From Botryllus schlosseri (lineage: Eukaryota), in assembly GCA_051294905.1 (NCBI GenBank), contig CM119372.1, positions 34,846,001-34,910,000 on the forward strand: 64,000 nucleotides of DNA. The letters run 5' to 3'. How positions within the stretch are numbered: the first letter of the stretch is position 1; each line of letters begins with the position of its first letter. The position numbers and the translations under genes were made by a program. Under the pieces are notes generated by a model. The model worked only from the letters and a program-made list of their open reading frames with translations. It did no database searches and was not told where the DNA came from. Positions 1-64,000 of the stretch are shown piece by piece.

Positions 1-2329
1 ATTCAACAATCAGTGCAATTATTAAAATCTATCGTTTGCGATAAACAGCACTAAAGATGTAATAATTCCAGTATTCATACATTGAACATCCGATACAAAA
101 TGCTTTATTATCCCGATTCCCAACGGGTAATTGAAACGACTAAGTGTAGAATCAGTATATCACAATATCGTTACTATTGAATCCAACGATTTATTGTCGG
201 AATTTGTGACAGAGAATTGAAACACATGCACTTTACAGAGTGTGAAAATATCACTTTGAGTATCGAGTACCGTTCGAAGCTAGCGATCAATTCTTAATCA
301 TTTCAGTAACTCCCCATTGTGCGTGCTAAATGTAAAATATCGCGAGGTTATACACTCTAAGACTTTGAATATTGCAAAAGTAAATTGTGATATGTTTGTT
401 AGATGCATCCAATTCAACTAGAAGTGTCTAGTGCCCAACACTCGTAATATCGAAAAAGTACTTGCTACACTGTTATTTGCTAAACGTGTTTTGCATTGTT
501 GTTCATTTCTAGTATTGATTGAAATCATTCTCGAACCCTCAAATAATAATTCCCGACATGAAACCAAGCCGCTGAAAGTCGTTACCATCACGAAGAAACA
601 ATGTGTACGATGTTTATCAAATGTGTCCTACCTGGCCAACAGAAAACAATTTTCACTCACTCGAAATGAAACCAATGTGATGGTCTCCATTCGATATTTT
701 GTTTGTGTCAAATACTTTGCAATGAACACATTTGCGTGGTTGAGCTTTACATCATCAAGCTGTTATTTGTTAATCAAGATTTCGGTAAACTTGTAAATGT
801 ATCGTTTAACTAACCAACATTTAGCAAATGTTGAACATACCACTTCGAAATACTGCGTTGATCGTAATTTCCATCATCGTGATAATCGAAGTACATTTCT
901 TTCGAATTCGTAACAACCGGCGTTTCTACGACATGATAAATTTTTGACAAGTTATGCTTAGAAGATTGGTTGCATATCGCTACTCCATGGTTACTCCATT
1001 GATCGATATTTTCAAACGAGTAAAATTTATTACTTGAGTTTCTCCGCTTAATGTAAATGCAAACTCAGCCGTCTTTTAACATCACAAAGGCATTGATAAA
1101 AAGTAGACAATCAAACGCTACAAGTTTAACTTTTGTAGGTTGTGTATGCTTACCCCACGCAACTCATTTCTTACCAAAAGTAGATGAAATATATTCATGG
1201 TACACGAAAATACTCGACATTCCCATGCTACGAACCTGTACAATGATTGGTGACGCTTTCAAAACTGTTTCGATACCTCAAGGCCTTTATTGTCTGAATG
1301 GATGTTCATGTATCTTAATAATCAAATAGTTCAACACAGAACTAGTACGAACAGAAACACTAGAGTTGTTTACACAAAAGTTTGTATGTGTACACAGTAT
1401 GCGAATACCATGTGCAAGTCCAGCACAATTGTGGTATCCACCCGAGTTTAGTTAACACAATTTACGACACCGAGGTAGCGTCATCTTTCGTAAAACAACA
1501 AACCAACCAAGCCTTCAGGATATGTCCATGTCATAGCAATAAATCAGCTACTCCAACAACAGAGTACATATGTTTTTAGTTACGGTGCTTACATCTTACA
1601 CACAAATCAATCTACTTTGCTAACGAAAAGTGCTGAGTCATCACATGATTGCCCTCGCAACAAAACAGCTAGAAGATATTATCATTCAAAAATATTCCTA
1701 ACCCTTTGCCCACCAGTGACAAATCATACAACAAACATTTTTTGTGAGTCGAATTGTTGTTCAGTGTCAAGTCTACCTGTTGAAACGTACATTAAACAGT
1801 CACAATTAAATTAAAACCACGAATCTATTTTCATTTCGTCACAAACTGTCACATACAGAAAAATAAATTTTCTTTTCACAACACATACTTGTAACCAATC
1901 GCTTTCATTAAACACACAACTTCATAAAAGTATTTACTTTCTACAACATAGACATTCCGATGTAGTCAAGAAATATTTTTATTAATCAAAATCATCGATT
2001 TCTGTTCACGGCGTTAGTGTGTGCATGTCATGCCTGTGGGCCCCGTATTAAAATGGACACGACACGACTGAATCTATTTTGCATTGGTCGAGACCGAGCG
2101 AACCAGTTACATGTATTCGCGGTAATGATTTAGCTTGTCATATGCGAATGATAGGATTGCTACTCCGACAAATCAAATCAACATACAACAATCTTCTGAC
2201 GATCATAATAGCAATTTCATTTTCCGCCCCTTCATAATTGTATACACACGAAAAGTATATTGTAAAACTCGGTAACTACGTTTAACAAGACCAATCACAC
2301 TACCAGCGTTGAACACAAGATACCTACCC

Positions 2330-2880
2330 AAGTAAAAATATCATTCTGGTTTGGACAACTGACGTTTACCTGTGTAAAATTATCATTTTCACTTGGAGGT
2401 CCACCGTTACCTAACTAAAATACCATTGTCCTTTGGAGATTTATCGTTTAGCCAGTGTAACAATCCCCTTTTCACTTGGAAATATATTTTTGGCCTGGAT
2501 AACAAACCCCTTTTCACTTGGAAATCTATTTTTGCCCTGGATAACAAACCTTTTTCACTTGGAAATATACTTTTTCTCTGGGTAACAAACCTTTTTCACT
2601 TGGAAATATATTTTTTCTCTGGGTAACAAACCTTTTTCACTTGGAAATATATTTTTTTTCTCTGGGTAACAAACCTTTTTCACTTGGAAATATATTTTTT
2701 CCCTGAGCAACAAACCATTTTCACTGAGCAACAAACCATTTTCACTTGGCGGGTCGTCGTTTACCTGAGTAAAAATATCATTTTCCTTTGGAGATCCGAC
2801 GTTTACCCCAGTGTAACAATACATTTTCTCTTGGTCATCTAGCTTTTCCTAGAGTAACAAAACCATTTTCATTTTGAAAT
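2330..2880. repeat. ~41-bp tandem array (TTTTCACTTGGAAATATATTTTTTCTCTGGGTAACAAACC), left arm of copy 1
   Basis: Units are directly visible. Mirrored at ~5350-5860; homologous arrays at ~21850-22600, ~24895-25600 and ~39530-40200. Confidence 0.9.
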
Positions 2881-5349
2881 CTGACAAACACACCTGATAA
2901 TTTGGTATTTGTTGTATTGACGATAGTTTGAAATAGATTACAACGAACAGTGACGGAAATATACACGGACTACCGGTTTCAGAGTATACCTCCATCAGTC
3001 GTATCACATCATCGGTTAACCACATACAATATGCTCTTGTACACCGAAATGCATGTTTTGGAAATTGGACAATAGGCTTCGATAGTTCTGCGATGTCCGG
3101 GTTCGTGCTTTGGATTTTACAGAGTCAAAATGTCTGAATAAAACACCTCCTCGACGTTAGTTGGTATGTGGATAACGGTGTTCGGAAAACGGTTGGATTT
3201 ATGTCACCCATCGCGATAACAATTCCAGGTCGAGTTTTCCCCTGCATGTTTACTATATTGTGTCTTTATTGGTCAATGTATGTCTCGACATTCAGTTTGA
3301 AATCGGAAATCCTGATAAAGTATGTAACCGGATCCGGATATCAACTCTGAATCGATAAACCAATGAACAATATTCAAAGTAAACACCCCGTGTTTCCACG
3401 AATAAATACCATCCAGACATACGTCGCGCTTGTTTGCCCACACCAGTATACGCGTAAATGGAGGTGTGTGACATTGCATGCAATGTGTTGGTATCCAAAC
3501 ATCGGGGAGTAAGCCTTCGATCCACAGACATTATCATAGCCGGTAATTTTGATGCAGATCGAATGTCATCACACCCGATAACAATACCAATAAGCCACAT
3601 TGCAATGACTCTGAGTCAATCTGAAGCATGACATACAGACACACAAACATGGAATCGTAACATGGGTTATTCGCACGACGGTGAAAGTGAACTATACAGC
3701 ATATATCAATAGAGCGTTCACAGTCAAATATACGAACCGTGCACAATCATATACCCGGATTTTTGTTGGATATGTACGAAACCGATAAATCGATACATTT
3801 CTTTTCCTTCAACGTCAATAATACAATCGTCAATCCAATGCATCGCTCGAATGTAAGGTTCGTCTGGTGTAAAATCCATGTCAAATAACACCAAAGTGTG
3901 CCTTCCGTGTTTTATTATTTCCACCATCGCATCTTGTCAGTGTCGTAACACTATGGTGCAGGGACTTGAAAAACGGTACTTTGTAAAACGGATTGACATG
4001 ACCAACTGAAACCGACGTGAATAGCCTTGTGACGATGCCGTTTCAAAATGTTACCGATATGACGAGCGCAACCTCGATCTGTTGTGGCGACGACCGTTTC
4101 GAAATGTCACCGGACGAACTGGACAAAGCCTTACGATGATGTGTTTTATGATTGCGTGTGAAATCACGAGGTAGTGTTCTATTGTGGTGTACGATTGCAG
4201 TCTTCATTCCACAGAAACACACCTTATTGGATCACAGTATCAGTCCGAGATTTGCAGAATCACTGTTCACGATATTTATCTGGAGTCGTTATGTGGGAGT
4301 AGCGACATCCATGCATCGTGATTTAGTGAAAGACTGATCGCAATCATTTCGAATACCCCTCCATGCATCGTGATTTAGTAAAAGACTGATCACAATCATT
4401 TCGAGCACCGTACTTCGATAGTTCACCTAGATCAAACGCTGCAGGTTCAGCAGAAAACTTCGGTGTCGACAACACGGTGGATATTGACCGATGTATCCAA
4501 TTGGTCTGAGTGGTCTGTCCGGGGATAGGGTCATGACTATCTTGTAATGTTACAACGCAATAAAGCCATCGAATAAATCAGTGAACGGTGTCGAAATATC
4601 GATGTAATAGCGCGGACTCAGAGTCATTGCAATGTGGCTTATTGGTATTGATATCGGGTGTGATGACATTCGATCTGCATCAAAATTACCGGCTATGATA
4701 ATGTCTGTGGATCGAATGCTTACTCCCCGATGTTTGGATACCAACACATTGCATGCAATGTCACACACCTCCATTTACGCGTATACTGGTGTGGGCAAAC
4801 AAGCGCGACGTATGTCTGGATGGTATTTATTCGTGGAAACACGGGGTGTTTACTTTGAATATTGTTCATTGGTTTATCGATTCAGAGTTGATATCCGGAT
4901 CCGGTTACATACTTTATCAGGATTTCCGATTTCAAACTGAATGTCGAGACATACATTGACCAATAAAGACACAATATAGTAAACATGCGGGGGAAAACTC
5001 GACCTGGAATTGTTATCGCGATGGGTGACATAAATCCAACCGTTTTCCGAACACCGTTATCCACATACCAACTATCGTCGAGGAGGTGTTTTATTTAGAC
5101 ATTTTGACTCTGGAAAATCCAAAGCACGAACCCGGACATCGCAGAACTATCGAAGCCTATTGTCCAATTTCCAAAACATGCATTTCGGTGTACAAGAGCA
5201 TATTGTATGTGGTTAACCGATGATGTGATACGACTGATGGAGGTATACTCTGAAACCGGTAGTCCGTGTATATTTCCGTCACTGTTCGTTGTAATCTATT
5301 TCAAACTATCGTCAATACAACAAATACCAAATTATCAGGTGTGTTTGTC

Positions 5350-5860
5350 AGATTTCAAAATGAAAATGGTTTTGTTACTCTAGGAAAAGCTAGATGACCA
5401 AGAGAAAATGTATTGTTACACTGGGGTAAACGTCGGATCTCCAAAGGAAAATGATATTTTTACTCAGGTAAACGACGACCCGCCAAGTGAAAATGGTTTG
5501 TTGCTCAGTGAAAATGGTTTGTTGCTCAGGGAAAAAATATATTTCCAAGTGAAAAAGGTTTGTTACCCAGGGAAAAAATATATTTCCAAGTGAAAAAGGT
5601 TTGTTACCCAGAGAAAAAGTATATTTCCAAGTGAAAAAGGTTTGTTATCCAGGGCAAAAATAGATTTCCAAGTGAAAAGGGGTTTGTTATCCAGGCCAAA
5701 AATATATTTCCAAGTGAAAAGGGGATTGTTACACTGGGTAAACGATAAATCTCCTAAGGACAATGGTATTTTAGTTAGGTAACGGTGGACCTCCAAGTGA
5801 AAATGATAATTTTACACAGGTAAACGTCAGTTGTCCAAACCAGAATGATATTTTTACTTG
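5350..5860. repeat. ~41-bp tandem array, right arm of copy 1
   Basis: Reverse complement of 2330-2880, with one unit fewer. Confidence 0.9.
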
Positions 5861-8800
5861 GGTAGGTATCTTGTGTTCAACGCTGGTAGTGTGATTGGTC
5901 TTGTTAAACGTAGTTACCGAGTTGTACAATATACTTTTCGTGTGTATACAATTATGAAGGGGCGGAAAATGAAATTGCTATTATGATCGTCAGAAGATTG
6001 TTGTATGTTGATTTGATTTGTCGGAGTAGCAATCCTATCATTCGCATATGACAAGCAAAATCATTACCGCGAATAAATGTAACTGGTTCGCTCGGTCTCG
6101 ACCAATGCAAAATAGATGATTCGTTTTTTGAAACCGTAGCGAAGACCACATGTAAATCGATGTGATAGACTTCTACCCCCCTTACATTCAGTCGTGTCGT
6201 GTCCATTTTAATACGGGGCCCACAGGTATGACATGCACACACTAACGCCGTGAACAGAAATCGATGATTTTGATTAATAAAAATATTTCTTGACTACATC
6301 GGAATGTCTATGTTGTAGAAAGTAAATACTTTTATGAATTTGTGTGTTTAATGAAAGCGATTGGTTACAAGTATGTGTTGTGGAAAGAAAATTTATTTTT
6401 CTGTATGTGACAGTTTGTGACGAAATGAAAATAGATTCGTGGTTTTAATTGAATTGTGACTGTTTAATGTACGTTTCAACAGGTAGACTTGACACTGAAC
6501 AACAATTCGACTCACAAAAAATGTTTGTTGTATGATTTGTCACTGGTGGGCAAAGGGTTAGGAATATTTTTTGAATGATAATATCTTCTAGCTGTTTTGT
6601 TGCGAGGGCAATCATGTGATGACTCAGCACTTTTCGTTAGCAAAGTAGATTGATTTGTGTGTAAGATGTAAGCACCGTAACTAAAAACATATGTACTCTG
6701 TTGTTGGAGTAGCTGATTTATTGCTATGACATGGACATATCCTGAAGGCTTGGTTGGTTTGTTGTTTTACGAAAGATGACGCTACCTCGGTGTCGTAAAT
6801 TGTGTTAACTAAACTCGGGTGGATACCACAATTGTGCTGGACTTGCACATGGTATTCGCATACTGCGTACACATACAAACTTTTGTGTAAACAACTCTAG
6901 TGTTTCTGTTCGTACTAGTTCTGTGTTGAACTATTTGATTATTAAGATACATGAACATCCATTCAGACAATAAAGGCCTTGAGGTATCGAAACAGTTTTG
7001 AAAGCGTCACCAATCATTGTACAGGTTCGTAGCATGGGAATGTCGAGTATTTTCGTGTACCATGAATATATTTCATCTACTTTTGGTAAGAAATGAGTTG
7101 CGTGGGGTAAGCATACACAACCTACAAAAGTTAAACTTGTAGCGTTTGATTGTCTACTTTTTATCAATGCCTTTGTGATGTTAAAAGACGGCTGAGTTTG
7201 CATTTACATTAAGCGGAGAAACTCAAGTAATAAATTTTACTCGTTTGAAAATATCGATCAATGGAGTAACCATGGAGTAGCGATATGCAACCAATCTTCT
7301 AAGCATAACTTGTCAAAAATTTATCATGTCGTAGAAACGCCAGTTGTTACGAATTCGAAAGAAATGTACTTCGATTATCACGATGATGGAAATTACGATC
7401 AACGCAGTATTTCGAAGTGGTATGTTCAACAATCGCTAAATGTTGGTTAGTTAAACGATACATTTACAAGTTTACCGAAATCTTGATTTACAAATAACAG
7501 CTTGATGATGTAAAGCTCAACCACGCAAATGTGTTCATTGCAAAGTATTTGACACAAACAAAATATCGAATGGAGACCATCACATTGTTTTCATTTCGAG
7601 TGAGTGAAAATTGTTTTCTGTTGGCCAGGTAGGACACATTTGATAAACATCGTACATATTGTTTCTTCGTGATGGTAACGACTTTCAGCGGCTTGGTTTC
7701 ATGTCGGGAATTATTATTTGAGGGTTCGAGAATGATTTCAATCAATACTAGAAATGAACAACAATGCAAAACACGTTTAGCAAATAACAGTGTAGCAAGT
7801 ACTTTTTCGATATTACGAGTGTTGGGCACTAGACACTTCTAGTTGAATTGGATGCATCTAACAAACATATCACAATTTACTTTTGCAATATTCAAAGTCT
7901 TAGAGTGTATAACCTCGCGATATTTTACATTTAGCACGCACAATGGGGAGTTACTGAAATGATTAAGAATTGATCGCTAGCTTCGAACGGTACTCGATAC
8001 TCAAAGTGATATTTTCACACTCTGTAAAGTGCATGTGTTTCAATTCTCTGTCACAAATTCCGACAATAAATCGTTGGATTCAATAGTAACGATATTGTGA
8101 TATACTGATTCTACACTTAGTCGTTTCAATTACCCGTTGGGAATCGGGATAATAAAGCATTTTGTATCGGATGTTCAATGTATGAATACTGGAATTATTA
8201 CATCTTTAGTGCTGTTTATCGCAAACGATAGATTTTAATAATTGTACTGATTGTTGAATGTAATAATACCGATATTGTCGTTTCATCTTTAGTCTTGGTT
8301 ACTGGAAATATTTTCTGATATCCGCGATACGCAGAGTGATTTTTACCAAGGTGGAGTAATTTTCCTATCAAGAACATTTCAGACACACATAGTTTTACAG
8401 CTTAATATGTTAATAACATTGGTACTGAAAATTTTGTTGCTGTCATAACATTTACCACAACGCCGGGTCTAATTAACGCAAATAATTTAATAAAAAAGTA
8501 ATGATCAACTATTACTAATCTCATATGTCAAATCAATGTGTCAATCCTTATGTTCACAGCATGATAACTTTGAATATAACACCATCGTTCGATTGTAAGA
8601 AATGAATTGTCAACTACGTTGGTCGGACATTCAAATCTCGTATACTCAAACATATTATGTTAATCTCAAGTCGCCGTCACTGAGAAGTAATTACTTTTGT
8701 CTTACAAAATATACCGAGTAGTAATTACTTTGTCTTGTAGAATATACCGCATAGTAATTCCTCTATCTTACAGAATTGTAACGACTTTTCAAGCTGAATA

Positions 8801-10141
8801 AAAAAAAGATGTGTAGGGATATGAATACAACCAAGCTTGTTATGGATTTTAGGTTTTAGTGATTGTATGGATTCGTGTATGTTTGGCTGTTTTTCATACT
8901 GATACTGTTTGAGTTGGTTGGGTAAGTTACAAACGGATTTACTTGACAATATTTTCGTGGTTGACTCTTTGAATATGGTAAGATGGTGAGATGTCGAGAC
9001 GTAATACTATTTCCGTACACTCAATTACAACAAAACATAACCCGCATTCAAATAAGCCGTAAGCTACAAGCGGATTTAAAACTTGATGCTGTTTTGTGGT
9101 TGACTCAAGTCAGTAGTCATGTTTGTGTTGATTTCGGTAATGATCATGACGAGTTGGTCGGGTAAATTAGGTAATGTGGTAGTAACTATGACCTTACCGA
9201 GTTGCTGACATTCAAATATCTTTTACGGATTTAATTGTGATAAATTATTTCTCAGTTATTGTTCAGACATTCAAATCTCGTATACTCAAAATATAATATG
9301 TTCAAGTCAAATCGTATATGCACCGATTAGTAAATACTTTGTCTTCAGAATAGTAACGACCTTTACAATCGAATAAAAAAAAAGACCGATCATACGAGTA
9401 CAACCAGGATGAATTAATTCAAGTTTGCGAGTCGTAGTGATATAGCCAAGTAAGTGAAAACTAGATTTTAAACACTTGTTAATGTTGTGAATAATTCTTT
9501 TGAGTATGGTAAGATGTTAAAATGTCTCTTTGACAAACGGAAAGCTGGATCGGGAATAGAGTTGTAATGTTTCATTACTTGTTTCAAATCAATGTGTGTA
9601 TAATATCGAAACGGGACTGTGGGGAAGTTGCTAGTCATGTTTGTCAATCCTATTTCAATTCGCACTACGCCTAAGTCGAAATAATCGGTTTCGGATTACG
9701 ATTTTACAATTATTTCACACCTTTTTGAATAAGCGTCAACTTCACAGAGGATTAGGGTTGGGTCAGAAATAAGTGAAAATTTGTCGGTATTCGAATCACC
9801 GGCTACGCCGGCTCTGTGGTAAACTAATTACTAAAGTAACACCATGCGACTGATTCCTAGATTTAGCAAACTATTTCACACTGACTGGTCTAGTGTAATA
9901 ATCGATAGTAGCACACGACTGCACGGAAACAATTCAGCGCGCAGGTCATTCGAAATATAGGTCGCACGCACTGCTTAATCCTCTTGCAAGCCACGTTTCC
10001 GTTTGTGCGGTTATTGTTGGTGACTCGTACATATTCAACACCGCGCGAGAGATGCCTATACTCGAAAGTACGAATCACCGCCACGCCCATAAGAACACAT
10101 GGCGAATCACCACAGATCCCGTAAGAATACACGACAGACGA

Positions 10142-10560
10142 TTCACCGCCGCAGCCTATACCCAAAAGTACGAATCACGACCCCGAGTTTCCAATACGAG
10201 TCACCGCCACAGCCTATACCCAAAAGTACGAATCACGACCCCGAGTTTTCAATACGAGTCACCGCCACAACCTATACCCAAAAGTACGAATCACGACCAC
10301 GAGTTTTCAATACGAGTCACCGCCGCAGCCTATACCCAAAAGTACGAATCACGACCCCGAGTTTCCAATACGAGTCACCACCACAGCCTATACCCAAAAG
10401 TACGAATCACGACCCCGAGTTTTCAATACGAGTCACCGCCACAGCCTATACCCAAAAGTACGAATCACGACCACGAGTTTTCAATACGAGTCACCGCCGC
10501 AGCCTATACCCGAAAGTACGAATCACGACCGCGTCCATAAGAACCCATTACGACTCACCA
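10142..10560. repeat. 59-bp subterminal tandem repeat (~7 units) of palindromic element copy 1
   Basis: Unit TCACCGCCRCAGCCTATACCCAAAAGTACGAATCACGACCMCGAGTTTYCAATACGAG is repeated; it explains the repetitive ORFs at 10052-10578. Confidence 0.92.
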
Positions 10561-11567
10561 CCACAAGGGGGGTCTTAAAGTACGAGTCACCACCCCGGGT
10601 TTTCAATACGAGTCACCCCCCCGCCCATAAGAACCCCTGCCAGGTCGCGACCGATCTACTATACTACTTACGACGCCTAATGCATGGCTTCGTTTAATAT
10701 TCACCGAAGTTGACGTTGCCACGAAAAGCTTAAGAGTAGCTGAACTTAGCAACTGGTATCTATGTTGCTAATAACGTAAAATCCCAGTGTCAATAAAGAC
10801 ATCATATAGTGCGTGTGCGTGCAAACAGTAACGTTCCCTGGCTGCTTTATAAAACCATAAGTTATGTGGTTGGGGACTCGTGACAAGTTGGCAAAGAGAT
10901 ATTGTATTTGTGAGTTACTAATGTGTAATGAGTTGTTGTTCCACAAATGCTATTTTATTGTGGGGTGTGGCAGTTACGAACCTGTCGTAAACCATCAGGC
11001 AGGGGCATGCAGTTTGCGATGCAACAGCACAACCTACATTCCTAGCGAAATGAGTGAATATTCACAACCAAAGGGTGGTACATGAAAACACAACCGAACT
11101 AAGAATTATATCGTGGTTGTAAACCCTACCTGCCTATACGTCCATACCATCCTTAGTCCGTACATACAAGCATCATTGGGATAAAAATGTTGTATTTGGT
11201 TTATACCGTGGTGTATAAGGTATAGGTTCAGATATCGTACACCACAAGTATATTTTCACACCCTTATATCACCCGTGGTAGACGGGTGTGAATGTGAATA
11301 CACACCGTTTTCGCTAAGAGTGTACATCAAGATTACGACGACTATAATTGCAACGTATGATACTCTCGAGGGATGATGTGTGTGAGTAATGAGTATCTAT
11401 GAGAAGGCTACGGTGACATTGCTATCTCTAGTGCTAATACTTAGAAGAGACATGGTACCATATTTATGTGTGGTGTACCTTGGTAACGCCTTTAACGCCA
11501 GACGTTGGTAAATTTGGTTTTCGGCTTTGTGGTGTTAAATATTTTCCATGTGGGGTTGCGGAACTCG

Positions 11568-13022
11568 TCAACCTGAACGCTTGGTTGTCCAGATGTCCAC
11601 GCAAGGGTCACTCAATTTCTTTCCAGGCCAAGGTGATTGGGGCAGTTGGTTTTTGTCAGCGCCGGCAGTACGGTGGAGCAAAAACTTGACCGCACTTTCT
11701 CTTGACTTCTCGATCGGTGGTGAGGATTCTTGATGCGTGACCTTGGCCGCTGATATTTCCTCCTCGAACACAGAACTTTCAGAAGAGCTGTTACTACTTG
11801 AAGAGCTGCAACTTGAAGCGGTACTTGAAGTCGAGCTGCTGCTTGAATATCTATTCCTTCGGCGACTGTTTTCCTGGCTGCGTTTCTGAGTTTGCAATCT
11901 GCAAGCAGAACAGTTGCTACTGTACGACGCCGCCGAGTCTGATGACGAGCCTTCGCTTTCCCCGCCGCTCCGCTCCGCCATATACCGCTCCACTAAGTTG
12001 AGATTGTTTGGAGTTGGTTTCTTGTTAGAGTCAGAATGATAATCTTGTAGATAGTCGATATCATCATCCGTAATTTGGATATGAGGCACTGGTGCAGCCA
12101 CTGTTATATTCGCAGAGTCCCCAGTGCCCTTGTCATTTCCGTCGTGTGTTCCTTCAGTTTTATCGCCTTTTTGTGTGGTGTCTCGTGTCTTCGGCTCATT
12201 CTTTGGCGACATTGTTTTAGTTTCAGTGGCTGGTTCTTGTGGTATGGCGTTCTTCTTCGCATTCTCATTGTCGATTCCCCTTTGAGACTTTTGATCATTT
12301 GGATCCGCAGTAGATTCTGCTGGCGTTTTTGTATTATTAGGACCTGCGTCTGGCTTGTCCTCTTCGGCAATACGCCGTTCATTTATGGTGGGATTGGAAG
12401 CATCATTGATGTTTTCAAGATTATTATCAAGCGTTTTTCTATCCTCTTTTTTGATCGAGTTCCACGCATCCGCAGATTTATCAGAAGCAGATCGTTTATC
12501 CGCATCGAGATGGTGTACATCGTCGCTGTCATTTTTAATGTTTTGGTTTCGATCGACTACGTTTGCGCTAGAGACACTATTCGTCATTGAATCCAGCAAT
12601 TCTTGAGTGGAACTTCGGGGAGGTGATGAATTCCCGGGTGTCTGTCGGACTTTGTAACTTTGTGCTATTGAGTCTAGCAGTTTGTTAGAAGAGCTCACAC
12701 CGTCAACACGGGCAGATGTATTTTTTATTTGTTCACATTCTTCTGGTGATGTCACTTTTGAAATTGTTTCATCAGTCAATTCAAGACTTAATTCAGATTC
12801 CTCTACTTTTTCAATGCTCTCGATGCGGTCGTTATTGGAAGGTACCTGCTCTACTTTCTCTGTTTTACATTCTCCCGTTTCGCTTACCATGACATCAGCT
12901 TGCTACACCTCATTTGAGACACGTAGGACCTCCTGTTGGTTGGAATCTGACTGAACAATGGGAGCATCCAGGGAAGCAATGCTTGAATAGTTGCCAACGT
13001 CGACATTGTCAGATGTGGGAAT
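11568..13022 (-). pseudogene. 3' part of a large host exon encoding a low-complexity S/E/K/D-rich (probably disordered) protein; interrupted by the P-like element
   Basis: 440-aa ORF with a poly-Ser tract. The frame continues upstream through one TAG to the TSD at 13022 and rejoins 32100-32330. No recognisable domain. Confidence 0.6.
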
Positions 13023-13142
13023 CAGGGATATCTAGACTAGGGATTGATAACTCTTTTTTGCCCATTACGTGATGAGGGCAAAATTACAATTATCTGTGAG
13101 GACTGCTGTCTGCACCTACGGACCCTTGTTGCCCACTATTAA

Positions 13143-14423
13143 CAGGGCCGTAACAGCACTTCGTCAGGCCCCCCCAAACCTTTGGTCTTGGGCCCCCCAT
13201 AGGGTCATAGACCGAACTTCTGGGGGGCTTCGCCCCCCAGACCCCCCTCCGGCGATACACTTTTATCTTCATCATTTTCATTGGGGATTTGTTTAGTGAA
13301 ACAGCTTTTGTCACCGAAGCGCGCGAAGCGCGGAAAATTTCTAGAATTCAGAATTTCATCGGTCAGTATGATCGGGAATTGCATATATTGTTATCAATTT
13401 TTATCTTCTCTCAGCTCACGTAATCAGATTTGCCGGTAGAGCTGAGTGAGGTGTGTTTGAAAAGGTAGGACCACTCAATAATAATTAAACATCTTCGGGC
13501 GTATACCCGTTGGCAGGAACGAAACAGCATCTCGTCAGGCCCCAAAAACGTGGGTCTCGGGCTCCCATAGGGTGATGAAACGAACCCCCATCACGTTGTC
13601 CGCGTTTGTCATGAAATTAGCCGTACTGTATTGTGAGCCAGCGCGAAGCGCGAAAATTTTCGATAATTTATGATTAAATCGGTCAATCAGATCGGCGATT
13701 GCATATATATTATGCTATCAATTTATTGTCCTCTCTACTCACGTAATTAGATTTACCGGTAGAGCTGAGTGAAGTGTCTTGAAAACGGGAGGGCCCGTAA
13801 ATAATGATTAAACATCTTCGGGCGGGCGGACCCGTTGATATGACTTCGTTACATGATGTCATTTCGTGACTTCCAGTCTGCTATATCAAAAAATATAGAA
13901 TCGTCCAAACGTAGGCTTCTAAACTAAGAGACGCACACGATTTCAAATTGGTATTTCATCACTGGCATAAAATTTTTCCCAGCGGGATGGTATTTGTCTT
14001 GTGAGGTTCAGATTGCAAAGACAGGAACATTTGGCGCCAGTCATTTAGGAGCCCATGGTCAATTAAACCTATACGTATTTTGTATATATAACGAAGTCTT
14101 CGGTCTGCATAAGGACATAGACCTTTTCGGCTAAGCTTTTCTCGCTGCCGATCGTTCTGGCACACTTCTTGGAGTCTCATGTTATATGGCCTAAACCTTG
14201 ATTGTATGTCTTGGTGGGTGGTGGCGCGGTAATGGCCCAATACCCAATAATATAGATAAAAGGCGACTTGAATTCGCGCGCAGCGCGAAAAAATTTTGAA
14301 AAGATTGCATAAATTTTCAAGAAATACTCTATGATTTATGCTAATTCACGAAATAATTTTGGGCCCCCTTCGAGCTCGGCCCCCCCCAATTGGAGGGTTT
14401 GGGGTGCGGCAGTTACGGTGCTG
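13143..14423. mobile_element. Non-autonomous DNA-transposon-like repeat; a diverged inverted relative lies at ~33610-34630
   Basis: Ends CAGGGCCGTAAC / GTTACGGTGCTG; internal duplicated GCGCGAAGCGCG blocks; long homology to 33610-34630 in reverse orientation. No clear TSD. Confidence 0.55.
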
Positions 14424-14655
14424 CTCCTTCAAGTTAGATAACAAATTGCTGATGACATCATTGTGGCCATGACGTCATAATGACCATGGCGTCATAGTGA
14501 CTATGACGTCACAAATACTTTTCTTTATTATAATATTCGTGAAATGGCATGCAATTATTTAATTATAAACACAAGATAAACCGTTACAGGACATGCAATA
14601 CCACCAATTTCGATTGTGTCAATTCTTGGAAGCCTTTGACGTAAGCTTACTAATT

Positions 14656-16522
14656 TTACGTAGTTTTTTGATGGTGGCTCAACAAGAGATGGTTGAATCG
14701 CTTAAGTTCATTCTTCGCAAAGCAATTGAAAGCTGTCTGGGCGATGGAGTTGAAGTTTGCATGACCAGATTGACAGCAGTTATTCAAAAGAGGGCGCATT
14801 AGGCTTGACAAATGAACCACCTCGTAAGTTGCCTCCGTGAAAACAAATCTTTGGTTTTGACAACAAAACAATTTTTGCTTCATGTCCATGGAATCACTTA
14901 TGATGGTGAAATATTTGACAGCAAGCGTCGTTATTGCAAAGCATAACTCGGTAGGCTCAGCAAGTCCACCTCGATCAGCCATTTTGAATATTCTTTTGTA
15001 TTCTTCTGGGAAGTAGAAATCCAAATCCGGAACGTCACGGTCGGTTATCAGCAATGTTTTGCAATCCATGCACTTTCGTCGCACAGAAATTGATCGGCCA
15101 ATGCATCCACTGACAAAATATATCACACCGGCCTCTTCAGTTGTGATAAAATTCAGCGGTGCAGAGATAGGCAAAAGAAAGCTCACCAACCATTTGAAAT
15201 CTTCTGCAGGTTGTAACACAGTTGCGGTCAAAGGTGGGTCTTGTTCATTCAAATTAAGAATACTCTTCAAACCATGCTGCTGAAGAAAGCTCAAGCAGCG
15301 GAACTTTTTTTCCGCAGGCAGTAACTGCTTCACGGACATGAAAAAGTTTGCCCCATTAACTTGCCGGTACATGTCAAATCTAGCCTCAATCGGATCTGAC
15401 AAGACTTTTCCGGTGAGAAAATACTTCACGCCATGTTGCCGTTGAAGGTATCTTGACAGTGAAAGGACTGAGGTCATGGTTCGAATACAAGCCATAAAGG
15501 TCTCGTTAGTGAGTCCAGCTCTGTCAGATCTTTGCCACTCCATGAATATAGTTATGGCTTTGTTCAGGGATATCTAGACTAGGGATTGATAACTCTTTTT
15601 TGCCCATTACGTGATGGTTTGCCTTCCCCAGTCAGACCCGCGAATGAGCCATGGGTGTACTCAATTCTTTGTGCTGTATACACCTCATCTATCATGAGGC
15701 ATACGATACGATCGCGGGGTGTTAAGTCTTTTGATCGCTCTTTTAAATAATGCAAGTCTACTTTTCTTGGCTCCACAGTCATTTTCGATGATATTTGGCG
15801 AAGTCGACTCATCGAAGGCAAGGCAAAGAAATGCTTCAACTTTTTGTACAGGACTAGTCAATCTCGACAGGAAAGCCAACATAAGAGTATCAGGTGAATA
15901 TCGGCGACCTTTTGGGTGGATTTGAATCAATTTCAACTGTTTCACAAGAAATCCTAACAAAGGTGTCATGCAGCCATCCTGTAGAGCTGTGGACTCTGCC
16001 GTAGCGACGAGATAATCTTCCGGGATAGACACAGCAAGACTAATGCTGCTCGAGTCATCACTGCCACTATACAGTTTCCTGCATACAGCAAGCACATTGG
16101 CTACCTGGCTGGTGCTTTGTACAAATCCGGTTGGAAGCACGTTCTCATACATCGATCTGGGAACTGGTTTGGAATTAACAAAAGCAAAGACTTCCAAATT
16201 CTGCTTTATGAGAAGGGATATGGCAAGTTTCGGTGGATTGATCATATTTTCTGATGTCTCTATCCAGTGAAATTGCAGCGAATCATCGGTCATCGGTGCA
16301 CACAGAACTATATCCAGATGGTAGTGTCTCGTTCTTAATCTTCTCCTTCCGAGAAGCTAATGTTTCAATATTTTCAAGCAGAAAAATTTGCTTGTTACGG
16401 CCCTCAATTACAGAATTTTGCATTTCACGTCTTGCAGAAGCACTTGTTGATTTCGTACTCCGAGATGTAGGGCTCGGTACACTCAAATACCCCGACAGAT
16501 TTGGGAAAATATGAGGAACAAC
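14656..16522 (-). pseudogene. P-element/THAP9-like transposase, central and C-terminal parts (frameshifted, internally deleted)
   Basis: Motifs KGRRYSP, LPSMSRLR, CLMIDEVY (first catalytic Asp region), LTNETF, YFLTGKVLSDPIEARF (catalytic Glu region) and YFVSGCIGR..CMDC, spread over four ORFs. Confidence 0.85.
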
Positions 16523-17429
16523 AGTAGTAGTATAGATCGCTCGCGATTCGTAATGGGCTCTTATGGGCGCGGCGGTGAGGTGCCTGAAAACTCGTGGTGG
16601 TGATGGCACCCTTTTACACCCCCTCTCGGCGGTGAGGTGCCATGTGTTCTTATGGATGCGGTGATGATGGCACCCTTTCGGGTATAGGCTGCGGTGGTGA
16701 GGTGCCGCGAAAACTCGTGGTGGTGATGGCACCCTTTTACAACCCCTCTCGGCGGTGAGGTACCTATGTGGTGATGATGGTACCCTTTCTGGTATAGGCT
16801 GCGGCGATGATGTGCCTACGGATTCTTGTGTCGTAGTGAACTAACGTTGTGGATATAGGCTGCGGTGATGATGTGCCCACGGATTCTTGTGTCGTAGTGA
16901 ACTAACGTTGTGGATATAGGCCGCGGCGATGATGTGGCTGTCGTGTATTATTACACGGTTTCTACTGATTCGCCATGTGTTCTTATGGGTGCGGTCGTGA
17001 TGCGCACTTTCAACCATCTCTCGCGCGGTGTTGAATATGTACGAGTCACCAACAATAACCGCACAAACGGAAACGTGGCTTGTTGTGAGGATTAAGCAGC
17101 GCGACCTATATTTCGAATGACCTGCGCGCTGAATTATTTCCCGCCAACCGCGTGCTACTATCGATTATTGCACTAGACCAGTCAGTGTGAAATAGTTTGA
17201 TCGTAAATTATGATATATGATGTCGTAGTTTAGTCGTGTCAAATGACCGATCGTGTTCTCTTTCCTCGCTATTGATTGCTAGCTGAATAATACTTTCGGC
17301 TTATTCGCTGTTTCGCGCCTACAGAATAGTCTGCTGTTCACAGTCGCAACAAGAATCACAAGTATACACATTTACACATTCGTTTATTACTCTGAAATCA
17401 AACTCTTCACAAAAACACGTACAATCGTA

Positions 17430-17879
17430 TCATTCACTTTTTTTATCATCGCCAAAATTATCCAAGTATTCCTCGGTTGAAAACCCTTGAGCTCTTTTTA
17501 TCAAGAATGCGATAGCATGATCTCCACACACATCTGAAGTTTTACTCTGTAACTGTTTCCCAGTCACTGAAAATTCATCCGGCTCCAGGAATTCGATTAT
17601 CTGAGGTTTTAGTGGTCCGAAGCCTAGCGAATCATGAAAATGAGTATCGTCATCTCTGTATATAGACACCCAGTGAGATCCAGGCAAACTCGATTCGTCG
17701 TAATTAATGGTGATAGCGAATTTTCCGCTAGTTGGTTTCTTCGGTAACTGATCTACTGGATAAGTTCGGCGATTCGAATATCGACAATAACCGCGTTCGC
17801 ATACTAACACTCTAAAAAGGTGTGAAATATTTGTAAAAATCCTACGACCACTCACAAGATAACACATCAGAATAGTCAT
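17430..17879 (-). CDS. Adenain-like (Polinton/Maverick-type) cysteine protease, probably degraded at both ends
   Basis: YPVDQLP...INYDESSLPGSHWVSIY...FHDSLG...QLQSKTSDVCGDH gives the H/D/Q/C catalytic pattern. A 1-nt shift in an A-run hides the expected C-terminus (NDTIVRVFVKSLISE). Confidence 0.85.
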   Translation of the reverse strand: MTILMCYLVSGRRIFTNISHLFRVLVCERGYCRYSNRRTYPVDQLPKKPTSGKFAITINYDESSLPGSHWVSIYRDDDTHFHDSLGFGPLKPQIIEFLEPDEFSVTGKQLQSKTSDVCGDHAIAFLIKRAQGFSTEEYLDNFGDDKKSE

Positions 17880-18833
17880 CTCTCGTGGTTTGGTGTTACA
17901 AAGGTAGGAATTATAAGTAATATTTTGGACGACAATGACATATCGTTATTCTTATGGACGCGGCGACATGATAACGTTACAGGTATAGGTTGTGGTGGTG
18001 ATTCGCCATGTGTTCTTATGCGTGCGCTCGCACGTCGTACTTTCAAGTATAGGTATCTCTCGCATGTCGTATTGGAAACTCGTGTTGGCTCGCTCACGCG
18101 GCGAAATTTTAGTAATCAGTTTGTCACAGTACTTGATATCGCTGGTAAGATTTAACAAGTAACGAATAACAGACCGCGGTAACTTGAATAGCGACAAATT
18201 GTCACTTATTTCCGCTCTAACTCTAATCCTTTGTGAAGTGAACGCTTATTCAAAAGGGCGTGATATAATTTTAAAATCCAACGACCACTCACCGGATAAT
18301 GCTTCAGACATATAGCAATCCCTCATACCCGCCTACAAGGTAATATTTCGGTAATTAGTTTGTCACAGAACCGTCGCAGGCGGTGATTGGAAAACCGACA
18401 ATTTGTCACTCGCCCGCGATCGCTATATGTTTCACGCCTCCAGAATAGTGGCTGACTTTAGTTGCGTGATAAGATCCATGAAAATATTCAATCAATGTGT
18501 TAGTTTATCAACTTGAAATGAAACTCACTACACAAATCAAGTCGATTCGTATCTGAATGTTTTAAATCGGTACAACTCTAATCCTTTGACAAAGCCCTTA
18601 ACGCGTTTTTGGTGAATCGAACGTAACCCGAATATTACTGACGCCGACTTTCAGCCGCATCGAATTATTCGCACATTCCGCGTCACTGTTTTCGCACTTA
18701 TAGAATCAATACCAACTATAACTCTTCAAGAATCAAGAATCACAAGTATGTGCATTACACAGTTATTGTCTTTATTAACTTGAAATCAAACACTTAACAA
18801 AAACACACAACTAATCATTTGGCAACTCTAGCA

Positions 18834-19109
18834 TTACCAAAAAATTCCAGTATTGTTGATTGAAAATCCTTGAGTCATTATTATCAAAAATGTTATAGTA
18901 CCGCATCGGGATCCATTCGCGGGATGTACTAAAGGTAAATCCAAATAATCCACATTCGCGGGATGTACTAAAGGTAAATCCAAATAATCCACATTCGTGG
19001 GATGTACTAAAGGTAAATCCAAATAATCCAGAATGAAATATTTGGACTTTGACATAGTGTGAATTGAAATAGGATTGACAAACACGACTACCAACTTTGA
19101 TCCAGCCAC
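18834..19109 (-). pseudogene. Diverged paralogue of the adenain-like protease (catalytic His absent, internal 39-bp triplication)
   Basis: AGSKLVVVFVN..YFILDYLDLPLVHP aligns with PGSHWVSIYRD..HFHDSLGFGPLKP, and RCGTITFLIIMTQGFS aligns with VCGDHAIAFLIKRAQGFS. The downstream nucleotides are also similar. Confidence 0.6.
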
Positions 19110-21849
19110 ATTTCAAGATCATACTTTGAAACAAGTAATGTAACATTACAACTCTATTCACGATCCCGCTTTCCATTTGTCAAAGAAATATTTTAACATC
19201 TTACCATACTCAAAAGAATTATTCACAACATTAACAATTGTTAAAAATCTAGTTTTCACTTACTTGATTATATCACTGCAACTCATAAATTTGAATTAAT
19301 TCATCCTGGTTGTATTCGTATGCTCGGTCTTTTTTATTCAATTGTAAAGGTTGTTACTATTCTGAAGACAAAGTATTTACTAATCGGTGCATATACGATT
19401 TGACTTGGACATATTATATTTTGAGTATACGAGATTTGAATGTCTGAACAATAACTGAGAAATAATTTATCACAATTAAATCCGTAATATTACAGCGTAA
19501 AAGATATTGGAATGTCAGCAACTCTGCAAGGTCATAGTTACTACCACTAATTTACCCGACCAACTCGTCATGATCATTCCTGAAATCAACACAAACGTGA
19601 CCACTGACTTGAGTTAACCACAAAACAGCATCAAGTTTTAAATCCACTTGTAGCTTACGGCTTATTTGAATGCGGGTTATGTTTTGTTGTAATTGAGTGT
19701 ACGGAAATAGTATTACGTCTCGACATATCACCATGTCGGAATTTGTGGCAGAGAATTGAAACATATGCACTTTACAGAGTGTGAAAATATCTCTTTGAGT
19801 ATCGAGTACCGTTCGAAGCAAGCGATCAATTCTTAATCATTTCAGTAACTCCCCATTGTGTGTGCTAAATGTAAAATATCGCGAGGTTATACACTCTAAG
19901 ACTTTGATTATTACAAAAGTAAATTGTGATATGTTTGTTAGATGCATCCAATTCAACTAGAAGTGTCTAGTGCCCAACACTCGTAATATCAAAAAAGTAC
20001 TCGCTACACTGTTATTTGCTAAACGTGTTTTGCATTGTTGTTCATTTGTAGTATTGAATGAAATTGTTCTTGAACCCTCAAATAATAATTCCCGACATGA
20101 AACCAAGCCGCTGAAAGTCGTTACCATCACGAAGATACAATGTGTACGATGTTTGTCAAATGTGTCCTACCTGGCCAACAGAAAACAATTTTCACTAGCT
20201 TGGTAATGAAACCGAAGTCTCCATTCGATATATTGTTTGCGTCAAATACTTTACAACGAACACATTTGCGTGGTTGAGCTTTACATCATCAGACTGTCAT
20301 CTGTACATCAAGAATACATCAGACTTGTAACTGGATCGTTTACCTAACCGAGTTGATATTTTTGTCATTTAGTGATTGCTGAACATACCACTTCGAAATA
20401 CTGCGTTGATCTTAATTTCCATCATCGTGATAAGTGAAGTACATTTGTTTTGAATTCATAACAATAGGCTTTTCTACGACATGATAAATTATTGACAAGT
20501 TCTGCTTAGAAGATTGGTTGCATATCACGAAAAATAATATACCACACATATTATTACTGTTACTCCATTCATCGGTATTTTTTCCGTTGTCGATTTTCAA
20601 ACGAGTAAAATTTATTACTTGAGTTGCTCTGCTTAATGTAAATGTAAACTCGCCCATCTTTCAACAACAAACAATGTTAAAATAGTATACAATCAAACAC
20701 AACAAGTTTTACGATACTAATTATTATCCCACATAACCCATTTCTTACTGAAGACATATGAAATATATTCATGTTACACGAAAATATTCGCTCATGCTAC
20801 AAACCTGTACAATGATTGGTGGTGCTTTCAAACTGTTTCGATACCTCAAGAACTTTATTGTCTGAACGGTTGTTCATGTATCGTAATAATCAAGTAGTTA
20901 AACATAGAACTAGTATTAACAGAAACACCAGAGTTGTTTACACAAAAGTTTGTATGTGTACAGTATACGAATACCATTTGTAAGTCCAGCACAATTGTGG
21001 TATCCATACGAGTTTAGTTAACACAATTTACGACACCGAGGTCGCGTCATCTTTCGTAAGACAACAAACCAAGGCTTCAGGATATGTCCATGTCATAGCA
21101 ATAAATCAGCTACTCCAACAACAGAGTGCATATGTTTCTAGTTACGGCGCTTACATCTTACACACAAATCAATCTACTTTGCTAACGAAAAGTGGTGAGT
21201 CATCATATGGTTGTCCTCACAACTAAAACATACTATCACACAAAATGGTCGTTATAGTTTGCACACCAACGGTACATCGTACAAGTAACAAGTCTCGAGA
21301 ATCCAGTTATTCAAAAAACGTGAAAGTATTTCTACACCAAGTCGTTATGTTGACGAAAGCGTATATTGTAAGATCATGATCGATTTACATTCGTTGGTCA
21401 CAAAATGTCACTACTCTAAATAATTATTTTTCACTCAAACACAAACGCATACTTGTCACCATTCGTTTTCATCAAGCACGAGTTCAAGAAACTTACTTAC
21501 TACGATATGAATTTTTATTTTTATGTTGTGTAAATAGGTAATAATTAATTCAAGTAACACTATATCAACATCATCGAGTTGTGCTAATAGATTTACATGT
21601 GGTCTTGTGGTTTTCGTCGGGACATACAGCACGAACTAACTGTAGACTCCTCTCTGTTGTACAGCTACTCGGTAATCGAAATGCATTAACATGTAAACAA
21701 CGATCTTGTTTCGTCACACCAAAAATATGTTCACTGTCGCGATACTCCGCACAAGACGTGCATAGCCTTTTCACACTCGTAATAGTATACCAACGTCAAG
21801 CGATAACGTTTACCAACACCAACGACACTAAACCCACGACGTTTACCTA

Positions 21850-22600
21850 TGTAAAATTACCACTTTCACTTGTCAGTCCATCGTTTACCTGACTAAACAT
21901 ATTATTTTCCTTTGGAGATCTGACGTTTACCCAGAGTAAGAAACCATTTTCACTTGTAAATATTTTTTTTTCCTCGGCTAACAAACCTTTTTTCACTTGT
22001 AAATATATTTTTTTCCTCGGCTAACAAACCTTTTTTCACTTGTAAATATTTTTTTTCTCTGGTTAACAAACCTTTTTCACTTGGAAATATATTTTTTCTC
22101 TTGGTAATAAACCTTTTTCACATGGAAATATATTTTTTCTCTTGGTAATAAACCTTTTTCACATGGAAATATATTTTTTCTCTGAGTAACAAACCTTTTT
22201 CACATGGAAATATATTTTTTCTCTGAGTAACAAACCTTTTTCACTTGGAAATATATTTTTTCTCTGGGTAACAAACCTTTTTCCCTTGGAAACATATTTT
22301 TTCCCCGGGTAACAAACCTTTTTCCCTGAGCAACAAACCTTTTTCACTTACAAATATATTTTTTCCTGGGTAACAAACCTTTTTCACTTGGAAATATATT
22401 TTTTTCCCTGGGTAACAAACCTTTTTCGCTTGGAAATATATTTTTCCCTGGGTTACAAACCTTTTTCACTTGGTGATCCGTCGTTTACCTGAGTAAAAAT
22501 ATCATTTTCCTTTGGGGATCTGGCGTTTACCCAGTGTAACAATACATTTTCTCTTGGTCATCTAGCTTTTCCTAGAGTAACAAAACCATTTTCATTTTGA
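21850..22600. repeat. ~41-bp tandem array, left arm of copy 2
   Basis: Units are directly visible; one unit more than the right arm. Confidence 0.9.
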
Positions 22601-24894
22601 AATCTGACAACCACACCGACAATTTGATATTTTTGTATTTTCTTACAGCGAACAGCGACAAAATATACACCAACAACGACTCCGATACATTTGTCTAATC
22701 AAATATTCACTTGTGTTGGTGCATCCCATCAAAATCATCGGTTACCCACATGCAATGCGCTCTTGTACACAGAAATGCATGTTTTGGAAACTTGGACAAT
22801 AGGCTTCGATAGTTCTGTGCTGTCTGGGTTCGTGCTTTGGATTTTCCAGAGTCAAAATGTCTGAATAAAACACCTCCTCGACGATGGTTGGTATGTGGAT
22901 AACGGTGTTCGGAAAACGGTTGGATTTATGTCACCCATCGCGATAACAATTCCAGGTCAAGTTTTCCCCTCGCATGTTTACTATATTGTGTCTTTATTGG
23001 TCAATGTATGCCTCGACATTCAGTTTGAAATCGGAAACCCTGATAAAGTATGCAACCGGATCCGGATATCAACTCTGAATCGATAAACCAATGAACAATA
23101 TTCAAAGTAAACATGTTACACCCTGTGTTTCCACGAAAAAATACCATCCAGACATACGTCGCGCTTGTTTGCCCACACCAGTATACGCGTAAATGGAGGT
23201 GTGTGACATTGCATGCAATGTGTTGGTATACAAACATCGATCCACAGACAATATCATAGCCGGTAGTTTTGATGTAGATCGAATGTCATCACACCCGATA
23301 ACAATACCAATAAGCCACATTGTAATGACTCTGAGTCCGCGGTATTAGTCATGACCCTATCTCCGGACAGACGTCCCAGATCAATTGGAGACATCGATCA
23401 ATATCCGTCGCGTTGTCGACACCGAACTTTTCTGCTGCAGCGTTTGACCAATGTGAACTATCGAAGTATGGGTGCTCGAAATGATTGCGATCAGTCTTTC
23501 AGTCACGATGCATCGATGTCGCTACTCCCACATAACGACTCCAGATAAATATCGTGAACAGTGATTCTGCAAATCTCGGACTGATACTGTGATCCAATAT
23601 TGTGTGTTTCTGTGGAATCAAGACTGTAATCGTACACCACAATGGAAATCATAAAACACATCATCGTAAGGATCCAGTTCGTCCTGTGACATTTCGAAAC
23701 GGTCATCGCCACAATAGATCGGTATCATTTTGAAACGACATCGTCACAAGTCTATTGACGTCGATTCTGTTGGTCATGTCAATCCATTTCACAATCCACC
23801 GTTTTTCAAGTCCCTGCACCATAGTGTTACGACACAGACAAGAAGCGACGGTGGAAATAATAAAACACGAAAAGCACACTTTGGTGTTATTTGACATGGA
23901 TTTTACACGAGATGAACCTCACATTCGAGCGATGAATTGGAATGGTGATTGTATTGTTGACGTCAAAGGAAAAGAAATGTATCGATTTATCGGTTTCGTA
24001 CATATCCAACAAAAATCTGGGTATATGATTGTGCATGGTTCGCATATTCGACTGTGAACGCCCAATTGGTATATGTTGTACAGTTCACTTTCACCGTCGT
24101 GCGAATAACCCATGTTAGGGTTCCATGTTTGTGTGTCTGTATGTCATGCTTCAGATTGACTCAGAGTCATTACAATGTGGCTTATTGGTATTGTTATCGG
24201 GTGTGATGACATTCGATCTACATCAAAACTACCGGCTATGATATTGTCTGTGGATCGATGTTTGTATACCAACACATTGCATGCAATGTCACACACCTCC
24301 ATTTACGCGTATACTGGTGTGGGCAAACAAGCGCGACGTATGTCTGGATGGTATTTTTTCGTGGAAACACAGGGTGTAACATGTTTACTTTGAATATTGT
24401 TCATTGGTTTATCGATTCAGAGTTGATATCCGGATCCGGTTGCATACTTTATCAGGGTTTCCGATTTCAAACTGAATGTCGAGGCATACATTGACCAATA
24501 AAGACACAATATAGTAAACATGCGAGGGGAAAACTTGACCTGGAATTGTTATCGCGATGGGTGACATAAATCCAACCGTTTTCCGAACACCGTTATCCAC
24601 ATACCAACCATCGTCGAGGAGGTGTTTTATTCAGACATTTTGACTCTGGAAAATCCAAAGCACGAACCCAGACAGCACAGAACTATCAAAGCCTATTGTC
24701 CAAGTTTCCAAAACATGCATTTCTGTGTACAAGAGCGCATTGCATGTGGGTAACCGATGATTTTGATGGGATGCACCAACACAAGTGAATATTTGATTAG
24801 ACAAATGTATCGGAGTCGTTGTTGGTGTATATTTTGTCGCTGTTCGCTGTAAGAAAATACAAAAATATCAAATTGTCGGTGTGGTTGTCAGATT

Positions 24895-25600
24895 TCAAAA
24901 TGAAAATGGTTTTGTTACTCTAGGAAAAGCTAGATGACCAAGAGAAAATGTATTGTTACACTGGGTAAACGCCAGATCCCCAAAGGAAAATGATATTTTT
25001 ACTCAGGTAAACGACGGATCACCAAGTGAAAAAGGTTTGTAACCCAGGAAAAAATATATTTCCAAGCGAAAAAGGTTTGTTACCCAGGGAAAAAAATATA
25101 TTTCCAAGTGAAAAAGGTTTGTTACCCAGGAAAAAATATATTTGTAAGTGAAAAAGGTTTGTTGCTCAGGGAAAAAGGTTTGTTACCCGGGGAAAAATAT
25201 GTTTCCAAGGGAAAAAGGTTTGTTACCCAGAGAAAAAATATATTTCCAAGTGAAAAAGGTTTGTTACTCAGAGAAAAAATATATTTCCATGTGAAAAAGG
25301 TTTGTTACTCAGAGAAAAAATATATTTCCATGTGAAAAAGGTTTATTACCAAGAGAAAAAATATATTTCCAAGTGAAAAAGGTTTGTTAACCAGAGAAAA
25401 AAAAATATTTACAAGTGAAAAAAGGTTTGTTAGCCGAGGAAAAAAATATATTTACAAGTGAAAAAAGGTTTGTTAGCCGAGGAAAAAAAAAATATTTACA
25501 AGTGAAAATGGTTTCTTACTCTGGGTAAACGTCAGATCTCCAAAGGAAAATAATATGTTTAGTCAGGTAAACGATGGACTGACAAGTGAAAGTGGTAATT
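24895..25600. repeat. ~41-bp tandem array, right arm of copy 2
   Basis: Reverse complement of 21850-22600. Confidence 0.9.
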
Positions 25601-28345
25601 TTACATAGGTAAACGTCGTGGGTTTAGTGTCGTTGGTGTTGGTAAACGTTATCGCTTGACGTTGGTATACTATTACGAGTGTGAAAAGGCTATGCACGTC
25701 TTGTGCGGAGTATCGCGACAGTGAACATATTTTTGGTGTGACGAAACAAGATCGTTGTTTACATGTTAATGCATTTCGATTACCGAGTAGCTGTACAACA
25801 GAGAGGAGTCTACAGTTAGTTCGTGCTGTATGTCCCGACGAAAACCACAAGACCACATGTAAATCTATTAGCACAACTCGATGATGTTGATATAGTGTTA
25901 CTTGAATTAATTATTACCTATTTACACAACATAAAAATAAAAATTCATATCGTAGTAAGTAAGTTTCTTGAACTCGTGCTTGATGAAAACGAATGGTGAC
26001 AAGTATGCGTTTGTGTTTGAGTGAAAAATAATTATTTAGAGTAGTGACATTTTGTGACCAACGAATGTAAATCGATCATGATCTTACAATATACGCTTTC
26101 GTCAACATAACGACTTGGTGTAGAAATACTTTCACGTTTTTTGAATAACTGGATTCTCGAGACTTGTTACTTGTACGATGTACCGTTGGTGTGCAAACTA
26201 TAACGACCATTTTGTGTGATAGTATGTTTTAGTTGTGAGGACAACCATATGATGACTCACCACTTTTCGTTAGCAAAGTAGATTGATTTGTGTGTAAGAT
26301 GTAAGCGCCGTAACTAGAAACATATGCACTCTGTTGTTGGAGTAGCTGATTTATTGCTATGACATGGACATATCCTGAAGCCTTGGTTTGTTGTCTTACG
26401 AAAGATGACGCGACCTCGGTGTCGTAAATTGTGTTAACTAAACTCGTTTGGATACCACAATTGTGCTGGACTTACAAATGGTATTCGTATACTGTACACA
26501 TACAGACTTTTGTGTAAACAACTCTGGTGTTTCTGTTAATACTAGTTCTATGTTTAACTACTTGATTATTACGATACATGAACAACCGTTCAGACAATAA
26601 AGTTCTTGAGGTATCGAAACAGTTTGAAAGCACCACCAATCATTGTACAGGTTTGTAGCATGAGCGAATATTTTCGTGTAACATGAATATATTTCATATG
26701 TCTTCAGTAAGAAATGGGTTATGTGGGATAATAATTAGTATCGTAAAACTTGTTGTGTTTGATTGTATACTATTTTAACATTGTTTGTTGTTGAAAGATG
26801 GGCGAGTTTACATTTACATTAAGCAGAGCAACTCAAGTAATAAATTTTACTCGTTTGAAAATCGACAACGGAAAAAATACCGATGAATGGAGTAACAGTA
26901 ATAATATGTGTGGTATATTATTTTTCGTGATATGCAACCAATCTTCTAAGCAGAACTTGTCAATAATTTATCATGTCGTAGAAAAGCCTATTGTTATGAA
27001 TTCAAAACAAATGTACTTCACTTATCACGATGATGGAAATTAAGATCAACGCAGTATTTCGAAGTGGTATGTTCAGCAATCACTAAATGACAAAAATATC
27101 AACTCGGTTAGGTAAACGATCCAGTTACAAGTCTGATGTATTCTTGATGTACAGATGACAGTCTGATGATGTAAAGCTCAACCACGCAAATGTGTTCGTT
27201 GTAAAGTATTTGACGCAAACAATATATCGAATGGAGACTTCGGTTTCATTACCAAGCTAGTGAAAATTGTTTTCTGTTGGCCAGGTAGGACACATTTGAC
27301 AAACATCGTACACATTGTATCTTCGTGATGGTAACGACTTTCAGCGGCTTGGTTTCATGTCGGGAATTATTATTTGAGGGTTCAAGAACAATTTCATTCA
27401 ATACTACAAATGAACAACAATGCAAAACACGTTTAGCAAATAACAGTGTAGCGAGTACTTTTTTGATATTACGAGTGTTGGGCACTAGACACTTCTAGTT
27501 GAATTGGATGCATCTAACAAACATATCACAATTTACTTTTGTAATAATCAAAGTCTTAGAGTGTATAACCTCGCGATATTTTACATTTAGCACACACAAT
27601 GGGGAGTTACTGAAATGATTAAGAATTGATCGCTTGCTTCGAACGGTACTCGATACTCAAAGTGATATTTTCACACTCTGTAAAGTGCATATGTTTCAAT
27701 TCTCTGCCACAAATTCCGACATGGTGATATGTCGAGACGTAATACTATTTCCGTACACTCAATTACAACAAAACATAACCCGCATTCAAATAAGCCGTAA
27801 GCTACAAGTGGATTTAAAACTTGATGCTGTTTTGTGGTTAACTCAAGTCAGTGGTCACGTTTGTGTTGATTTCAGGAATGATCATGACGAGTTGGTCGGG
27901 TAAATTAGTGGTAGTAACTATGACCTTGCAGAGTTGCTGACATTCCAATATCTTTTACGCTGTAATATTACGGATTTAATTGTGATAAATTATTTCTCAG
28001 TTATTGTTCAGACATTCAAATCTCGTATACTCAAAATATAATATGTCCAAGTCAAATCGTATATGCACCGATTAGTAAATACTTTGTCTTCAGAATAGTA
28101 ACAACCTTTACAATTGAATAAAAAAGACCGAGCATACGAATACAACCAGGATGAATTAATTCAAATTTATGAGTTGCAGTGATATAATCAAGTAAGTGAA
28201 AACTAGATTTTTAACAATTGTTAATGTTGTGAATAATTCTTTTGAGTATGGTAAGATGTTAAAATATTTCTTTGACAAATGGAAAGCGGGATCGTGAATA
28301 GAGTTGTAATGTTACATTACTTGTTTCAAAGTATGATCTTGAAAT

Positions 28346-28621
28346 GTGGCTGGATCAAAGTTGGTAGTCGTGTTTGTCAATCCTATTTCAATTCACACTA
28401 TGTCAAAGTCCAAATATTTCATTCTGGATTATTTGGATTTACCTTTAGTACATCCCACGAATGTGGATTATTTGGATTTACCTTTAGTACATCCCGCGAA
28501 TGTGGATTATTTGGATTTACCTTTAGTACATCCCGCGAATGGATCCCGATGCGGTACTATAACATTTTTGATAATAATGACTCAAGGATTTTCAATCAAC
28601 AATACTGGAATTTTTTGGTAA
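28346..28621 (+). pseudogene. Diverged adenain-like protease paralogue (mirror copy)
   Basis: Translation identical to 18834-19109. Confidence 0.6.
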
Positions 28622-29575
28622 TGCTAGAGTTGCCAAATGATTAGTTGTGTGTTTTTGTTAAGTGTTTGATTTCAAGTTAATAAAGACAATAACTGTGTAA
28701 TGCACATACTTGTGATTCTTGATTCTTGAAGAGTTATAGTTGGTATTGATTCTATAAGTGCGAAAACAGTGACGCGGAATGTGCGAATAATTCGATGCGG
28801 CTGAAAGTCGGCGTCAGTAATATTCGGGTTACGTTCGATTCACCAAAAACGCGTTAAGGGCTTTGTCAAAGGATTAGAGTTGTACCGATTTAAAACATTC
28901 AGATACGAATCGACTTGATTTGTGTAGTGAGTTTCATTTCAAGTTGATAAACTAACACATTGATTGAATATTTTCATGGATCTTATCACGCAACTAAAGT
29001 CAGCCACTATTCTGGAGGCGTGAAACATATAGCGATCGCGGGCGAGTGACAAATTGTCGGTTTTCCAATCACCGCCTGCGACGGTTCTGTGACAAACTAA
29101 TTACCGAAATATTACCTTGTAGGCGGGTATGAGGGATTGCTATATGTCTGAAGCATTATCCGGTGAGTGGTCGTTGGATTTTAAAATTATATCACGCCCT
29201 TTTGAATAAGCGTTCACTTCACAAAGGATTAGAGTTAGAGCGGAAATAAGTGACAATTTGTCGCTATTCAAGTTACCGCGGTCTGTTATTCGTTACTTGT
29301 TAAATCTTACCAGCGATATCAAGTACTGTGACAAACTGATTACTAAAATTTCGCCGCGTGAGCGAGCCAACACGAGTTTCCAATACGACATGCGAGAGAT
29401 ACCTATACTTGAAAGTACGACGTGCGAGCGCACGCATAAGAACACATGGCGAATCACCACCACAACCTATACCTGTAACGTTATCATGTCGCCGCGTCCA
29501 TAAGAATAACGATATATCATTGTCGTCCAAAATATTACTTATAATTCCTACCTTTGTAACACCAAACCACGAGAG

Positions 29576-30025
29576 ATGACTATTCTGATGTGTTATCTTG
29601 TGAGTGGTCGTAGGATTTTTACAAATATTTCACACCTTTTTAGAGTGTTAGTATGCGAACGCGGTTATGGTCGATATTCGAATCGCCGAACTTATCCAGT
29701 AGATCAGTTACCGAAGAAACCAACTAGCGGAAAATTCGCTATCACCATTAATTACGACGAATCGAGTTTGCCTGGATCTCACTGGGTGTCTATATACAGA
29801 GATGACGATACTCATTTTCATGATTCGCTAGGCTTCGGACCACTAAAACCTCAGATAATCGAATTCCTGGAGCCGGATGAATTTTCAGTGACTGGGAAAC
29901 AGTTACAGAGTAAAACTTCAGATGTGTGTGGAGATCATGCTATCGCATTCTTGATAAAAAGAGCTCAAGGGTTTTCAACCGAGGAATACTTGGATAATTT
30001 TGGCGATGATAAAAAAAGTGAATGA
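29576..30025 (+). CDS. Adenain-like (Polinton/Maverick-type) cysteine protease (mirror copy)
   Basis: One amino-acid difference from 17430-17879; same H/D/Q/C motifs. Confidence 0.85.
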   Translation: MTILMCYLVSGRRIFTNISHLFRVLVCERGYGRYSNRRTYPVDQLPKKPTSGKFAITINYDESSLPGSHWVSIYRDDDTHFHDSLGFGPLKPQIIEFLEPDEFSVTGKQLQSKTSDVCGDHAIAFLIKRAQGFSTEEYLDNFGDDKKSE

Positions 30026-30933
30026 TACGATTGTACGTGTTTTTGTGAAGAGTTTGATTTCAGAGTAATAAACGAATGTGTAAATGTGTATACTTGTGAT
30101 TCTTGTTGCGACTGTGAACAGCAGACTATTCTGTAGGCGCGAAACAGCGAATAAGCCGAAAGTATTATTCAGCTAGCAATCAATAGCGAGGAAAGAGAAC
30201 ACGATCGGTCATTTGACACGACTAAACTACGACATCATATATCATAATTTACGATCAAACTATTTCACACTGACTGGTCTAGTGCAATAATCGATAGTAG
30301 CACGCGGTTGGCCGGGAAATAATTCAGCGCGCAGGTCATTCGAAATATAGGTCGCGCTGCTTAATCCTCACAACAAGCCACGTTTCCGTTTGTGCGGTTA
30401 TTGTTGGTGACTCGTACATATTCAACACCGCGCGAGAGATGGTTGAAAGTGCGCATCACGACCGCACCCATAAGAACACATGGCGAATCAGTAGAAACCG
30501 TGTAATAATACACGACAGCCACATCATCGCCGCGGCCTATATCCACAACGTTAGTTCACTACGACACAAGAATCCGTGGGCACATCATCACCGCAGCCTA
30601 TATCCACAACGTTAGTTCACTACGACACAAGAATCCGTAGGCACATCATCGCCGCAGCCTATACCAGAAAGGGTACCATCATCACCACATAGGTACCTCA
30701 CCGCCGAGAGGGGTTGTAAAAGGGTGCCATCACCACCACGAGTTTTCGCGGCACCTCACCACCGCAGCCTATACCCGAAAGGGTGCCATCATCACCGCAT
30801 CCATAAGAACACATGGCACCTCACCGCCGAGAGGGGGTGTAAAAGGGTGCCATCACCACCACGAGTTTTCAGGCACCTCACCGCCGCGCCCATAAGAGCC
30901 CATTACGAATCGCGAGCGATCTATACTACTACT

Positions 30934-31239
30934 AACAACACCCGGTTTCAAACGTGATCTTGATAATTTCTGAAATTTGTGCTTGTTTCGGCGGGTGATG
31001 TTTGTATCACAGGTGTCTACCATGAAGTCATCAGGAGAGAAATGCTTCGCACACACCCTGGTGTATATTGTTACTATCCAATTTTTGCGTGGAATCGCTC
31101 TAATCCATTTCTGCCGTAAATGTTGCTCTTGTGAAAAAAAAGACGTCCGTTCATGTAAAACTGAGCATTCCTCTACTGTAGAACTTTTTCTGGGATTGTA
31201 TCCAGAACGGCAATTTGGCACACAGCAGGTATATCCCAT
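30934..31239 (-). pseudogene. N-terminal THAP zinc-finger domain of the P-like transposase
   Basis: MGYTCCVPNC...KWIRAIPR..W...VCAKHF...RLKPGVV. It joins PHIFPN at 16516 once the insertion and one TSD copy are removed, restoring the AVPTIF-like box. Confidence 0.9.
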
Positions 31240-32099
31240 TCGTCAATCGTAGTGTCAGCGTCAAATAAATTCAAGTCTAATATAATTAGTTCCAGCAATT
31301 AATGGTGATAAAATGAAAATTAGATGATATAGGCGTGTAAGCATATGAGCCTGTAAGCCTATAGACCTGTATTATGCCTATTGCCTATAGGCATGTAAGC
31401 CTACATGCTTGCAAGCCTACAGGCCGGTAAGCCTATAGGGCCAAAGCCTTGCACGCTGCCCAAAGCCTTGCACGCTGCTCAGTCGCCCACTCGCCCAGCC
31501 TATAGGTCTGTCTGTCCGTCTATATACTGTGTAGCAATAGTGGCTATACGTCTAGACAAAAAAAACACGAGTACAAATCCGCCAGTCACTACCACTACTA
31601 CTGATGTACTGAACGACTCGACTAGTTCTTACCGGTACTTCTCGCGCGTGACAAACCTAACGAGCTGAGTAGCCAATACTGGTACCGCTCCAACGTTTAA
31701 ACTATTAAAACTTATCCTCAGTTCACTTCAGTAAGATCTACGGTCAGACCATCCCGTGCATCAATAGTAACGACGCAGTTAGCGATGAACGCAAACCCTC
31801 AATTACAATTAGAATTTGTACCGGCACTGCTCAAACGCGATCGTCATCGACCTTTCGCACGAGATTTATGAAACAGTTTGCCAGCTAACTTACGATGTAC
31901 GATCGTCCCTAACCTATCTAGTAGATGCCTGGCGAACAGTATATATCCCTGAATTGACAAATAACAACGCACACAATTTTAACTGCGAGCGCAACGATAT
32001 TCCTTCACCTCAACTGCTGTTTGACAAGAATGCCCTCATTCCGTCATTGAGTACGCGGTCACGTGACTAGTTATCAATCCCGTAGTCTAGATATCCCTG

Positions 32100-32330
32100 T
32101 GTGGGAATATTGCGATGTTAGGCTTCTTGAGGTGTTGATGACTTAGTCTCTTCAGTCGCTGTTGGTTCAACAGGAACGGTGGTTGACTACTGTCTGATTT
32201 CTGTAATATTATGATTGCACCATCGCCATCCCCGCTAGTAGGGCACTTTTCCTGATTTTCATCAGACATCTCGGTGTTGTCAGTAATCACAATTGATATG
32301 TGGTTCTGGCTATTATCTTCTTTACGACTC
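32100..32330 (-). pseudogene. 5' part of the interrupted host exon
   Basis: Splice acceptor TATTTTTTAG| at ~32331. The frame STTVPVEPTATEETKSSTPQEA*HRN joins IPTSDNVD at 13022. Stops and a frameshift are present. Confidence 0.5.
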
Positions 32331-33609
32331 CTAAAAAATAAGCGATCAAATGTGATGCTGCGGTTCTGTTTGAATATAATATATTTAGCTACGAAGGATT
32401 TGCAGTCATAGGGTTACCATATTTTGGAATCGGGAAAGTAAAGACACTTTTACCAAATCAGAAAACATCCAATTTTGCTGGAAAATTTGTGGAGTTGACT
32501 AAAAAACAAGACGTCACTTTCAATCGGCTCCCGGATGACCCGCTCCAATGTCCGTATAGTAGCTATTTAGAGTCATTTATGCCGATTTACAGTCGAACAT
32601 TTCCATTATCGTAGCTGTAAAATCTGTAAAAGAGAACGAATTGCCAAAAAGGAGGACATTTAGGCGTCCTCGGAGGACATTTTGAAAAGCCTGAAAAGGA
32701 GGACTAATCCTCCTAGATGAGGACGTATGGCAACCCAAGCAGTATTGCTACTAGGGTTGGTATGAACAATCGTTCACGTTAGTGTTATCTGCAATGCTAT
32801 ATTTAGGTCCATGATTCAACATGATTCAGAGGGTCAAAAGATTCTCACCCATTCAATACTGGGTGCTAATGCGGGTCCTTGATGGTGCGAAATGACCTCG
32901 GATCTATTACAATGCGTGGACGGAAAGACAAACACGTTTCCAGATGTCACTCCAATTTTCCAAAATTCAAAGAAATTTAATCCGGATTTCTGCTAATTCC
33001 GATGACAAGGGCCAAAACACACATAGGCGAAGACATAGCGTACATTTCTTTGGAATACCCGTGGTCCCGCAATGTGATGTCACAGATTCATGCTCATGCT
33101 CACGTTAATCCTCCCACGGACGAGAACCTTTCAGTGGTTCGCTTTAACACCATCCCTCAGTGGCTACTGATCACAATATTTATATGCTCATCGTGATCAA
33201 CAGGAGAACGACCATTATAATAAATATTGATTAACCGATATCATTCGTTACCTCTAACTCCGCAGAAATATCATTATTACAGTACCGATAGGAGCGATAT
33301 GTCTACCAGACTGCAACGAGAGGGGTATGGTTCCAGTGAATATGGAAATGCCCGGTTTAGCTCAATAGGACAGTAACTATGGTAGGCTGTATTGTTTAGT
33401 GCAGTGGTTCTTAACCTTGCCTCCAGCGCCCCCCAATGTGCGCTGGCGATTTTGAAGGGGGCGTAAACGCGCGGGGGGGGATATGGGGGGCGCTCGGCTA
33501 AGGGGGCGGTATGGGGGCGCTGGAGAAAAATGGCTTCGCAGTAGATGATGTGATTGTAGGACCTATCCTTAATGAGTATTCAGAGCAAATTAACACCGAA
33601 AACATCGTT

Positions 33610-34630
33610 ATATATAGACTACAAAAGACGTATAGGTTTAATTGTCCATGGGCGCCTAAATGACTGGCACCGAATTTTCCTGTCTTGGCAATCTGAACCC
33701 CAGAAGACGAATTCCATCTGGCAGGGAAAAATTATATGCCAGTGAAGAAATACCAATTTGAAATCGTGTGCGTCTTTTCGTTTAGTACGATTGGGCGACA
33801 GGGATATTTAAAACTAGATATTCCTGTCGGGCGATATCCCTGTTGGGTGATTCTATATTTTTTGATATAGCAGACAGGAGGTCACGAAATAACATCGTGC
33901 AACGAAGTCATATCAACGGGCTCGCCCGCCCGAATATGTTTAAATATTAGTTACGGGCCCTACAGTTTCCAAGACACCTCACAATGTTCGCTCTACGTTT
34001 TGATGAGTCTGCGCACACTCAACAACTCACTGCGCAGACCCGTGTACAACAGTGCGTAACGACTAAAAAAAGGTCATAACTTCGGATTTGTTGTGCGCAA
34101 CGTAGATTTTCTGTGCGCAGAGACCGTGTCAGCACTGCGCACGTGCACAGCTTAGAGGGAACATTTCACCTCACTCAGCTCTACCGGTAAATCTGGTAAC
34201 GTGAGCAGAGAGGACAAGAAATTGATAGCAATATATATGCCATTCCCGATCTTATGACCGATTTTATCATGAATTATCGAATGTTTTCGCGCTTCGCACT
34301 GGCTCGCTAAACAGTACAGCTAATTTCGTGGCAAAAGCGAACAACGTGATGGGAGGCGGTCGGTTTATCACCCTATGGAAGCCCAAGATCCAAGTTTTCT
34401 CGGGGGGCCTGACGACGTGCCGTTTCGTTCCTGCCATCGGGTATACGCCCGAAGATGTATAATTATTATTGAGGGGTCCTACCTTTTCAATCACACATCA
34501 CTCAGCAATTCCCGATCATATTGACCAATTAAATCATTATTCATTGAACTTTGGGCACCCAATGTAGATGACTAGTATCAGCAAATAGCGGATAGCCGAA
34601 GGGGGGTCTGGGGGCGAAGCCCCCGGGAGT
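33610..34630. mobile_element. Diverged inverted relative of the 13143-14423 repeat, with nested small insertions
   Basis: Reverse-complement homology to ~13200-14090. Confidence 0.6.
33983..34166. mobile_element. hAT-like MITE
   Basis: Ends AATGTTCGCTCTA / TAGAGGGAACATT; flanked by CACCTCAC on both sides. Confidence 0.6.
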
Positions 34631-34707
34631 TTGGTTTATCTTATATATGTATTTACCACATATTCATTCATGCATTATAGAATATTTTGGTACCTAGGGC
34701 AACCGGG

Positions 34708-37700
34708 AGTATTATAGTAGATCGGTCTGGGGGTGGCAGAGGCTCTTATGGGTGCGGTCGCACGGTGCCGAGAAACTCGTAGTGGCACGGTGACCCTTAT
34801 CTCTTATGGGTGCGGTCGCACGGTGCCATTGTGTCTTATGGCGGGGGTGGCACGGTTACCTTTTCGGGTATAGGCTGCGGCGGCACGGTGCCGCGAAAAC
34901 TCATGGTGGCATGGTTACCTTTTCGGGTATACGCGCAGTGGCACGGTGACCCTTCGGGTATGTCCTGTTGATGATTTGACTAACGTTGCGGGTATAGGCG
35001 CGGCGGCACGGTGTTGAATAAGTATCAAGTAAATAGTCACGTGATTGGTTCTTAGTTATTGTGTATATCACAAATTAATATATATGACCAATTTGAAGTA
35101 ATCCCAACGTTTACGGTGAGTGCGACAGTGATATATCGTTATTCTTATGGCGGGGGTCGCAAGCGGCTCTTGTGTCTTATGGCGGGGGTGGCAAGCGGCT
35201 ATTGTGTCTTGTGGTCGCACGGTAACCCTTTTCAGCATAGGGATCGGTCGCACGCGGCTTCGTTGTTGGCATGTCGTACTTTCGGGAATAGACTGCAGGC
35301 GGCATGTCGTACTTTTAGCAAAAAAGGGTGTGAAATAGTTTGCTAAATCTAGGAATCACTTGCTTGGTAATATTTTGGTAATTAGTTTGCCACAGAGCCG
35401 GCGTAGACGGCGATTCAAATACCAACAATAGCCGCGTTCACATACTAACACTTCAAAAAGGTGTGAAATATTTGTAAAATCCTACGATCGCCCACAAGAT
35501 AACACCTCAGACATAGTCATCTTTCACGACTTGGTCTAATAGCCATACCGATCGCTCACGCGGTGAAATTTTAGTAATCTGTTTGTCACAGAACTTGATT
35601 TCGCTGGTAAGATTTAATAGGTAACGACTAACAGAACCGCCAGTGTCGGTAACTTGAATACCAACAAATTGCCACTTATTTCCATCCTAACCCTAATCCT
35701 TTGTGAGGTTACCGCATACTCAAATAGGTGGGGAATAATTGTAAAATCCCACGATCGCTCACAAGGGTAAGGAATAACCGAACCACAACGGCGGCGACTT
35801 GAATACTATCAAATTGTCAATTGTTGGTATAACTCGAATCTTGACTTGACCAACTTTCAACTGCGTTTCCGGATCATTCACACATTCCACGCCGCTGTTT
35901 TAACACTTATAGAATCAATACCAACTATCTCTAACCCGATAATATTCAATCATTTTAGTAATTTACCTACTTTAAATCCGTTCGCCAGATGTACTACAGG
36001 TAAACTGAGATAATCCTTGAAACTGACAACTCTATTCACGACTCCGTTTCCGTTTGTAAAATAGAGTTTCAGAAATACTATCACTATGACAACTCAACAT
36101 TTTAACATCTTGCCATGCACAAAAGAGTAAAATACAAAAACCTTGGTAAGTCAATCCGTTTGTAGTAACTCACCAAACCAAAACAAAAAGTGTCCGTATG
36201 AAAAGTAGACAAGACTACGCGAGTAATCACTACAGCCCACAAACATACCAACTCAGTTGTATCCATATCCCGTCTTTTTATTCAACTGTAAGATGAAGTA
36301 ATTACTACTTGGCGCGCGACTTGAGATTAACATGTGTTTTGAATATAAGACATTCGAAAGTCTGGCCAACGTAATTAAGAATTCATTTCTTGCGATCAAA
36401 CGCCGGTGTTACATTGAAAGTTATCATACTGCAAACATAAGGATTGACACAGTGATTTGACATATGACGTATATTTTGTAATGTTCGACCATGACTTGGT
36501 TATTAAATTATTCACGGTAATTAGACTCGGTGTTTTGGTAAAGGTTATTATGACAGCAACAAACTTTTCATTATCATGGTTATTAAAACATCAAATTGTT
36601 AAGCCAGACTTACATGTGCGAAATATTCTTGATTCGGATATTATTCCGGATTGGTACAAAACAATCGTTGTATTGCAGACAACAGAAAATGCTTTAAAAA
36701 TGCAATCGTTTACAATAATTAGGACTAAAGATGAAACAACAATATCGGTATTATTACATTCAACAACCAGTACAATTATTAAAATCCATCGTTTGCGATA
36801 ACCGGTGCTAAAGATGTAATAATTCCATTATTCATACATTGAACACCCGATACAAAATGCTTTATTATCGCGATTCGCAACGGGTAATTGAAATGTAGAG
36901 TCAGTATATCACAATATCGTTACTATTGAATCCAACAATTGATACGATTTATTGTCGGAATTTGTGACAGCGAATTGAAACATCCATACCTTACAGAGTG
37001 TGAAAATATCACTTTAGGTATCGAGTACCAGTAGAAGTGGGTGAACAATACTTAATTCGTGACTCGTCGTTGTACTTGCTAAATGTAAAAAATTACACGG
37101 TTACACTCTAAGACCTTGATCAGCACAAGAGCAATTTGGAATATCATTACTGGCTGCAACCTATTCTACTAGACAAAACCCACAGCGATAATAAAATCAA
37201 AATATGTGCTACACTGAAATCTACAAAATTAGGGATCATACATTATCATATGAATATTCTAAAGTAATTATAATCATAAAACCAAACCGCTGAAAGTCAT
37301 TACCACCCCCACAAAACAATTTGTATTATATTCACCAAACGCATCACAACTCAGTATACAGAAATTATTTGTAGAGTGCATACCGACAAAGAAATCATGA
37401 ACACAACCAACACCGAAAATGATAAACACGTTTCGCGTTACTATTGAGACAAGTTCATTTCTATCGGGCGAAATAAATGCCACCAAAAAACTCACAGCAT
37501 GCAAAGGTCTTGATTGATATGCATTTCAATTTGTGTCTCATGATACCAGCAGGCATTTTAGACATATTACGAATTGTTAAACCAAAGTCGTACGTCCGAT
37601 TAATAGTTGATTGGAAACTTGTTCACGTACCTCAACCATTACAGAAAAGTATAACACCATTGCCCGACAATCTTTTACAAAAGGGATCGAAACCAAGTCA

Positions 37701-40700
37701 CTCAAAGTCGTCGCCGTCACATAAACAATTTGTACGACGTTTGCTAAATGCGTCCTATAGTTAGGTGTACTAGAAATATTTGTAAAACACGCTATTGTGA
37801 AGAAATCGACGAAAAGATATCCTACACCTAAATCTGGTAAAACCATTTTGCACTTTTTGCTCGTTAGTATAGTATCCATTTGAATTTTTCCATTTCCTGT
37901 CGTCAAAGTAGATGTAATCATAGTCACTAAAGAACTTACTTGGACGTGCTTGAATTCTAGACATAGTTCTGATTTACCCGACACAAGACCCAAGGACAAC
38001 CCTAGTTTCAACCGAGCACACATATCCAAAATATCACACACACTTCGCTATTCCTAAAGCCCAAACACCCGATACAAAATATTACTTGTTGTGTTGTTGC
38101 GGTATCATCTTCACAATATCACACACAATACGAATGATGGTTATGTGTAACATGCTATCGACTTGAATCTCATCAACACGGAAGAGGATTTACTCACTCT
38201 TTACATAACGATATTGGCCAACATCACGTCGTCGGTGTGTACCGTTTTTTCTAGATACAAACTACGCTAGCGTAGCGGAAAATAATTTAGTGTAACCAAA
38301 AACAATTTTCACTCTCTTGACTTATGAAAACAACAGACGAGTCTTCATTCAATATGTTGTTTGTGTCAACTAGTTACTTTGTATGATACGACTGATACCC
38401 CCGCGACTTTTTTCAGATCACAATATGAAAGATATTTACATCACACAAAAGACCCCTCTTGATATTCCATACTATACTAAACTGTGGAATGGTTGGTCAG
38501 ACTCTACAAAACGTTTGACATCGTTTTTACACGAACAGTCGCGCATCTAAATATTCAAATAATCCAGTACACAGCTATAGTACTTACAGAAATATCATAT
38601 AGTTCTTGTAACATAGTTGTATGAATATACCATTCAATTGTATATTGAAGTTTTGCACCTCCAAGAAGCTCTTCAAAGTTGTATGTGTACAATGTATACC
38701 GTGAGTCCTACACATTCGTGATATCCACCCGAGTTTGACTTTTAGAAAATATTATATCGATATCGCGACATCTTTCAAAAACAAAACCACGGTGACTGCT
38801 TGAGAGAGGCCTACCGATGATATCACAGTAATACAGTTACTTCCACAAAAGAGTCTGTATTCGACTTACTTTCCACAAATCTAATGCACAAAATAATTTA
38901 CTTTGCTAACGAAAAGTGCTGAGTCATCACATGGTTGTCCTCACAACAATACAACTAAAACATACTATCATACAAAATGGTCGTTATAGTTTGCACACCA
39001 ACGATACATCGTTCAAGTAACAAGTCTCGAGAATCCAGTTATTGAAAAAACGTGAAAGTGTTTCTACGCCAAGTCGTTATGTTGACGAAAGCGTATATTG
39101 TAATATCATGGTCGATTTGCATTCGCTGGTCAGTGGTCACAAACTGTCACTACTCTAAATAATTATTTTTCACTCAAACACAAAAGCATACTTGTCACCA
39201 TTCGTTTTCATCAAGCACGAGTTCAAGAAACTTACTGCGACATGAATTGTTATTTTTATGTTGTGTAAATACATAATAATTAATTTTAGTAACACTATAT
39301 CAACATCATCGAGTTGTGCGAATATATTTACATGTAGTCTTGTGGTTTTAATCGAAGCACACAGCGTGTTCTAATGTAGAGTCATCTCTATTGTACAACA
39401 ACTCGGTAATCGAAATGTATGCATTAACATTTAAAAAGCGATCTTGTTTCGTCACGCGAAAAATATGTTCACTATCGCGATACTCTGCACAGGGAGTGCA
39501 AATCCTTTTCACACTCGTAATAGTATACCAACGGCTACTGGCGACAACGTTTAACAATACCAACGACACTAAACATACGATACCTACCCAAGTAAAATTA
39601 CCATTTTCACCTGGAGGTCAGGCGTTACCAGAGTAAAAAATACCATTGTACTTTGGAGATTTATCGTTTACCCAGTGTAACAATACATTTTCACTTGAGG
39701 GTCTATCGTTTCCTAGAGTAACAAACTCCTTTTCCTTTGGAAATCTATTTTTTCCCTGGGTTACAAACCTTTTTCACTTGGAAATATATTTTTTCACCGG
39801 GTAACAAACCTTTTTCACTTGGAAATATATTTTTTCCCGGAACAACAAACCTTTTTCACTTGGAAATATATTTTTTCTCTGGGTAACAAACCTTTTTAAC
39901 TTGGAAATATATTTTTTCCCTGAGCAACAAACCATTTTCACTTGGTGGGTCGTCGTTTACCTGAGTAAAAATATAATTTTCCTTTGGAGATCCGGCGTTT
40001 ACCCAGTGTAACAAACCATTTTCACTTGGAAAAATACTTTTACCTAGAGTAACTAATCATTTTCTTTTAGAAATATATTTTCTCCCTGGGTAACAAACCC
40101 TTTTCGTTTGGAAAACTATCATTTGCCTGAGTACCAATACCGTTTTCACTTGGAAATCTATCTTTTCCCTCGGTAACAATACCATTTTCGTTTTGAAAAC
40201 TGACAACCACACCGGGCAATTTGATATTTTTATATATTGTTACAACGGGTAGCGACAAAATATACACCAACAACAACTCCATACATTTGTGCAATCGCAT
40301 ATTCACTTGGTCTGATGCATCCCATCAAAATCCTCAGTTACCCACCTGCAATGTGCTGTTGTACATCGATGTGTATGTTTTGGAAATTGGACAATAGATT
40401 TCGACATGTCTGTGATGTCCGGGTTCGTGCTTTGGATTTTCCAGAGTCAAAATGTCTGAATAAACACCTCCTCGACGATGGTTGGTACGTGGATAACGTT
40501 GTTCGGAAAACGGTTGGATTTATGTCACCCATCGCGATAACAATTCCGGGTCGAGTTTTCTCCCACATGTTTACTATATTGTGTCTTTGTTGGTCAATGT
40601 ATGTCTCGACAGTCAGTTTGAAATCGGAAACCCTGATAAAGTACGTAACCGGATCCGGATATCTACCCTGAATCGATAAACCAACGAACAATATTCAAAG

Positions 40701-40888
40701 TAAACATGTTACACCCTGTGTTTCCACGAAAAAATACCATCAAGACATACGTCGCGCTTGTTTGCCCACACCAGTATACGCGTAAATGGAGGTGTGTGAC
40801 ATTGCATTCAATGTGTTGGTAAACAAACATCGGGGAGTAAACCGTCGATCCACAGACATTATCATAGCCGGTAATTTTGATGCAGATC
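34708..40888 (+). mobile_element. Palindromic-family element copy 3, solo left arm (spacer and right arm missing)
   Basis: Starts AGTATTATAGTAGATCGGTC, followed by subterminal repeats. Colinear with the arms of copies 1 and 2, including the 41-bp array. Stops 57 bp before the usual inner junction. Confidence 0.85.
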
Positions 40889-41999
40889 AAAGTAGGCTCT
40901 TTTAACAGGCACAGAAATTCAATTATCGAACACCGTTTACAAGACAATATTCTACATGGGTAGGCCTAAATGTAATTTCACGGTTATTCGCAAAATGATA
41001 AACTAAAATTGGCATAAATGGAGGGGGGGTCATAAAATCAAAGTAAGCTCTATTAGCAGGTGCAGAAATTTAATGATCGACTACTGTTTATGGTACCATA
41101 TTCTACATGGGTACATATATTTTCACGGTTACTCGTAAAATGACAACTAAAATTCGCATAAATGTAAGGGGAAGGGGGGCTCATAAAATCAAAGTAGGCT
41201 CTTTTAGCAGAAGCAGAAATTTAATGATCGACTGTTTACGGTACCATATTCTACATCGGTACATACATTTTCACGGTTATTCGCAAAATTATAACTAAAA
41301 TTCGCATAAATGTAGGGGGGGGGGGCTAATAAAATCGAAGTAAGCTCTTTAAGCGGATGCAGAAATTCAATGATCGACTACTGTTTACGGTACGATATGC
41401 TACATGGGTACATGTATTTTCACGGTTATTCGTAAAATGATAACCAAAAATCGCGTAAATGAAGAAGGAACCCCCCCCCTCATAAAATCAAAGTAAGCTT
41501 TTAGCAGGTGCAGTAATTTAATGATTGACTTCTGTGTGCGGTATTACATTCTACATGGGTACATGTATTTTCAGTTATTTGCAAAATGATAACATTTACG
41601 TATATGTAGGAGGGGGGCCCTTTAGCTAAAGGCAAAATAGATAGAGATCATCACATCAAAGTGAGCTCTTGCAACTAGCGCAGAAATTTAATGATCGACT
41701 ACTGCTTACGGTACCATATTCTAAATTGGCGCATGGATTTTTGTGGTTATTCGTAAAATGATTACTAAAAAATGAGATTTGATGATTGACCTGTCTTTAC
41801 GGTACAATACCATATTCTTTATGGATACAAGGATTCCGCGGTTATTCAGAAAATGGTAATACTTGAAAAAAAGCTCGTAAACCGGAGAAATAGTTGGAAA
41901 AAGCGCGTAAACCGAGGAGGGGGGGCCTCGAAAGCGCGTAAATCAACCAGGGGGGCCCTAGGCGACCGCCTACCTCGCCTACCGCAAAAGCGACCACTG
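40886..41999. repeat. ~150-bp tandem array (6-7 diverged units) ending in a TIR-like terminus; probably the right part of a MITE
   Basis: Recurrent ATCAAAGTARGCTCTT...AGAAATTTAATGATCGAC...TTCTACATGGGTAC; ends GGGCCCTAGGCGACCGCCTACCTCGCCTACCGCAAAAGCGACCACTG. Confidence 0.75.
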
Positions 42000-44900
42000 A
42001 TAGTGTCCTATATGGTGTCGACACAGGCAAATCTCACACCTCAGTGAAATTGTATCACGTCATAATTTCCATTTGGCTCCAGGCAATTTGACTGTCAATT
42101 TTGACCAGCTTCACTCTAAATTCCAAGCGTTACGTTAAAACACAATATGACTTTTTTCCATCTCTCGAGATGCGTGAGTGTGAAGTAAACACCGGCATAG
42201 AGAGAGAGCGACGTCTGTTTTCGCGTGAGTGACATTAAGGTGAGCTAAATGGAGTTCATTCCTCATTTTCCTCTTCTCGTAATATTACGTCACAAACGAC
42301 GTGGTATCGCACGATCGATATTGTGACAATCGCGAGAAGAGTGAGAACGTTCACAAAATATTCCGTTGAGTGAAGTTGGCTGCAAGAGTTGTTCGTAGTT
42401 GGCCGCCATGGAATTAAAATTGGCCATTTTCTGCTAGGACTCGGTATAAAGCAGAGACACGTCTACTTATTGAACGGTAAGTGTTAAGTATATTGATCAC
42501 GCAAATCATAGAAAGCTATTACGGTAGGTTCTGTTTGATAAGGTTATGACAAATAGCGCTGTTTTACATGTATACAGCTCGACTATTATTTTCTAACGTG
42601 CAGCAATGTTTCTTGGTCGATTGTACGCTTTAGATACAGATGGCACAGCCTACAACTGTTCTTCAATTTTGTGTTGTACCGGTAACGTTGCATCATATGA
42701 TACCTGCATCAGCGTGCATACTTATTTATACATTTTACGAGCAGTGTAACGATAATGCCGAAGATATTTGTGTAATTTCTTGTTCTGCATACAAGTATAT
42801 ATCTATCAAGAATTCTCAGCCTGTGATTCAAGGTTCCCACCACCATGTAAATCTCTATATTTGTAAAGACTGGTCTAGGTTCTTGTCAAAACAGCTACCC
42901 TGAATTCAATTGCGTTAAAACGTTTGTACAAGCATCGGGGAGTAGTGATGCTGTTAAGCTCTGCAAATCTTCTGACTTCAACTATCCATGGCTACAAATC
43001 AGTCTCAAAATTGATGACACACAGTATATTATTAGCTAGAATGTTGATCAGGTGTGGTGCTTTTGAAGGTTGTCCTGCTAAAGCTATTGGTGTGATTATT
43101 ATTTCATACGTTTGGGACTAAACAATATGTATTTTCTTTCAGAAAATGAAGTATGTAGCTCGGCTTTTGGATTACTATTGGATGATGATTCAATTAAAAT
43201 TAATTTCAAAGTGGTATCATGCGTCGTTTGATGAGCCTGAGAGATGTGAGTATATTGTTTCCATATTCGTAGCTACGAATTTTCCATTGTAGAAAGGGAG
43301 TGATATTTATCATCTAATCTTGTCTTGCAGAAGTAGTTGACGTCTATCGAACACAGCGAGATCAATGTAGTATCCCATGTTCATGCTCCAAATAGTGATT
43401 TTGAACATCCACTGACTTCTCGATCACAAGCTCTTGATATGTGTAGAACTTATTAAAGTAATTATTGCATTCTCCTTTACATGGAAGTATATTTTACAGA
43501 AAAGTGAAGTCACTCAGATGGAAAGAGAAGTTAGTACGTAGTACTCGCCTGTCTTGCCTACATCAAGTACTTGCATTCCGGTGTGAACATTTGCAGAACT
43601 ATATTCCATCGAATGCTCGCATAAATTGAGTACTATCACATTTTAGGCGGAAGAAGTTTAAACAAATCGAGGAAGTAGTGAACCCGGAATCGCAACTACC
43701 AGCAAAAAAATGACATCACCCAAATTCAGTGCCCATGTTGCATTCGCATTGCAACATGGAAGAGTTGCCCATTGTATCAATGCGGTTGTGGAGGAGTGCA
43801 TACAATGTCTTATCACAAGTTGATATGACATCCAAAGGAGAATTTTCGAATTCTCGAGACTGCTTTGTCAAAAGTATACATGCCTGCAATTTATTGGGCG
43901 TAATCACTGGGTAAGTGTATATTACACGTTTCTCGATCTATAGTCATTTACCGAGTTTCTCAATTACAGACACATTTCTCGAAAAAACTCTTACAAAAGA
44001 TACGAAACATTCGTCACAGGAAAAAGAGAACGATCAAGATACCATTATATACAATCGAAGGTAGCATCTATCATAGTCTCAATCAGTTCCCTGTTTTCGT
44101 AACCCTTGGGTAATATTTCCTCAAGGCGTTGACCAAGCAGAGTTCGGGAACGAAGCAAGTCTGATGAAAAGGCATGCAAAACATTCTCCGGACTAGGCAA
44201 AGATCGGCGTTCTGTTTCGAAAATTGCATCGCTCGCGTCGCGGTGTATTGGCAGAAATGACAACACAAAGTGTGCGACAAATACTAAGGAACTTTCCTGA
44301 TCTTTTCAATGTGAATCTAGTGAGTATGTTAACTCTTGGAAAGAATGTGCTCAATTTACTCTCATTTTCAGTGATTACGTGATAACTAGGGCAAGTTTTT
44401 TTTTGCACTAAAATCGCGAGAAAGTTGCCTTTAATTTTGACAAACGTTGTAGTAAAAAGTTGCATTTAGATTTTTTGTTGAATTATCGAGGTACGAGATA
44501 CTCAAAAGGCTCAGTTGTTTAACCTAGTTCCTGCACAGCTGTCAAATTTGTTATTTCGCTGTTTTGCGGTCTGACGAAACCGCCCAAAATTACATTTCAT
44601 CCCGGCACACAGCAAGAAAATTATGCAATGCGGGAATACCAGAAGAAGTGGACCCAGTGGAAATGTAATTTTCAGCTGTCTCATCTGGGCGTTCGTGAAA
44701 TGGGAAAACTATTTCAAATTTAAACGACAGAATAAATAAAGCGATCTATTTAAATATTATTCGGGCAACGTTGTGCTGGGCAGGGGGAGTCGAACTTCTA
44801 TCCGGTGTGTCATAGATAACACTGAGATGCAGCTAACCTATCATATGGCTCTTCGTTATGTAAACTGAAGGGAGTAGAACAATACTAAAAATAGTTAATA

Positions 44901-45412
44901 GCATGGTTACTAAATCACTCCTTTACATTTTTATGCAATATTTGATAAAAGTTGCAATAAAAATTGGCTATAAAAATAGAGAAAAGTTGCACTATAAAAT
45001 CTCTCCAAACAGCTTAAAACACCATGGTACGTAGATTATGAGTACCCGCCAAGCTGTCAGAAGCTGTAAAAAAAGTTGCAAAAGCTGCAAAAACTTGCCC
45101 GAGTGATAACTGATGATAACATAGTAATGCCCTTTTTTCAGATCCGAGAAGAATTCGAGCTTTTGACATCGCGCTCGGCAGCAGAAATCATACAGCGATA
45201 CCGCACTATGCTTTCCACCGTGGGTACAATGATCGGTGCAATGTCTGGAGAAACGGTCAGTACCGTATACTAGATCATTTATCATTCACCTACCTACTGT
45301 TTTTCGCAGCATTATTTGACAATCATTTAGAATTTTAGATCAAAGTGGAACCCCCTAAGGGATGATTTTGAAAGAAGGGGGCAGAAAAGTACAACTGGTA
45401 TACATGTCAAAC

Positions 45413-45943
45413 CAGGGTTGTAACCCTGTCACAAGTCAATCACACTTATATAGTTTTAACTCGAGTCATGTCGGGTCATTTTCAATTCACCACTGAGTCA
45501 AGTCTAAGTCATCAAGCACAGGGCGGAGTTCAAGTCATGGTATTATGACTCTGAGTCCAAGTCATTGTTTTGACTGCTGAGTTTCCAGTTGAGGTCTTGT
45601 TAAACCCAATTTTTATACCTGTTTGTTGATATCGAAAAGTTCGCATTAATAATATACTAATTTTACCCACTTTTAGCACTTTCTAGTCACATTTTCGAGT
45701 ACCGATACCAATAGACAAAACCCGAGTAGTGTAATTACTTTACTATTCTTCGAAATAACAATGAAGTCTTGGCCAGTTAAGTCTCGAGAAATGTGACCTG
45801 GTTCGAGTCATGCGCAATGACTCGAGTCCAAGTCGAGTCAATACACAGTTTGACTCAAGTCGAGTCATTTCCGTATTTTGAGAAAATGACTCGAGTCATC
45901 AGAAAATTGTAACTCGAATCGGATTTGAGTCCTTACAACCCTG
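45413..45943. mobile_element. hAT-like MITE rich in GACTCGAGTC motifs
   Basis: TIR CAGGGTTGTAA / TTACAACCCTG; perfect 8-bp TSD TGTCAAAC. Confidence 0.85.
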
Positions 45944-46886
45944 TGTCAAACTAACCTGATTTAAACCCAGCTATATGGATGGAATCGGTATAATTTGCCT
46001 ATTTTCCACCTATGGAATTACATTGTAACTCTTCATAATTACACATGAAAAAGTTTGCCAGGTAATATACGCGGAGTAGTATAAAACTTATTGCTATTTA
46101 CGCTTCGCCATTAGCCGTTACTAGACGCTAGTAATATGTGCAAAAGCTCGTCGCCGACAAATATCTGTAGAAGTCTATCAGCAGTAGAAGTAAAGTTAAT
46201 GTAAGCCGCAGTTGGGAATCGCTGGTCTAAAAGGTTTGTGAACCTCTGATTTAGATCAAGTCAAGAAAACCGTAGCTAATATTTCAACTTATTACAATTG
46301 TATTTACCAAGTACTCCACATACATGGATATATGCACGTGACCTAATCACAACATTGTTAAAATGATATTTTCCAGGAAGAAGATGAAAGTAAAGAGTTG
46401 AAAGGTCTCCTATTCCTCCAAAAAGAATTGACAGATAAGCGCCTAAAATCAACATCAAAGTTGCTCGCTATTGCCGTCCAGCACGTAATTATAGGTTTTT
46501 GAGCCATGATATCTTGCCGAGTATTGTGGGTGAGAGGGCTGTCCAGAGGTGGTCCAAGTAGTCAGCCATGGTACAACAGTAGAGTGAAGGAAATGCCGTA
46601 AATTTCACCCACCTTTTCAATTGCAAGGTGCATCTTTGTGACTAATGCCCAAGGCAGAACCTTCTTGAGTATACGGAAAAAGTGAAAGTATTCCGTCACT
46701 GATGTTACTCTTAGCGTGCGATCAATTAGTGTTAAATGTGTGTAAAGGAGTCAGGTCTCCAAGTTCTATTCTTGCTAGCCAGTCCCTCAGCAATCTCATC
46801 TGGTAATGGTGGTCATGATTTGATATTTTGACAACAGATAATAATAACCGCATTATAGAATGACTTATCCATTTTTATTATTTCAG

Positions 46887-47192
46887 GCACATGATGTTAA
46901 AGTTGAATGCCTAAAACTGGACCCCTTGCACCCACTTATCGCCATCCATGAGTCGGGAGTTCATCAGGGTAAAGTGTTCGTGGATGAAATCACTATACCC
47001 TGCACAAAAGATCAAGGAATCCCAGGCATGGTCATTGACCTGATGTCTTGTTACTATGCCTGGGACCTTGCGTACCCAAAATCATTTATTATCCTCGGAT
47101 TTATTCAAAAGACACTTATCGGTGACAGATTCGGACAACTATATAATTCTAGAAATCCAATTATGTCGCTTGCTCATCATCTGTCCGCGTAA
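46887..47192 (+). pseudogene. Last exon of a SAMD3-like / EnSpm accessory-ORF gene; SAM-like exon at 43143-43245
   Basis: After acceptor TTTCAG: VFVDEITI...LMSCYYAWDLAYPKSFIILGFIQKTLIG resembles the F/YxxxxLxYP...LxFIQ C-terminus of animal EnSpm accessory proteins. Confidence 0.5.
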
Positions 47193-48674
47193 CGTTTGTA
47201 ATGTCACTGCACGTTGCACCTATGTTTCAAATGAGTTGGTGCTTTTTGCAATAAAATTCGTTTCATTTCAGTTCTGCGTCATTGTTGAACACGTCAGGGT
47301 TAGTAGTTTTCATATCGAGCTATGTGACAATATTAAACACGACAGCGTTACCTAAAACGCAAAAAAGCGTGACACGCAATATGAAACGCAATCAGGCGGT
47401 AAAATTCGACTCACTTTTGGCGTTTTATTTTCCGTCTCATAAACGCTAATGAACTTTAGAGTGTTGTTGAGCAATAAATTTGGTAAAACGGGTATCAATC
47501 GAAAGCTGACTCTGCACTGATTACGACAATATAAATTTTATTCCGCTCGTGGCCCTGGAACTCCCACAATCAGCCCCGAATTTTCCATTGTTATGGAGAT
47601 TGGCATTGGGACGCAACGTAAGAGTACGTTCTTGAAATTGGTCTTTATCCCAGCTTGACCAACAATGCAAAAGAAATTGCATCGATTTTTGGAAGCACGT
47701 ACGCATGTGACCAATAGTTTTGAACAATGAAATTCACGAAGAGCAAGCTAAGATCACGTATTTCGGACGTCCATTTTGAATAGGGTCTGATTAATGTTTC
47801 ATCTGACTTATTACCAGAAGTTGAAAACCTTTCACAAGCAAGCTGCGTCAATAGACACTTACGTGACCTTTGACACGAACCAATCAGGTTGCAGTAGGAT
47901 GTAAACAAAGAACAAGCCCGGGCAAGCTTACTATGAGCTCTTATGGAAAGGGGTTGAAAAATATAGGTTTTTAGCAAAATTACATTGAATTGGGAATAGC
48001 TGGCTTTGGTGAATGGTAATAACGTAGAGCTAGTATGTATATGCAGTGTTATAACCTACAATAAGCATGAATGATGGCAAGTACGCATCAGCATGGTATG
48101 TCCAACTGAATGAATTTCTGACAACTTTTCGGATGAAGCAACTATTGCTGTATTATCCTTAGTCGTATACTATAGGATTGTCGTAGCGAATAGAATGTAT
48201 TAGAGGAATATTGAGTCAGGATGTGTGTGGTATCCATTATGTGGCGTTATATGCGTTCTATTTATGGAATCGACATTTGTATATAGTAGTCTACAGTCTG
48301 TATCATTATCTAGCAAATTACTGTTACACTGGACACTTGTCTGCATATTCAATGATCATATTAATATGATATATGTTAGTCAACATGATCTGTTCCCGGC
48401 TGAAATCGTCATTTTTTGTTCTAGCTCGTGTATTGTATCTATCAGGATAAATACTGTGCTAATAGCCTGCGTAACATGGAGATGGCTACCCAGACCGTTC
48501 CTGGTGTGCGCTTTTACCTTTCCCAGAGCCAATGACATGCATGGAAGAATGTAAAATCTGGATAAAGGCATGTGGACTTCCTTGTAGTCATCTGAATTCT
48601 CATTTTATTAAGAAAATGACATATCTATTATTGTACCAAAAATATTGAATCGTGACATAATCTAGAATCTAGAT

Positions 48675-49008
48675 CAGCGGTTCCCAACATGGGCGATTTG
48701 GCGGTCTAGGGGGGCGAAAATGGACAAAGGGGGCGAAAATAGCGAAGGGGGCGATTCGGGGGGGGGGGCGATGACGCGTCAAAACGGCTGACAATTTTTT
48801 GATTTTTTTTTTTAGTCAACCCACGGAAATTTAGTTACAAAAGTGTGTCAAATTAGACATCGAGCCGAAAATTTGACCCTTTTTTTTAGTCAACCCGCCG
48901 GTGATTACAGGTTTGTATGCCCAATTTTCGGTACACAAAATTTGGGGGGCGATGATCGGTATTGACCTTGAAAAGGGGGCGATAGGTCAAAAAGGTTGGG
49001 AACCACTG
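48675..49008. mobile_element. hAT-like MITE nested in the PHIS element
   Basis: TIR CAGCGGTTCCCAAC / GTTGGGAACCACTG; perfect 8-bp TSD ATCTAGAT. Confidence 0.88.
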
Positions 49009-49709
49009 ATCTAGATGAAACAATTCTGTGTTTCAAAATGAGTCCAATCTGAAATGCAGTCACACTTGATGCCACAATCGACTTGGTGTGTGTCTCGTTT
49101 TATTCCACTCCAGTTTTGTTGCTTGATGGTGTGTAATGTATTGAAATTGTTGAAAACAATATATTCAATAATGAGACGAATAGTTGAAATTGGTAGCGGT
49201 GATACGTTGTACGAGTCGGACGAGTACGCCTTGATAGGTGCCTGCACAGCAGTATTGCTCTGTAAAATAAACATATTATATATTTTGTGCAGGCTTGATG
49301 GATATCTTTTATGAAGCTGCAGAAAGAGGAAGTCGATGGATAAAATGCAAGAAAATCAAATTTCTGGAAGAAGTATAGAAGCACAAAACAGTAAACTCGT
49401 CCAGGAAAATTACAAATTGGCGGACAATTATTGCTAGTGAAGTTCAGTTCTCAGAGGAGCATCATAATTTTAAAAGATGCGGAGAAGCTGAAATTTTATG
49501 CTAGACTACATTAAATTCTTTCTGAATTGCCCGACTTATCCTACTGACGTCAAATTTATAGTATTGCTGTAAGCATAGTATTTAACCATTGGGTCAGCCA
49601 TATGTAACTGCTTCATTAAATCGCGATTTGGCCATGTAGATATGTGGTTCTTAAAAATGCACCATTTGCATTCATTCATGATTTCTCAAATCTAGAATGA
49701 TTATTGACT

Positions 49710-50080
49710 GTCAATAAATCACATACAACAACTTTGAAAGGATTGATGGATGGTGGTAGACTTACTTTTGTGCAGGAACTATTTACAGGGAGCATTTAAG
49801 ATCGAAATATTAGTTAAATATGTGGATTCGACAAGAAATGTAAGAAAATGATGGAGTTCAGCTATGGTGAGCCAGGCAATGCTATCATGGCAGAAAAGGG
49901 ATTCACCATTGAGTCTGAAATCAAGAAATTGAATCGAGATTTAAATATTCCTGCACGTGATTTACACACCTTCAAATGCCTGAGCCAGACTGTTCCACAA
50001 CAAGAAAGATGGTGAGAGAACGTATTCATATTGAACAGCTGATCGGAAGAATCAAGGAGTATAAAATTTTGTCTGGTGTC
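49710..50080 (+). pseudogene. Harbinger/ISL2EU-type DDE transposase remnant
   Basis: Fragments TTLKGL, TFVQELFTGSI*DR, PGNAIMAEKGFTI, LNIP, RERIHIEQLIGRIKEYKIL. Confidence 0.75.
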
Positions 50081-52699
50081 ATACTATGCAGCATTGGGTA
50101 TCACAACTAACCAAATATATATGGACTAATTGCATACTCTAATTCAAGATTGAAAATTAAAAATGAATGACGCAACATATTCGGCAATTGTGCAAATTCA
50201 GTTCCATTGTCAATATCGTAATGCCTAATAGCATGCTACGGATCGTAATTGCGCGGTGCCATGGTCAGTCTGTACCAACAGTGCATGTCTAGATATTCCA
50301 GTGGTGTGCATTATTGAAGCTCATTTAGATGCCCAATTTGTTGAATGAACAATTCTCCAGATGAAAATGTTCTAGGATTATTTGTGTTTGATGGAATGTT
50401 ATAAAACTGAAGACACCAGATACACCAAAATCTACCTTGAGGCAGGAGTTGATCGGTTGCGAGTACGGTGGAGAGATTGCTTGTTAATCACGATGGAGCT
50501 CACTGATGCTGATGCAAATCACAATGTAGTCCTTTTAGCTTCAGGTGCTGGATTGTCTTAATCAATGCATATGCATGAGAGCATATATCAGAACCTAATA
50601 TGAAAATAAATCATGGTTAAAATATCTATTGAAGGAGTCTCTGAAAAAATGTCCTTTTCCTTACTTACCCTGTCTTACAAGTGCAAGACGAATCAATAAT
50701 GGATTTTCCGAGAACGTGTATTTCCATTGAGTGTGTTATCTCACTTTTCCGCAAGTTGCCATAACATTGGCTGTTCACTAGAATATTGCTTCTAAAAAGA
50801 GTAGATTGTCTCCTCAATCTTTATCCCTAAATCGTGTGCATAGCGCTCCATAAAATACTTCGTAGCTTCCTCCGCGGTGTTAGAAGAAGATGCTGTTCCA
50901 CTCAAATCCATAAATTCGATAGAATCTCCATAGCTTTCAAGTTTCATAATCAATACACAAAAATTGTGATGTGTGGCAGCAGCTATATTTTATAGTATAT
51001 ATATTTCTGAACATGAGATATGCTTGAAAATTTTGCTCGAGACCTGGAGCCTATGAAATCGTCAAAATATGCATTACCACAATCCTATAGTATAGTATAC
51101 AACAATCGTCGCTTAATCAGAAAAGTTGTCAAAAACCCGTGCATTTGGACACAGCACGCTGGTGCGTACTTGCCACCATTCATGTTCATCCTAGATTAAA
51201 AGCTGCAACCACATACTGGCTCTACGCTATTACGATTCATTAAGGCCAATCATCCCCAATTCAACGTAATCTTGCTTAAAACCTTCATTTTTCAACCTTT
51301 TTCCATAAGAGCTCATAGTAAGCTTGCCCGGGCTTGTTCTTTGTTTACATCCTGCTGCAACCTGATTGGTTCGTGTCAAAGGTCACGTAAGTGTCTATTG
51401 TCACATTTATTCTGTGTTGTTGAAGTGTAAATACATGTGTCTTCTGATTGGTATGATTGAGATTGCAGCAATGTAGGATAATACACCGAAGTGAGCGTAA
51501 AATAAAGTACTAAGAAAAATTCCGGCCCGCCAAAAAGTTGTACACCCGAAATCTGGCCCGCGACTAGCAAAAGGTTGCCGACCCCTGGCCTATATTAATG
51601 AACACGATACCTAGCGCCAACTTGGGCCACATAATGCCACAATGCTGAAGTACATATTGACGTTTTTAACGTAGCCGAATGTATCAACTGGGCCAATCAT
51701 ATGATACAATATTAACCCACAAAATCAGTAACTCCTAACAATTTCGACGAGGACTTGCAACGGAATATAAGCTTACGCCTTAACGGCCTAGGCCAGACCG
51801 GACAATGCATTCGGCGTATTAGTATTGGTACGTCGATATTGAGTAGAGTGTAAAACGGGTTTCTATAGTTGCTACCGATGTTACCCCACCAACAAGTTAT
51901 ACAGCAGTAGCCAACACACCAATCACACGGATTTGGTTTTTGTGATACAATAAACATATGAAATGAAGATGTACCTTGTACGCGTGCTAGATTTGTTACA
52001 TCAGACAACGATATCAACTTCATTGATTGGTTGAATAAACATCATTCGCTGACTACCTCCATGTGGTGTAGTTCGCCCTAGATGTTGTGTGATTGCGGGT
52101 CAAGCTCACAGCAGATAATCACTAAATTTTCGAGCAAACCATTGTAGCAAAGCAAGTAAAATATTTGAGATCGTCAATGTGCCCGTTAGTTTACTGTTAA
52201 TTTCTTATGCTGCCAGCGCCATGCATATAGTGGACCGCAGTTGAAATGCAATCAATTTCAATCAAACATGTTATAATGAAGTGAAAATTGTAATATATGG
52301 AAAAGGTTCGTAGTACAGAACCTATACAAAGGTTCGTTTGTAAACGTGAACCTTTATTTTTCTGAGGTTCACACACAGAACGCGAACGTGAACCTCACGT
52401 TCACACCATCCCTAAACAGTAGCTGTTGAAGTCAATTGGACATCTGTGGCTGATCAGAGTTGTCAACAATGTCTTTGGATGCTGGTTACATGTTGTATGT
52501 AAAAACCCTTAGTAAAGCCTGCACGTTAACATCAGTTATATTGGAACGTAGCTTTGTCTCGGTAATGTTCACGGTCGAAAATATATGTACAGAGTACAGG
52601 TACACCCGAACAGAGCAAGTAGTTCCATGTCCGTATTTCCCAGGTTGGCAAACTTGGATTCATTCTGTGACGCATGAAATTTGTCGATGCTTTCAGATT

Positions 52700-53183
52700 A
52701 AAGTGCTTCTCGGAGGTACAGAACTTCAATATATAATTGAATTGTATATTGAACAGTATATTTATATTCGGGGTAATCGTCAGCAACTAGTAGAGAATTG
52801 GAGAGAACATTGTATATTAACAATCGTATCACAAAATATGACGTCACCTGCTTGGAATGTAATCTAAAATAAGAGAGCGTTCGATGTACAATTTAAAGAT
52901 TTTACACAAACTCTTTCTGCTGATGTATTTTGATAAAGTTCCACTCCAAGGCATGCACACGGATGAAAGTGTGAGCGGCCCCTTCCGATGACGCGAAATC
53001 TGTCGTCTGGATAATTTTTTGCACGAGCGGGATTATCAAACAAATGTTTGCCAATGGCATAGTTTCTGGCCGTTGATCGTTCAGCATCAAACTTTAGCTT
53101 CACCGAGCTTTTCACCGAGCGTGATGCGCGTTTTCTACGATGTTAATAAACAATGTTCTTTCCAATTCTCTACTGTTTGCTGA
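52700..53183 (-). mobile_element. Older diverged Penelope-like fragment (GIY-YIG C-terminus plus 3' end) with a short inverted 5' piece
   Basis: AIGKHLFDNP..NYPDDRFRVIGRGRS matches the intact family; the hammerhead core is deleted. Confidence 0.8.
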
Positions 53184-53399
53184 AAATAAATGGGTTCATT
53201 TCAATATTGTACTTTCAGATTTGAATTTCACTTTCACGATAGAAACTCTCTGCGGGCCGGTCAAAATCCCTGCGCGGCCGGCTCCGGCCCGCGGGCCGTA
53301 TGTTGCCAGCCCTTGGTCATTTCTGCCACGACAATGGTTTCAGTAATTCAGCCCTTTGTGATGTTTCGGACGACGTCTATGCTCGCTCTCTTTCATCAT

Positions 53400-53620
53400 C
53401 GGTATCTGTCGTTTTTCATGCGCTCATAGCTTGAGATTTGCTGCCTTAGACTCACCTTCACTCGGGGCTTTGGAAACGCTGCTACGGCAGTCAGGTCAGC
53501 GACTAGCCGCCCAGAGAAACCTCCGACACATAGAATTTGTGTCCGAACCGGGATTCGAACCACTGACATCTGGGTATAGTGTAGTGATTCTGGCGCTTGA
53601 CCAACTGCGCTGAATGGTAG
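53400..53620 (-). mobile_element. tRNA-derived SINE-like element
   Basis: A-box-like AGCGCAGTTGG and B-box GGTTCGAATCC on the - strand, without a canonical cloverleaf. The 3' boundary is uncertain. Confidence 0.55.
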
Positions 53621-54073
53621 ACATCGGTAAGCACAAGCTAACTAAGTGTAAATATTATTATTTAGCAAGGCCAGGTCGAACAAGACGATATGAATCCTTT
53701 TGTGTTCTGGATTTCGATTCATTGGATCTACTAAACTTACTTGAAGACGCCAGACGACGTAATCAAGCTTACGAACCATCTCAGACGTAGGCACATCTCC
53801 GTCATCTCATCCGCGTGAGCGGTGTCTCAAAAGTACTAGAAGTGGGGCGTGCTACATGTCGGCAGTTACGGAATCAAAAATACGGACCATCGGCTAGGAG
53901 TAAATTACCATTTTTTAATCATCAAACACCATGAATACCACAAACAACCACAACCTCGCACACGTTTGCCTTACAAGTTGACATTTCACATTCAAGAACT
54001 ATCAGACGGAGAAGTTACCGTGGTGAAGGATGCCTATTTCCAATAGCGTAATCAGTGTGAAACAAATTCAAAC

Positions 54074-54680
54074 ATTAAATAGTATATTCATATTGAAATG
54101 AACCCGAATATTTTCGGCTGATACTCGCCAGGGGTAATCGTCAGCAACTAGTAGAGAATTGGAAAGGACATTGTATATCAACAATCGTATCACAAAATTT
54201 ATCAGAACACGTGCGTCACGCTCAATGAAAAGCTCACCCTTAACTCATCCACTTAAGATTGATGCTGATCGATCAAAGGCCATTAATTCTGCCATCGGCA
54301 AACATCTGTTGGATAATCCGATTTGTGCGAATAATTATCGAGACGACCGATTTCGAATCGTAGGGCGAGGCCGTTCACAATTCCATTTGTGTGCCTTGGA
54401 ATCAACTTTTATCAAAATACACCAACCAAAACTCTGTCAACAAAAGGAGTTCGTGTACCACCTAAAAATAGTACATTGAACGCCCTCTCATTCGAAATTT
54501 CATGCTGGTGACGTCAAATTTTGTGATACGATTGTTGATATACAATGTTCTTTCCAATTCTCTACTAGTTGCTGACGATTACCCCTGACGAGTGTCAGCC
54601 GAAAATATTCGAGTTCATTTCAATATGAATATACTATTTAATTGTATATTGAAGTTCTGTACCTCCAAGAAGCTCTTCAA
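54074..54680 (+). mobile_element. 5'-truncated Penelope-like insertion with inverted terminal copy and 3' tail
   Basis: 54074-~54200 is an inverted copy of the 3' end, followed by the GIY-YIG C-terminus and tail. Flanking duplication (CAA)ATTCAAACAT at 54063-54075 and 54678-54690. Confidence 0.88.
54581..54614 (+). ncRNA. Minimal type I hammerhead ribozyme (one stem I mismatch)
   Basis: ACCC-CTGACGA-GTGTCAGCC-GAAA-ATAT-TC-GAGT. The inverted copy at 54102-54135 has a mutated core (CTGGCGA). Confidence 0.6.
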
Positions 54681-56053
54681 ATTCAAACATGTTATGCACC
54701 ATTGGTTGCTCAATCAATCCTTACCTATTTATAGGAGAGGAACACTCTTTGGCACGAATTATCACGCAGTGAAGCGACCGATTCACGCTGTGGAAATTCA
54801 AGAATAAATATTGTATTACAGACACGCTATCCTGTCGTGTTACAAAAATTACAAAATTGTGCTTAAATTCGGTTCACAAACGATAACCATCGACTCAAAG
54901 GCGATTTCAATTGTGGCGTAGTAACGGTTAACGTTCATAGAAGTGCGAAGGATTTGACAAACGTGAAGAGTTCTATTTTGTATTCGGTAAAATTCCAATG
55001 GCAAGTATTTAAACCCACTCAAGCGACGCAGCTCATATTTTAAAAATAACAACGATCTACAGTGATACCTGATACGCGCTACGATTCGGCGGTACGACGC
55101 ACTCTTCTGTGTACAATGTATCAGCAAAACTTTGAATTCAATACTTCCCAGCAACTCTCCCGGAACGGAGGTCACTAAATGTCGGGGTGCGGCAGGATTG
55201 ATTTGGTCTACAGCACAATATAGTTTTAGATATTTTAGTATCATTATATCGACTTATAGACGCTTATATATGACAGAGACCTGTAGCCTATATATGGTTT
55301 TATGAGCAACTGCGAAACTGGACAACGTCATTGCAATTGCTGACTAGATGAAAGGGCAGACAGAAGTGGTAACTAGCGAAGTACTTCCACTTCTTTGGAT
55401 TACTCAAGTAGTTTTCACCTACTTGCAGTACTTACTCGAATAGCCTAAATCTAGTTTTCCGTTACTTCTAATACTACTTCATCATATTTTGTAACTTACT
55501 TATTTTTCGCTATTTACAAGTATTATACATTCGCAAAAATAGAATGAGACAGAAAAAGACGGATAAATTGTGAGGATGTTTTCGCGGAGAGTGCAGAATT
55601 TCCGTCCGAGATTGGGGTGAAATATATATAGAATCACCAAATATATTTCCCAGAAAGTAACGGCCAATAAAATTTATGCAGCGGTTTTGGGGCTCATGTG
55701 TGCATTGCCAGGCTGGATATAGTCGCCAATATGACAGTTTCATCACAGTAAATAGAGCTCAGCAAATTGTTTTGAATTATGCGATCTAAACAATCTTCAG
55801 CTGCCTTCCCAATCGCGCAAATAAATCATCAATGTACACTGTAAAAAAAAACTCGATTTACCGCGAAATGTTTGGAAGCACGGTAGCCAGACATTTCGTG
55901 GTAATTTAACATTACCGTTAGTCAATGTTAATTTAAGTTACACTCGTCCGGCAATCTCACTTTACACACCTGATTGTAATGTTACAGTCACCTCCAGTAT
56001 ATCCAATCTACATTGTACATTTGCCACTCAGACTGTAATTTTACCGCCTACCT

Positions 56054-57231
56054 CAGGGGTGGGCAAACTACGGCCCGCGGGCAGCATGCGGCCCGCAACA
56101 CCGTTCTGTGCGGCCCGCGAGAGTCTAAAGAAACTTTTTAAAAATATAGATAAAATGCTAGGAATCGAAATAATGCATGAACTTGATTAAACTATTTCTT
56201 AGTATATTTCACCGTGATAATTCTGAGACAGTGGCTCTCAGACTGGGAGGCGTGAAAGCATCAGAAGTGGGGCGCGAACCTTAGCTGAACTGAAAAAAAT
56301 TTTCGCACTCCTCGCGATTTACCAACAATTTCGTGATTATTTCTCTGTATTTACTCTAAATTTCACATTCAAAAATCTCTCATCCATAGTCGTAACCTTC
56401 CATGCCAACAAACTATCCGTTAGGTTTACTAGCAACCTGGTTGCGTTTTTTCATATGGCGAAAAGGGGGCGCGAAATCTTTAGCCATCATACGGGGGGGG
56501 GGGGGGGGGGCGTCTCTTAAAAAGTTTGAGAACCACTGTTCTAAGGTAAATACTTCCTATTTTATATTTTATGTTCAATTATTTGCGCGACAACCCGATC
56601 TCAAGGCCCACACAGTTTCAAAGGTTTCAACTGCTAACATCACAGAAATCCTAAACGAGATTACCATAATTCTGATCACTAGTGGGATTTCAGATTTGCC
56701 ACTCCAGTTTTAATTATTTCAGTGATGTGCTTCTAAAAACGGTTCGCGCGTGTCTTAGGGGTAGATTCGTTCTCTGTATGCGTAGAATTGAGGCATTTAT
56801 ATTTTATCCACGCATAGTAGAAGCGTGTTTGAAGCAAACATATTTATGATTCTGTGAGAAATGTGTGTCCTGGAACTGAACCCAAAGTGAAATTAATAAA
56901 TCTATGAACAGATCGCTGCTCACAGATTTAAATTTCAATCCTGTTCGAAGAATCGGGACAACCGAATTTCATCTCTATAGTTTTGACAAATTGGTTATTG
57001 CGGTTGACCAGCCTATGAAATCTCGCCACTATCTTTCTGACGCGTGTACGATATCATCAAAGCAATGCTTGGTTTGTTTTAAATAAGCACATTTATTATC
57101 TCCATGTCCTCACTATATAATCAAATACCAATATTGTGTTTTGGTTTATAAACGCATTTTATATAGTGCGGCCCGCGAATGGATTCAGATGTTGAATGCG
57201 GCCCGCGACCTGAAAAGTTTGCCCACCCCTG
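56054..57231 (+). mobile_element. hAT (Charlie-like) deletion derivative with a transposase C-terminal remnant and a nested MITE (56229-56538)
   Basis: TIR CAGGGGTGGGCAAACT / AGTTTGCCCACCCCTG; perfect 8-bp TSD GCCTACCT; remnant NKSMNRSLLTDLNF..RIGTT..FDKLV. Confidence 0.88.
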
Positions 57232-57822
57232 GCCTACCTACATACATGCTGTCTGTGTAAATCAGGATTACATACCAGCTTGTGAATTCACGTACATCCC
57301 ATACCTATCGCAAAGCAACCCGATGCTAAAATATCGCAAAAGCTTCTCCACACCCCCAAACGACATTGATACAAACTGTATATTCATTCATGATTCGCGA
57401 TGAGAAGATTATCGATGGAAAAGTATTGCTGCTGGAGGTCTAATTTTTCTTTAGGAGACATGCAGTAACACGAGTGGTCTCCCACCATCGGCCAAACTTC
57501 CAATTGTTTCTTTTTCTCGTCCTCATTCCTTCTGTGTAGCTAGTAAGTCAACACATTACATGCCATCAATCTATGCGTTAGGATTGCCAACATTCTGGTT
57601 ATTCTTGGTAATATCTTTTGATATGACGATAGGGGGCGCGAAATCTTTCACGATCATTAAAGGGGCGAGTTTGAAAACCACTGGATTAAAGCTTATGTTG
57701 TCATACTCGAGTATATCCATCCATAACAACGTATTTCTGTTATACAGACTGCTCAGTGTCCACCTTCTTGTACATATAGTATGATTTAAATCGGACCGAT
57801 ATAGTTTATTACATATTATACT

Positions 57823-57882
57823 TCCATCCATCCATCCATCCATCCGTCCGTCCGTCCGTCCGTCCGTCCGTCCATCCATCCA
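57823..57882. repeat. (TCCA/TCCG)n microsatellite; followed by a 46-bp tandem duplication (57887-57976)
   Basis: Directly visible. Confidence 0.9.
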
Positions 57883-58147
57883 TTTTCCACCGTGTTCCCC
57901 ACCTTTTGGATTTATGGTGTCAATTGGTGAATCCACCGTGTTCCCCACCTTTTGGATTTATGGTGTCAATTGGTGAACTTGATTACCCAGCATCTCTACA
58001 CTCTACATAAGATCTCGAAAAGGAATAGTAACAAACAACCCCTGAATAGTGACAATCATCATTTACACTTCATGACTTCACAGCCGCAGTAGTTATCATT
58101 GGCGGATATCAATTTCTATTTTAAATAGTATATTCATATTGAAATGA

Positions 58148-58181
58148 ACCCGAATATTTTCGGCTGACACTCGTCAGGGGT
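58148..58181 (-). ncRNA. Minimal type I hammerhead ribozyme
   Basis: Reverse complement of 61360-61393. Confidence 0.72.
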
Positions 58182-58282
58182 AATCGTCAGCAACTAGTAG
58201 AGAATTGGAAAGAACATTGTATATCAACAATCGTATCACAAAATATGACGTCACCAGCATGAAATTTCGAATGAGAGAACGT

Positions 58283-59917
58283 TCAATGTACTATTTTTAG
58301 GTGATACACGAACTCCTTTTGTTGACAGAGTTTTGGTTGGTGTATTTTGATAAAAGTTGATTCCAAGGCACACAAATGGAATTGTGAACGACCTCGACCT
58401 ACGATTCGAAATCGGTCGTCTCGATAATTATTCGCACAAATCGGATTATCCAACAGATGTTTGCCGATGGCAGAATTAATGGCCTTTGATCGATCAGCAT
58501 CAATCTTAAGTGGATGAGTTAAGGGTGAGCTTTTCACATCGCGTGACGCACGTGTTCTGATAAATCTGGGGACATGTTGGTTTATGCGGTCCTGCAGACG
58601 TCTTGACGTTCTTCCCACGTAGCCACAATCACAGTGGCACCTATATTCGTACACTACATTACTTTGTTGAAGTGCAGGAAGCACGTCTTTGCGTGTTGAA
58701 GGGAGCAGTTGTGTTGTTGTAAAAATCACATTGGTTTTGACTGTATCGTAACATTTACCGACAGCAGAAATCAATTGTTTTTCAAAGCGGGTGGAAATGG
58801 GGCCAATCCAAGGTAGATGGATATAAACATCTTTTATTGTTCGTGCGGTGGGCTCTGCTCGTTTTTCTGCGTTGAATTGCGTTAATTTCCTCTCCATGCC
58901 GCGGCTGATGACGTGTTCGGGGTAACCGTTATCAAGTAAGATTTTTCGGATGTAGTCAAGTTCTAAACTCAGTTTGTTACCCGAACATATCATCAACGCT
59001 CTATGCACGAGTGTGCCTATGAGGTTAATTTTTCTGCGCCGAGGACTAAATGAATTCCAGCGGAGGTATTGGCCTGTGAATGTCGGTTTTCTGAAAACAG
59101 ACGTTTCAAATTTGTTGGTATTGCGCTTTTCAACTAATACGTCCAGAAATGATAACGAGTTATTGCGTTCTTTTTCTATTGTGAATTGCAAGGCCGGGTG
59201 AAGCGAGTTTAAGCGAATGAGAAATTGGTCACACTCCGATTCATTCCTGAAAATGACAAATGTATCATCTACGTATCGGCGGTACAATAGTGGTTTGGTG
59301 GACTCACGCTGGGACAGAAGCTCGCCCTCGTAATACCCTACGAAAATGTTGGCCAAAATAGGTCCCAGGGGACTACCCATGGCTAAGCCGTCTATTTGGC
59401 GAAACATGACCTCGTTAAAGCTAAATTCCACGCAGCAAGTTGCCGCTTGTAAAAGTTCAACAAAGACGTTACGCGGGATTGATGGTGGCGGTAACTTACC
59501 ACCGTACAGCGCGTTGGCACAAATATCAATAGTCTCATGCAGCGGAACGTTCGTAAAAAGACTAGAGATATCAAATGAGCTCAGAAACACGTCTGGATTC
59601 GGCAAATCCAGGTTTCGTATTTCACCAGCGAACGTGAACGAATCGCGAACACATTCCGTGCCGTACAATTCCCGAACCGGTTCCAAAATGTCAATAAGCC
59701 ATTTTGCCAGCTGATGGTGAGCAGACCCGATCATGGAAAGTATAGGTCTCACTGGGACATTGTCTTTGTGAGTTTTTGGCAGTCCGTACATGCGTGGTCT
59801 TTGCGATCCCGTCGGTCTGATGGCGCTGTATGTTTCTGCCGTTAGGACACCGTTTTTCTTCAATGTCAACAAACGGTTGGTCAGTCGCCTTTCAATTTTA
59901 GGTGTATTATCAAATTC
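58283..59917 (-). CDS. Penelope-like reverse transcriptase + GIY-YIG endonuclease, 5'-truncated, open frame
   Basis: YGLPKTHK..PVRPI, SFDISSLFTNVP, QIDGLAMGSPL, RYVDD, FLDV, VVYEYRCHCDCGYVGRT, LESTFIK. The frame stays open to the inversion junction. Confidence 0.95.
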   Translation of the reverse strand, partial: EFDNTPKIERRLTNRLLTLKKNGVLTAETYSAIRPTGSQRPRMYGLPKTHKDNVPVRPILSMIGSAHHQLAKWLIDILEPVRELYGTECVRDSFTFAGEIRNLDLPNPDVFLSSFDISSLFTNVPLHETIDICANALYGGKLPPPSIPRNVFVELLQAATCCVEFSFNEVMFRQIDGLAMGSPLGPILANIFVGYYEGELLSQRESTKPLLYRRYVDDTFVIFRNESECDQFLIRLNSLHPALQFTIEKERNNSLSFLDVLVEKRNTNKFETSVFRKPTFTGQYLRWNSFSPRRRKINLIGTLVHRALMICSGNKLSLELDYIRKILLDNGYPEHVISRGMERKLTQFNAEKRAEPTARTIKDVYIHLPWIGPISTRFEKQLISAVGKCYDTVKTNVIFTTTQLLPSTRKDVLPALQQSNVVYEYRCHCDCGYVGRTSRRLQDRINQHVPRFIRTRASRDVKSSPLTHPLKIDADRSKAINSAIGKHLLDNPICANNYRDDRFRIVGRGRSQFHLCALESTFIKIHQPKLCQQKEFVYHLKIVH

Positions 59918-61258
59918 GAAATACGAAACCTGGATTTGCCGAATCCAGACGTGTTTCTGAGCTCATTTGATATCTCTAGTCTTTTTACGAACGTTCCGCT
60001 GCATGAGACTATTGATATTTGTGCCAACGCGCTGTACGGTGGTAAGTTACCGCCACCATCAATCCCGCGTAACGTCTTTGTTGAACTTTTACAAGCGGCA
60101 ACTTGCTGCGTGGAATTTAGCTTTAACGAGGTCATGTTTCGCCAAATAGACGGCTTAGCCATGGGTAGTCCCCTGGGACCTATTTTGGCCAACATTTTCG
60201 TAGGGTATTACGAGGGCGAGCTTCTGTCCCAGCGTGAGTCCACCAAACCACTATTGTACCGCCGATACGTAGATGATACATTTGTCATTTTCAGGAATGA
60301 ATCGGAGTGTGACCAATTTCTCATTCGCTTAAACTCGCTTCACCCGGCCTTGCAATTCACAATAGAAAAAGAACGCAATAACTCGTTATCATTTCTGGAC
60401 GTATTAGTTGAAAAGCGCAATACCAACAAATTTGAAACGTCTGTTTTCAGAAAACCGACATTCACAGGCCAATACCTCCGCTGGAATTCATTTAGTCCTC
60501 GGCGCAGAAAAATTAACCTCATAGGCACACTCGTGCATAGAGCGTTGATGATATGTTCGGGTAACAAACTGAGTTTAGAACTTGACTACATCCGAAAAAT
60601 CTTACTTGATAACGGTTACCCCGAACACGTCATCAGCCGCGGCATGGAGAGGAAATTAACGCAATTCAACGCAGAAAAACGAGCAGAGCCCACCGCACGA
60701 ACAATAAAAGATGTTTATATCCATCTACCTTGGATTGGCCCCATTTCCACCCGCTTTGAAAAACAATTGATTTCTGCTGTCGGTAAATGTTACGATACAG
60801 TCAAAACCAATGTGATTTTTACAACAACACAACTGCTCCCTTCAACACGCAAAGACGTGCTTCCTGCACTTCAACAAAGTAATGTAGTGTACGAATATAG
60901 GTGCCACTGTGATTGTGGCTACGTGGGAAGAACGTCAAGACGTCTGCAGGACCGCATAAACCAACATGTCCCCAGATTTATCAGAACACGTGCGTCACGC
61001 GATGTGAAAAGCTCACCCTTAACTCATCCACTTAAGATTGATGCTGATCGATCAAAGGCCATTAATTCTGCCATCGGCAAACATCTGTTGGATAATCCGA
61101 TTTGTGCGAATAATTATCGAGACGACCGATTTCGAATCGTAGGTCGAGGTCGTTCACAATTCCATTTGTGTGCCTTGGAATCAACTTTTATCAAAATACA
61201 CCAACCAAAACTCTGTCAACAAAAGGAGTTCGTGTATCACCTAAAAATAGTACATTGA
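59918..61258 (+). CDS. Penelope-like reverse transcriptase + GIY-YIG endonuclease, 5'-truncated (shorter mirror copy)
   Basis: Translation identical to the corresponding part of the left copy. Confidence 0.95.
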   Translation, partial: EIRNLDLPNPDVFLSSFDISSLFTNVPLHETIDICANALYGGKLPPPSIPRNVFVELLQAATCCVEFSFNEVMFRQIDGLAMGSPLGPILANIFVGYYEGELLSQRESTKPLLYRRYVDDTFVIFRNESECDQFLIRLNSLHPALQFTIEKERNNSLSFLDVLVEKRNTNKFETSVFRKPTFTGQYLRWNSFSPRRRKINLIGTLVHRALMICSGNKLSLELDYIRKILLDNGYPEHVISRGMERKLTQFNAEKRAEPTARTIKDVYIHLPWIGPISTRFEKQLISAVGKCYDTVKTNVIFTTTQLLPSTRKDVLPALQQSNVVYEYRCHCDCGYVGRTSRRLQDRINQHVPRFIRTRASRDVKSSPLTHPLKIDADRSKAINSAIGKHLLDNPICANNYRDDRFRIVGRGRSQFHLCALESTFIKIHQPKLCQQKEFVYHLKIVH

Positions 61259-61359
61259 ACGTTCTCTCATTCGAAATTTCATGCTGGTGACGTCATATTT
61301 TGTGATACGATTGTTGATATACAATGTTCTTTCCAATTCTCTACTAGTTGCTGACGATT

Positions 61360-61393
61360 ACCCCTGACGAGTGTCAGCCGAAAATATTCGGGT
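61360..61393 (+). ncRNA. Minimal type I hammerhead ribozyme in the Penelope terminal repeat
   Basis: Stem I ACCC/GGGT; core CTGACGA; short stem II closed by G-C; GAAA; palindromic AATATT stem III; TC cleavage site at 61388-61389. Confidence 0.75.
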
Positions 61394-62056
61394 TCATTTC
61401 AATATGAATATACTATTTAATTGTATATTGAAGTTCTGTACCTCCAAGAAGCTCTTCAAATTTCTATTTTGTAAATAGCACGGGTCGTTTAGAATTTTTG
61501 AATTTCCCGTAAGCTGGTACCGTAGCAATCATTCATAGTGTCGATTTTTTTTAAGTCGACCTTGGGTAAATATTTTGTGGAAACCGTACCATTGTTATAT
61601 TAGATGTATGAACTTCCTAAGCGCAGTGAATGACGGATTCATTCGCATACACCAAGTCGTAAAAACTGGCAAATCCTATGATCTTCCACAAACACCATAT
61701 TTTCGGAAAGCGGCAATAGCGAAGGAATTAGCCGACAATGGCTCTTGAATGCTGAAAAAATATGCTTAGTTACCATGTTTCGGATGACTTCCTAACTGTG
61801 TTGAAATAAATCTTTTTCTGGGAAATCGATCCGTAGCGGGTACGTCAAAGTTATGGTTATATAGCAATACATGGTTTGCGCAGGCTCGATGACTCGCTGA
61901 GCATCGTCATTGTTTGAGCGCAGCCTCCTATTTGCAATGCCTTATTCATATGGATTATTGCATTGATATTATTCTCCGTGCATCGAAAATTGACATGTCT
62001 CTGACCATAAGCCAAGGAAGGCTTCCAACAAAAAGCAAATATTAGTGACTTATATG

Positions 62057-62446
62057 TAGAGCCCGGCCGATAATGAATTTTTGGGCCGATACCAATAAAA
62101 CCGATATCTAACATCTTCACTTCACCGATAACACCGATATATTCAGCGGTTGTTCAAATAAGATGGAATCTACCTCAGAAGGCCCATTTTCAAATTTTCA
62201 GGGCATTTATTCTAACAGCTTTACATCCATTGTCGTACTTAAACATGAAATAAACTAGAACGGTCGCATCTGGACACCTTGAAAGAGTAAAAGCTGAATG
62301 AAATATAACAATATTCCCAGTCTAGCGGTCAAGCTTTCTGACTTCGGAGCATCATGTTGTGACGTCACAAAAATTGCCGATATTTTTCTCCTCTAATGGC
62401 CGATACCGATAATTCTGTCGAAGAAACGATCATCGGTCGGGCTCTA
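62057..62446. mobile_element. hAT-like MITE with CCGATA subterminal motifs
   Basis: TIR TAGAGCCCGGCCGAT / ATCGGTCGGGCTCTA; TSD CTTATATG / CTTATAAG. Confidence 0.8.
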
Positions 62447-64000
62447 CTTATAAGGCGACTATCACAACTCGAACCTCGTCCGAATTGATTTTTTTCACAT
62501 TACAAAGTCGCTTAGTAGTTTTCGTTTTAATCCTCCAAGCAATGCAGCACCAACCGTGATGGCATTTGATTCGATTTGGCAACTTATTCAATCAAAGAGA
62601 AGAAATGATCCGAATTCTTTCCTTCATTCGCGCGGCGGCTTAGCATACTTACAAAACAATATTTATTTTAGAATTGCCACAATGAAAATCAGTCAATTGT
62701 TAATATCTAGTCTAGTTCATTTTTTCGGTGTCCAAGTTGTTTCCTTAATTCAGTGTGAAGGCAGTCGGCAATCCTTTGATCAGTTTAGCGTGACACTGCT
62801 GCGGTTGAAGAACTAGTCGTATATCATCAAAGTTTAATCTAAGCTTGCCATGTGAGCATATCCCAATATCAGTTTCACCAATAGCGATACAATCGAAATA
62901 CACTATTCAAAAGTTTGAATACAAGCATAGTACAGGACTTGTCATTCTTTTTCTACGACCTAGTGGTGCCCATTGGTGAGCAGAAATATGGTGGAGCAGT
63001 AATTTTCTCAAGCATGCTTGCACTTGCACATCTAAGATCAAAGATCGACGACAGGGGCCGGCAACTTTTTGTGTGCAGCGTGCCAAAATGTCAAAAAATA
63101 TCAATATTTTACCAGCTTGCGTGCCAAACATTCAATTTATTAATATTTAACGTTTCAAGCAAAGAATAGCACCAACCGTTGCTCTGAAGCTGGCAACGGC
63201 ATCCGTCATGCCAGTGATTCTTGATTGGTCGCGAAGGGAATAAATTTTGATCGCTACCGCACCTGACCTAACGCTTACATGTACGTGATAATTACATGAT
63301 TTATTTTCAGTCGCGCAATGGGGCAATGATCGATCTTCTGTGGTTGATTTGGTCGTTTCCAAGTCCACTGTGTTCGGTACCATATATAATAAGTGACAGG
63401 TCAATCAGTGTTGTTACGATGATCTGATCTGATGACGAGGAAAATGTGCCGTCCACCCCTGTATCATTCAAGTCGGTTCGGTGTCACCGCATTAAGTCAC
63501 ATTCAAATCGGTTTGGTGTAGGTCTGACACTACATTGGTATGCAAAGGTCGCGGTGAAGCGGTAAAGATTGCCGGTGCTCCAGATACAATGGAATCGCTT
63601 GCACACCAGACGAAACTAAAACAATAGCTCCTTCCGGGAGACTTCCGCTGGACTATATTTGGCGCTGGTCACTTCGGCGCCATGACAGTGGACATATCAA
63701 TGTCGAACGTTTTGGCCAGCATGTGGCGGTTATTTTGTTTCAAGGTGTTATCGCCGTAAATTATTTTACCAACTTATACAACGCATGAGAGTCGCATGGT
63801 CGCATGTTGTCCGAAACTTTATGTCTAGGCCGTGTCTTCTCTGACGTAAAAATGCCTAGCGCCGGAGTGCCGGTTCATAAGTTGCGCTCCCGTAGGACTC
63901 CTAGACCAAAGCATCCACACGGTTTCAAACGATATTCGATTGACGTTCTTTCATAACTGCTAATACTGTTGACTCAATTCTGTACATTATGCATAGTTTT

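Follow-up and report, generated by a model that had tools for sequence, protein, structure and literature searches.

The 64,000-nucleotide stretch of Botryllus schlosseri DNA analysed here (the window) contains two giant DNA palindromes, copies 1 and 2, which are mobile elements of ~13–14 kb folded at one shared base. We consider it probable that they represent an abundant family of non-autonomous Maverick/Polinton elements built as giant palindromes, the arms of which are matched through helper-driven panhandle replication. The elements have Maverick ends and a common fold junction, with a target-site duplication and a protease remnant at copy 2; the arms were matched in two lineages, and the family is abundant. 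A preliminary description of this DNA had proposed a palindrome that formed once and was then propagated as a family. That proposal is supported by the shared junction, by the copy 2 duplication and by high depth in all four of the sequencing runs analyzed, but it left the Maverick parent unnamed, missed the re-matching of the arms and overlooked a hairpin at the fold.

Layout of the palindromic copies

Self-comparison of the window bore out the arm/spacer/arm layout previously ascribed to both copies. The left arm of copy 1 (1..3617, forward) is cut by the window edge and forms an inverted pair with 8259-4615, in two blocks (1-2076 with 8259-6183 and 2072-3617 with 6117-4615). Its right arm (4615..10668, reverse) is 6,054 nt long and finishes at 10663-10668 with (ACT)2, the Maverick end motif; between the arms lies a spacer, or loop, of 997 nt (3618..4614). 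Based on mirror geometry, the left end of copy 1 is placed 2,409 bases before the mirror of base 1, at window coordinate ~-2408. This predicted start, ~2.4 kb upstream and outside the window, gives a full length of ~13.1 kb. Copy 2 is complete in the window. Its left arm (16523..23337, forward) pairs with its right arm (30933-24158 in inverted order; 24158..30933, reverse) around a spacer of 820 nt (23338..24157). The inverted arms, at 6,054-6,815 bp, make up 92-94% of each element.

The two arms of a copy are very similar. Over the whole visible arm of copy 1 the divergence is 0.67% (24 substitutions and 3 indels, with 3,550 matches), and in copy 2 it is 0.16% (11 substitutions and 4 indels). 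Among the differences in copy 1 are a 41-bp tandem array (2457..2725, forward) whose mirror at 5507-5732 is shorter by one unit, and a 70-bp insertion private to the right arm (6118..6187). The right arm of copy 1 also has a subterminal 58-bp tandem array of 6.8 copies (10138..10530, forward). Copy 3 (34708..40891, forward) consists of one arm only, more decayed and with its end motif worn, and stops 54 nt before the fold; no second arm or far end was found for it within the window, and it served as the outgroup.

Spacer and fold junction

The spacers of copies 1 and 2, aligned end to end in reversed orientation, match in 753 of 820 columns and mismatch in 67 (8.2%), which confirms the homology claimed for them. 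The earlier estimate of ~8% difference thus holds overall, but the 17 differences counted in the first 204 bases are actually 14. The opposite orientation of the spacers was likewise described correctly, although it is uninformative because flipping a palindromic element flips its spacer alone.

The claim that symmetry breaks at a single base is correct for both sides of both copies. The arm ends share a motif and then run into the same two different sequences in both copies, which places the fold at a single base on either side. Each junction is matched to the base between copies that are ~9% apart in the arm. At the junction lies a 13-bp hairpin palindrome with a 6-bp stem and a 1-nt loop (3606..3618 in copy 1, 24157-24169 in copy 2). 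The chance of such a palindrome ending within two bases of a given site is ~1%. This hairpin leaves a small chance that fold-back occurred repeatedly at one hotspot, a reading weighed below with the depth data.

The spacer also contains a 93-codon reading frame, which is open in copy 2 (23776..24057, forward) and is a remnant with two in-frame stops in copy 1 (3721..3999, reverse). No family was found for it. One relative of equal length was found at 83% identity, and a search of the Atlas gave no usable match, with low recognition. Its standing as a conserved gene is not supported: comparison of copies 1 and 2 shows no signal of selection (changes at the three codon positions 8:8:8, dN/dS 0.76), in a test of two copies that is weakened by the broken frame of copy 1.

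Ends and insertion sites

Ends were assigned to Maverick/Polinton based on (AGT)2//(ACT)2 or (AG)3//(CT)3; a passage of PMC8097293 defines vertebrate Maverick ends as 5'-(AGT)2//(ACT)2-3'. The motif is present at both ends of copy 2, which starts with (AGT)3 and finishes with (ACT)3, and at the right end of copy 1, which finishes with ACTACT at base 10668. Copy 2 is flanked by a perfect 6-bp duplication, AACAAC (16517..16522 on the left and 30934-30939 on the right, forward), the length that PMC8097293 gives for a Maverick target-site duplication. The chance of such a perfect duplication is ~3e-4. A THAP reading frame is split by copy 2 exactly at this duplication.

Copy 1 is followed by TACGAC (10669..10674, forward), the predicted right target-site duplication, whose left partner would lie outside the window. 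Two contigs from public run X17 align to the right flank of copy 1 from 10671 and 10672, after 96 and 97 non-aligning letters. This is the pattern that an insertion-free allele would give, and it supports the right boundary of copy 1 independently, if indirectly.

Abundance in public sequencing runs

Contigs cover all 30 bins of 3500-11300 in the runs examined (X1, X17, X5 and X7; 4 of the 24 listed, of which X1 may be the source of the window itself). Median arm depth in these four runs exceeds that of the neighboring flank bin 107- to 5,804-fold, contig depth not being copy number. The ratio of arm to spacer depth is 2.6, 2.8, 2.9 and 5.7, where a value of 2 is expected if most members are two-armed and 5.7 is far from it. 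The family is highly abundant in all four runs, and the depths are compatible with two arms per spacer. A spacer deletion at the site of the copy 2 deletion, joining 4537 to 4605, recurs in X17 and X5. Runs from marine metagenomes and other organisms contain 0.24-0.32 of the sequence words; X5 and X7 are the ones from this group among the four runs above.

These data bear on two alternatives. If the palindrome is not inherited, single-armed parents would fold back repeatedly at the 13-bp hairpin, and the arms in each lineage would match because each palindrome would be new. The position of the hairpin, exactly at the fold in both copies (the ~1% chance given above), and the single arm of copy 3 would suit such a hotspot. 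Nevertheless we regard repeated fold-back as improbable: the far end of the spacer is also joined at the same base, so that recurrence would be required of two breakpoints; the depth of arm relative to spacer is at least 2.6 in four of four runs, suggesting that most elements are two-armed; and no non-palindromic parent extending beyond the spacer appears among the 24 loose ends listed, beside which there are 2,984 more. The other alternative is an assembly or amplification artefact made of chimeric fold-back reads, for which it may be said that no single contig among the four runs spans the whole element. We give it almost no credence, as the arms of each copy differ (by 24 and 11 substitutions), one junction is common to two diverged copies, copy 2 has its perfect duplication with the THAP frame split at it, and the copy 2-like spacer deletion is seen again in X17 and X5.

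Protease remnant and gene content

Both arms of copy 2 carry a broken gene for an adenain (Peptidase C5)-type protease (17390..17765, reverse, in the left arm; mirror at 29690-30065, forward). Its first 22 codons are missing and the frame changes near the 3' end. Of 109 residues compared, 108 agree with P0001, an intact protein of 147 residues from an ENA contig; this 99% identity implies that public data contain a close intact gene. The nearest Atlas clusters of P0001 are Peptidase_C5 of Preplasmiviricota (score 0.97) and its fold matches an adenovirus endoprotease cluster of the Atlas (TM 0.92), placements by features and by fold that count as one source of evidence. HMMER retrieved 1,572 relatives at E<=0.001. 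When P0001 is aligned with 49 relatives taken from the 150 listed, His53, Gln95 and Cys102 are invariant; the profile of this alignment matches adenain (E 4.7e-9), and 23 of the 50 members carry PF00770. Pfam gave no match for P0001 or for the copy 2 protease frame in the window, and a single-sequence search of the PDB with the window fragment returned nothing significant. Passages of PMC4028283 and PMC6431247 describe an adenain-type protease as a core Maverick gene.

No protease match was found in copies 1 and 3; copy 1 belongs to the family through its collinear arm blocks, ends and junction. No gene for pPolB, integrase, packaging ATPase or capsid was found in the elements, inside which no frame is long enough. 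No match above the Pfam cut-off was obtained for 132 frames, a search that highly diverged ATPase or capsid remnants could escape. These frames comprise 131 of the 145 listed in the window plus the spacer frame; of the other 14, 13 lie in or adjoin tandem arrays and one is the protease frame, scanned separately. An SSB-like gene in each arm was looked for and not confirmed, there being no Pfam match in the frames scanned. Codon-position skew is clear in one of the 27 gap-free blocks listed (24256-24524 against copy 3, 9:2:1), and the best frame of that block contains stops. A search for an autonomous helper turned up none: the viral contigs of IMG/VR gave no close relative of the protease (one locus at 28%), none of 142 candidate stretches from JGI metagenomes proved to be a relative, and the fold junction had no exact match in metagenome contigs.

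Based on the Maverick ends and duplication, the failure to find any intact core gene and the descent of the protease, copies 1 and 2 are best classed, as far as sequence can place them, as non-autonomous Maverick/Polinton derivatives and not as members of an autonomous family.

Arm matching

To call the architecture heritable requires that the arms were re-matched after the copies diverged. If a palindrome had formed once and then merely been copied, the distance between left and right arms would equal the distance between copies, and left arms would group with left arms. This is not observed; thus the arms have been re-matched. Out of 3,845 aligned columns, 1,890 well-aligned ones were kept after removal of those close to gaps or with low identity around them. 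In this set 107 columns separate copy 1 from copy 2 on both arms simultaneously and 9 are confined to a single arm; another 2 follow different patterns, and no column sets left arms against right. Gap blocks behave similarly: in 44 of 54, the two arms of a single copy share the block. Divergence in the inner arm is ~9% between copies and 0.1-0.7% between the arms of one copy. With copy 3 as the outgroup (578 columns), derived changes on both arms number 28 in copy 1 and 13 in copy 2, against 4 within-copy arm differences in the same columns. Both arms of copy 2 contain the protease block, which the full right arm of copy 1 lacks. We conclude, from two palindromic copies and one single arm, that the mirror arms were re-matched within each lineage after divergence and are not merely descended from an old palindrome.

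The main rival retains the same Maverick-derived family and has the arms matched by chromosomal gene conversion, the process that matches the arms of long palindromes on sex chromosomes. In principle it accounts equally well for the 107 both-arm and 9 private sites, sequence alone not separating it from panhandle copying, and it requires no unusual replication. However, copy 1 retains 24 substitutions, the 70-bp insertion and a 43-bp array difference, spread along the arm; arm divergence differs fourfold between the copies, as insertion ages would give; and wiping would have to be near-complete in both lineages, kilobase segments such as the protease block included. We therefore hold gene conversion to be unlikely, while the strongest of the alternatives. 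Private differences, the 70-bp insertion among them, persist without repair and show no fall-off toward the junction, so that matching at transposition suits the data better than continuous repair.

Discussion

Under helper-driven panhandle replication, a single template switch at the 13-bp hairpin would have created the palindrome, placing a copy of the left ~6 kb of a parent at the right end of that parent. A helper Maverick would then provide integrase and protein-primed polymerase in trans, and replication would pass through a self-paired (panhandle) single strand in which one arm is copied onto the other. The arms would be made identical at transposition and would drift afterwards, in which case arm divergence would date each insertion and copy 2 (0.16%) would be a younger insertion than copy 1 (0.67%). 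Sequence anatomy was the basis on which a panhandle was proposed for Maverick/Polinton replication; passages of PMC4046053 and bioRxiv 10.64898/2026.07.28.741278 cite it as a model.

A more specific version can be offered tentatively: the family may be a defective DNA genome, a Polinton virus satellite of the copy-back type that was fixed in the germline, replicated as a near-complete hairpin, had one arm repaired from the other in each cycle, was packaged in helper capsids and outgrew its helper. Within that version, the length of 13-14.5 kb would be close to that of the helper because of packaging in helper capsids. Were it true, the panhandle step long proposed for Mavericks would have its first genomic footprint in the matched arms.

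The family, which is >90% inverted repeat and has arms re-matched in two lineages, makes the panhandle model testable by counting: each copy preserves a record of whether its arms were matched at transposition or afterwards. Arm divergence would also provide an LTR-like insertion clock for a DNA element. Near-perfect palindromes of 6-7 kb are usually thought to be unstable; those described here indicate that they can attain high copy number in an animal genome. The family itself is a selfish repeat of a known superfamily, and foldback analogues exist in other superfamilies.

Autonomous Mavericks/Polintons share with these elements (AGT)2//(ACT)2 ends, a 6-bp duplication at copy 2 and, as the broken remnant in copy 2, an adenain-type protease, and the length of the palindromic elements falls inside the 12.7-24.6 kb range given for them in passages of PMC8097293 and PMC4028283. 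In contrast, TIRs of intact vertebrate Mavericks are 46-1,447 bp according to the text of PMC8097293, whose supplements may list long-TIR elements, compared with arms of 6,054-6,815 bp here. Autonomous Mavericks have intact core genes, whereas here none was found and the protease is broken and present in both arms of copy 2. TIRs of ~0.05-1.5 kb, such as mark an autonomous Maverick, are missing from the copies, and its pPolB, integrase, packaging ATPase and capsid genes were not found in them.

Non-autonomous Polintons described by Kapitonov and Jurka in 2006 and in Repbase are reportedly internal deletions with ordinary TIRs. They resemble the present family in being helper-dependent deletion derivatives with Polinton ends. 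The pages of PMC3014272 on the anole report no non-autonomous Polintons, and those of bioRxiv 10.1101/2024.01.15.575659 describe ordinary TIRs of 744 bp. A literature search by title and abstract opening found no giant palindromic non-autonomous Mavericks; Kapitonov and Jurka 2006, Repbase, Dfam, subscription journals and supplements were outside its scope.

The elements might instead be a foldback-type cut-and-paste transposon like Galileo, Foldback or Tetris, having picked up its protease fragment from a Maverick. Cut-and-paste movement, as generally understood, does not by itself re-match arms. Galileo, Foldback and Tetris are similar in being non-autonomous and nearly all composed of two long, internally repetitive inverted arms, and in the growth of their TIRs through recruited internal sequence (PMC3573991; see also PMC4079207). 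The long arms with internal tandem arrays seen here do resemble Galileo TIRs as depicted in part of PMC3573991. However, those transposons are P-superfamily cut-and-paste elements with TIRs of at most ~1.26 kb, other ends and duplication length, and chimeric arms; here the arms measure 6 to 6.8 kb, their ends carry (AGT)2 and the duplication is of 6 bp, against ~1.26 kb and 7-bp flanks in Galileo (PMC3573991). P-type ends, a 7-bp duplication and TIRs of up to ~1.3 kb are not what copies 1 and 2 possess, and we judge a foldback transposon to be very improbable.

Further parallels to the proposed Maverick derivative are viral. Adenovirus 12 SYREC is said to have a palindromic structure, and copy-back or snap-back defective viral genomes have one end present twice, inverted. 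Like the present elements, these are helper-dependent replicons with one end twice in inverted form, and the virus of SYREC is protein-primed. The helper dependence of the SYREC recombinant is stated in a passage of PMC2396429. They are transient products of cell culture, whereas the family described here is integrated and at high copy in an animal genome. The element appears to work like a helper-dependent copy-back derivative of a Maverick.

Copy 2 lies within a THAP-domain gene

Copy 2, one of the giant palindromic Maverick/Polinton derivatives, is inserted inside a THAP-domain gene on the minus strand (14656-16522 and 30934-31242), as identified by a THAP profile match and by the reading frame on both flanks. 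The match (E 6e-13; 83 of 87 profile positions aligned) ends at the target-site duplication of copy 2, and the frame reads LKPGVV on one flank and VVPHIF on the other. The interrupted gene is probably a P-element-like transposase. No Pfam matches were found in the downstream frames at 15685-16356 and 14656-15573.

Features of the arms of copies 2 and 3

Self-comparison of the window identified an internal duplication within the copy 2 arm (17350-17515 versus 18734-18898, 71%). Because the duplication includes the 3' end of the broken adenain-type protease gene, it suggests a second, more decayed protease copy.

The single arm of copy 3 ends exactly where a 151-bp tandem array begins (40886-41770, ~4.7 copies scored), 54 nt before the fold junction at which symmetry breaks in copies 1 and 2. 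Copy 3 also contains arm sequence missing from copies 1 and 2 (37340-38300) and may retain more of the parent element. A 149-codon ATG frame within this sequence (37577-38023, minus strand) has no Pfam match.

Other repeats and a second palindrome

A low-complexity frame of 444 codons on the minus strand, 0.9 kb to the right of copy 1 (11568-12902), is probably a host exon. The pair of 337-bp inverted repeats (83%, spaced ~2.9 kb) detected by self-comparison at 47849-51400 is likely an old DNA transposon.

Self-comparison also showed a second palindrome in the window (58121-61462), built of an inverted pair of Penelope-like reverse transcriptase and weak GIY-YIG frames (58283-59962, minus; 59846-61258, plus). 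Several related 450-500 bp repeats occur at the Penelope ends in both orientations (52698-54683, 58121-58565 and 60976-61462) and are likely pieces of Penelope pseudo-LTRs. The palindrome's 1,503-bp arms, separated by a 294-bp loop, are 100% identical, which could alternatively reflect an assembly artefact; an inverted arrangement is usual in Penelope elements.

Follow-up and report, generated by a model that had tools for sequence, protein, structure and literature searches.

Results

Architecture of the locus

The window, a stretch of 64,000 nucleotides of the Botryllus schlosseri genome, contains a palindrome of 14,411 bp (positions 16523–30933), 94.3% of which lies in two inverted arms, as the original prediction had proposed (Table 1). 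The arms differ from each other by seven substitutions and five indels, one of the latter being a 41-bp repeat unit. The predicted terminal motif was found as (AGT)3 at both ends, and the predicted subterminal repeats were recovered with units of 123 bp and 61 bp; the region of the 41-bp array was matched in all 26 loci compared, and an Rfam search gave two sub-threshold matches inside it. The element interrupts an ORF with a THAP domain (Pfam THAP, E 7.9e-13) that belongs to a repeated host transposon. Since the hexamer at its borders occurs only once in all three uninterrupted paralogues inspected (of 20 matches), the clean 6-bp target-site duplication that had been claimed is genuine. Two other members of the family lie in the window; the target duplication of the first of them matches, and its loop ORF (3721–3999, minus strand) has an early stop.

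Table 1. Features of the window (positions are those of the 64,000-nucleotide stretch)
Feature	Position	Strand	Comment
Second family member	1..10668	.	starts 2,350 bp ahead of the window; arms 98–99% identical
Target-site duplication, left copy	16517..16522	+	6 bp; single in empty paralogous sites
Left arm	16523..23337	+	6,815 bp; opens with the (AGT)3 end motif
Helper right-end segment (terminal repeat and protease piece)	16523..17767	-	mirror about 29688–30933
Subterminal 61-bp repeat, ×2.4	16793..16936	+	mirror 30520–30663
Truncated adenain-like protease piece, left arm	17439..17765	-	
Older relic of the helper protease-end region	18734..18898	-	165 bp; 72% identical; in many copies
39-bp repeat, ×3	18914..19030	+	mirror 28425–28541
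41-bp tandem array, inner arm end	21936..22509	+	mirror about 25021–25519
Central loop, unique sequence	23338..24157	.	820 bp
Loop gene, orphan ORF	23776..24057	+	93 aa; purifying selection; overlooked in the original prediction
Right arm	24158..30933	-	6,776 bp; left arm inverted
Truncated protease piece, right arm	29690..30016	+	
Subterminal 123-bp repeat, ×2.2	30639–30894		right arm
Target-site duplication, right copy	30934..30939	+	6 bp; same hexamer as 16517–16522
Interrupted THAP-domain ORF of host transposon, 5' part	30934..31242	-	continues below 16522
Third family member, decayed and partial	34741..40891	+	

A family of giant palindromes

A genome-wide search for the end pattern returned 1,212 forward and 1,206 reverse matches (control, 5 and 9). 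Thirty-two of the 36 end pairs examined delimit giant palindromes and three delimit ordinary Polintons with the same ends, so the window locus is not the sole folded one. The terminus search yielded 16 end pairs, 14 palindromic and two autonomous, with perfect duplications in 14, a 5/6 match in one and inverted flanks in one; a selection of 20 out of the 37 on C1 comprised 18 palindromic pairs, one autonomous and one mismatched, with matching duplications in 19. Loci selected by their loop had inverted arms in 10 of 10 cases. The many copies with distinct 6-bp duplications agree with the earlier view of a non-autonomous element that is mobile as an intact palindrome. By extrapolation, the family comprises several hundred copies and roughly 2% of the assembly. 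Thirty copies, hand-picked for their lack of large insertions, measured 12,888–14,741 bp (mean 13.8 kb); this narrow range, just under the length of the autonomous element described below, upholds the suggestion of a near-Polinton length. A second palindrome, of 15.6 kb and with different ends, was located on C1.

An assembly or library artefact, with fold-back chimeric reads posing as palindromes, is exceedingly unlikely. The public runs examined offered short contigs only, which would suit such an artefact. The left junction is spanned by a single contig, which extends just 30 letters to one side and stems from what may be the source sample; it was set aside as junction support. Summed contig depth in these runs does not equal copy number. 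However, family sequence was found in the sequencing runs of 10 studies, matching duplications stand on flanks that differ between left and right, the host ORF is split and paralogous sites exist without the insertion, the arms carry private differences, and nested one-arm insertions carry duplications of their own.

The helper Polinton and its captured segments

An autonomous Polinton with ends of the palindrome type, as anticipated, is present in the same genome. One copy of this helper is 15,791 bp long; its integrase is recognised by Pfam (rve, E 3.9e-16), 80 of 100 matches to its capsid protein are full-length at ≥96% identity and 77 are without stops, and, of 26 full-length polymerase matches at 67–69% to a second Polinton family, 22 are without stops. 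The second family (80% capsid identity) was rejected as the source of the arms: its ends differ and the arm interior is unmatched. A tblastn search with the ORFs of both Polinton families found no pPolB, integrase, ATPase or capsid gene in the window element, in line with the original prediction. The palindromes are non-autonomous, and their ends recur on a Polinton of this genome that is coding-intact.

The first 200–340 bp of the palindromes match the helper terminal repeat at about 91%, and across copies the helper match is limited to the outer 0.3–1.6 kb of the arms. In the window element, the right-end segment is 88% identical to L018 over 1,086 bp and 95% identical to L110 over 793 bp. 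The helper right end has been captured in the window element and in L001, L003, L024 and L041, and the left end (1.1 kb, 94%) in L091 and L099, the captured segments being present in both arms; the left-end ORF was captured in two of 54 sequences searched but is absent from the window element, and its Pfam match to an OB-fold reached only E 0.13. The adenain-like protease proposed for each arm was recovered in both arms, as a truncated piece: 109 in-frame residues are identical to residues 24–132 of the 148-aa helper protein, whose first 23 and last 16 residues are not in frame, and the piece is optional, confined to a minority of copies. A model of the helper protease (pLDDT 84.5) matched adenovirus protease in a Foldseek search (E 3.7e-5, TMq 0.74). 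The protease piece is a recent, truncated capture from the helper.

These comparisons bear on the origin originally predicted, which in its strict form, a defective genome produced by recent copy-back of the helper, is very unlikely. The window arm does open with 1.2 kb of the helper right end, its protease piece is 100% identical in protein, and the shape fits the definition of a snap-back genome in the excerpted text of PMC13506859. On the other hand, about 5.5 of the 6.8 kb of each arm (about 80%) and the whole loop have no helper match beyond patches of about 70–165 bp, most copies are without the protease piece, and two types of loop gene are only about 60% identical. As only the outer 1.2 kb per arm is Polinton-derived, the element is not a folded Polinton genome, and a recent copy-back origin from the helper is refuted; copy-back long ago, from an element now extinct, may have given rise to the family.

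A foldback cut-and-paste transposon of the Galileo/FB kind, moved by another transposase and Polinton-like at its ends through capture or chance, would share the long, internally repetitive inverted arms (PMC3573991, excerpts) and would account for the preponderance of arm sequence without a helper match. This origin is highly unlikely given the match of the outermost 200–340 bp to the helper terminal repeat, a duplication of 6 bp as in the helper and the repeated capture of helper ends; moreover, a scan of 19 copies for ORFs of ≥85 aa found no transposase.

The loop gene

The ORF in the loop encodes a protein of 91–93 aa across the family. NG86 estimates from 31 distinct intact ORFs gave dN/dS of 0.25–0.44 (within-type values of 0.42 and 0.25; between types, 0.28), and indels occur at 0.3/kb inside the ORF vs 9.1/kb upstream and 2.1/kb downstream. 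When ORFs of ≥40 aa were compared in 25 copies, the loop ORF alone combined a wide occurrence (20 of 25) with clear selection; in the same set, an arm ORF of 50 aa present in 15 copies has dN 0.074 and dS 0.109, and one of 70 aa present in six copies has dN 0.015 and dS 0.074. Two intact-looking copies have a loop of 330–340 bp from which the gene is absent, which indicates that it is dispensable in cis. No RNA run was among those listed with family sequence; the RNA reads that cover the loop are few (46, 26 and 18) and come from both strands.

The best Pfam match of the loop protein has an E-value of 0.088. A word-indexed protein search, restricted to lengths of 51–163, revealed one match (83% identical), and a search against 1.84 billion representatives likewise one; the Atlas gave no usable match and viral contigs none. 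The AlphaFold model (pLDDT 48) is all-beta, and no fold match at E 0.001 was found. A truncated protease capture confined to a minority of copies, a selected gene of its own and at least three loop types characterise the family as an old, independently evolving satellite.

Symmetry of the arms

Copies are up to about 20% apart from each other, yet the arms within each copy match. None of 127 isolated arm-to-arm substitutions is common to any two copies in a set of 28, drawn from several hundred and containing few close sisters. In the comparison with the sister copy L041/42, whose loop differs from that of the window at two of 820 positions, each of the 11 substitutions found past position 1,000 is present in both arms; one-arm differences number zero in the sister and seven in the window copy, where they are private. 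The arms of old copies are 95–98% identical.

Chromosomal gene conversion or fold-back repair could be the main source of this likeness in a Polinton-ended, helper-dependent element, just as the arms of sex-chromosome palindromes are kept alike by gene conversion. Arm-to-arm differences reach 2.0/kb in the innermost kilobase and 1.5/kb at the tips, against 0.59/kb in mid-arm, an excess of 2.3- to 3.4-fold adjoining the loop and of 2.6-fold at the tips, as would be expected if conversion cleaned the mid-arm; the symmetric differences from L041/42 fit as well. In two copies the host flanks themselves are inverted repeats (685 bp at 98.6% and about 3.1 kb at 99.8%), pointing to arm-templated repair in the chromosome or to assembly error. 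Against conversion as the main process stand one-arm insertions that persist unconverted in several copies, the lowered arm identity of old copies, module swaps of 0.7–1.1 kb that occupy both arms, and five private one-arm vs two private symmetric changes in the window copy between positions 560 and 5400. Conversion remains a serious competitor and probably has a share in the likeness of the arms; as its main cause, it seems rather unlikely.

Discussion

A possible mode of multiplication

The reading that we favour, and consider on balance probable, is that of a family of 13–15-kb palindromes with Polinton ends, likely driven by a helper, whose arms are probably re-matched through fold-back when the element moves. 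The shared ends and the captured helper segments lead us to infer dependence on helper proteins, and the palindromes likely replicate and integrate with the enzymes of the helper Polinton. Its integrase would release and insert the element by its ends; its protein-primed polymerase would start at an end and displace a single strand, which could snap back on itself as a hairpin some 6.5 kb long. One arm would then serve to copy or correct the other, by a template switch onto the nascent strand, by 3' trimming and refill or by mismatch repair, so that arm plus loop would evolve as one unit. The panhandle replication and end repair of adenovirus are among the closest known parallels. Template switching among co-replicating molecules might produce mosaic arms, the size may be kept near that of the helper, possibly through packaging, and after insertion the arms would diverge, with some local conversion.

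By analogy with the proteins of phage satellites, the loop protein might favour its own element in helper replication or packaging; this is a weak proposal, less likely than not. A broader and equally tentative proposal is that the palindromes are satellite replicons of animal polintoviruses, i.e., packaged hairpin genomes templated by a single arm and carrying an orphan protein of their own that biases the helper machinery, a class that would have arisen more than once, given the 15.6-kb palindrome with different ends on C1. Packaging in the helper capsid would then explain the size of about 14 kb, and the class would have escaped notice because surveys take polymerase and integrase genes as their starting point.

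The replication of Polintons, and the formation of particles by those of animals, are still inferred largely from gene content, according to the excerpted text of PMC5499653. With arms that record every copying event and a size just under that of the helper, set by no genes that would explain it, both questions become testable from natural DNA. The satellite-replicon proposal, if true, would provide the first genomic handle on animal Polinton particles and on the fold-back single strand, and the selected orphan gene of the loop is a candidate satellite factor. The animal genome studied here also tolerates several hundred 14-kb inverted repeats, and long inverted repeats are usually regarded as unstable.

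Comparison with known systems

The palindromes share (AGT)n ends, the 6-bp duplication and overall size with autonomous Polintons/Mavericks; with the resident helper they have the terminal repeat and the captured end segments in common. The excerpted text of Barreat and Katzourakis (2021, PMC8097293) gives vertebrate Polintons a length of 12.7–24.6 kb, terminal repeats of 46–1,447 bp and a median copy number of eight; in contrast, the palindromes have inverted repeats of 6–7 kb (6.8 kb here), several hundred copies and, in place of polymerase, integrase, ATPase and capsid genes, one orphan gene in the loop. As described there, that survey began from integrase and polymerase matches, which puts such elements beyond its reach. 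Repbase contains Polintons named as non-autonomous, Polinton-1N1_DR (PMC9341505) and Polinton-N1A_NV (PMC11296320), the latter carrying a capsid gene; in the excerpts of these two sources, the likeness to the palindromes lies in the non-autonomous label of the names alone. Giant palindromic Polinton derivatives were not found described in the literature searched, a body of texts to which Kapitonov and Jurka 2006, the Repbase entries and the supplement of PMC8097293 are external.

Foldback transposons (Drosophila FB, Galileo) and MITEs resemble the palindromes in their long, internally repetitive inverted arms and in non-autonomous copies that outnumber the helper. The palindromes differ in having Polinton ends and the Polinton duplication length, that of FB and Galileo being 7–9 bp, and in staying near 14 kb with no shrinking. 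Some zebrafish Polinton entries of Repbase may have very long inverted repeats, in which case the architecture would already be catalogued.

Transpovirons, as presented in the excerpts of PMC5499653, are also linear DNAs with terminal inverted repeats that parasitise a virus, but they are about 7 kb long, encode a helicase, are non-palindromic and ride giant viruses. Snap-back and copy-back defective viral genomes are alike in being near-complete palindromes, helper-dependent and with both ends usable as origins (PMC13506859, excerpts); the palindromes described here, unlike them, are integrated, inherited and long-lived, are mostly not derived from the helper and possess a selected gene of their own.

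Architecture and abundance of the palindromic elements

Self-alignment of the window confirms the large palindrome with near-identical arms proposed in the original prediction: the arms make up 94.3% of the 14,411-bp element, enclose an 820-bp loop and differ from each other by seven substitutions and five indels. Both ends carry an (AGT)3 motif, with an identical hexamer on either flank. The insertion interrupts the THAP-domain ORF of a host repeat, a THAP-domain transposon with 20 genome matches; since the hexamer is single-copy in all three uninterrupted paralogues inspected, the predicted clean 6-bp target-site duplication is genuine.

Features of the window and their coordinates
Feature	Position	Strand	Basis
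Second family member	1-10668
Interrupted THAP-domain transposon	15685-16522 and 30934-31242
Inverted repeat (palindromic element)	16523-30933		self-alignment
Left arm	16523-23337		self-alignment/arm alignment
Loop gene, 93 aa	23776-24057	+
Right arm	24158-30933		self-alignment/arm alignment
Third family member, decayed	about 34741-40891
151-bp tandem array (x4.7)	40886-41593
Region with reverse-transcriptase ORF	54197-61462		Pfam RVT_1, E 4.4e-9

The tandem array directly follows the third family member. The reverse-transcriptase region resembles a Penelope-type retroelement and contains two repeats, one inverted and perfect (1,503 bp), the other direct (487 bp).

The 13-base end pattern has 1,212 forward and 1,206 reverse matches in the 495-Mb genome (window at C2:34846001-34910000), and a control pattern has 5 and 9. 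Among the first 100 ends listed there are 37 pairs, 20 of them spaced 12.5-15 kb; the figure of about 890 pairs genome-wide is extrapolated from 21 Mb of a single contig. Far from the window locus being the only folded one among ordinary Polintons with short terminal repeats, 14 of 16 end pairs from the terminus search are palindromic and two are ordinary Polintons; a pick of 20 of the 37 pairs, favouring 13-19-kb spacing, comprised 18 palindromic elements, one autonomous element and one mismatched pair, with matching duplications in 19. Loci found by loop similarity have inverted arms in all ten cases and matching duplications in all seven with both ends located. The palindromic element is real, mobile and abundant, many copies having their own matching 6-bp duplications. 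Length ranges from 12,888 to 14,741 bp in 30 copies selected for lacking large insertions; at 13.8 kb each, several hundred copies would amount to roughly 2% of the assembly.

Three family members are nested one in another at C1:16768420-16810257 (L105-L108), each of the inner two flanked by a duplication of its own. Another kind of giant palindrome (L126, L127; C1:3286665-3302229; 15.6 kb, with 99.9% identity between its arms across 7.3 kb) sits inside one arm of a main-family member; it has (AGT)2 ends, other subterminal sequence and a 6-bp duplication, and shares with the main family only a patch of about 600 bp (65-77%). A genome pattern search revealed no other pair with its end pattern.

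Relationship to the resident Polintons

The autonomous Polinton with the same ends, sought as a helper, is present in this genome: short-repeat elements encode polymerase, ATPase, integrase plus chromodomain, capsid-region genes and protease. Polymerase and capsid are named from their place in the gene order and from weak Pfam matches obtained with their homologues in the second family (E 2.7e-4, 0.083). Recent amplification of the helper family is evident: full-length capsid matches at 96% identity or higher number 80 of 100, 77 without stops, and stops are absent from 22 of 26 full-length polymerase matches. A second autonomous family (L101-L104), with different ends, gave 11 full-length capsid matches; its capsid and polymerase are 80% and 68-69% identical to those of the first.

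In the window arm, similarity to the helper right end is confined to the outer 1,245 bp; apart from this, a 165-bp stretch is an older helper relic and one more patch spans about 100 bp. Neither resident Polinton family matches the remainder of the arm at the DNA or protein level. Between copies, the arms combine common modules in mosaic fashion, at about 75-98% identity, and a 41-bp array near the loop is matched in 26 of 26 loci compared. Helper ends were captured more than once: besides the window element, four copies have the protease end, and two have 1.1 kb of the left end. The protease predicted in each arm is adenain-like by fold (helper protein model) and resembles ASFV pS273R by profile (E 1.1e-4), but is incomplete: of the 148 aa of the helper product, each piece has residues 24-132 alone (109/109 identical). 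Because the helper match is limited to the outer arm and helper ends were captured repeatedly, the protease is incidental to the element, which is not the helper genome folded back on itself.

At positions 7-35 from the end, adjoining the end motif on its inner side, the bases vary strongly among copies, in recurring blocks, and agree between both ends in almost every copy; helpers vary likewise. The outermost tips differ between arms (up to about 570 bp) in L132/L133, L075 and L079 despite a matching duplication; such copies may derive from recombinant molecules or have later been converted by another copy.

Symmetry of the arms

In the closest sister copy (C1:33049833) the two arms are 100% identical. 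Beyond position 1,000, 11 substitutions separate it from the window copy, each in both arms; its first 500 bp is also different in both arms, and 2 of the 820 loop sites differ between the two copies. When a third copy serves as outgroup, the one-arm changes of the window copy are private. Separate inheritance of both arms should give sisters common asymmetries, and none of the 127 isolated arm-to-arm substitutions in 28 copies is common to more than one.

Asymmetry (2 of 30 copies excluded, for an alignment overshoot and heterologous tips) is denser in the innermost kilobase (2.0/kb) and at the tips (1.5/kb) than mid-arm (0.59/kb), with Poisson p about 1e-4 each for the inner 700 bp and the tips. 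In two copies the host flanks are inverted relative to each other in place of a direct duplication (C12:6426251-6453537, 685 bp; C1:16765283-16813392, about 3.1 kb). Both observations fit conversion within the chromosome. That such conversion is mainly what keeps the arms alike is the less likely reading: one-arm insertions persist and arm identity in old copies is down to 95-98%, i.e., the arms drift apart after insertion. This drift and the lack of common asymmetries favour arms that are reset when a copy is mobilised and undergo some conversion afterwards, a reading that we hold with moderate confidence. The inner excess is also compatible with template switching at some distance from the loop.

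The loop gene

Of 25 copies, 20 have the loop ORF, which falls into two types with about 60% identity between them; a genome search gave 1,187 candidates, 150 of which were scored and matched. For 31 distinct intact ORFs, broken copies excluded, NG86 gave a dN/dS of 0.42 and 0.25 for pairs of the same type and 0.28 for pairs of different types, and LWL85 gave 0.44, 0.25 and 0.39; these values are descriptive, as the pairs are not independent. All five other frames contain stops, and indels in 26 copies occur at 0.3/kb in the ORF versus 9.1/kb upstream and 2.1/kb downstream. Pfam, protein-database, viral-contig and predicted-structure fold searches identified neither relatives nor a fold for the protein. 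RNA reads mapping to the loop number 46, 26 and 18 and come from both strands. The third loop type, which is short (330-340 bp; L009 and L065, 91% alike), is without the 91-93-aa gene.

Proposed mechanism

The helper integrase and protein-primed polymerase would act on the common ends; a displaced strand could snap back into a hairpin, one arm being rewritten from the other. Adenovirus panhandle replication offers an analogy for the hairpin step, as does the racket model that Kapitonov and Jurka reportedly proposed. Since helper ends were captured, co-replication may lead to module and end swapping among elements. The loop protein may aid its own element within the helper's machinery, a candidate role that we suggest tentatively. 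Element size is near helper length and may reflect packaging; a size constraint for intact Mavericks is argued by Barreat and Katzourakis (PMC8097293).

Comparison with known systems

A literature search, with the founding Polinton paper and Repbase structures outside its scope, found no description of such giant Polinton-ended palindromes. Repbase has non-autonomous Polintons, set beside the window element by name only; the family is therefore provisionally considered undescribed. Without core genes, the window element falls outside the autonomous Polintons, and its arms are more than four times the longest Polinton/Maverick terminal repeat reported in PMC8097293 (1,447 bp). It also differs from strict copy-back genomes, most of its sequence not being helper-derived. 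In shape the window element is like a snap-back defective genome, and it works like a non-autonomous Polinton.

What the first reader, a model, noticed from the sequence alone, without database searches (positions are those of the whole stretch)
18834..28621. Arms are homogenised within each element while the elements diverge from each other
Seen: copy-specific changes occur in both arms of copy 2. These include a ~920-bp deletion relative to copy 1 (8066-8983 missing; junctions at ~19735 and ~27720), a 39-bp triplication (18914-19031 and its mirror; single in copy 3 at ~35980-36015) and the protease A-run frameshift. Arm-to-arm differences are only scattered SNPs, one 41-bp unit and, in copy 1, a ~70-bp indel (6116-6185). 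Inference: one arm is recopied from the other at each replication, as in adenovirus panhandle ITR repair, or by gene conversion. Arm divergence would then date each insertion, as LTR divergence does.
Basis: partly seen in the sequence, partly recalled or inferred. Interest (0 to 1): 0.75.

Follow-up and report, generated by a model that had tools for sequence, protein, structure and literature searches.

The report
Mirror-armed Maverick satellite keeps arms identical
A 14-kb jumping element built of two mirror-image halves, derived from a virus-like Maverick/Polinton transposon, keeps its halves almost identical while its neighbouring relatives drift apart, most likely because one half is rewritten from the other when the element moves.

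Summary
The pattern is real. Copy 2 (16523-30933) is a 14.4-kb element with Maverick/Polinton ends, a 6-bp target duplication, two 6.8-kb inverted arms and an 820-bp spacer. Its arms differ at 7 of 6,775 sites (0.10%); copy 1's at 24 of about 3,570 (0.67%). Between the two copies 133 of 2,009 aligned arm columns differ in both arms together, none by arm position, although the copies share the spacer and the exact arm/spacer border. So arms were homogenised after the lineages split. The deletion, triplication and broken protease are in both arms, but are not shown to be copy-specific; reads suggest subfamily traits. Remaining arm differences are evenly spread and split between arms, as expected if arms are reset around insertion and then decay. 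Best reading (0.58): reset during helper-driven replication through a hairpin intermediate. Chromosomal gene conversion (0.2) and rare resets in founders (0.17) are not excluded, so 'at each replication' and the LTR-like clock are unproven. Assembly artefact is unlikely, but no long reads were available. Arm homogenisation is known from Y palindromes and Mutator ends; the vehicle is new. This scan has noted this family, and this claim, before on other DNA.

The parts
16523..30933 (.). Copy 2: complete palindromic Maverick/Polinton-ended element, 14,411 bp, ends AGTAGTAGT...ACTACTACT
16517..16522 (.). Left copy of the 6-bp target site duplication AACAAC
30934..30939 (.). Right copy of the 6-bp target site duplication AACAAC
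16523..23337 (+). Copy 2 left arm (6,815 bp)
23338..24157 (.). Copy 2 unique spacer (820 bp), homologous to the spacer of copy 1 in the opposite orientation, 68 of 820 aligned bases different
24158..30933 (-). Copy 2 right arm (6,776 bp), reverse complement of the left arm
17390..17765 (-). Broken adenovirus-type (adenain-like) cysteine protease gene, left arm: 5' end missing, frame broken at the run 17438-17444
29690..30065 (+). Mirror copy of the broken protease gene, right arm, same two lesions (run at 30011-30017)
18914..19030 (+). 39-bp unit in three copies, left arm
28425..28541 (-). 39-bp unit in three copies, right arm, identical to the left
19734..19735 (+). Junction of the about 918-bp deletion relative to copy 1, left arm
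   Evidence: undeleted form seen as loose ends in 3 of 3 contig sets
27720..27721 (-). Same deletion junction, right arm
21936..22594 (+). 41-bp tandem array, left arm; one unit more than the right arm
24898..25519 (-). 41-bp tandem array, right arm
1..3617 (+). Copy 1 left arm, inner part (outer part and left end lie outside the window); lacks 70 bp after 2071
3618..4614 (.). Copy 1 spacer (997 bp)
4615..10668 (-). Copy 1 right arm, ending in a Maverick-type terminus at 10668; holds 8066-8982 (absent from copy 2) and the 70 bp at about 6118-6187; no protease
34708..40888 (+). Copy 3: single arm with a terminus at 34708, cut about 60 bp short of the arm/spacer border where a 151-bp tandem array begins; used as outgroup
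13023..32099 (-). Host of copy 2: THAP-domain DNA transposon with CAGGG...CCCTG ends and a 9-bp flanking direct repeat; copy 2 splits its THAP reading frame

Best explanation
These are helper-dependent (non-autonomous) derivatives of a Maverick/Polinton whose terminal inverted repeats have grown to about 94% of the element. Shown: Maverick ends, 6-bp duplication, no intact core gene found, high copy number, arms homogenised after lineages split, arm-only differences that look like later decay. Inferred: when an element is mobilised by the polymerase and integrase of an autonomous Maverick, its displaced single strand folds into a hairpin with a 6.8-kb stem and a 0.8-kb loop; one arm is then rewritten on the other, either by trimming and resynthesis or repair of the mismatched stem, or by the polymerase turning back on its own product near the loop. 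The new insertion starts with identical or nearly identical arms, and each arm then mutates on its own. Any point change, indel or recombinant tract present in the template arm thereby reaches both arms. Arm divergence would then give an approximate, probably minimum, age since the last mobilisation.
For: 133 of 2,009 columns separate the elements in both arms, 0 separate left from right, 16 are single-arm; shared indels follow the same pattern (21 by element, 2 otherwise). Spacer and border are common to copies 1 and 2, and the nearest homogenised site is 14 bases from the border. Arm-only substitutions are spread evenly (KS p=0.82 and 0.47) and in copy 1 are 7 left-derived and 6 right-derived of 13 polarised out of 24; a 70-bp deletion persists in one arm. 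Two elements 5.9 kb apart differ 6.5-fold in arm divergence (p=1.3e-6), which fits different ages better than one conversion equilibrium. Copy 2 has a perfect 6-bp duplication and is the innermost of a nest. Ends match the (AGT)2//(ACT)2 motif and 6-bp duplication of Mavericks (PMC8097293, passages); a single-stranded intermediate held by the terminal repeats is the published model (PMC4046053, passages).
Against: No replication intermediate, helper or orthologous insertion was examined; no genome was held. End-initiated repair or a turn-back predicts leftover differences near the spacer; none is seen (3 outer and 4 inner in copy 2), though power is low. The innermost arm block diverges less than the spacer (20 of 595 against 68 of 820, p=1e-4), as chromosomal palindromes under conversion do (PMC3723533); the middle blocks do not (113 of 1,414, p=0.81). 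At 19792 the depth left over after the majority letter (576) is about 40 times the apparent single-locus depth (14.5) in run X1, so this arm difference may not be private. Only two two-armed copies were compared.
Confidence: 0.58

Rival explanations
1. Arm-to-arm gene conversion in the chromosome after insertion, as in mammalian Y and X palindromes. The pattern by element is the same, but arm divergence then reflects mutation against conversion rate, not age.
For: Known to hold Y palindrome arms above 99.9% identity with tracts of kilobases (PMC3723533, passages) and proposed for long near-perfect Mutator ends (PMC10401008, passages). The inner arm block is slower than the spacer. A 0.8-1 kb spacer keeps the arms close.
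Against: No clustering of arm differences into converted and unconverted tracts (low power); 6.5-fold difference between neighbours; no excess of weak-to-strong changes relative to base composition (21 W>S, 14 S>W in the inner block, an alignment with a poor edge); no exchange between the inverted neighbours copy 1 right arm and copy 2 left arm (0 of 2,009 columns; weak, since they are about 7% diverged).
Confidence: 0.2
2. Resets are rare: a snap-back or half-element rebuild at a fixed border founds each subfamily, which then spreads quickly. Arms pair by subfamily, daughters inherit the founder's arm differences, and arm divergence dates the founder or master copy rather than the insertion.
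For: The lesions look subfamily-wide in reads; copies are mosaics of segments with different affinities, each present in both arms; the border is fixed to the base; copies 1 and 2 are distant, so 0 shared left/right sites says nothing about close sisters.
Against: Copy 2 arms differ by 0.10% against 6.6-8.3% between copies, so its last reset lies in roughly the last 1-2% of the time since the split if rates are equal; at the two arm differences visible (17142 and 19792) other family members carry the right-arm state.
Confidence: 0.17
3. Assembly artefact: fold-back chimeric reads, collapse, or polishing made the arms alike.
For: Long palindromes are hard to sequence (own knowledge); no long raw reads could be laid (one search listed contigs for all DNA holders); some 1-bp indels lie in homopolymer runs and may be errors.
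Against: The mirror stops exactly at the element ends, with a 6-bp duplication and the two halves of one THAP frame outside; arms differ by 41-, 43- and 70-bp indels that collapse would erase and polishing cannot create; a contig of run X1 crosses the left junction with no difference (68 bases left, 30 right, one short of the tool's bridging rule).
Confidence: 0.04

Closest known systems
Autonomous Maverick/Polinton elements (Barreat and Katzourakis 2021, PMC8097293; passages read)
   Same: (AGT)2//(ACT)2 ends, 6-bp target duplication, size within 12.7-24.6 kb, adenovirus-type protease gene.
   Different: Their inverted repeats are 46-1,447 bp; here about 6,800 bp. No polymerase, integrase, ATPase or capsid gene was recognised here, and the protease is broken.
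Butterfly polintons with about 2-kb gene-bearing repeats, and polB-less derivatives (Pannagram preprint 10.1101/2025.02.07.637071; passages read)
   Same: Inverted repeats long enough to duplicate the adenain protease gene in both arms; derivatives without polymerase remain mobile.
   Different: Those keep a long unique core; here the repeats are three times longer and the unique part is 0.8-1 kb. Arm homogenisation was not in the passages seen.
Arm-to-arm gene conversion in human Y palindromes (Hallast et al. 2013, PMC3723533; passages read)
   Same: Arms nearly identical within a palindrome while orthologues diverge; unique spacer.
   Different: Fixed chromosomal structures of more than 100 kb, not mobile; arms evolve slower than spacer and with GC bias, which here holds at most for the inner block.
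Maize Mutator elements cycling between unlike and identical ends (Hunter et al. 2023, PMC10401008; passages read)
   Same: Recombination between lineages followed by copying of one end to the other; left and right ends of a subfamily more alike than either is to relatives.
   Different: Cut-and-paste DDE transposons with much shorter ends; repair of breaks is the proposed route.
Adenovirus panhandle repair of terminal repeats and palindromic mini-genomes of protein-primed replicons such as phi29 (recalled; not retrieved beyond one reference title)
   Same: Protein-primed strand displacement gives a single strand whose ends pair and can template each other.
   Different: Adenovirus repeats are about 100 bp and not integrated; correction over 6.8 kb including a 918-bp heterology is an extrapolation.

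Membership tests
Maverick/Polinton (autonomous) | (AGT)2//(ACT)2 or (AG)3//(CT)3 end motif | tested here: met
   against PMC8097293
Maverick/Polinton (autonomous) | 6-bp target site duplication | tested here: met
   AACAAC on both sides of copy 2; not testable for copies 1 and 3, which have one end in the window
Maverick/Polinton (autonomous) | Adenovirus-type cysteine protease gene | tested here: met
   Present but broken: profile of 40 relatives hits adenoviral protease 1avp at 1.8e-8; Peptidase_C5 in 19 of 40 members, not in P0001 itself
Maverick/Polinton (autonomous) | Protein-primed polymerase B, retroviral-like integrase, packaging ATPase and capsid genes | tested here: not met
   No open frame in copy 2 exceeds 171 codons; no curated Pfam hit in the element frames scanned. 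Heavily decayed remnants were not sought with dedicated profiles
Maverick/Polinton (autonomous) | Terminal inverted repeats of tens to about 1,500 bp around a long unique core | tested here: not met
   Arms of 6.8 kb, core 820 bp
Non-autonomous Maverick derivative (satellite) | Many dispersed copies in the host species | tested here: met
   Three copies fill 49% of the window; summed contig depth of order 1e5 over the arm against 1e2 over the flank in X1 and X4 (not a copy number)
Non-autonomous Maverick derivative (satellite) | An autonomous helper with matching ends in the same genome | not testable with these tools
   No genome held; an intact protease relative, 99% identical over 109 residues, exists on a 7,972-bp contig; earlier scan notes report helpers, unchecked
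Chromosomal palindrome under gene conversion | Conversion events at one locus among individuals | not testable with these tools
   Only contigs of short length for a very high-copy family
Chromosomal palindrome under gene conversion | Arms evolve slower than spacer; GC-biased fixation | tested here: inconclusive
   All arm blocks 6.6% against spacer 8.3%, p=0.13; inner block slower, middle blocks not; no GC bias seen on 35 informative changes
Foldback elements of the Mutator or P/Galileo type | 7- to 11-bp target duplication and DDE transposase-type ends (recalled) | tested here: not met
   6-bp duplication, Maverick end motif and protease remnant

The most novel reading that the evidence does not exclude
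A class of snap-back satellites of Maverick viruses has colonised an animal genome in very high copy number; each is replicated as a 14-kb self-complementary hairpin in which one whole 6.8-kb arm is rebuilt from the other at every mobilisation. Each insertion would then be a fossil of the hypothesised single-stranded Maverick intermediate and would carry its own molecular clock, as LTR pairs do for retroviruses.
Probability: 0.35. Interest if true: 0.8.

Novelty: new variant of a known kind. Interest (0 to 1): 0.55.

Why it matters
The replication of Mavericks/Polintons rests on a model (a single strand held by its terminal repeats) that the papers seen here state as a hypothesis. A family of many dispersed 14-kb palindromes with 6.8 kb of paired sequence gives enough marked sites to test that model from genomes alone, and, if arms are reset at insertion, an internal clock for a DNA element. 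If conversion continues in the chromosome instead, the family is a many-locus natural experiment on palindrome conversion. Such palindromes also matter for assembly quality and genome stability in this species.

Tried and rejected
No whole genome was held, so the genome-wide arm tree could not be built. The first site-pattern counts (56 and 141 by element) included badly aligned edges, and its third block was non-homologous for copy 1; they are replaced (133 of 2,009). My early reading that arms are no slower than the spacer was weakened: true overall and for the middle blocks, false for the inner block. Mutation spectra of fixed and arm-only differences did not differ (111:86 against 14:17 transitions to transversions, p=0.25). 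A search for a working gene in the arms or spacer failed here: no frame is open in all three copies over the conserved inner block; the best synonymous excess (9 against 4) lies in a frame with stops; the one protein hit, P0153, has tryptophan where the window has stops and looks like a spurious call; the atlas gave no hit of 0.9 or more; Pfam gave no hit at the curated cut-offs. Single-sequence searches of the protease against Pfam and solved structures found nothing. Scans for related loci: 1 weak hit of 12 candidates in viral contigs (L001, 28% identity, not followed); 0 in JGI metagenomes by DNA pattern and 0 of 142 candidates by protein. No RNA holder listed; in one RNA run 163 reads lay on the stretch, 159 only partly: no evidence on expression. 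The window's flank alleles at 16467 and 16491 are not seen in contigs of run X4, a hint of insertion polymorphism only, since contigs drop variants. Literature searches for a published giant-palindrome Polinton derivative (listings only) showed none; the library lacks most subscription journals and Repbase, and no supplements were read, which may hold such elements.
Full report
Anatomy. Self-comparison of the window shows three related elements. Copy 2 runs from 16523 to 30933 (14,411 bp), begins AGTAGTAGT, ends ACTACTACT and is flanked by AACAAC on both sides. Its arms are 16523-23337 and 24158-30933, around an 820-bp spacer. It sits inside the THAP-domain frame (PF05485) of a DNA transposon spanning 13023-32099 with its own 9-bp flanking repeat; the two halves of that frame lie on either side. 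Copy 1 has its right end at 10668 and its left end outside the window; copy 3 (34708-40888) is one arm, cut about 60 bp before the spacer where a 151-bp array starts. Together they fill 49% of the window. No whole genome was held, so all comparisons rest on these five arms and on public contigs.

Identity of the element. The end motif and the 6-bp duplication are those of Mavericks/Polintons, whose repeats measure 46-1,447 bp in vertebrates (PMC8097293, passages). The only recognised gene is a protease: the frame 17433-17945 has 1,541 relatives at E up to 0.001; a profile of 40 relatives hits adenoviral protease at 1.8e-8 and 19 of the 40 match Peptidase_C5. An intact natural relative, P0001, is 99% identical over 109 residues. 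In both arms of copy 2 the gene lacks the first 22 residues of P0001 and its frame breaks at a homopolymer run (17438-17444; 30011-30017). No frame in copy 2 exceeds 171 codons and none of the element frames scanned reached a Pfam cut-off. It is therefore not an autonomous Maverick but most likely a dependent derivative. Summed contig depth over the arm is of order 1e5 against 1e2 over the flank in runs X1 and X4; this is no copy number but shows a very large family in several samples of one species (20 of 24 listed runs hold part of the stretch).

The observation. The deletion of copy 1's 8066-8982 has the same junction in both arms of copy 2; copy 1's left arm holds the part of that stretch that lies in the window, and the undeleted form appears as loose ends at 19734 in 3 of 3 contig sets. 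The 39-bp triplication is mirrored letter for letter and is single in copy 3. Copy 2's arms differ by 7 substitutions in 6,775 columns, four 1-bp indels and one 41-bp unit; copy 1's by 24 substitutions in about 3,570 columns, one 1-bp indel, a 43-bp unit and 70 bp (one border substitution per copy dropped). The word 'copy-specific' is not supported: copies 1 and 3 carry no protease, and at the broken run only a minority of depth shows another length, so these lesions may mark a subfamily.

Homogenisation. In blocks delimited by BLAST, 133 of 2,009 columns differ between copies 1 and 2 in both arms together, 16 differ in one arm, and none groups left with left or left with right across copies (this replaces the inflated counts). 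Shared indels agree: 21 by element, 2 otherwise. A tree of the inner block pairs arms by element at 100/100 and 98/97. The two copies share a homologous spacer, 68 of 820 bases different, and the arm ends at the same base in both; the nearest homogenised difference lies 14 bases from that border. The palindrome is thus older than the split, and the arms were made alike afterwards along their whole compared length. The copies are also mosaics: copy 2 is closer to copy 1 over 19039-21230 and to copy 3 over about 21200-21900, where copy 1 hardly aligns; each segment is present in both arms.

When and how. Arm-only substitutions are spread evenly (KS p=0.82 and 0.47), and in copy 1 they are 7 left-derived and 6 right-derived, with 4 conflicting and 7 unpolarised. 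The 70-bp difference is a loss from the left arm, since copies 2 and 3 hold part of that sequence. Copies 1 and 2, 5.9 kb apart, differ 6.5-fold in arm divergence (p=1.3e-6). This is what a reset around insertion followed by independent decay predicts. The published Maverick model has a single strand paired through its terminal repeats (PMC4046053, passages), which here would be a 6.8-kb stem; plain copying of such a hairpin would keep arm differences, so an added step is needed (inference): trimming and resynthesis of one arm, repair of the mismatched stem, or a polymerase turn-back near the loop. Adenovirus repair of terminal repeats is the analogy; I recall it and could not retrieve the primary papers. 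Against: the gradient expected from end-initiated repair is not seen (3 and 4 differences in the outer and inner half of copy 2); the inner arm block is slower than the spacer (p=1e-4) as in Y palindromes (1.44% against 2.00%, PMC3723533), although the middle blocks are not (p=0.81); and at 19792 the depth not showing the majority letter (576) is far above the apparent single-locus depth of 14.5, so an arm difference may be inherited. I put the reset during mobilisation at 0.58, chromosomal conversion at 0.2, rare resets in founders at 0.17 and artefact at 0.04. Under the second and third readings the clock fails; even under the first, 7 differences give 0.04-0.21%.

Artefact. All DNA holders were kept as contigs, so long reads were not examined.

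What is known. Concerted evolution of inverted arms is established for sex-chromosome palindromes and described for maize Mutator ends (PMC10401008, passages). Polintons with 2-kb repeats that duplicate the protease gene, and polymerase-less mobile derivatives, are reported in butterflies (10.1101/2025.02.07.637071, passages). A review of giant transposons (PMC6431247, passages) and a nematode study with 744-bp repeats (10.1101/2024.01.15.575659, passages) showed nothing like a 94% palindrome in the passages seen, nor did the listings of six searches; that library is incomplete and supplements were not read. The process is a known kind; the vehicle and its scale appear new. This scan has noted the family many times in the same genome (83 notes fit) and the same clock claim once (e1-7803154); those notes are unchecked and not independent support. 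Their reports of a conserved gene in the arms or the loop could not be reproduced on these three copies.

Verdict. Observation real, with the copy-specific label unproven; homogenisation shown; timing and mechanism inferred; clock untested. New variant of a known kind; interest 0.55.

Noticed in passing
window 13023-32099: THAP-domain DNA transposon with CAGGG...CCCTG ends, a 9-bp flanking direct repeat and a second copy of its left end inside at 15565; transposase frames broken; copy 2 is nested in it.
   Followed up: partly
window 58121-61420: Reverse-transcriptase element of Penelope type (label recalled; RVT_1 hit) with two inverted arms of 1,503 bp that are fully identical; a further fragment at 54197-54683 is about 98% alike.
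   Followed up: partly
window 11568-13022 and 32100-32413: A 444-codon low-complexity frame and its upstream part, interrupted by the THAP transposon and carrying stops; possibly a decayed host exon.
   Followed up: partly
window 18811-19179 and 28276-28644: Possible second, more decayed protease remnant around the 39-bp triplication; only a weak match to P0001 (10 of 20 residues, E=0.87).
   Followed up: partly
window 22770-23337 (and 3008-3617, 40330-40888): The 570 bp next to the spacer are the best-conserved part of the arm in all three copies yet hold no frame open in all of them: a candidate cis-acting signal or a recently exchanged tract.
   Followed up: partly
window 1667-2312 and 5913-6593: A segment of about 650 bp in both arms of copy 1 that hardly aligns with copies 2 and 3: recombination with a more distant lineage.
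   Followed up: partly
window 40886-41593: 151-bp tandem array (4.7 units) starting exactly where copy 3 breaks off.
   Followed up: no
copies 1-3: CpG observed/expected is 1.2-1.4 in arms and spacers against 0.9 in 42000-53000: no CpG loss in the element.
   Followed up: no
window 10138-10530, 16793-16936, 34785-35214: Each copy has its own subterminal tandem unit (58, 61 and 32 bp) built on related motifs.
   Followed up: no
L001 9009-9260: Distant protease relative (28% identity) on a 50-kb viral contig.
   Followed up: no
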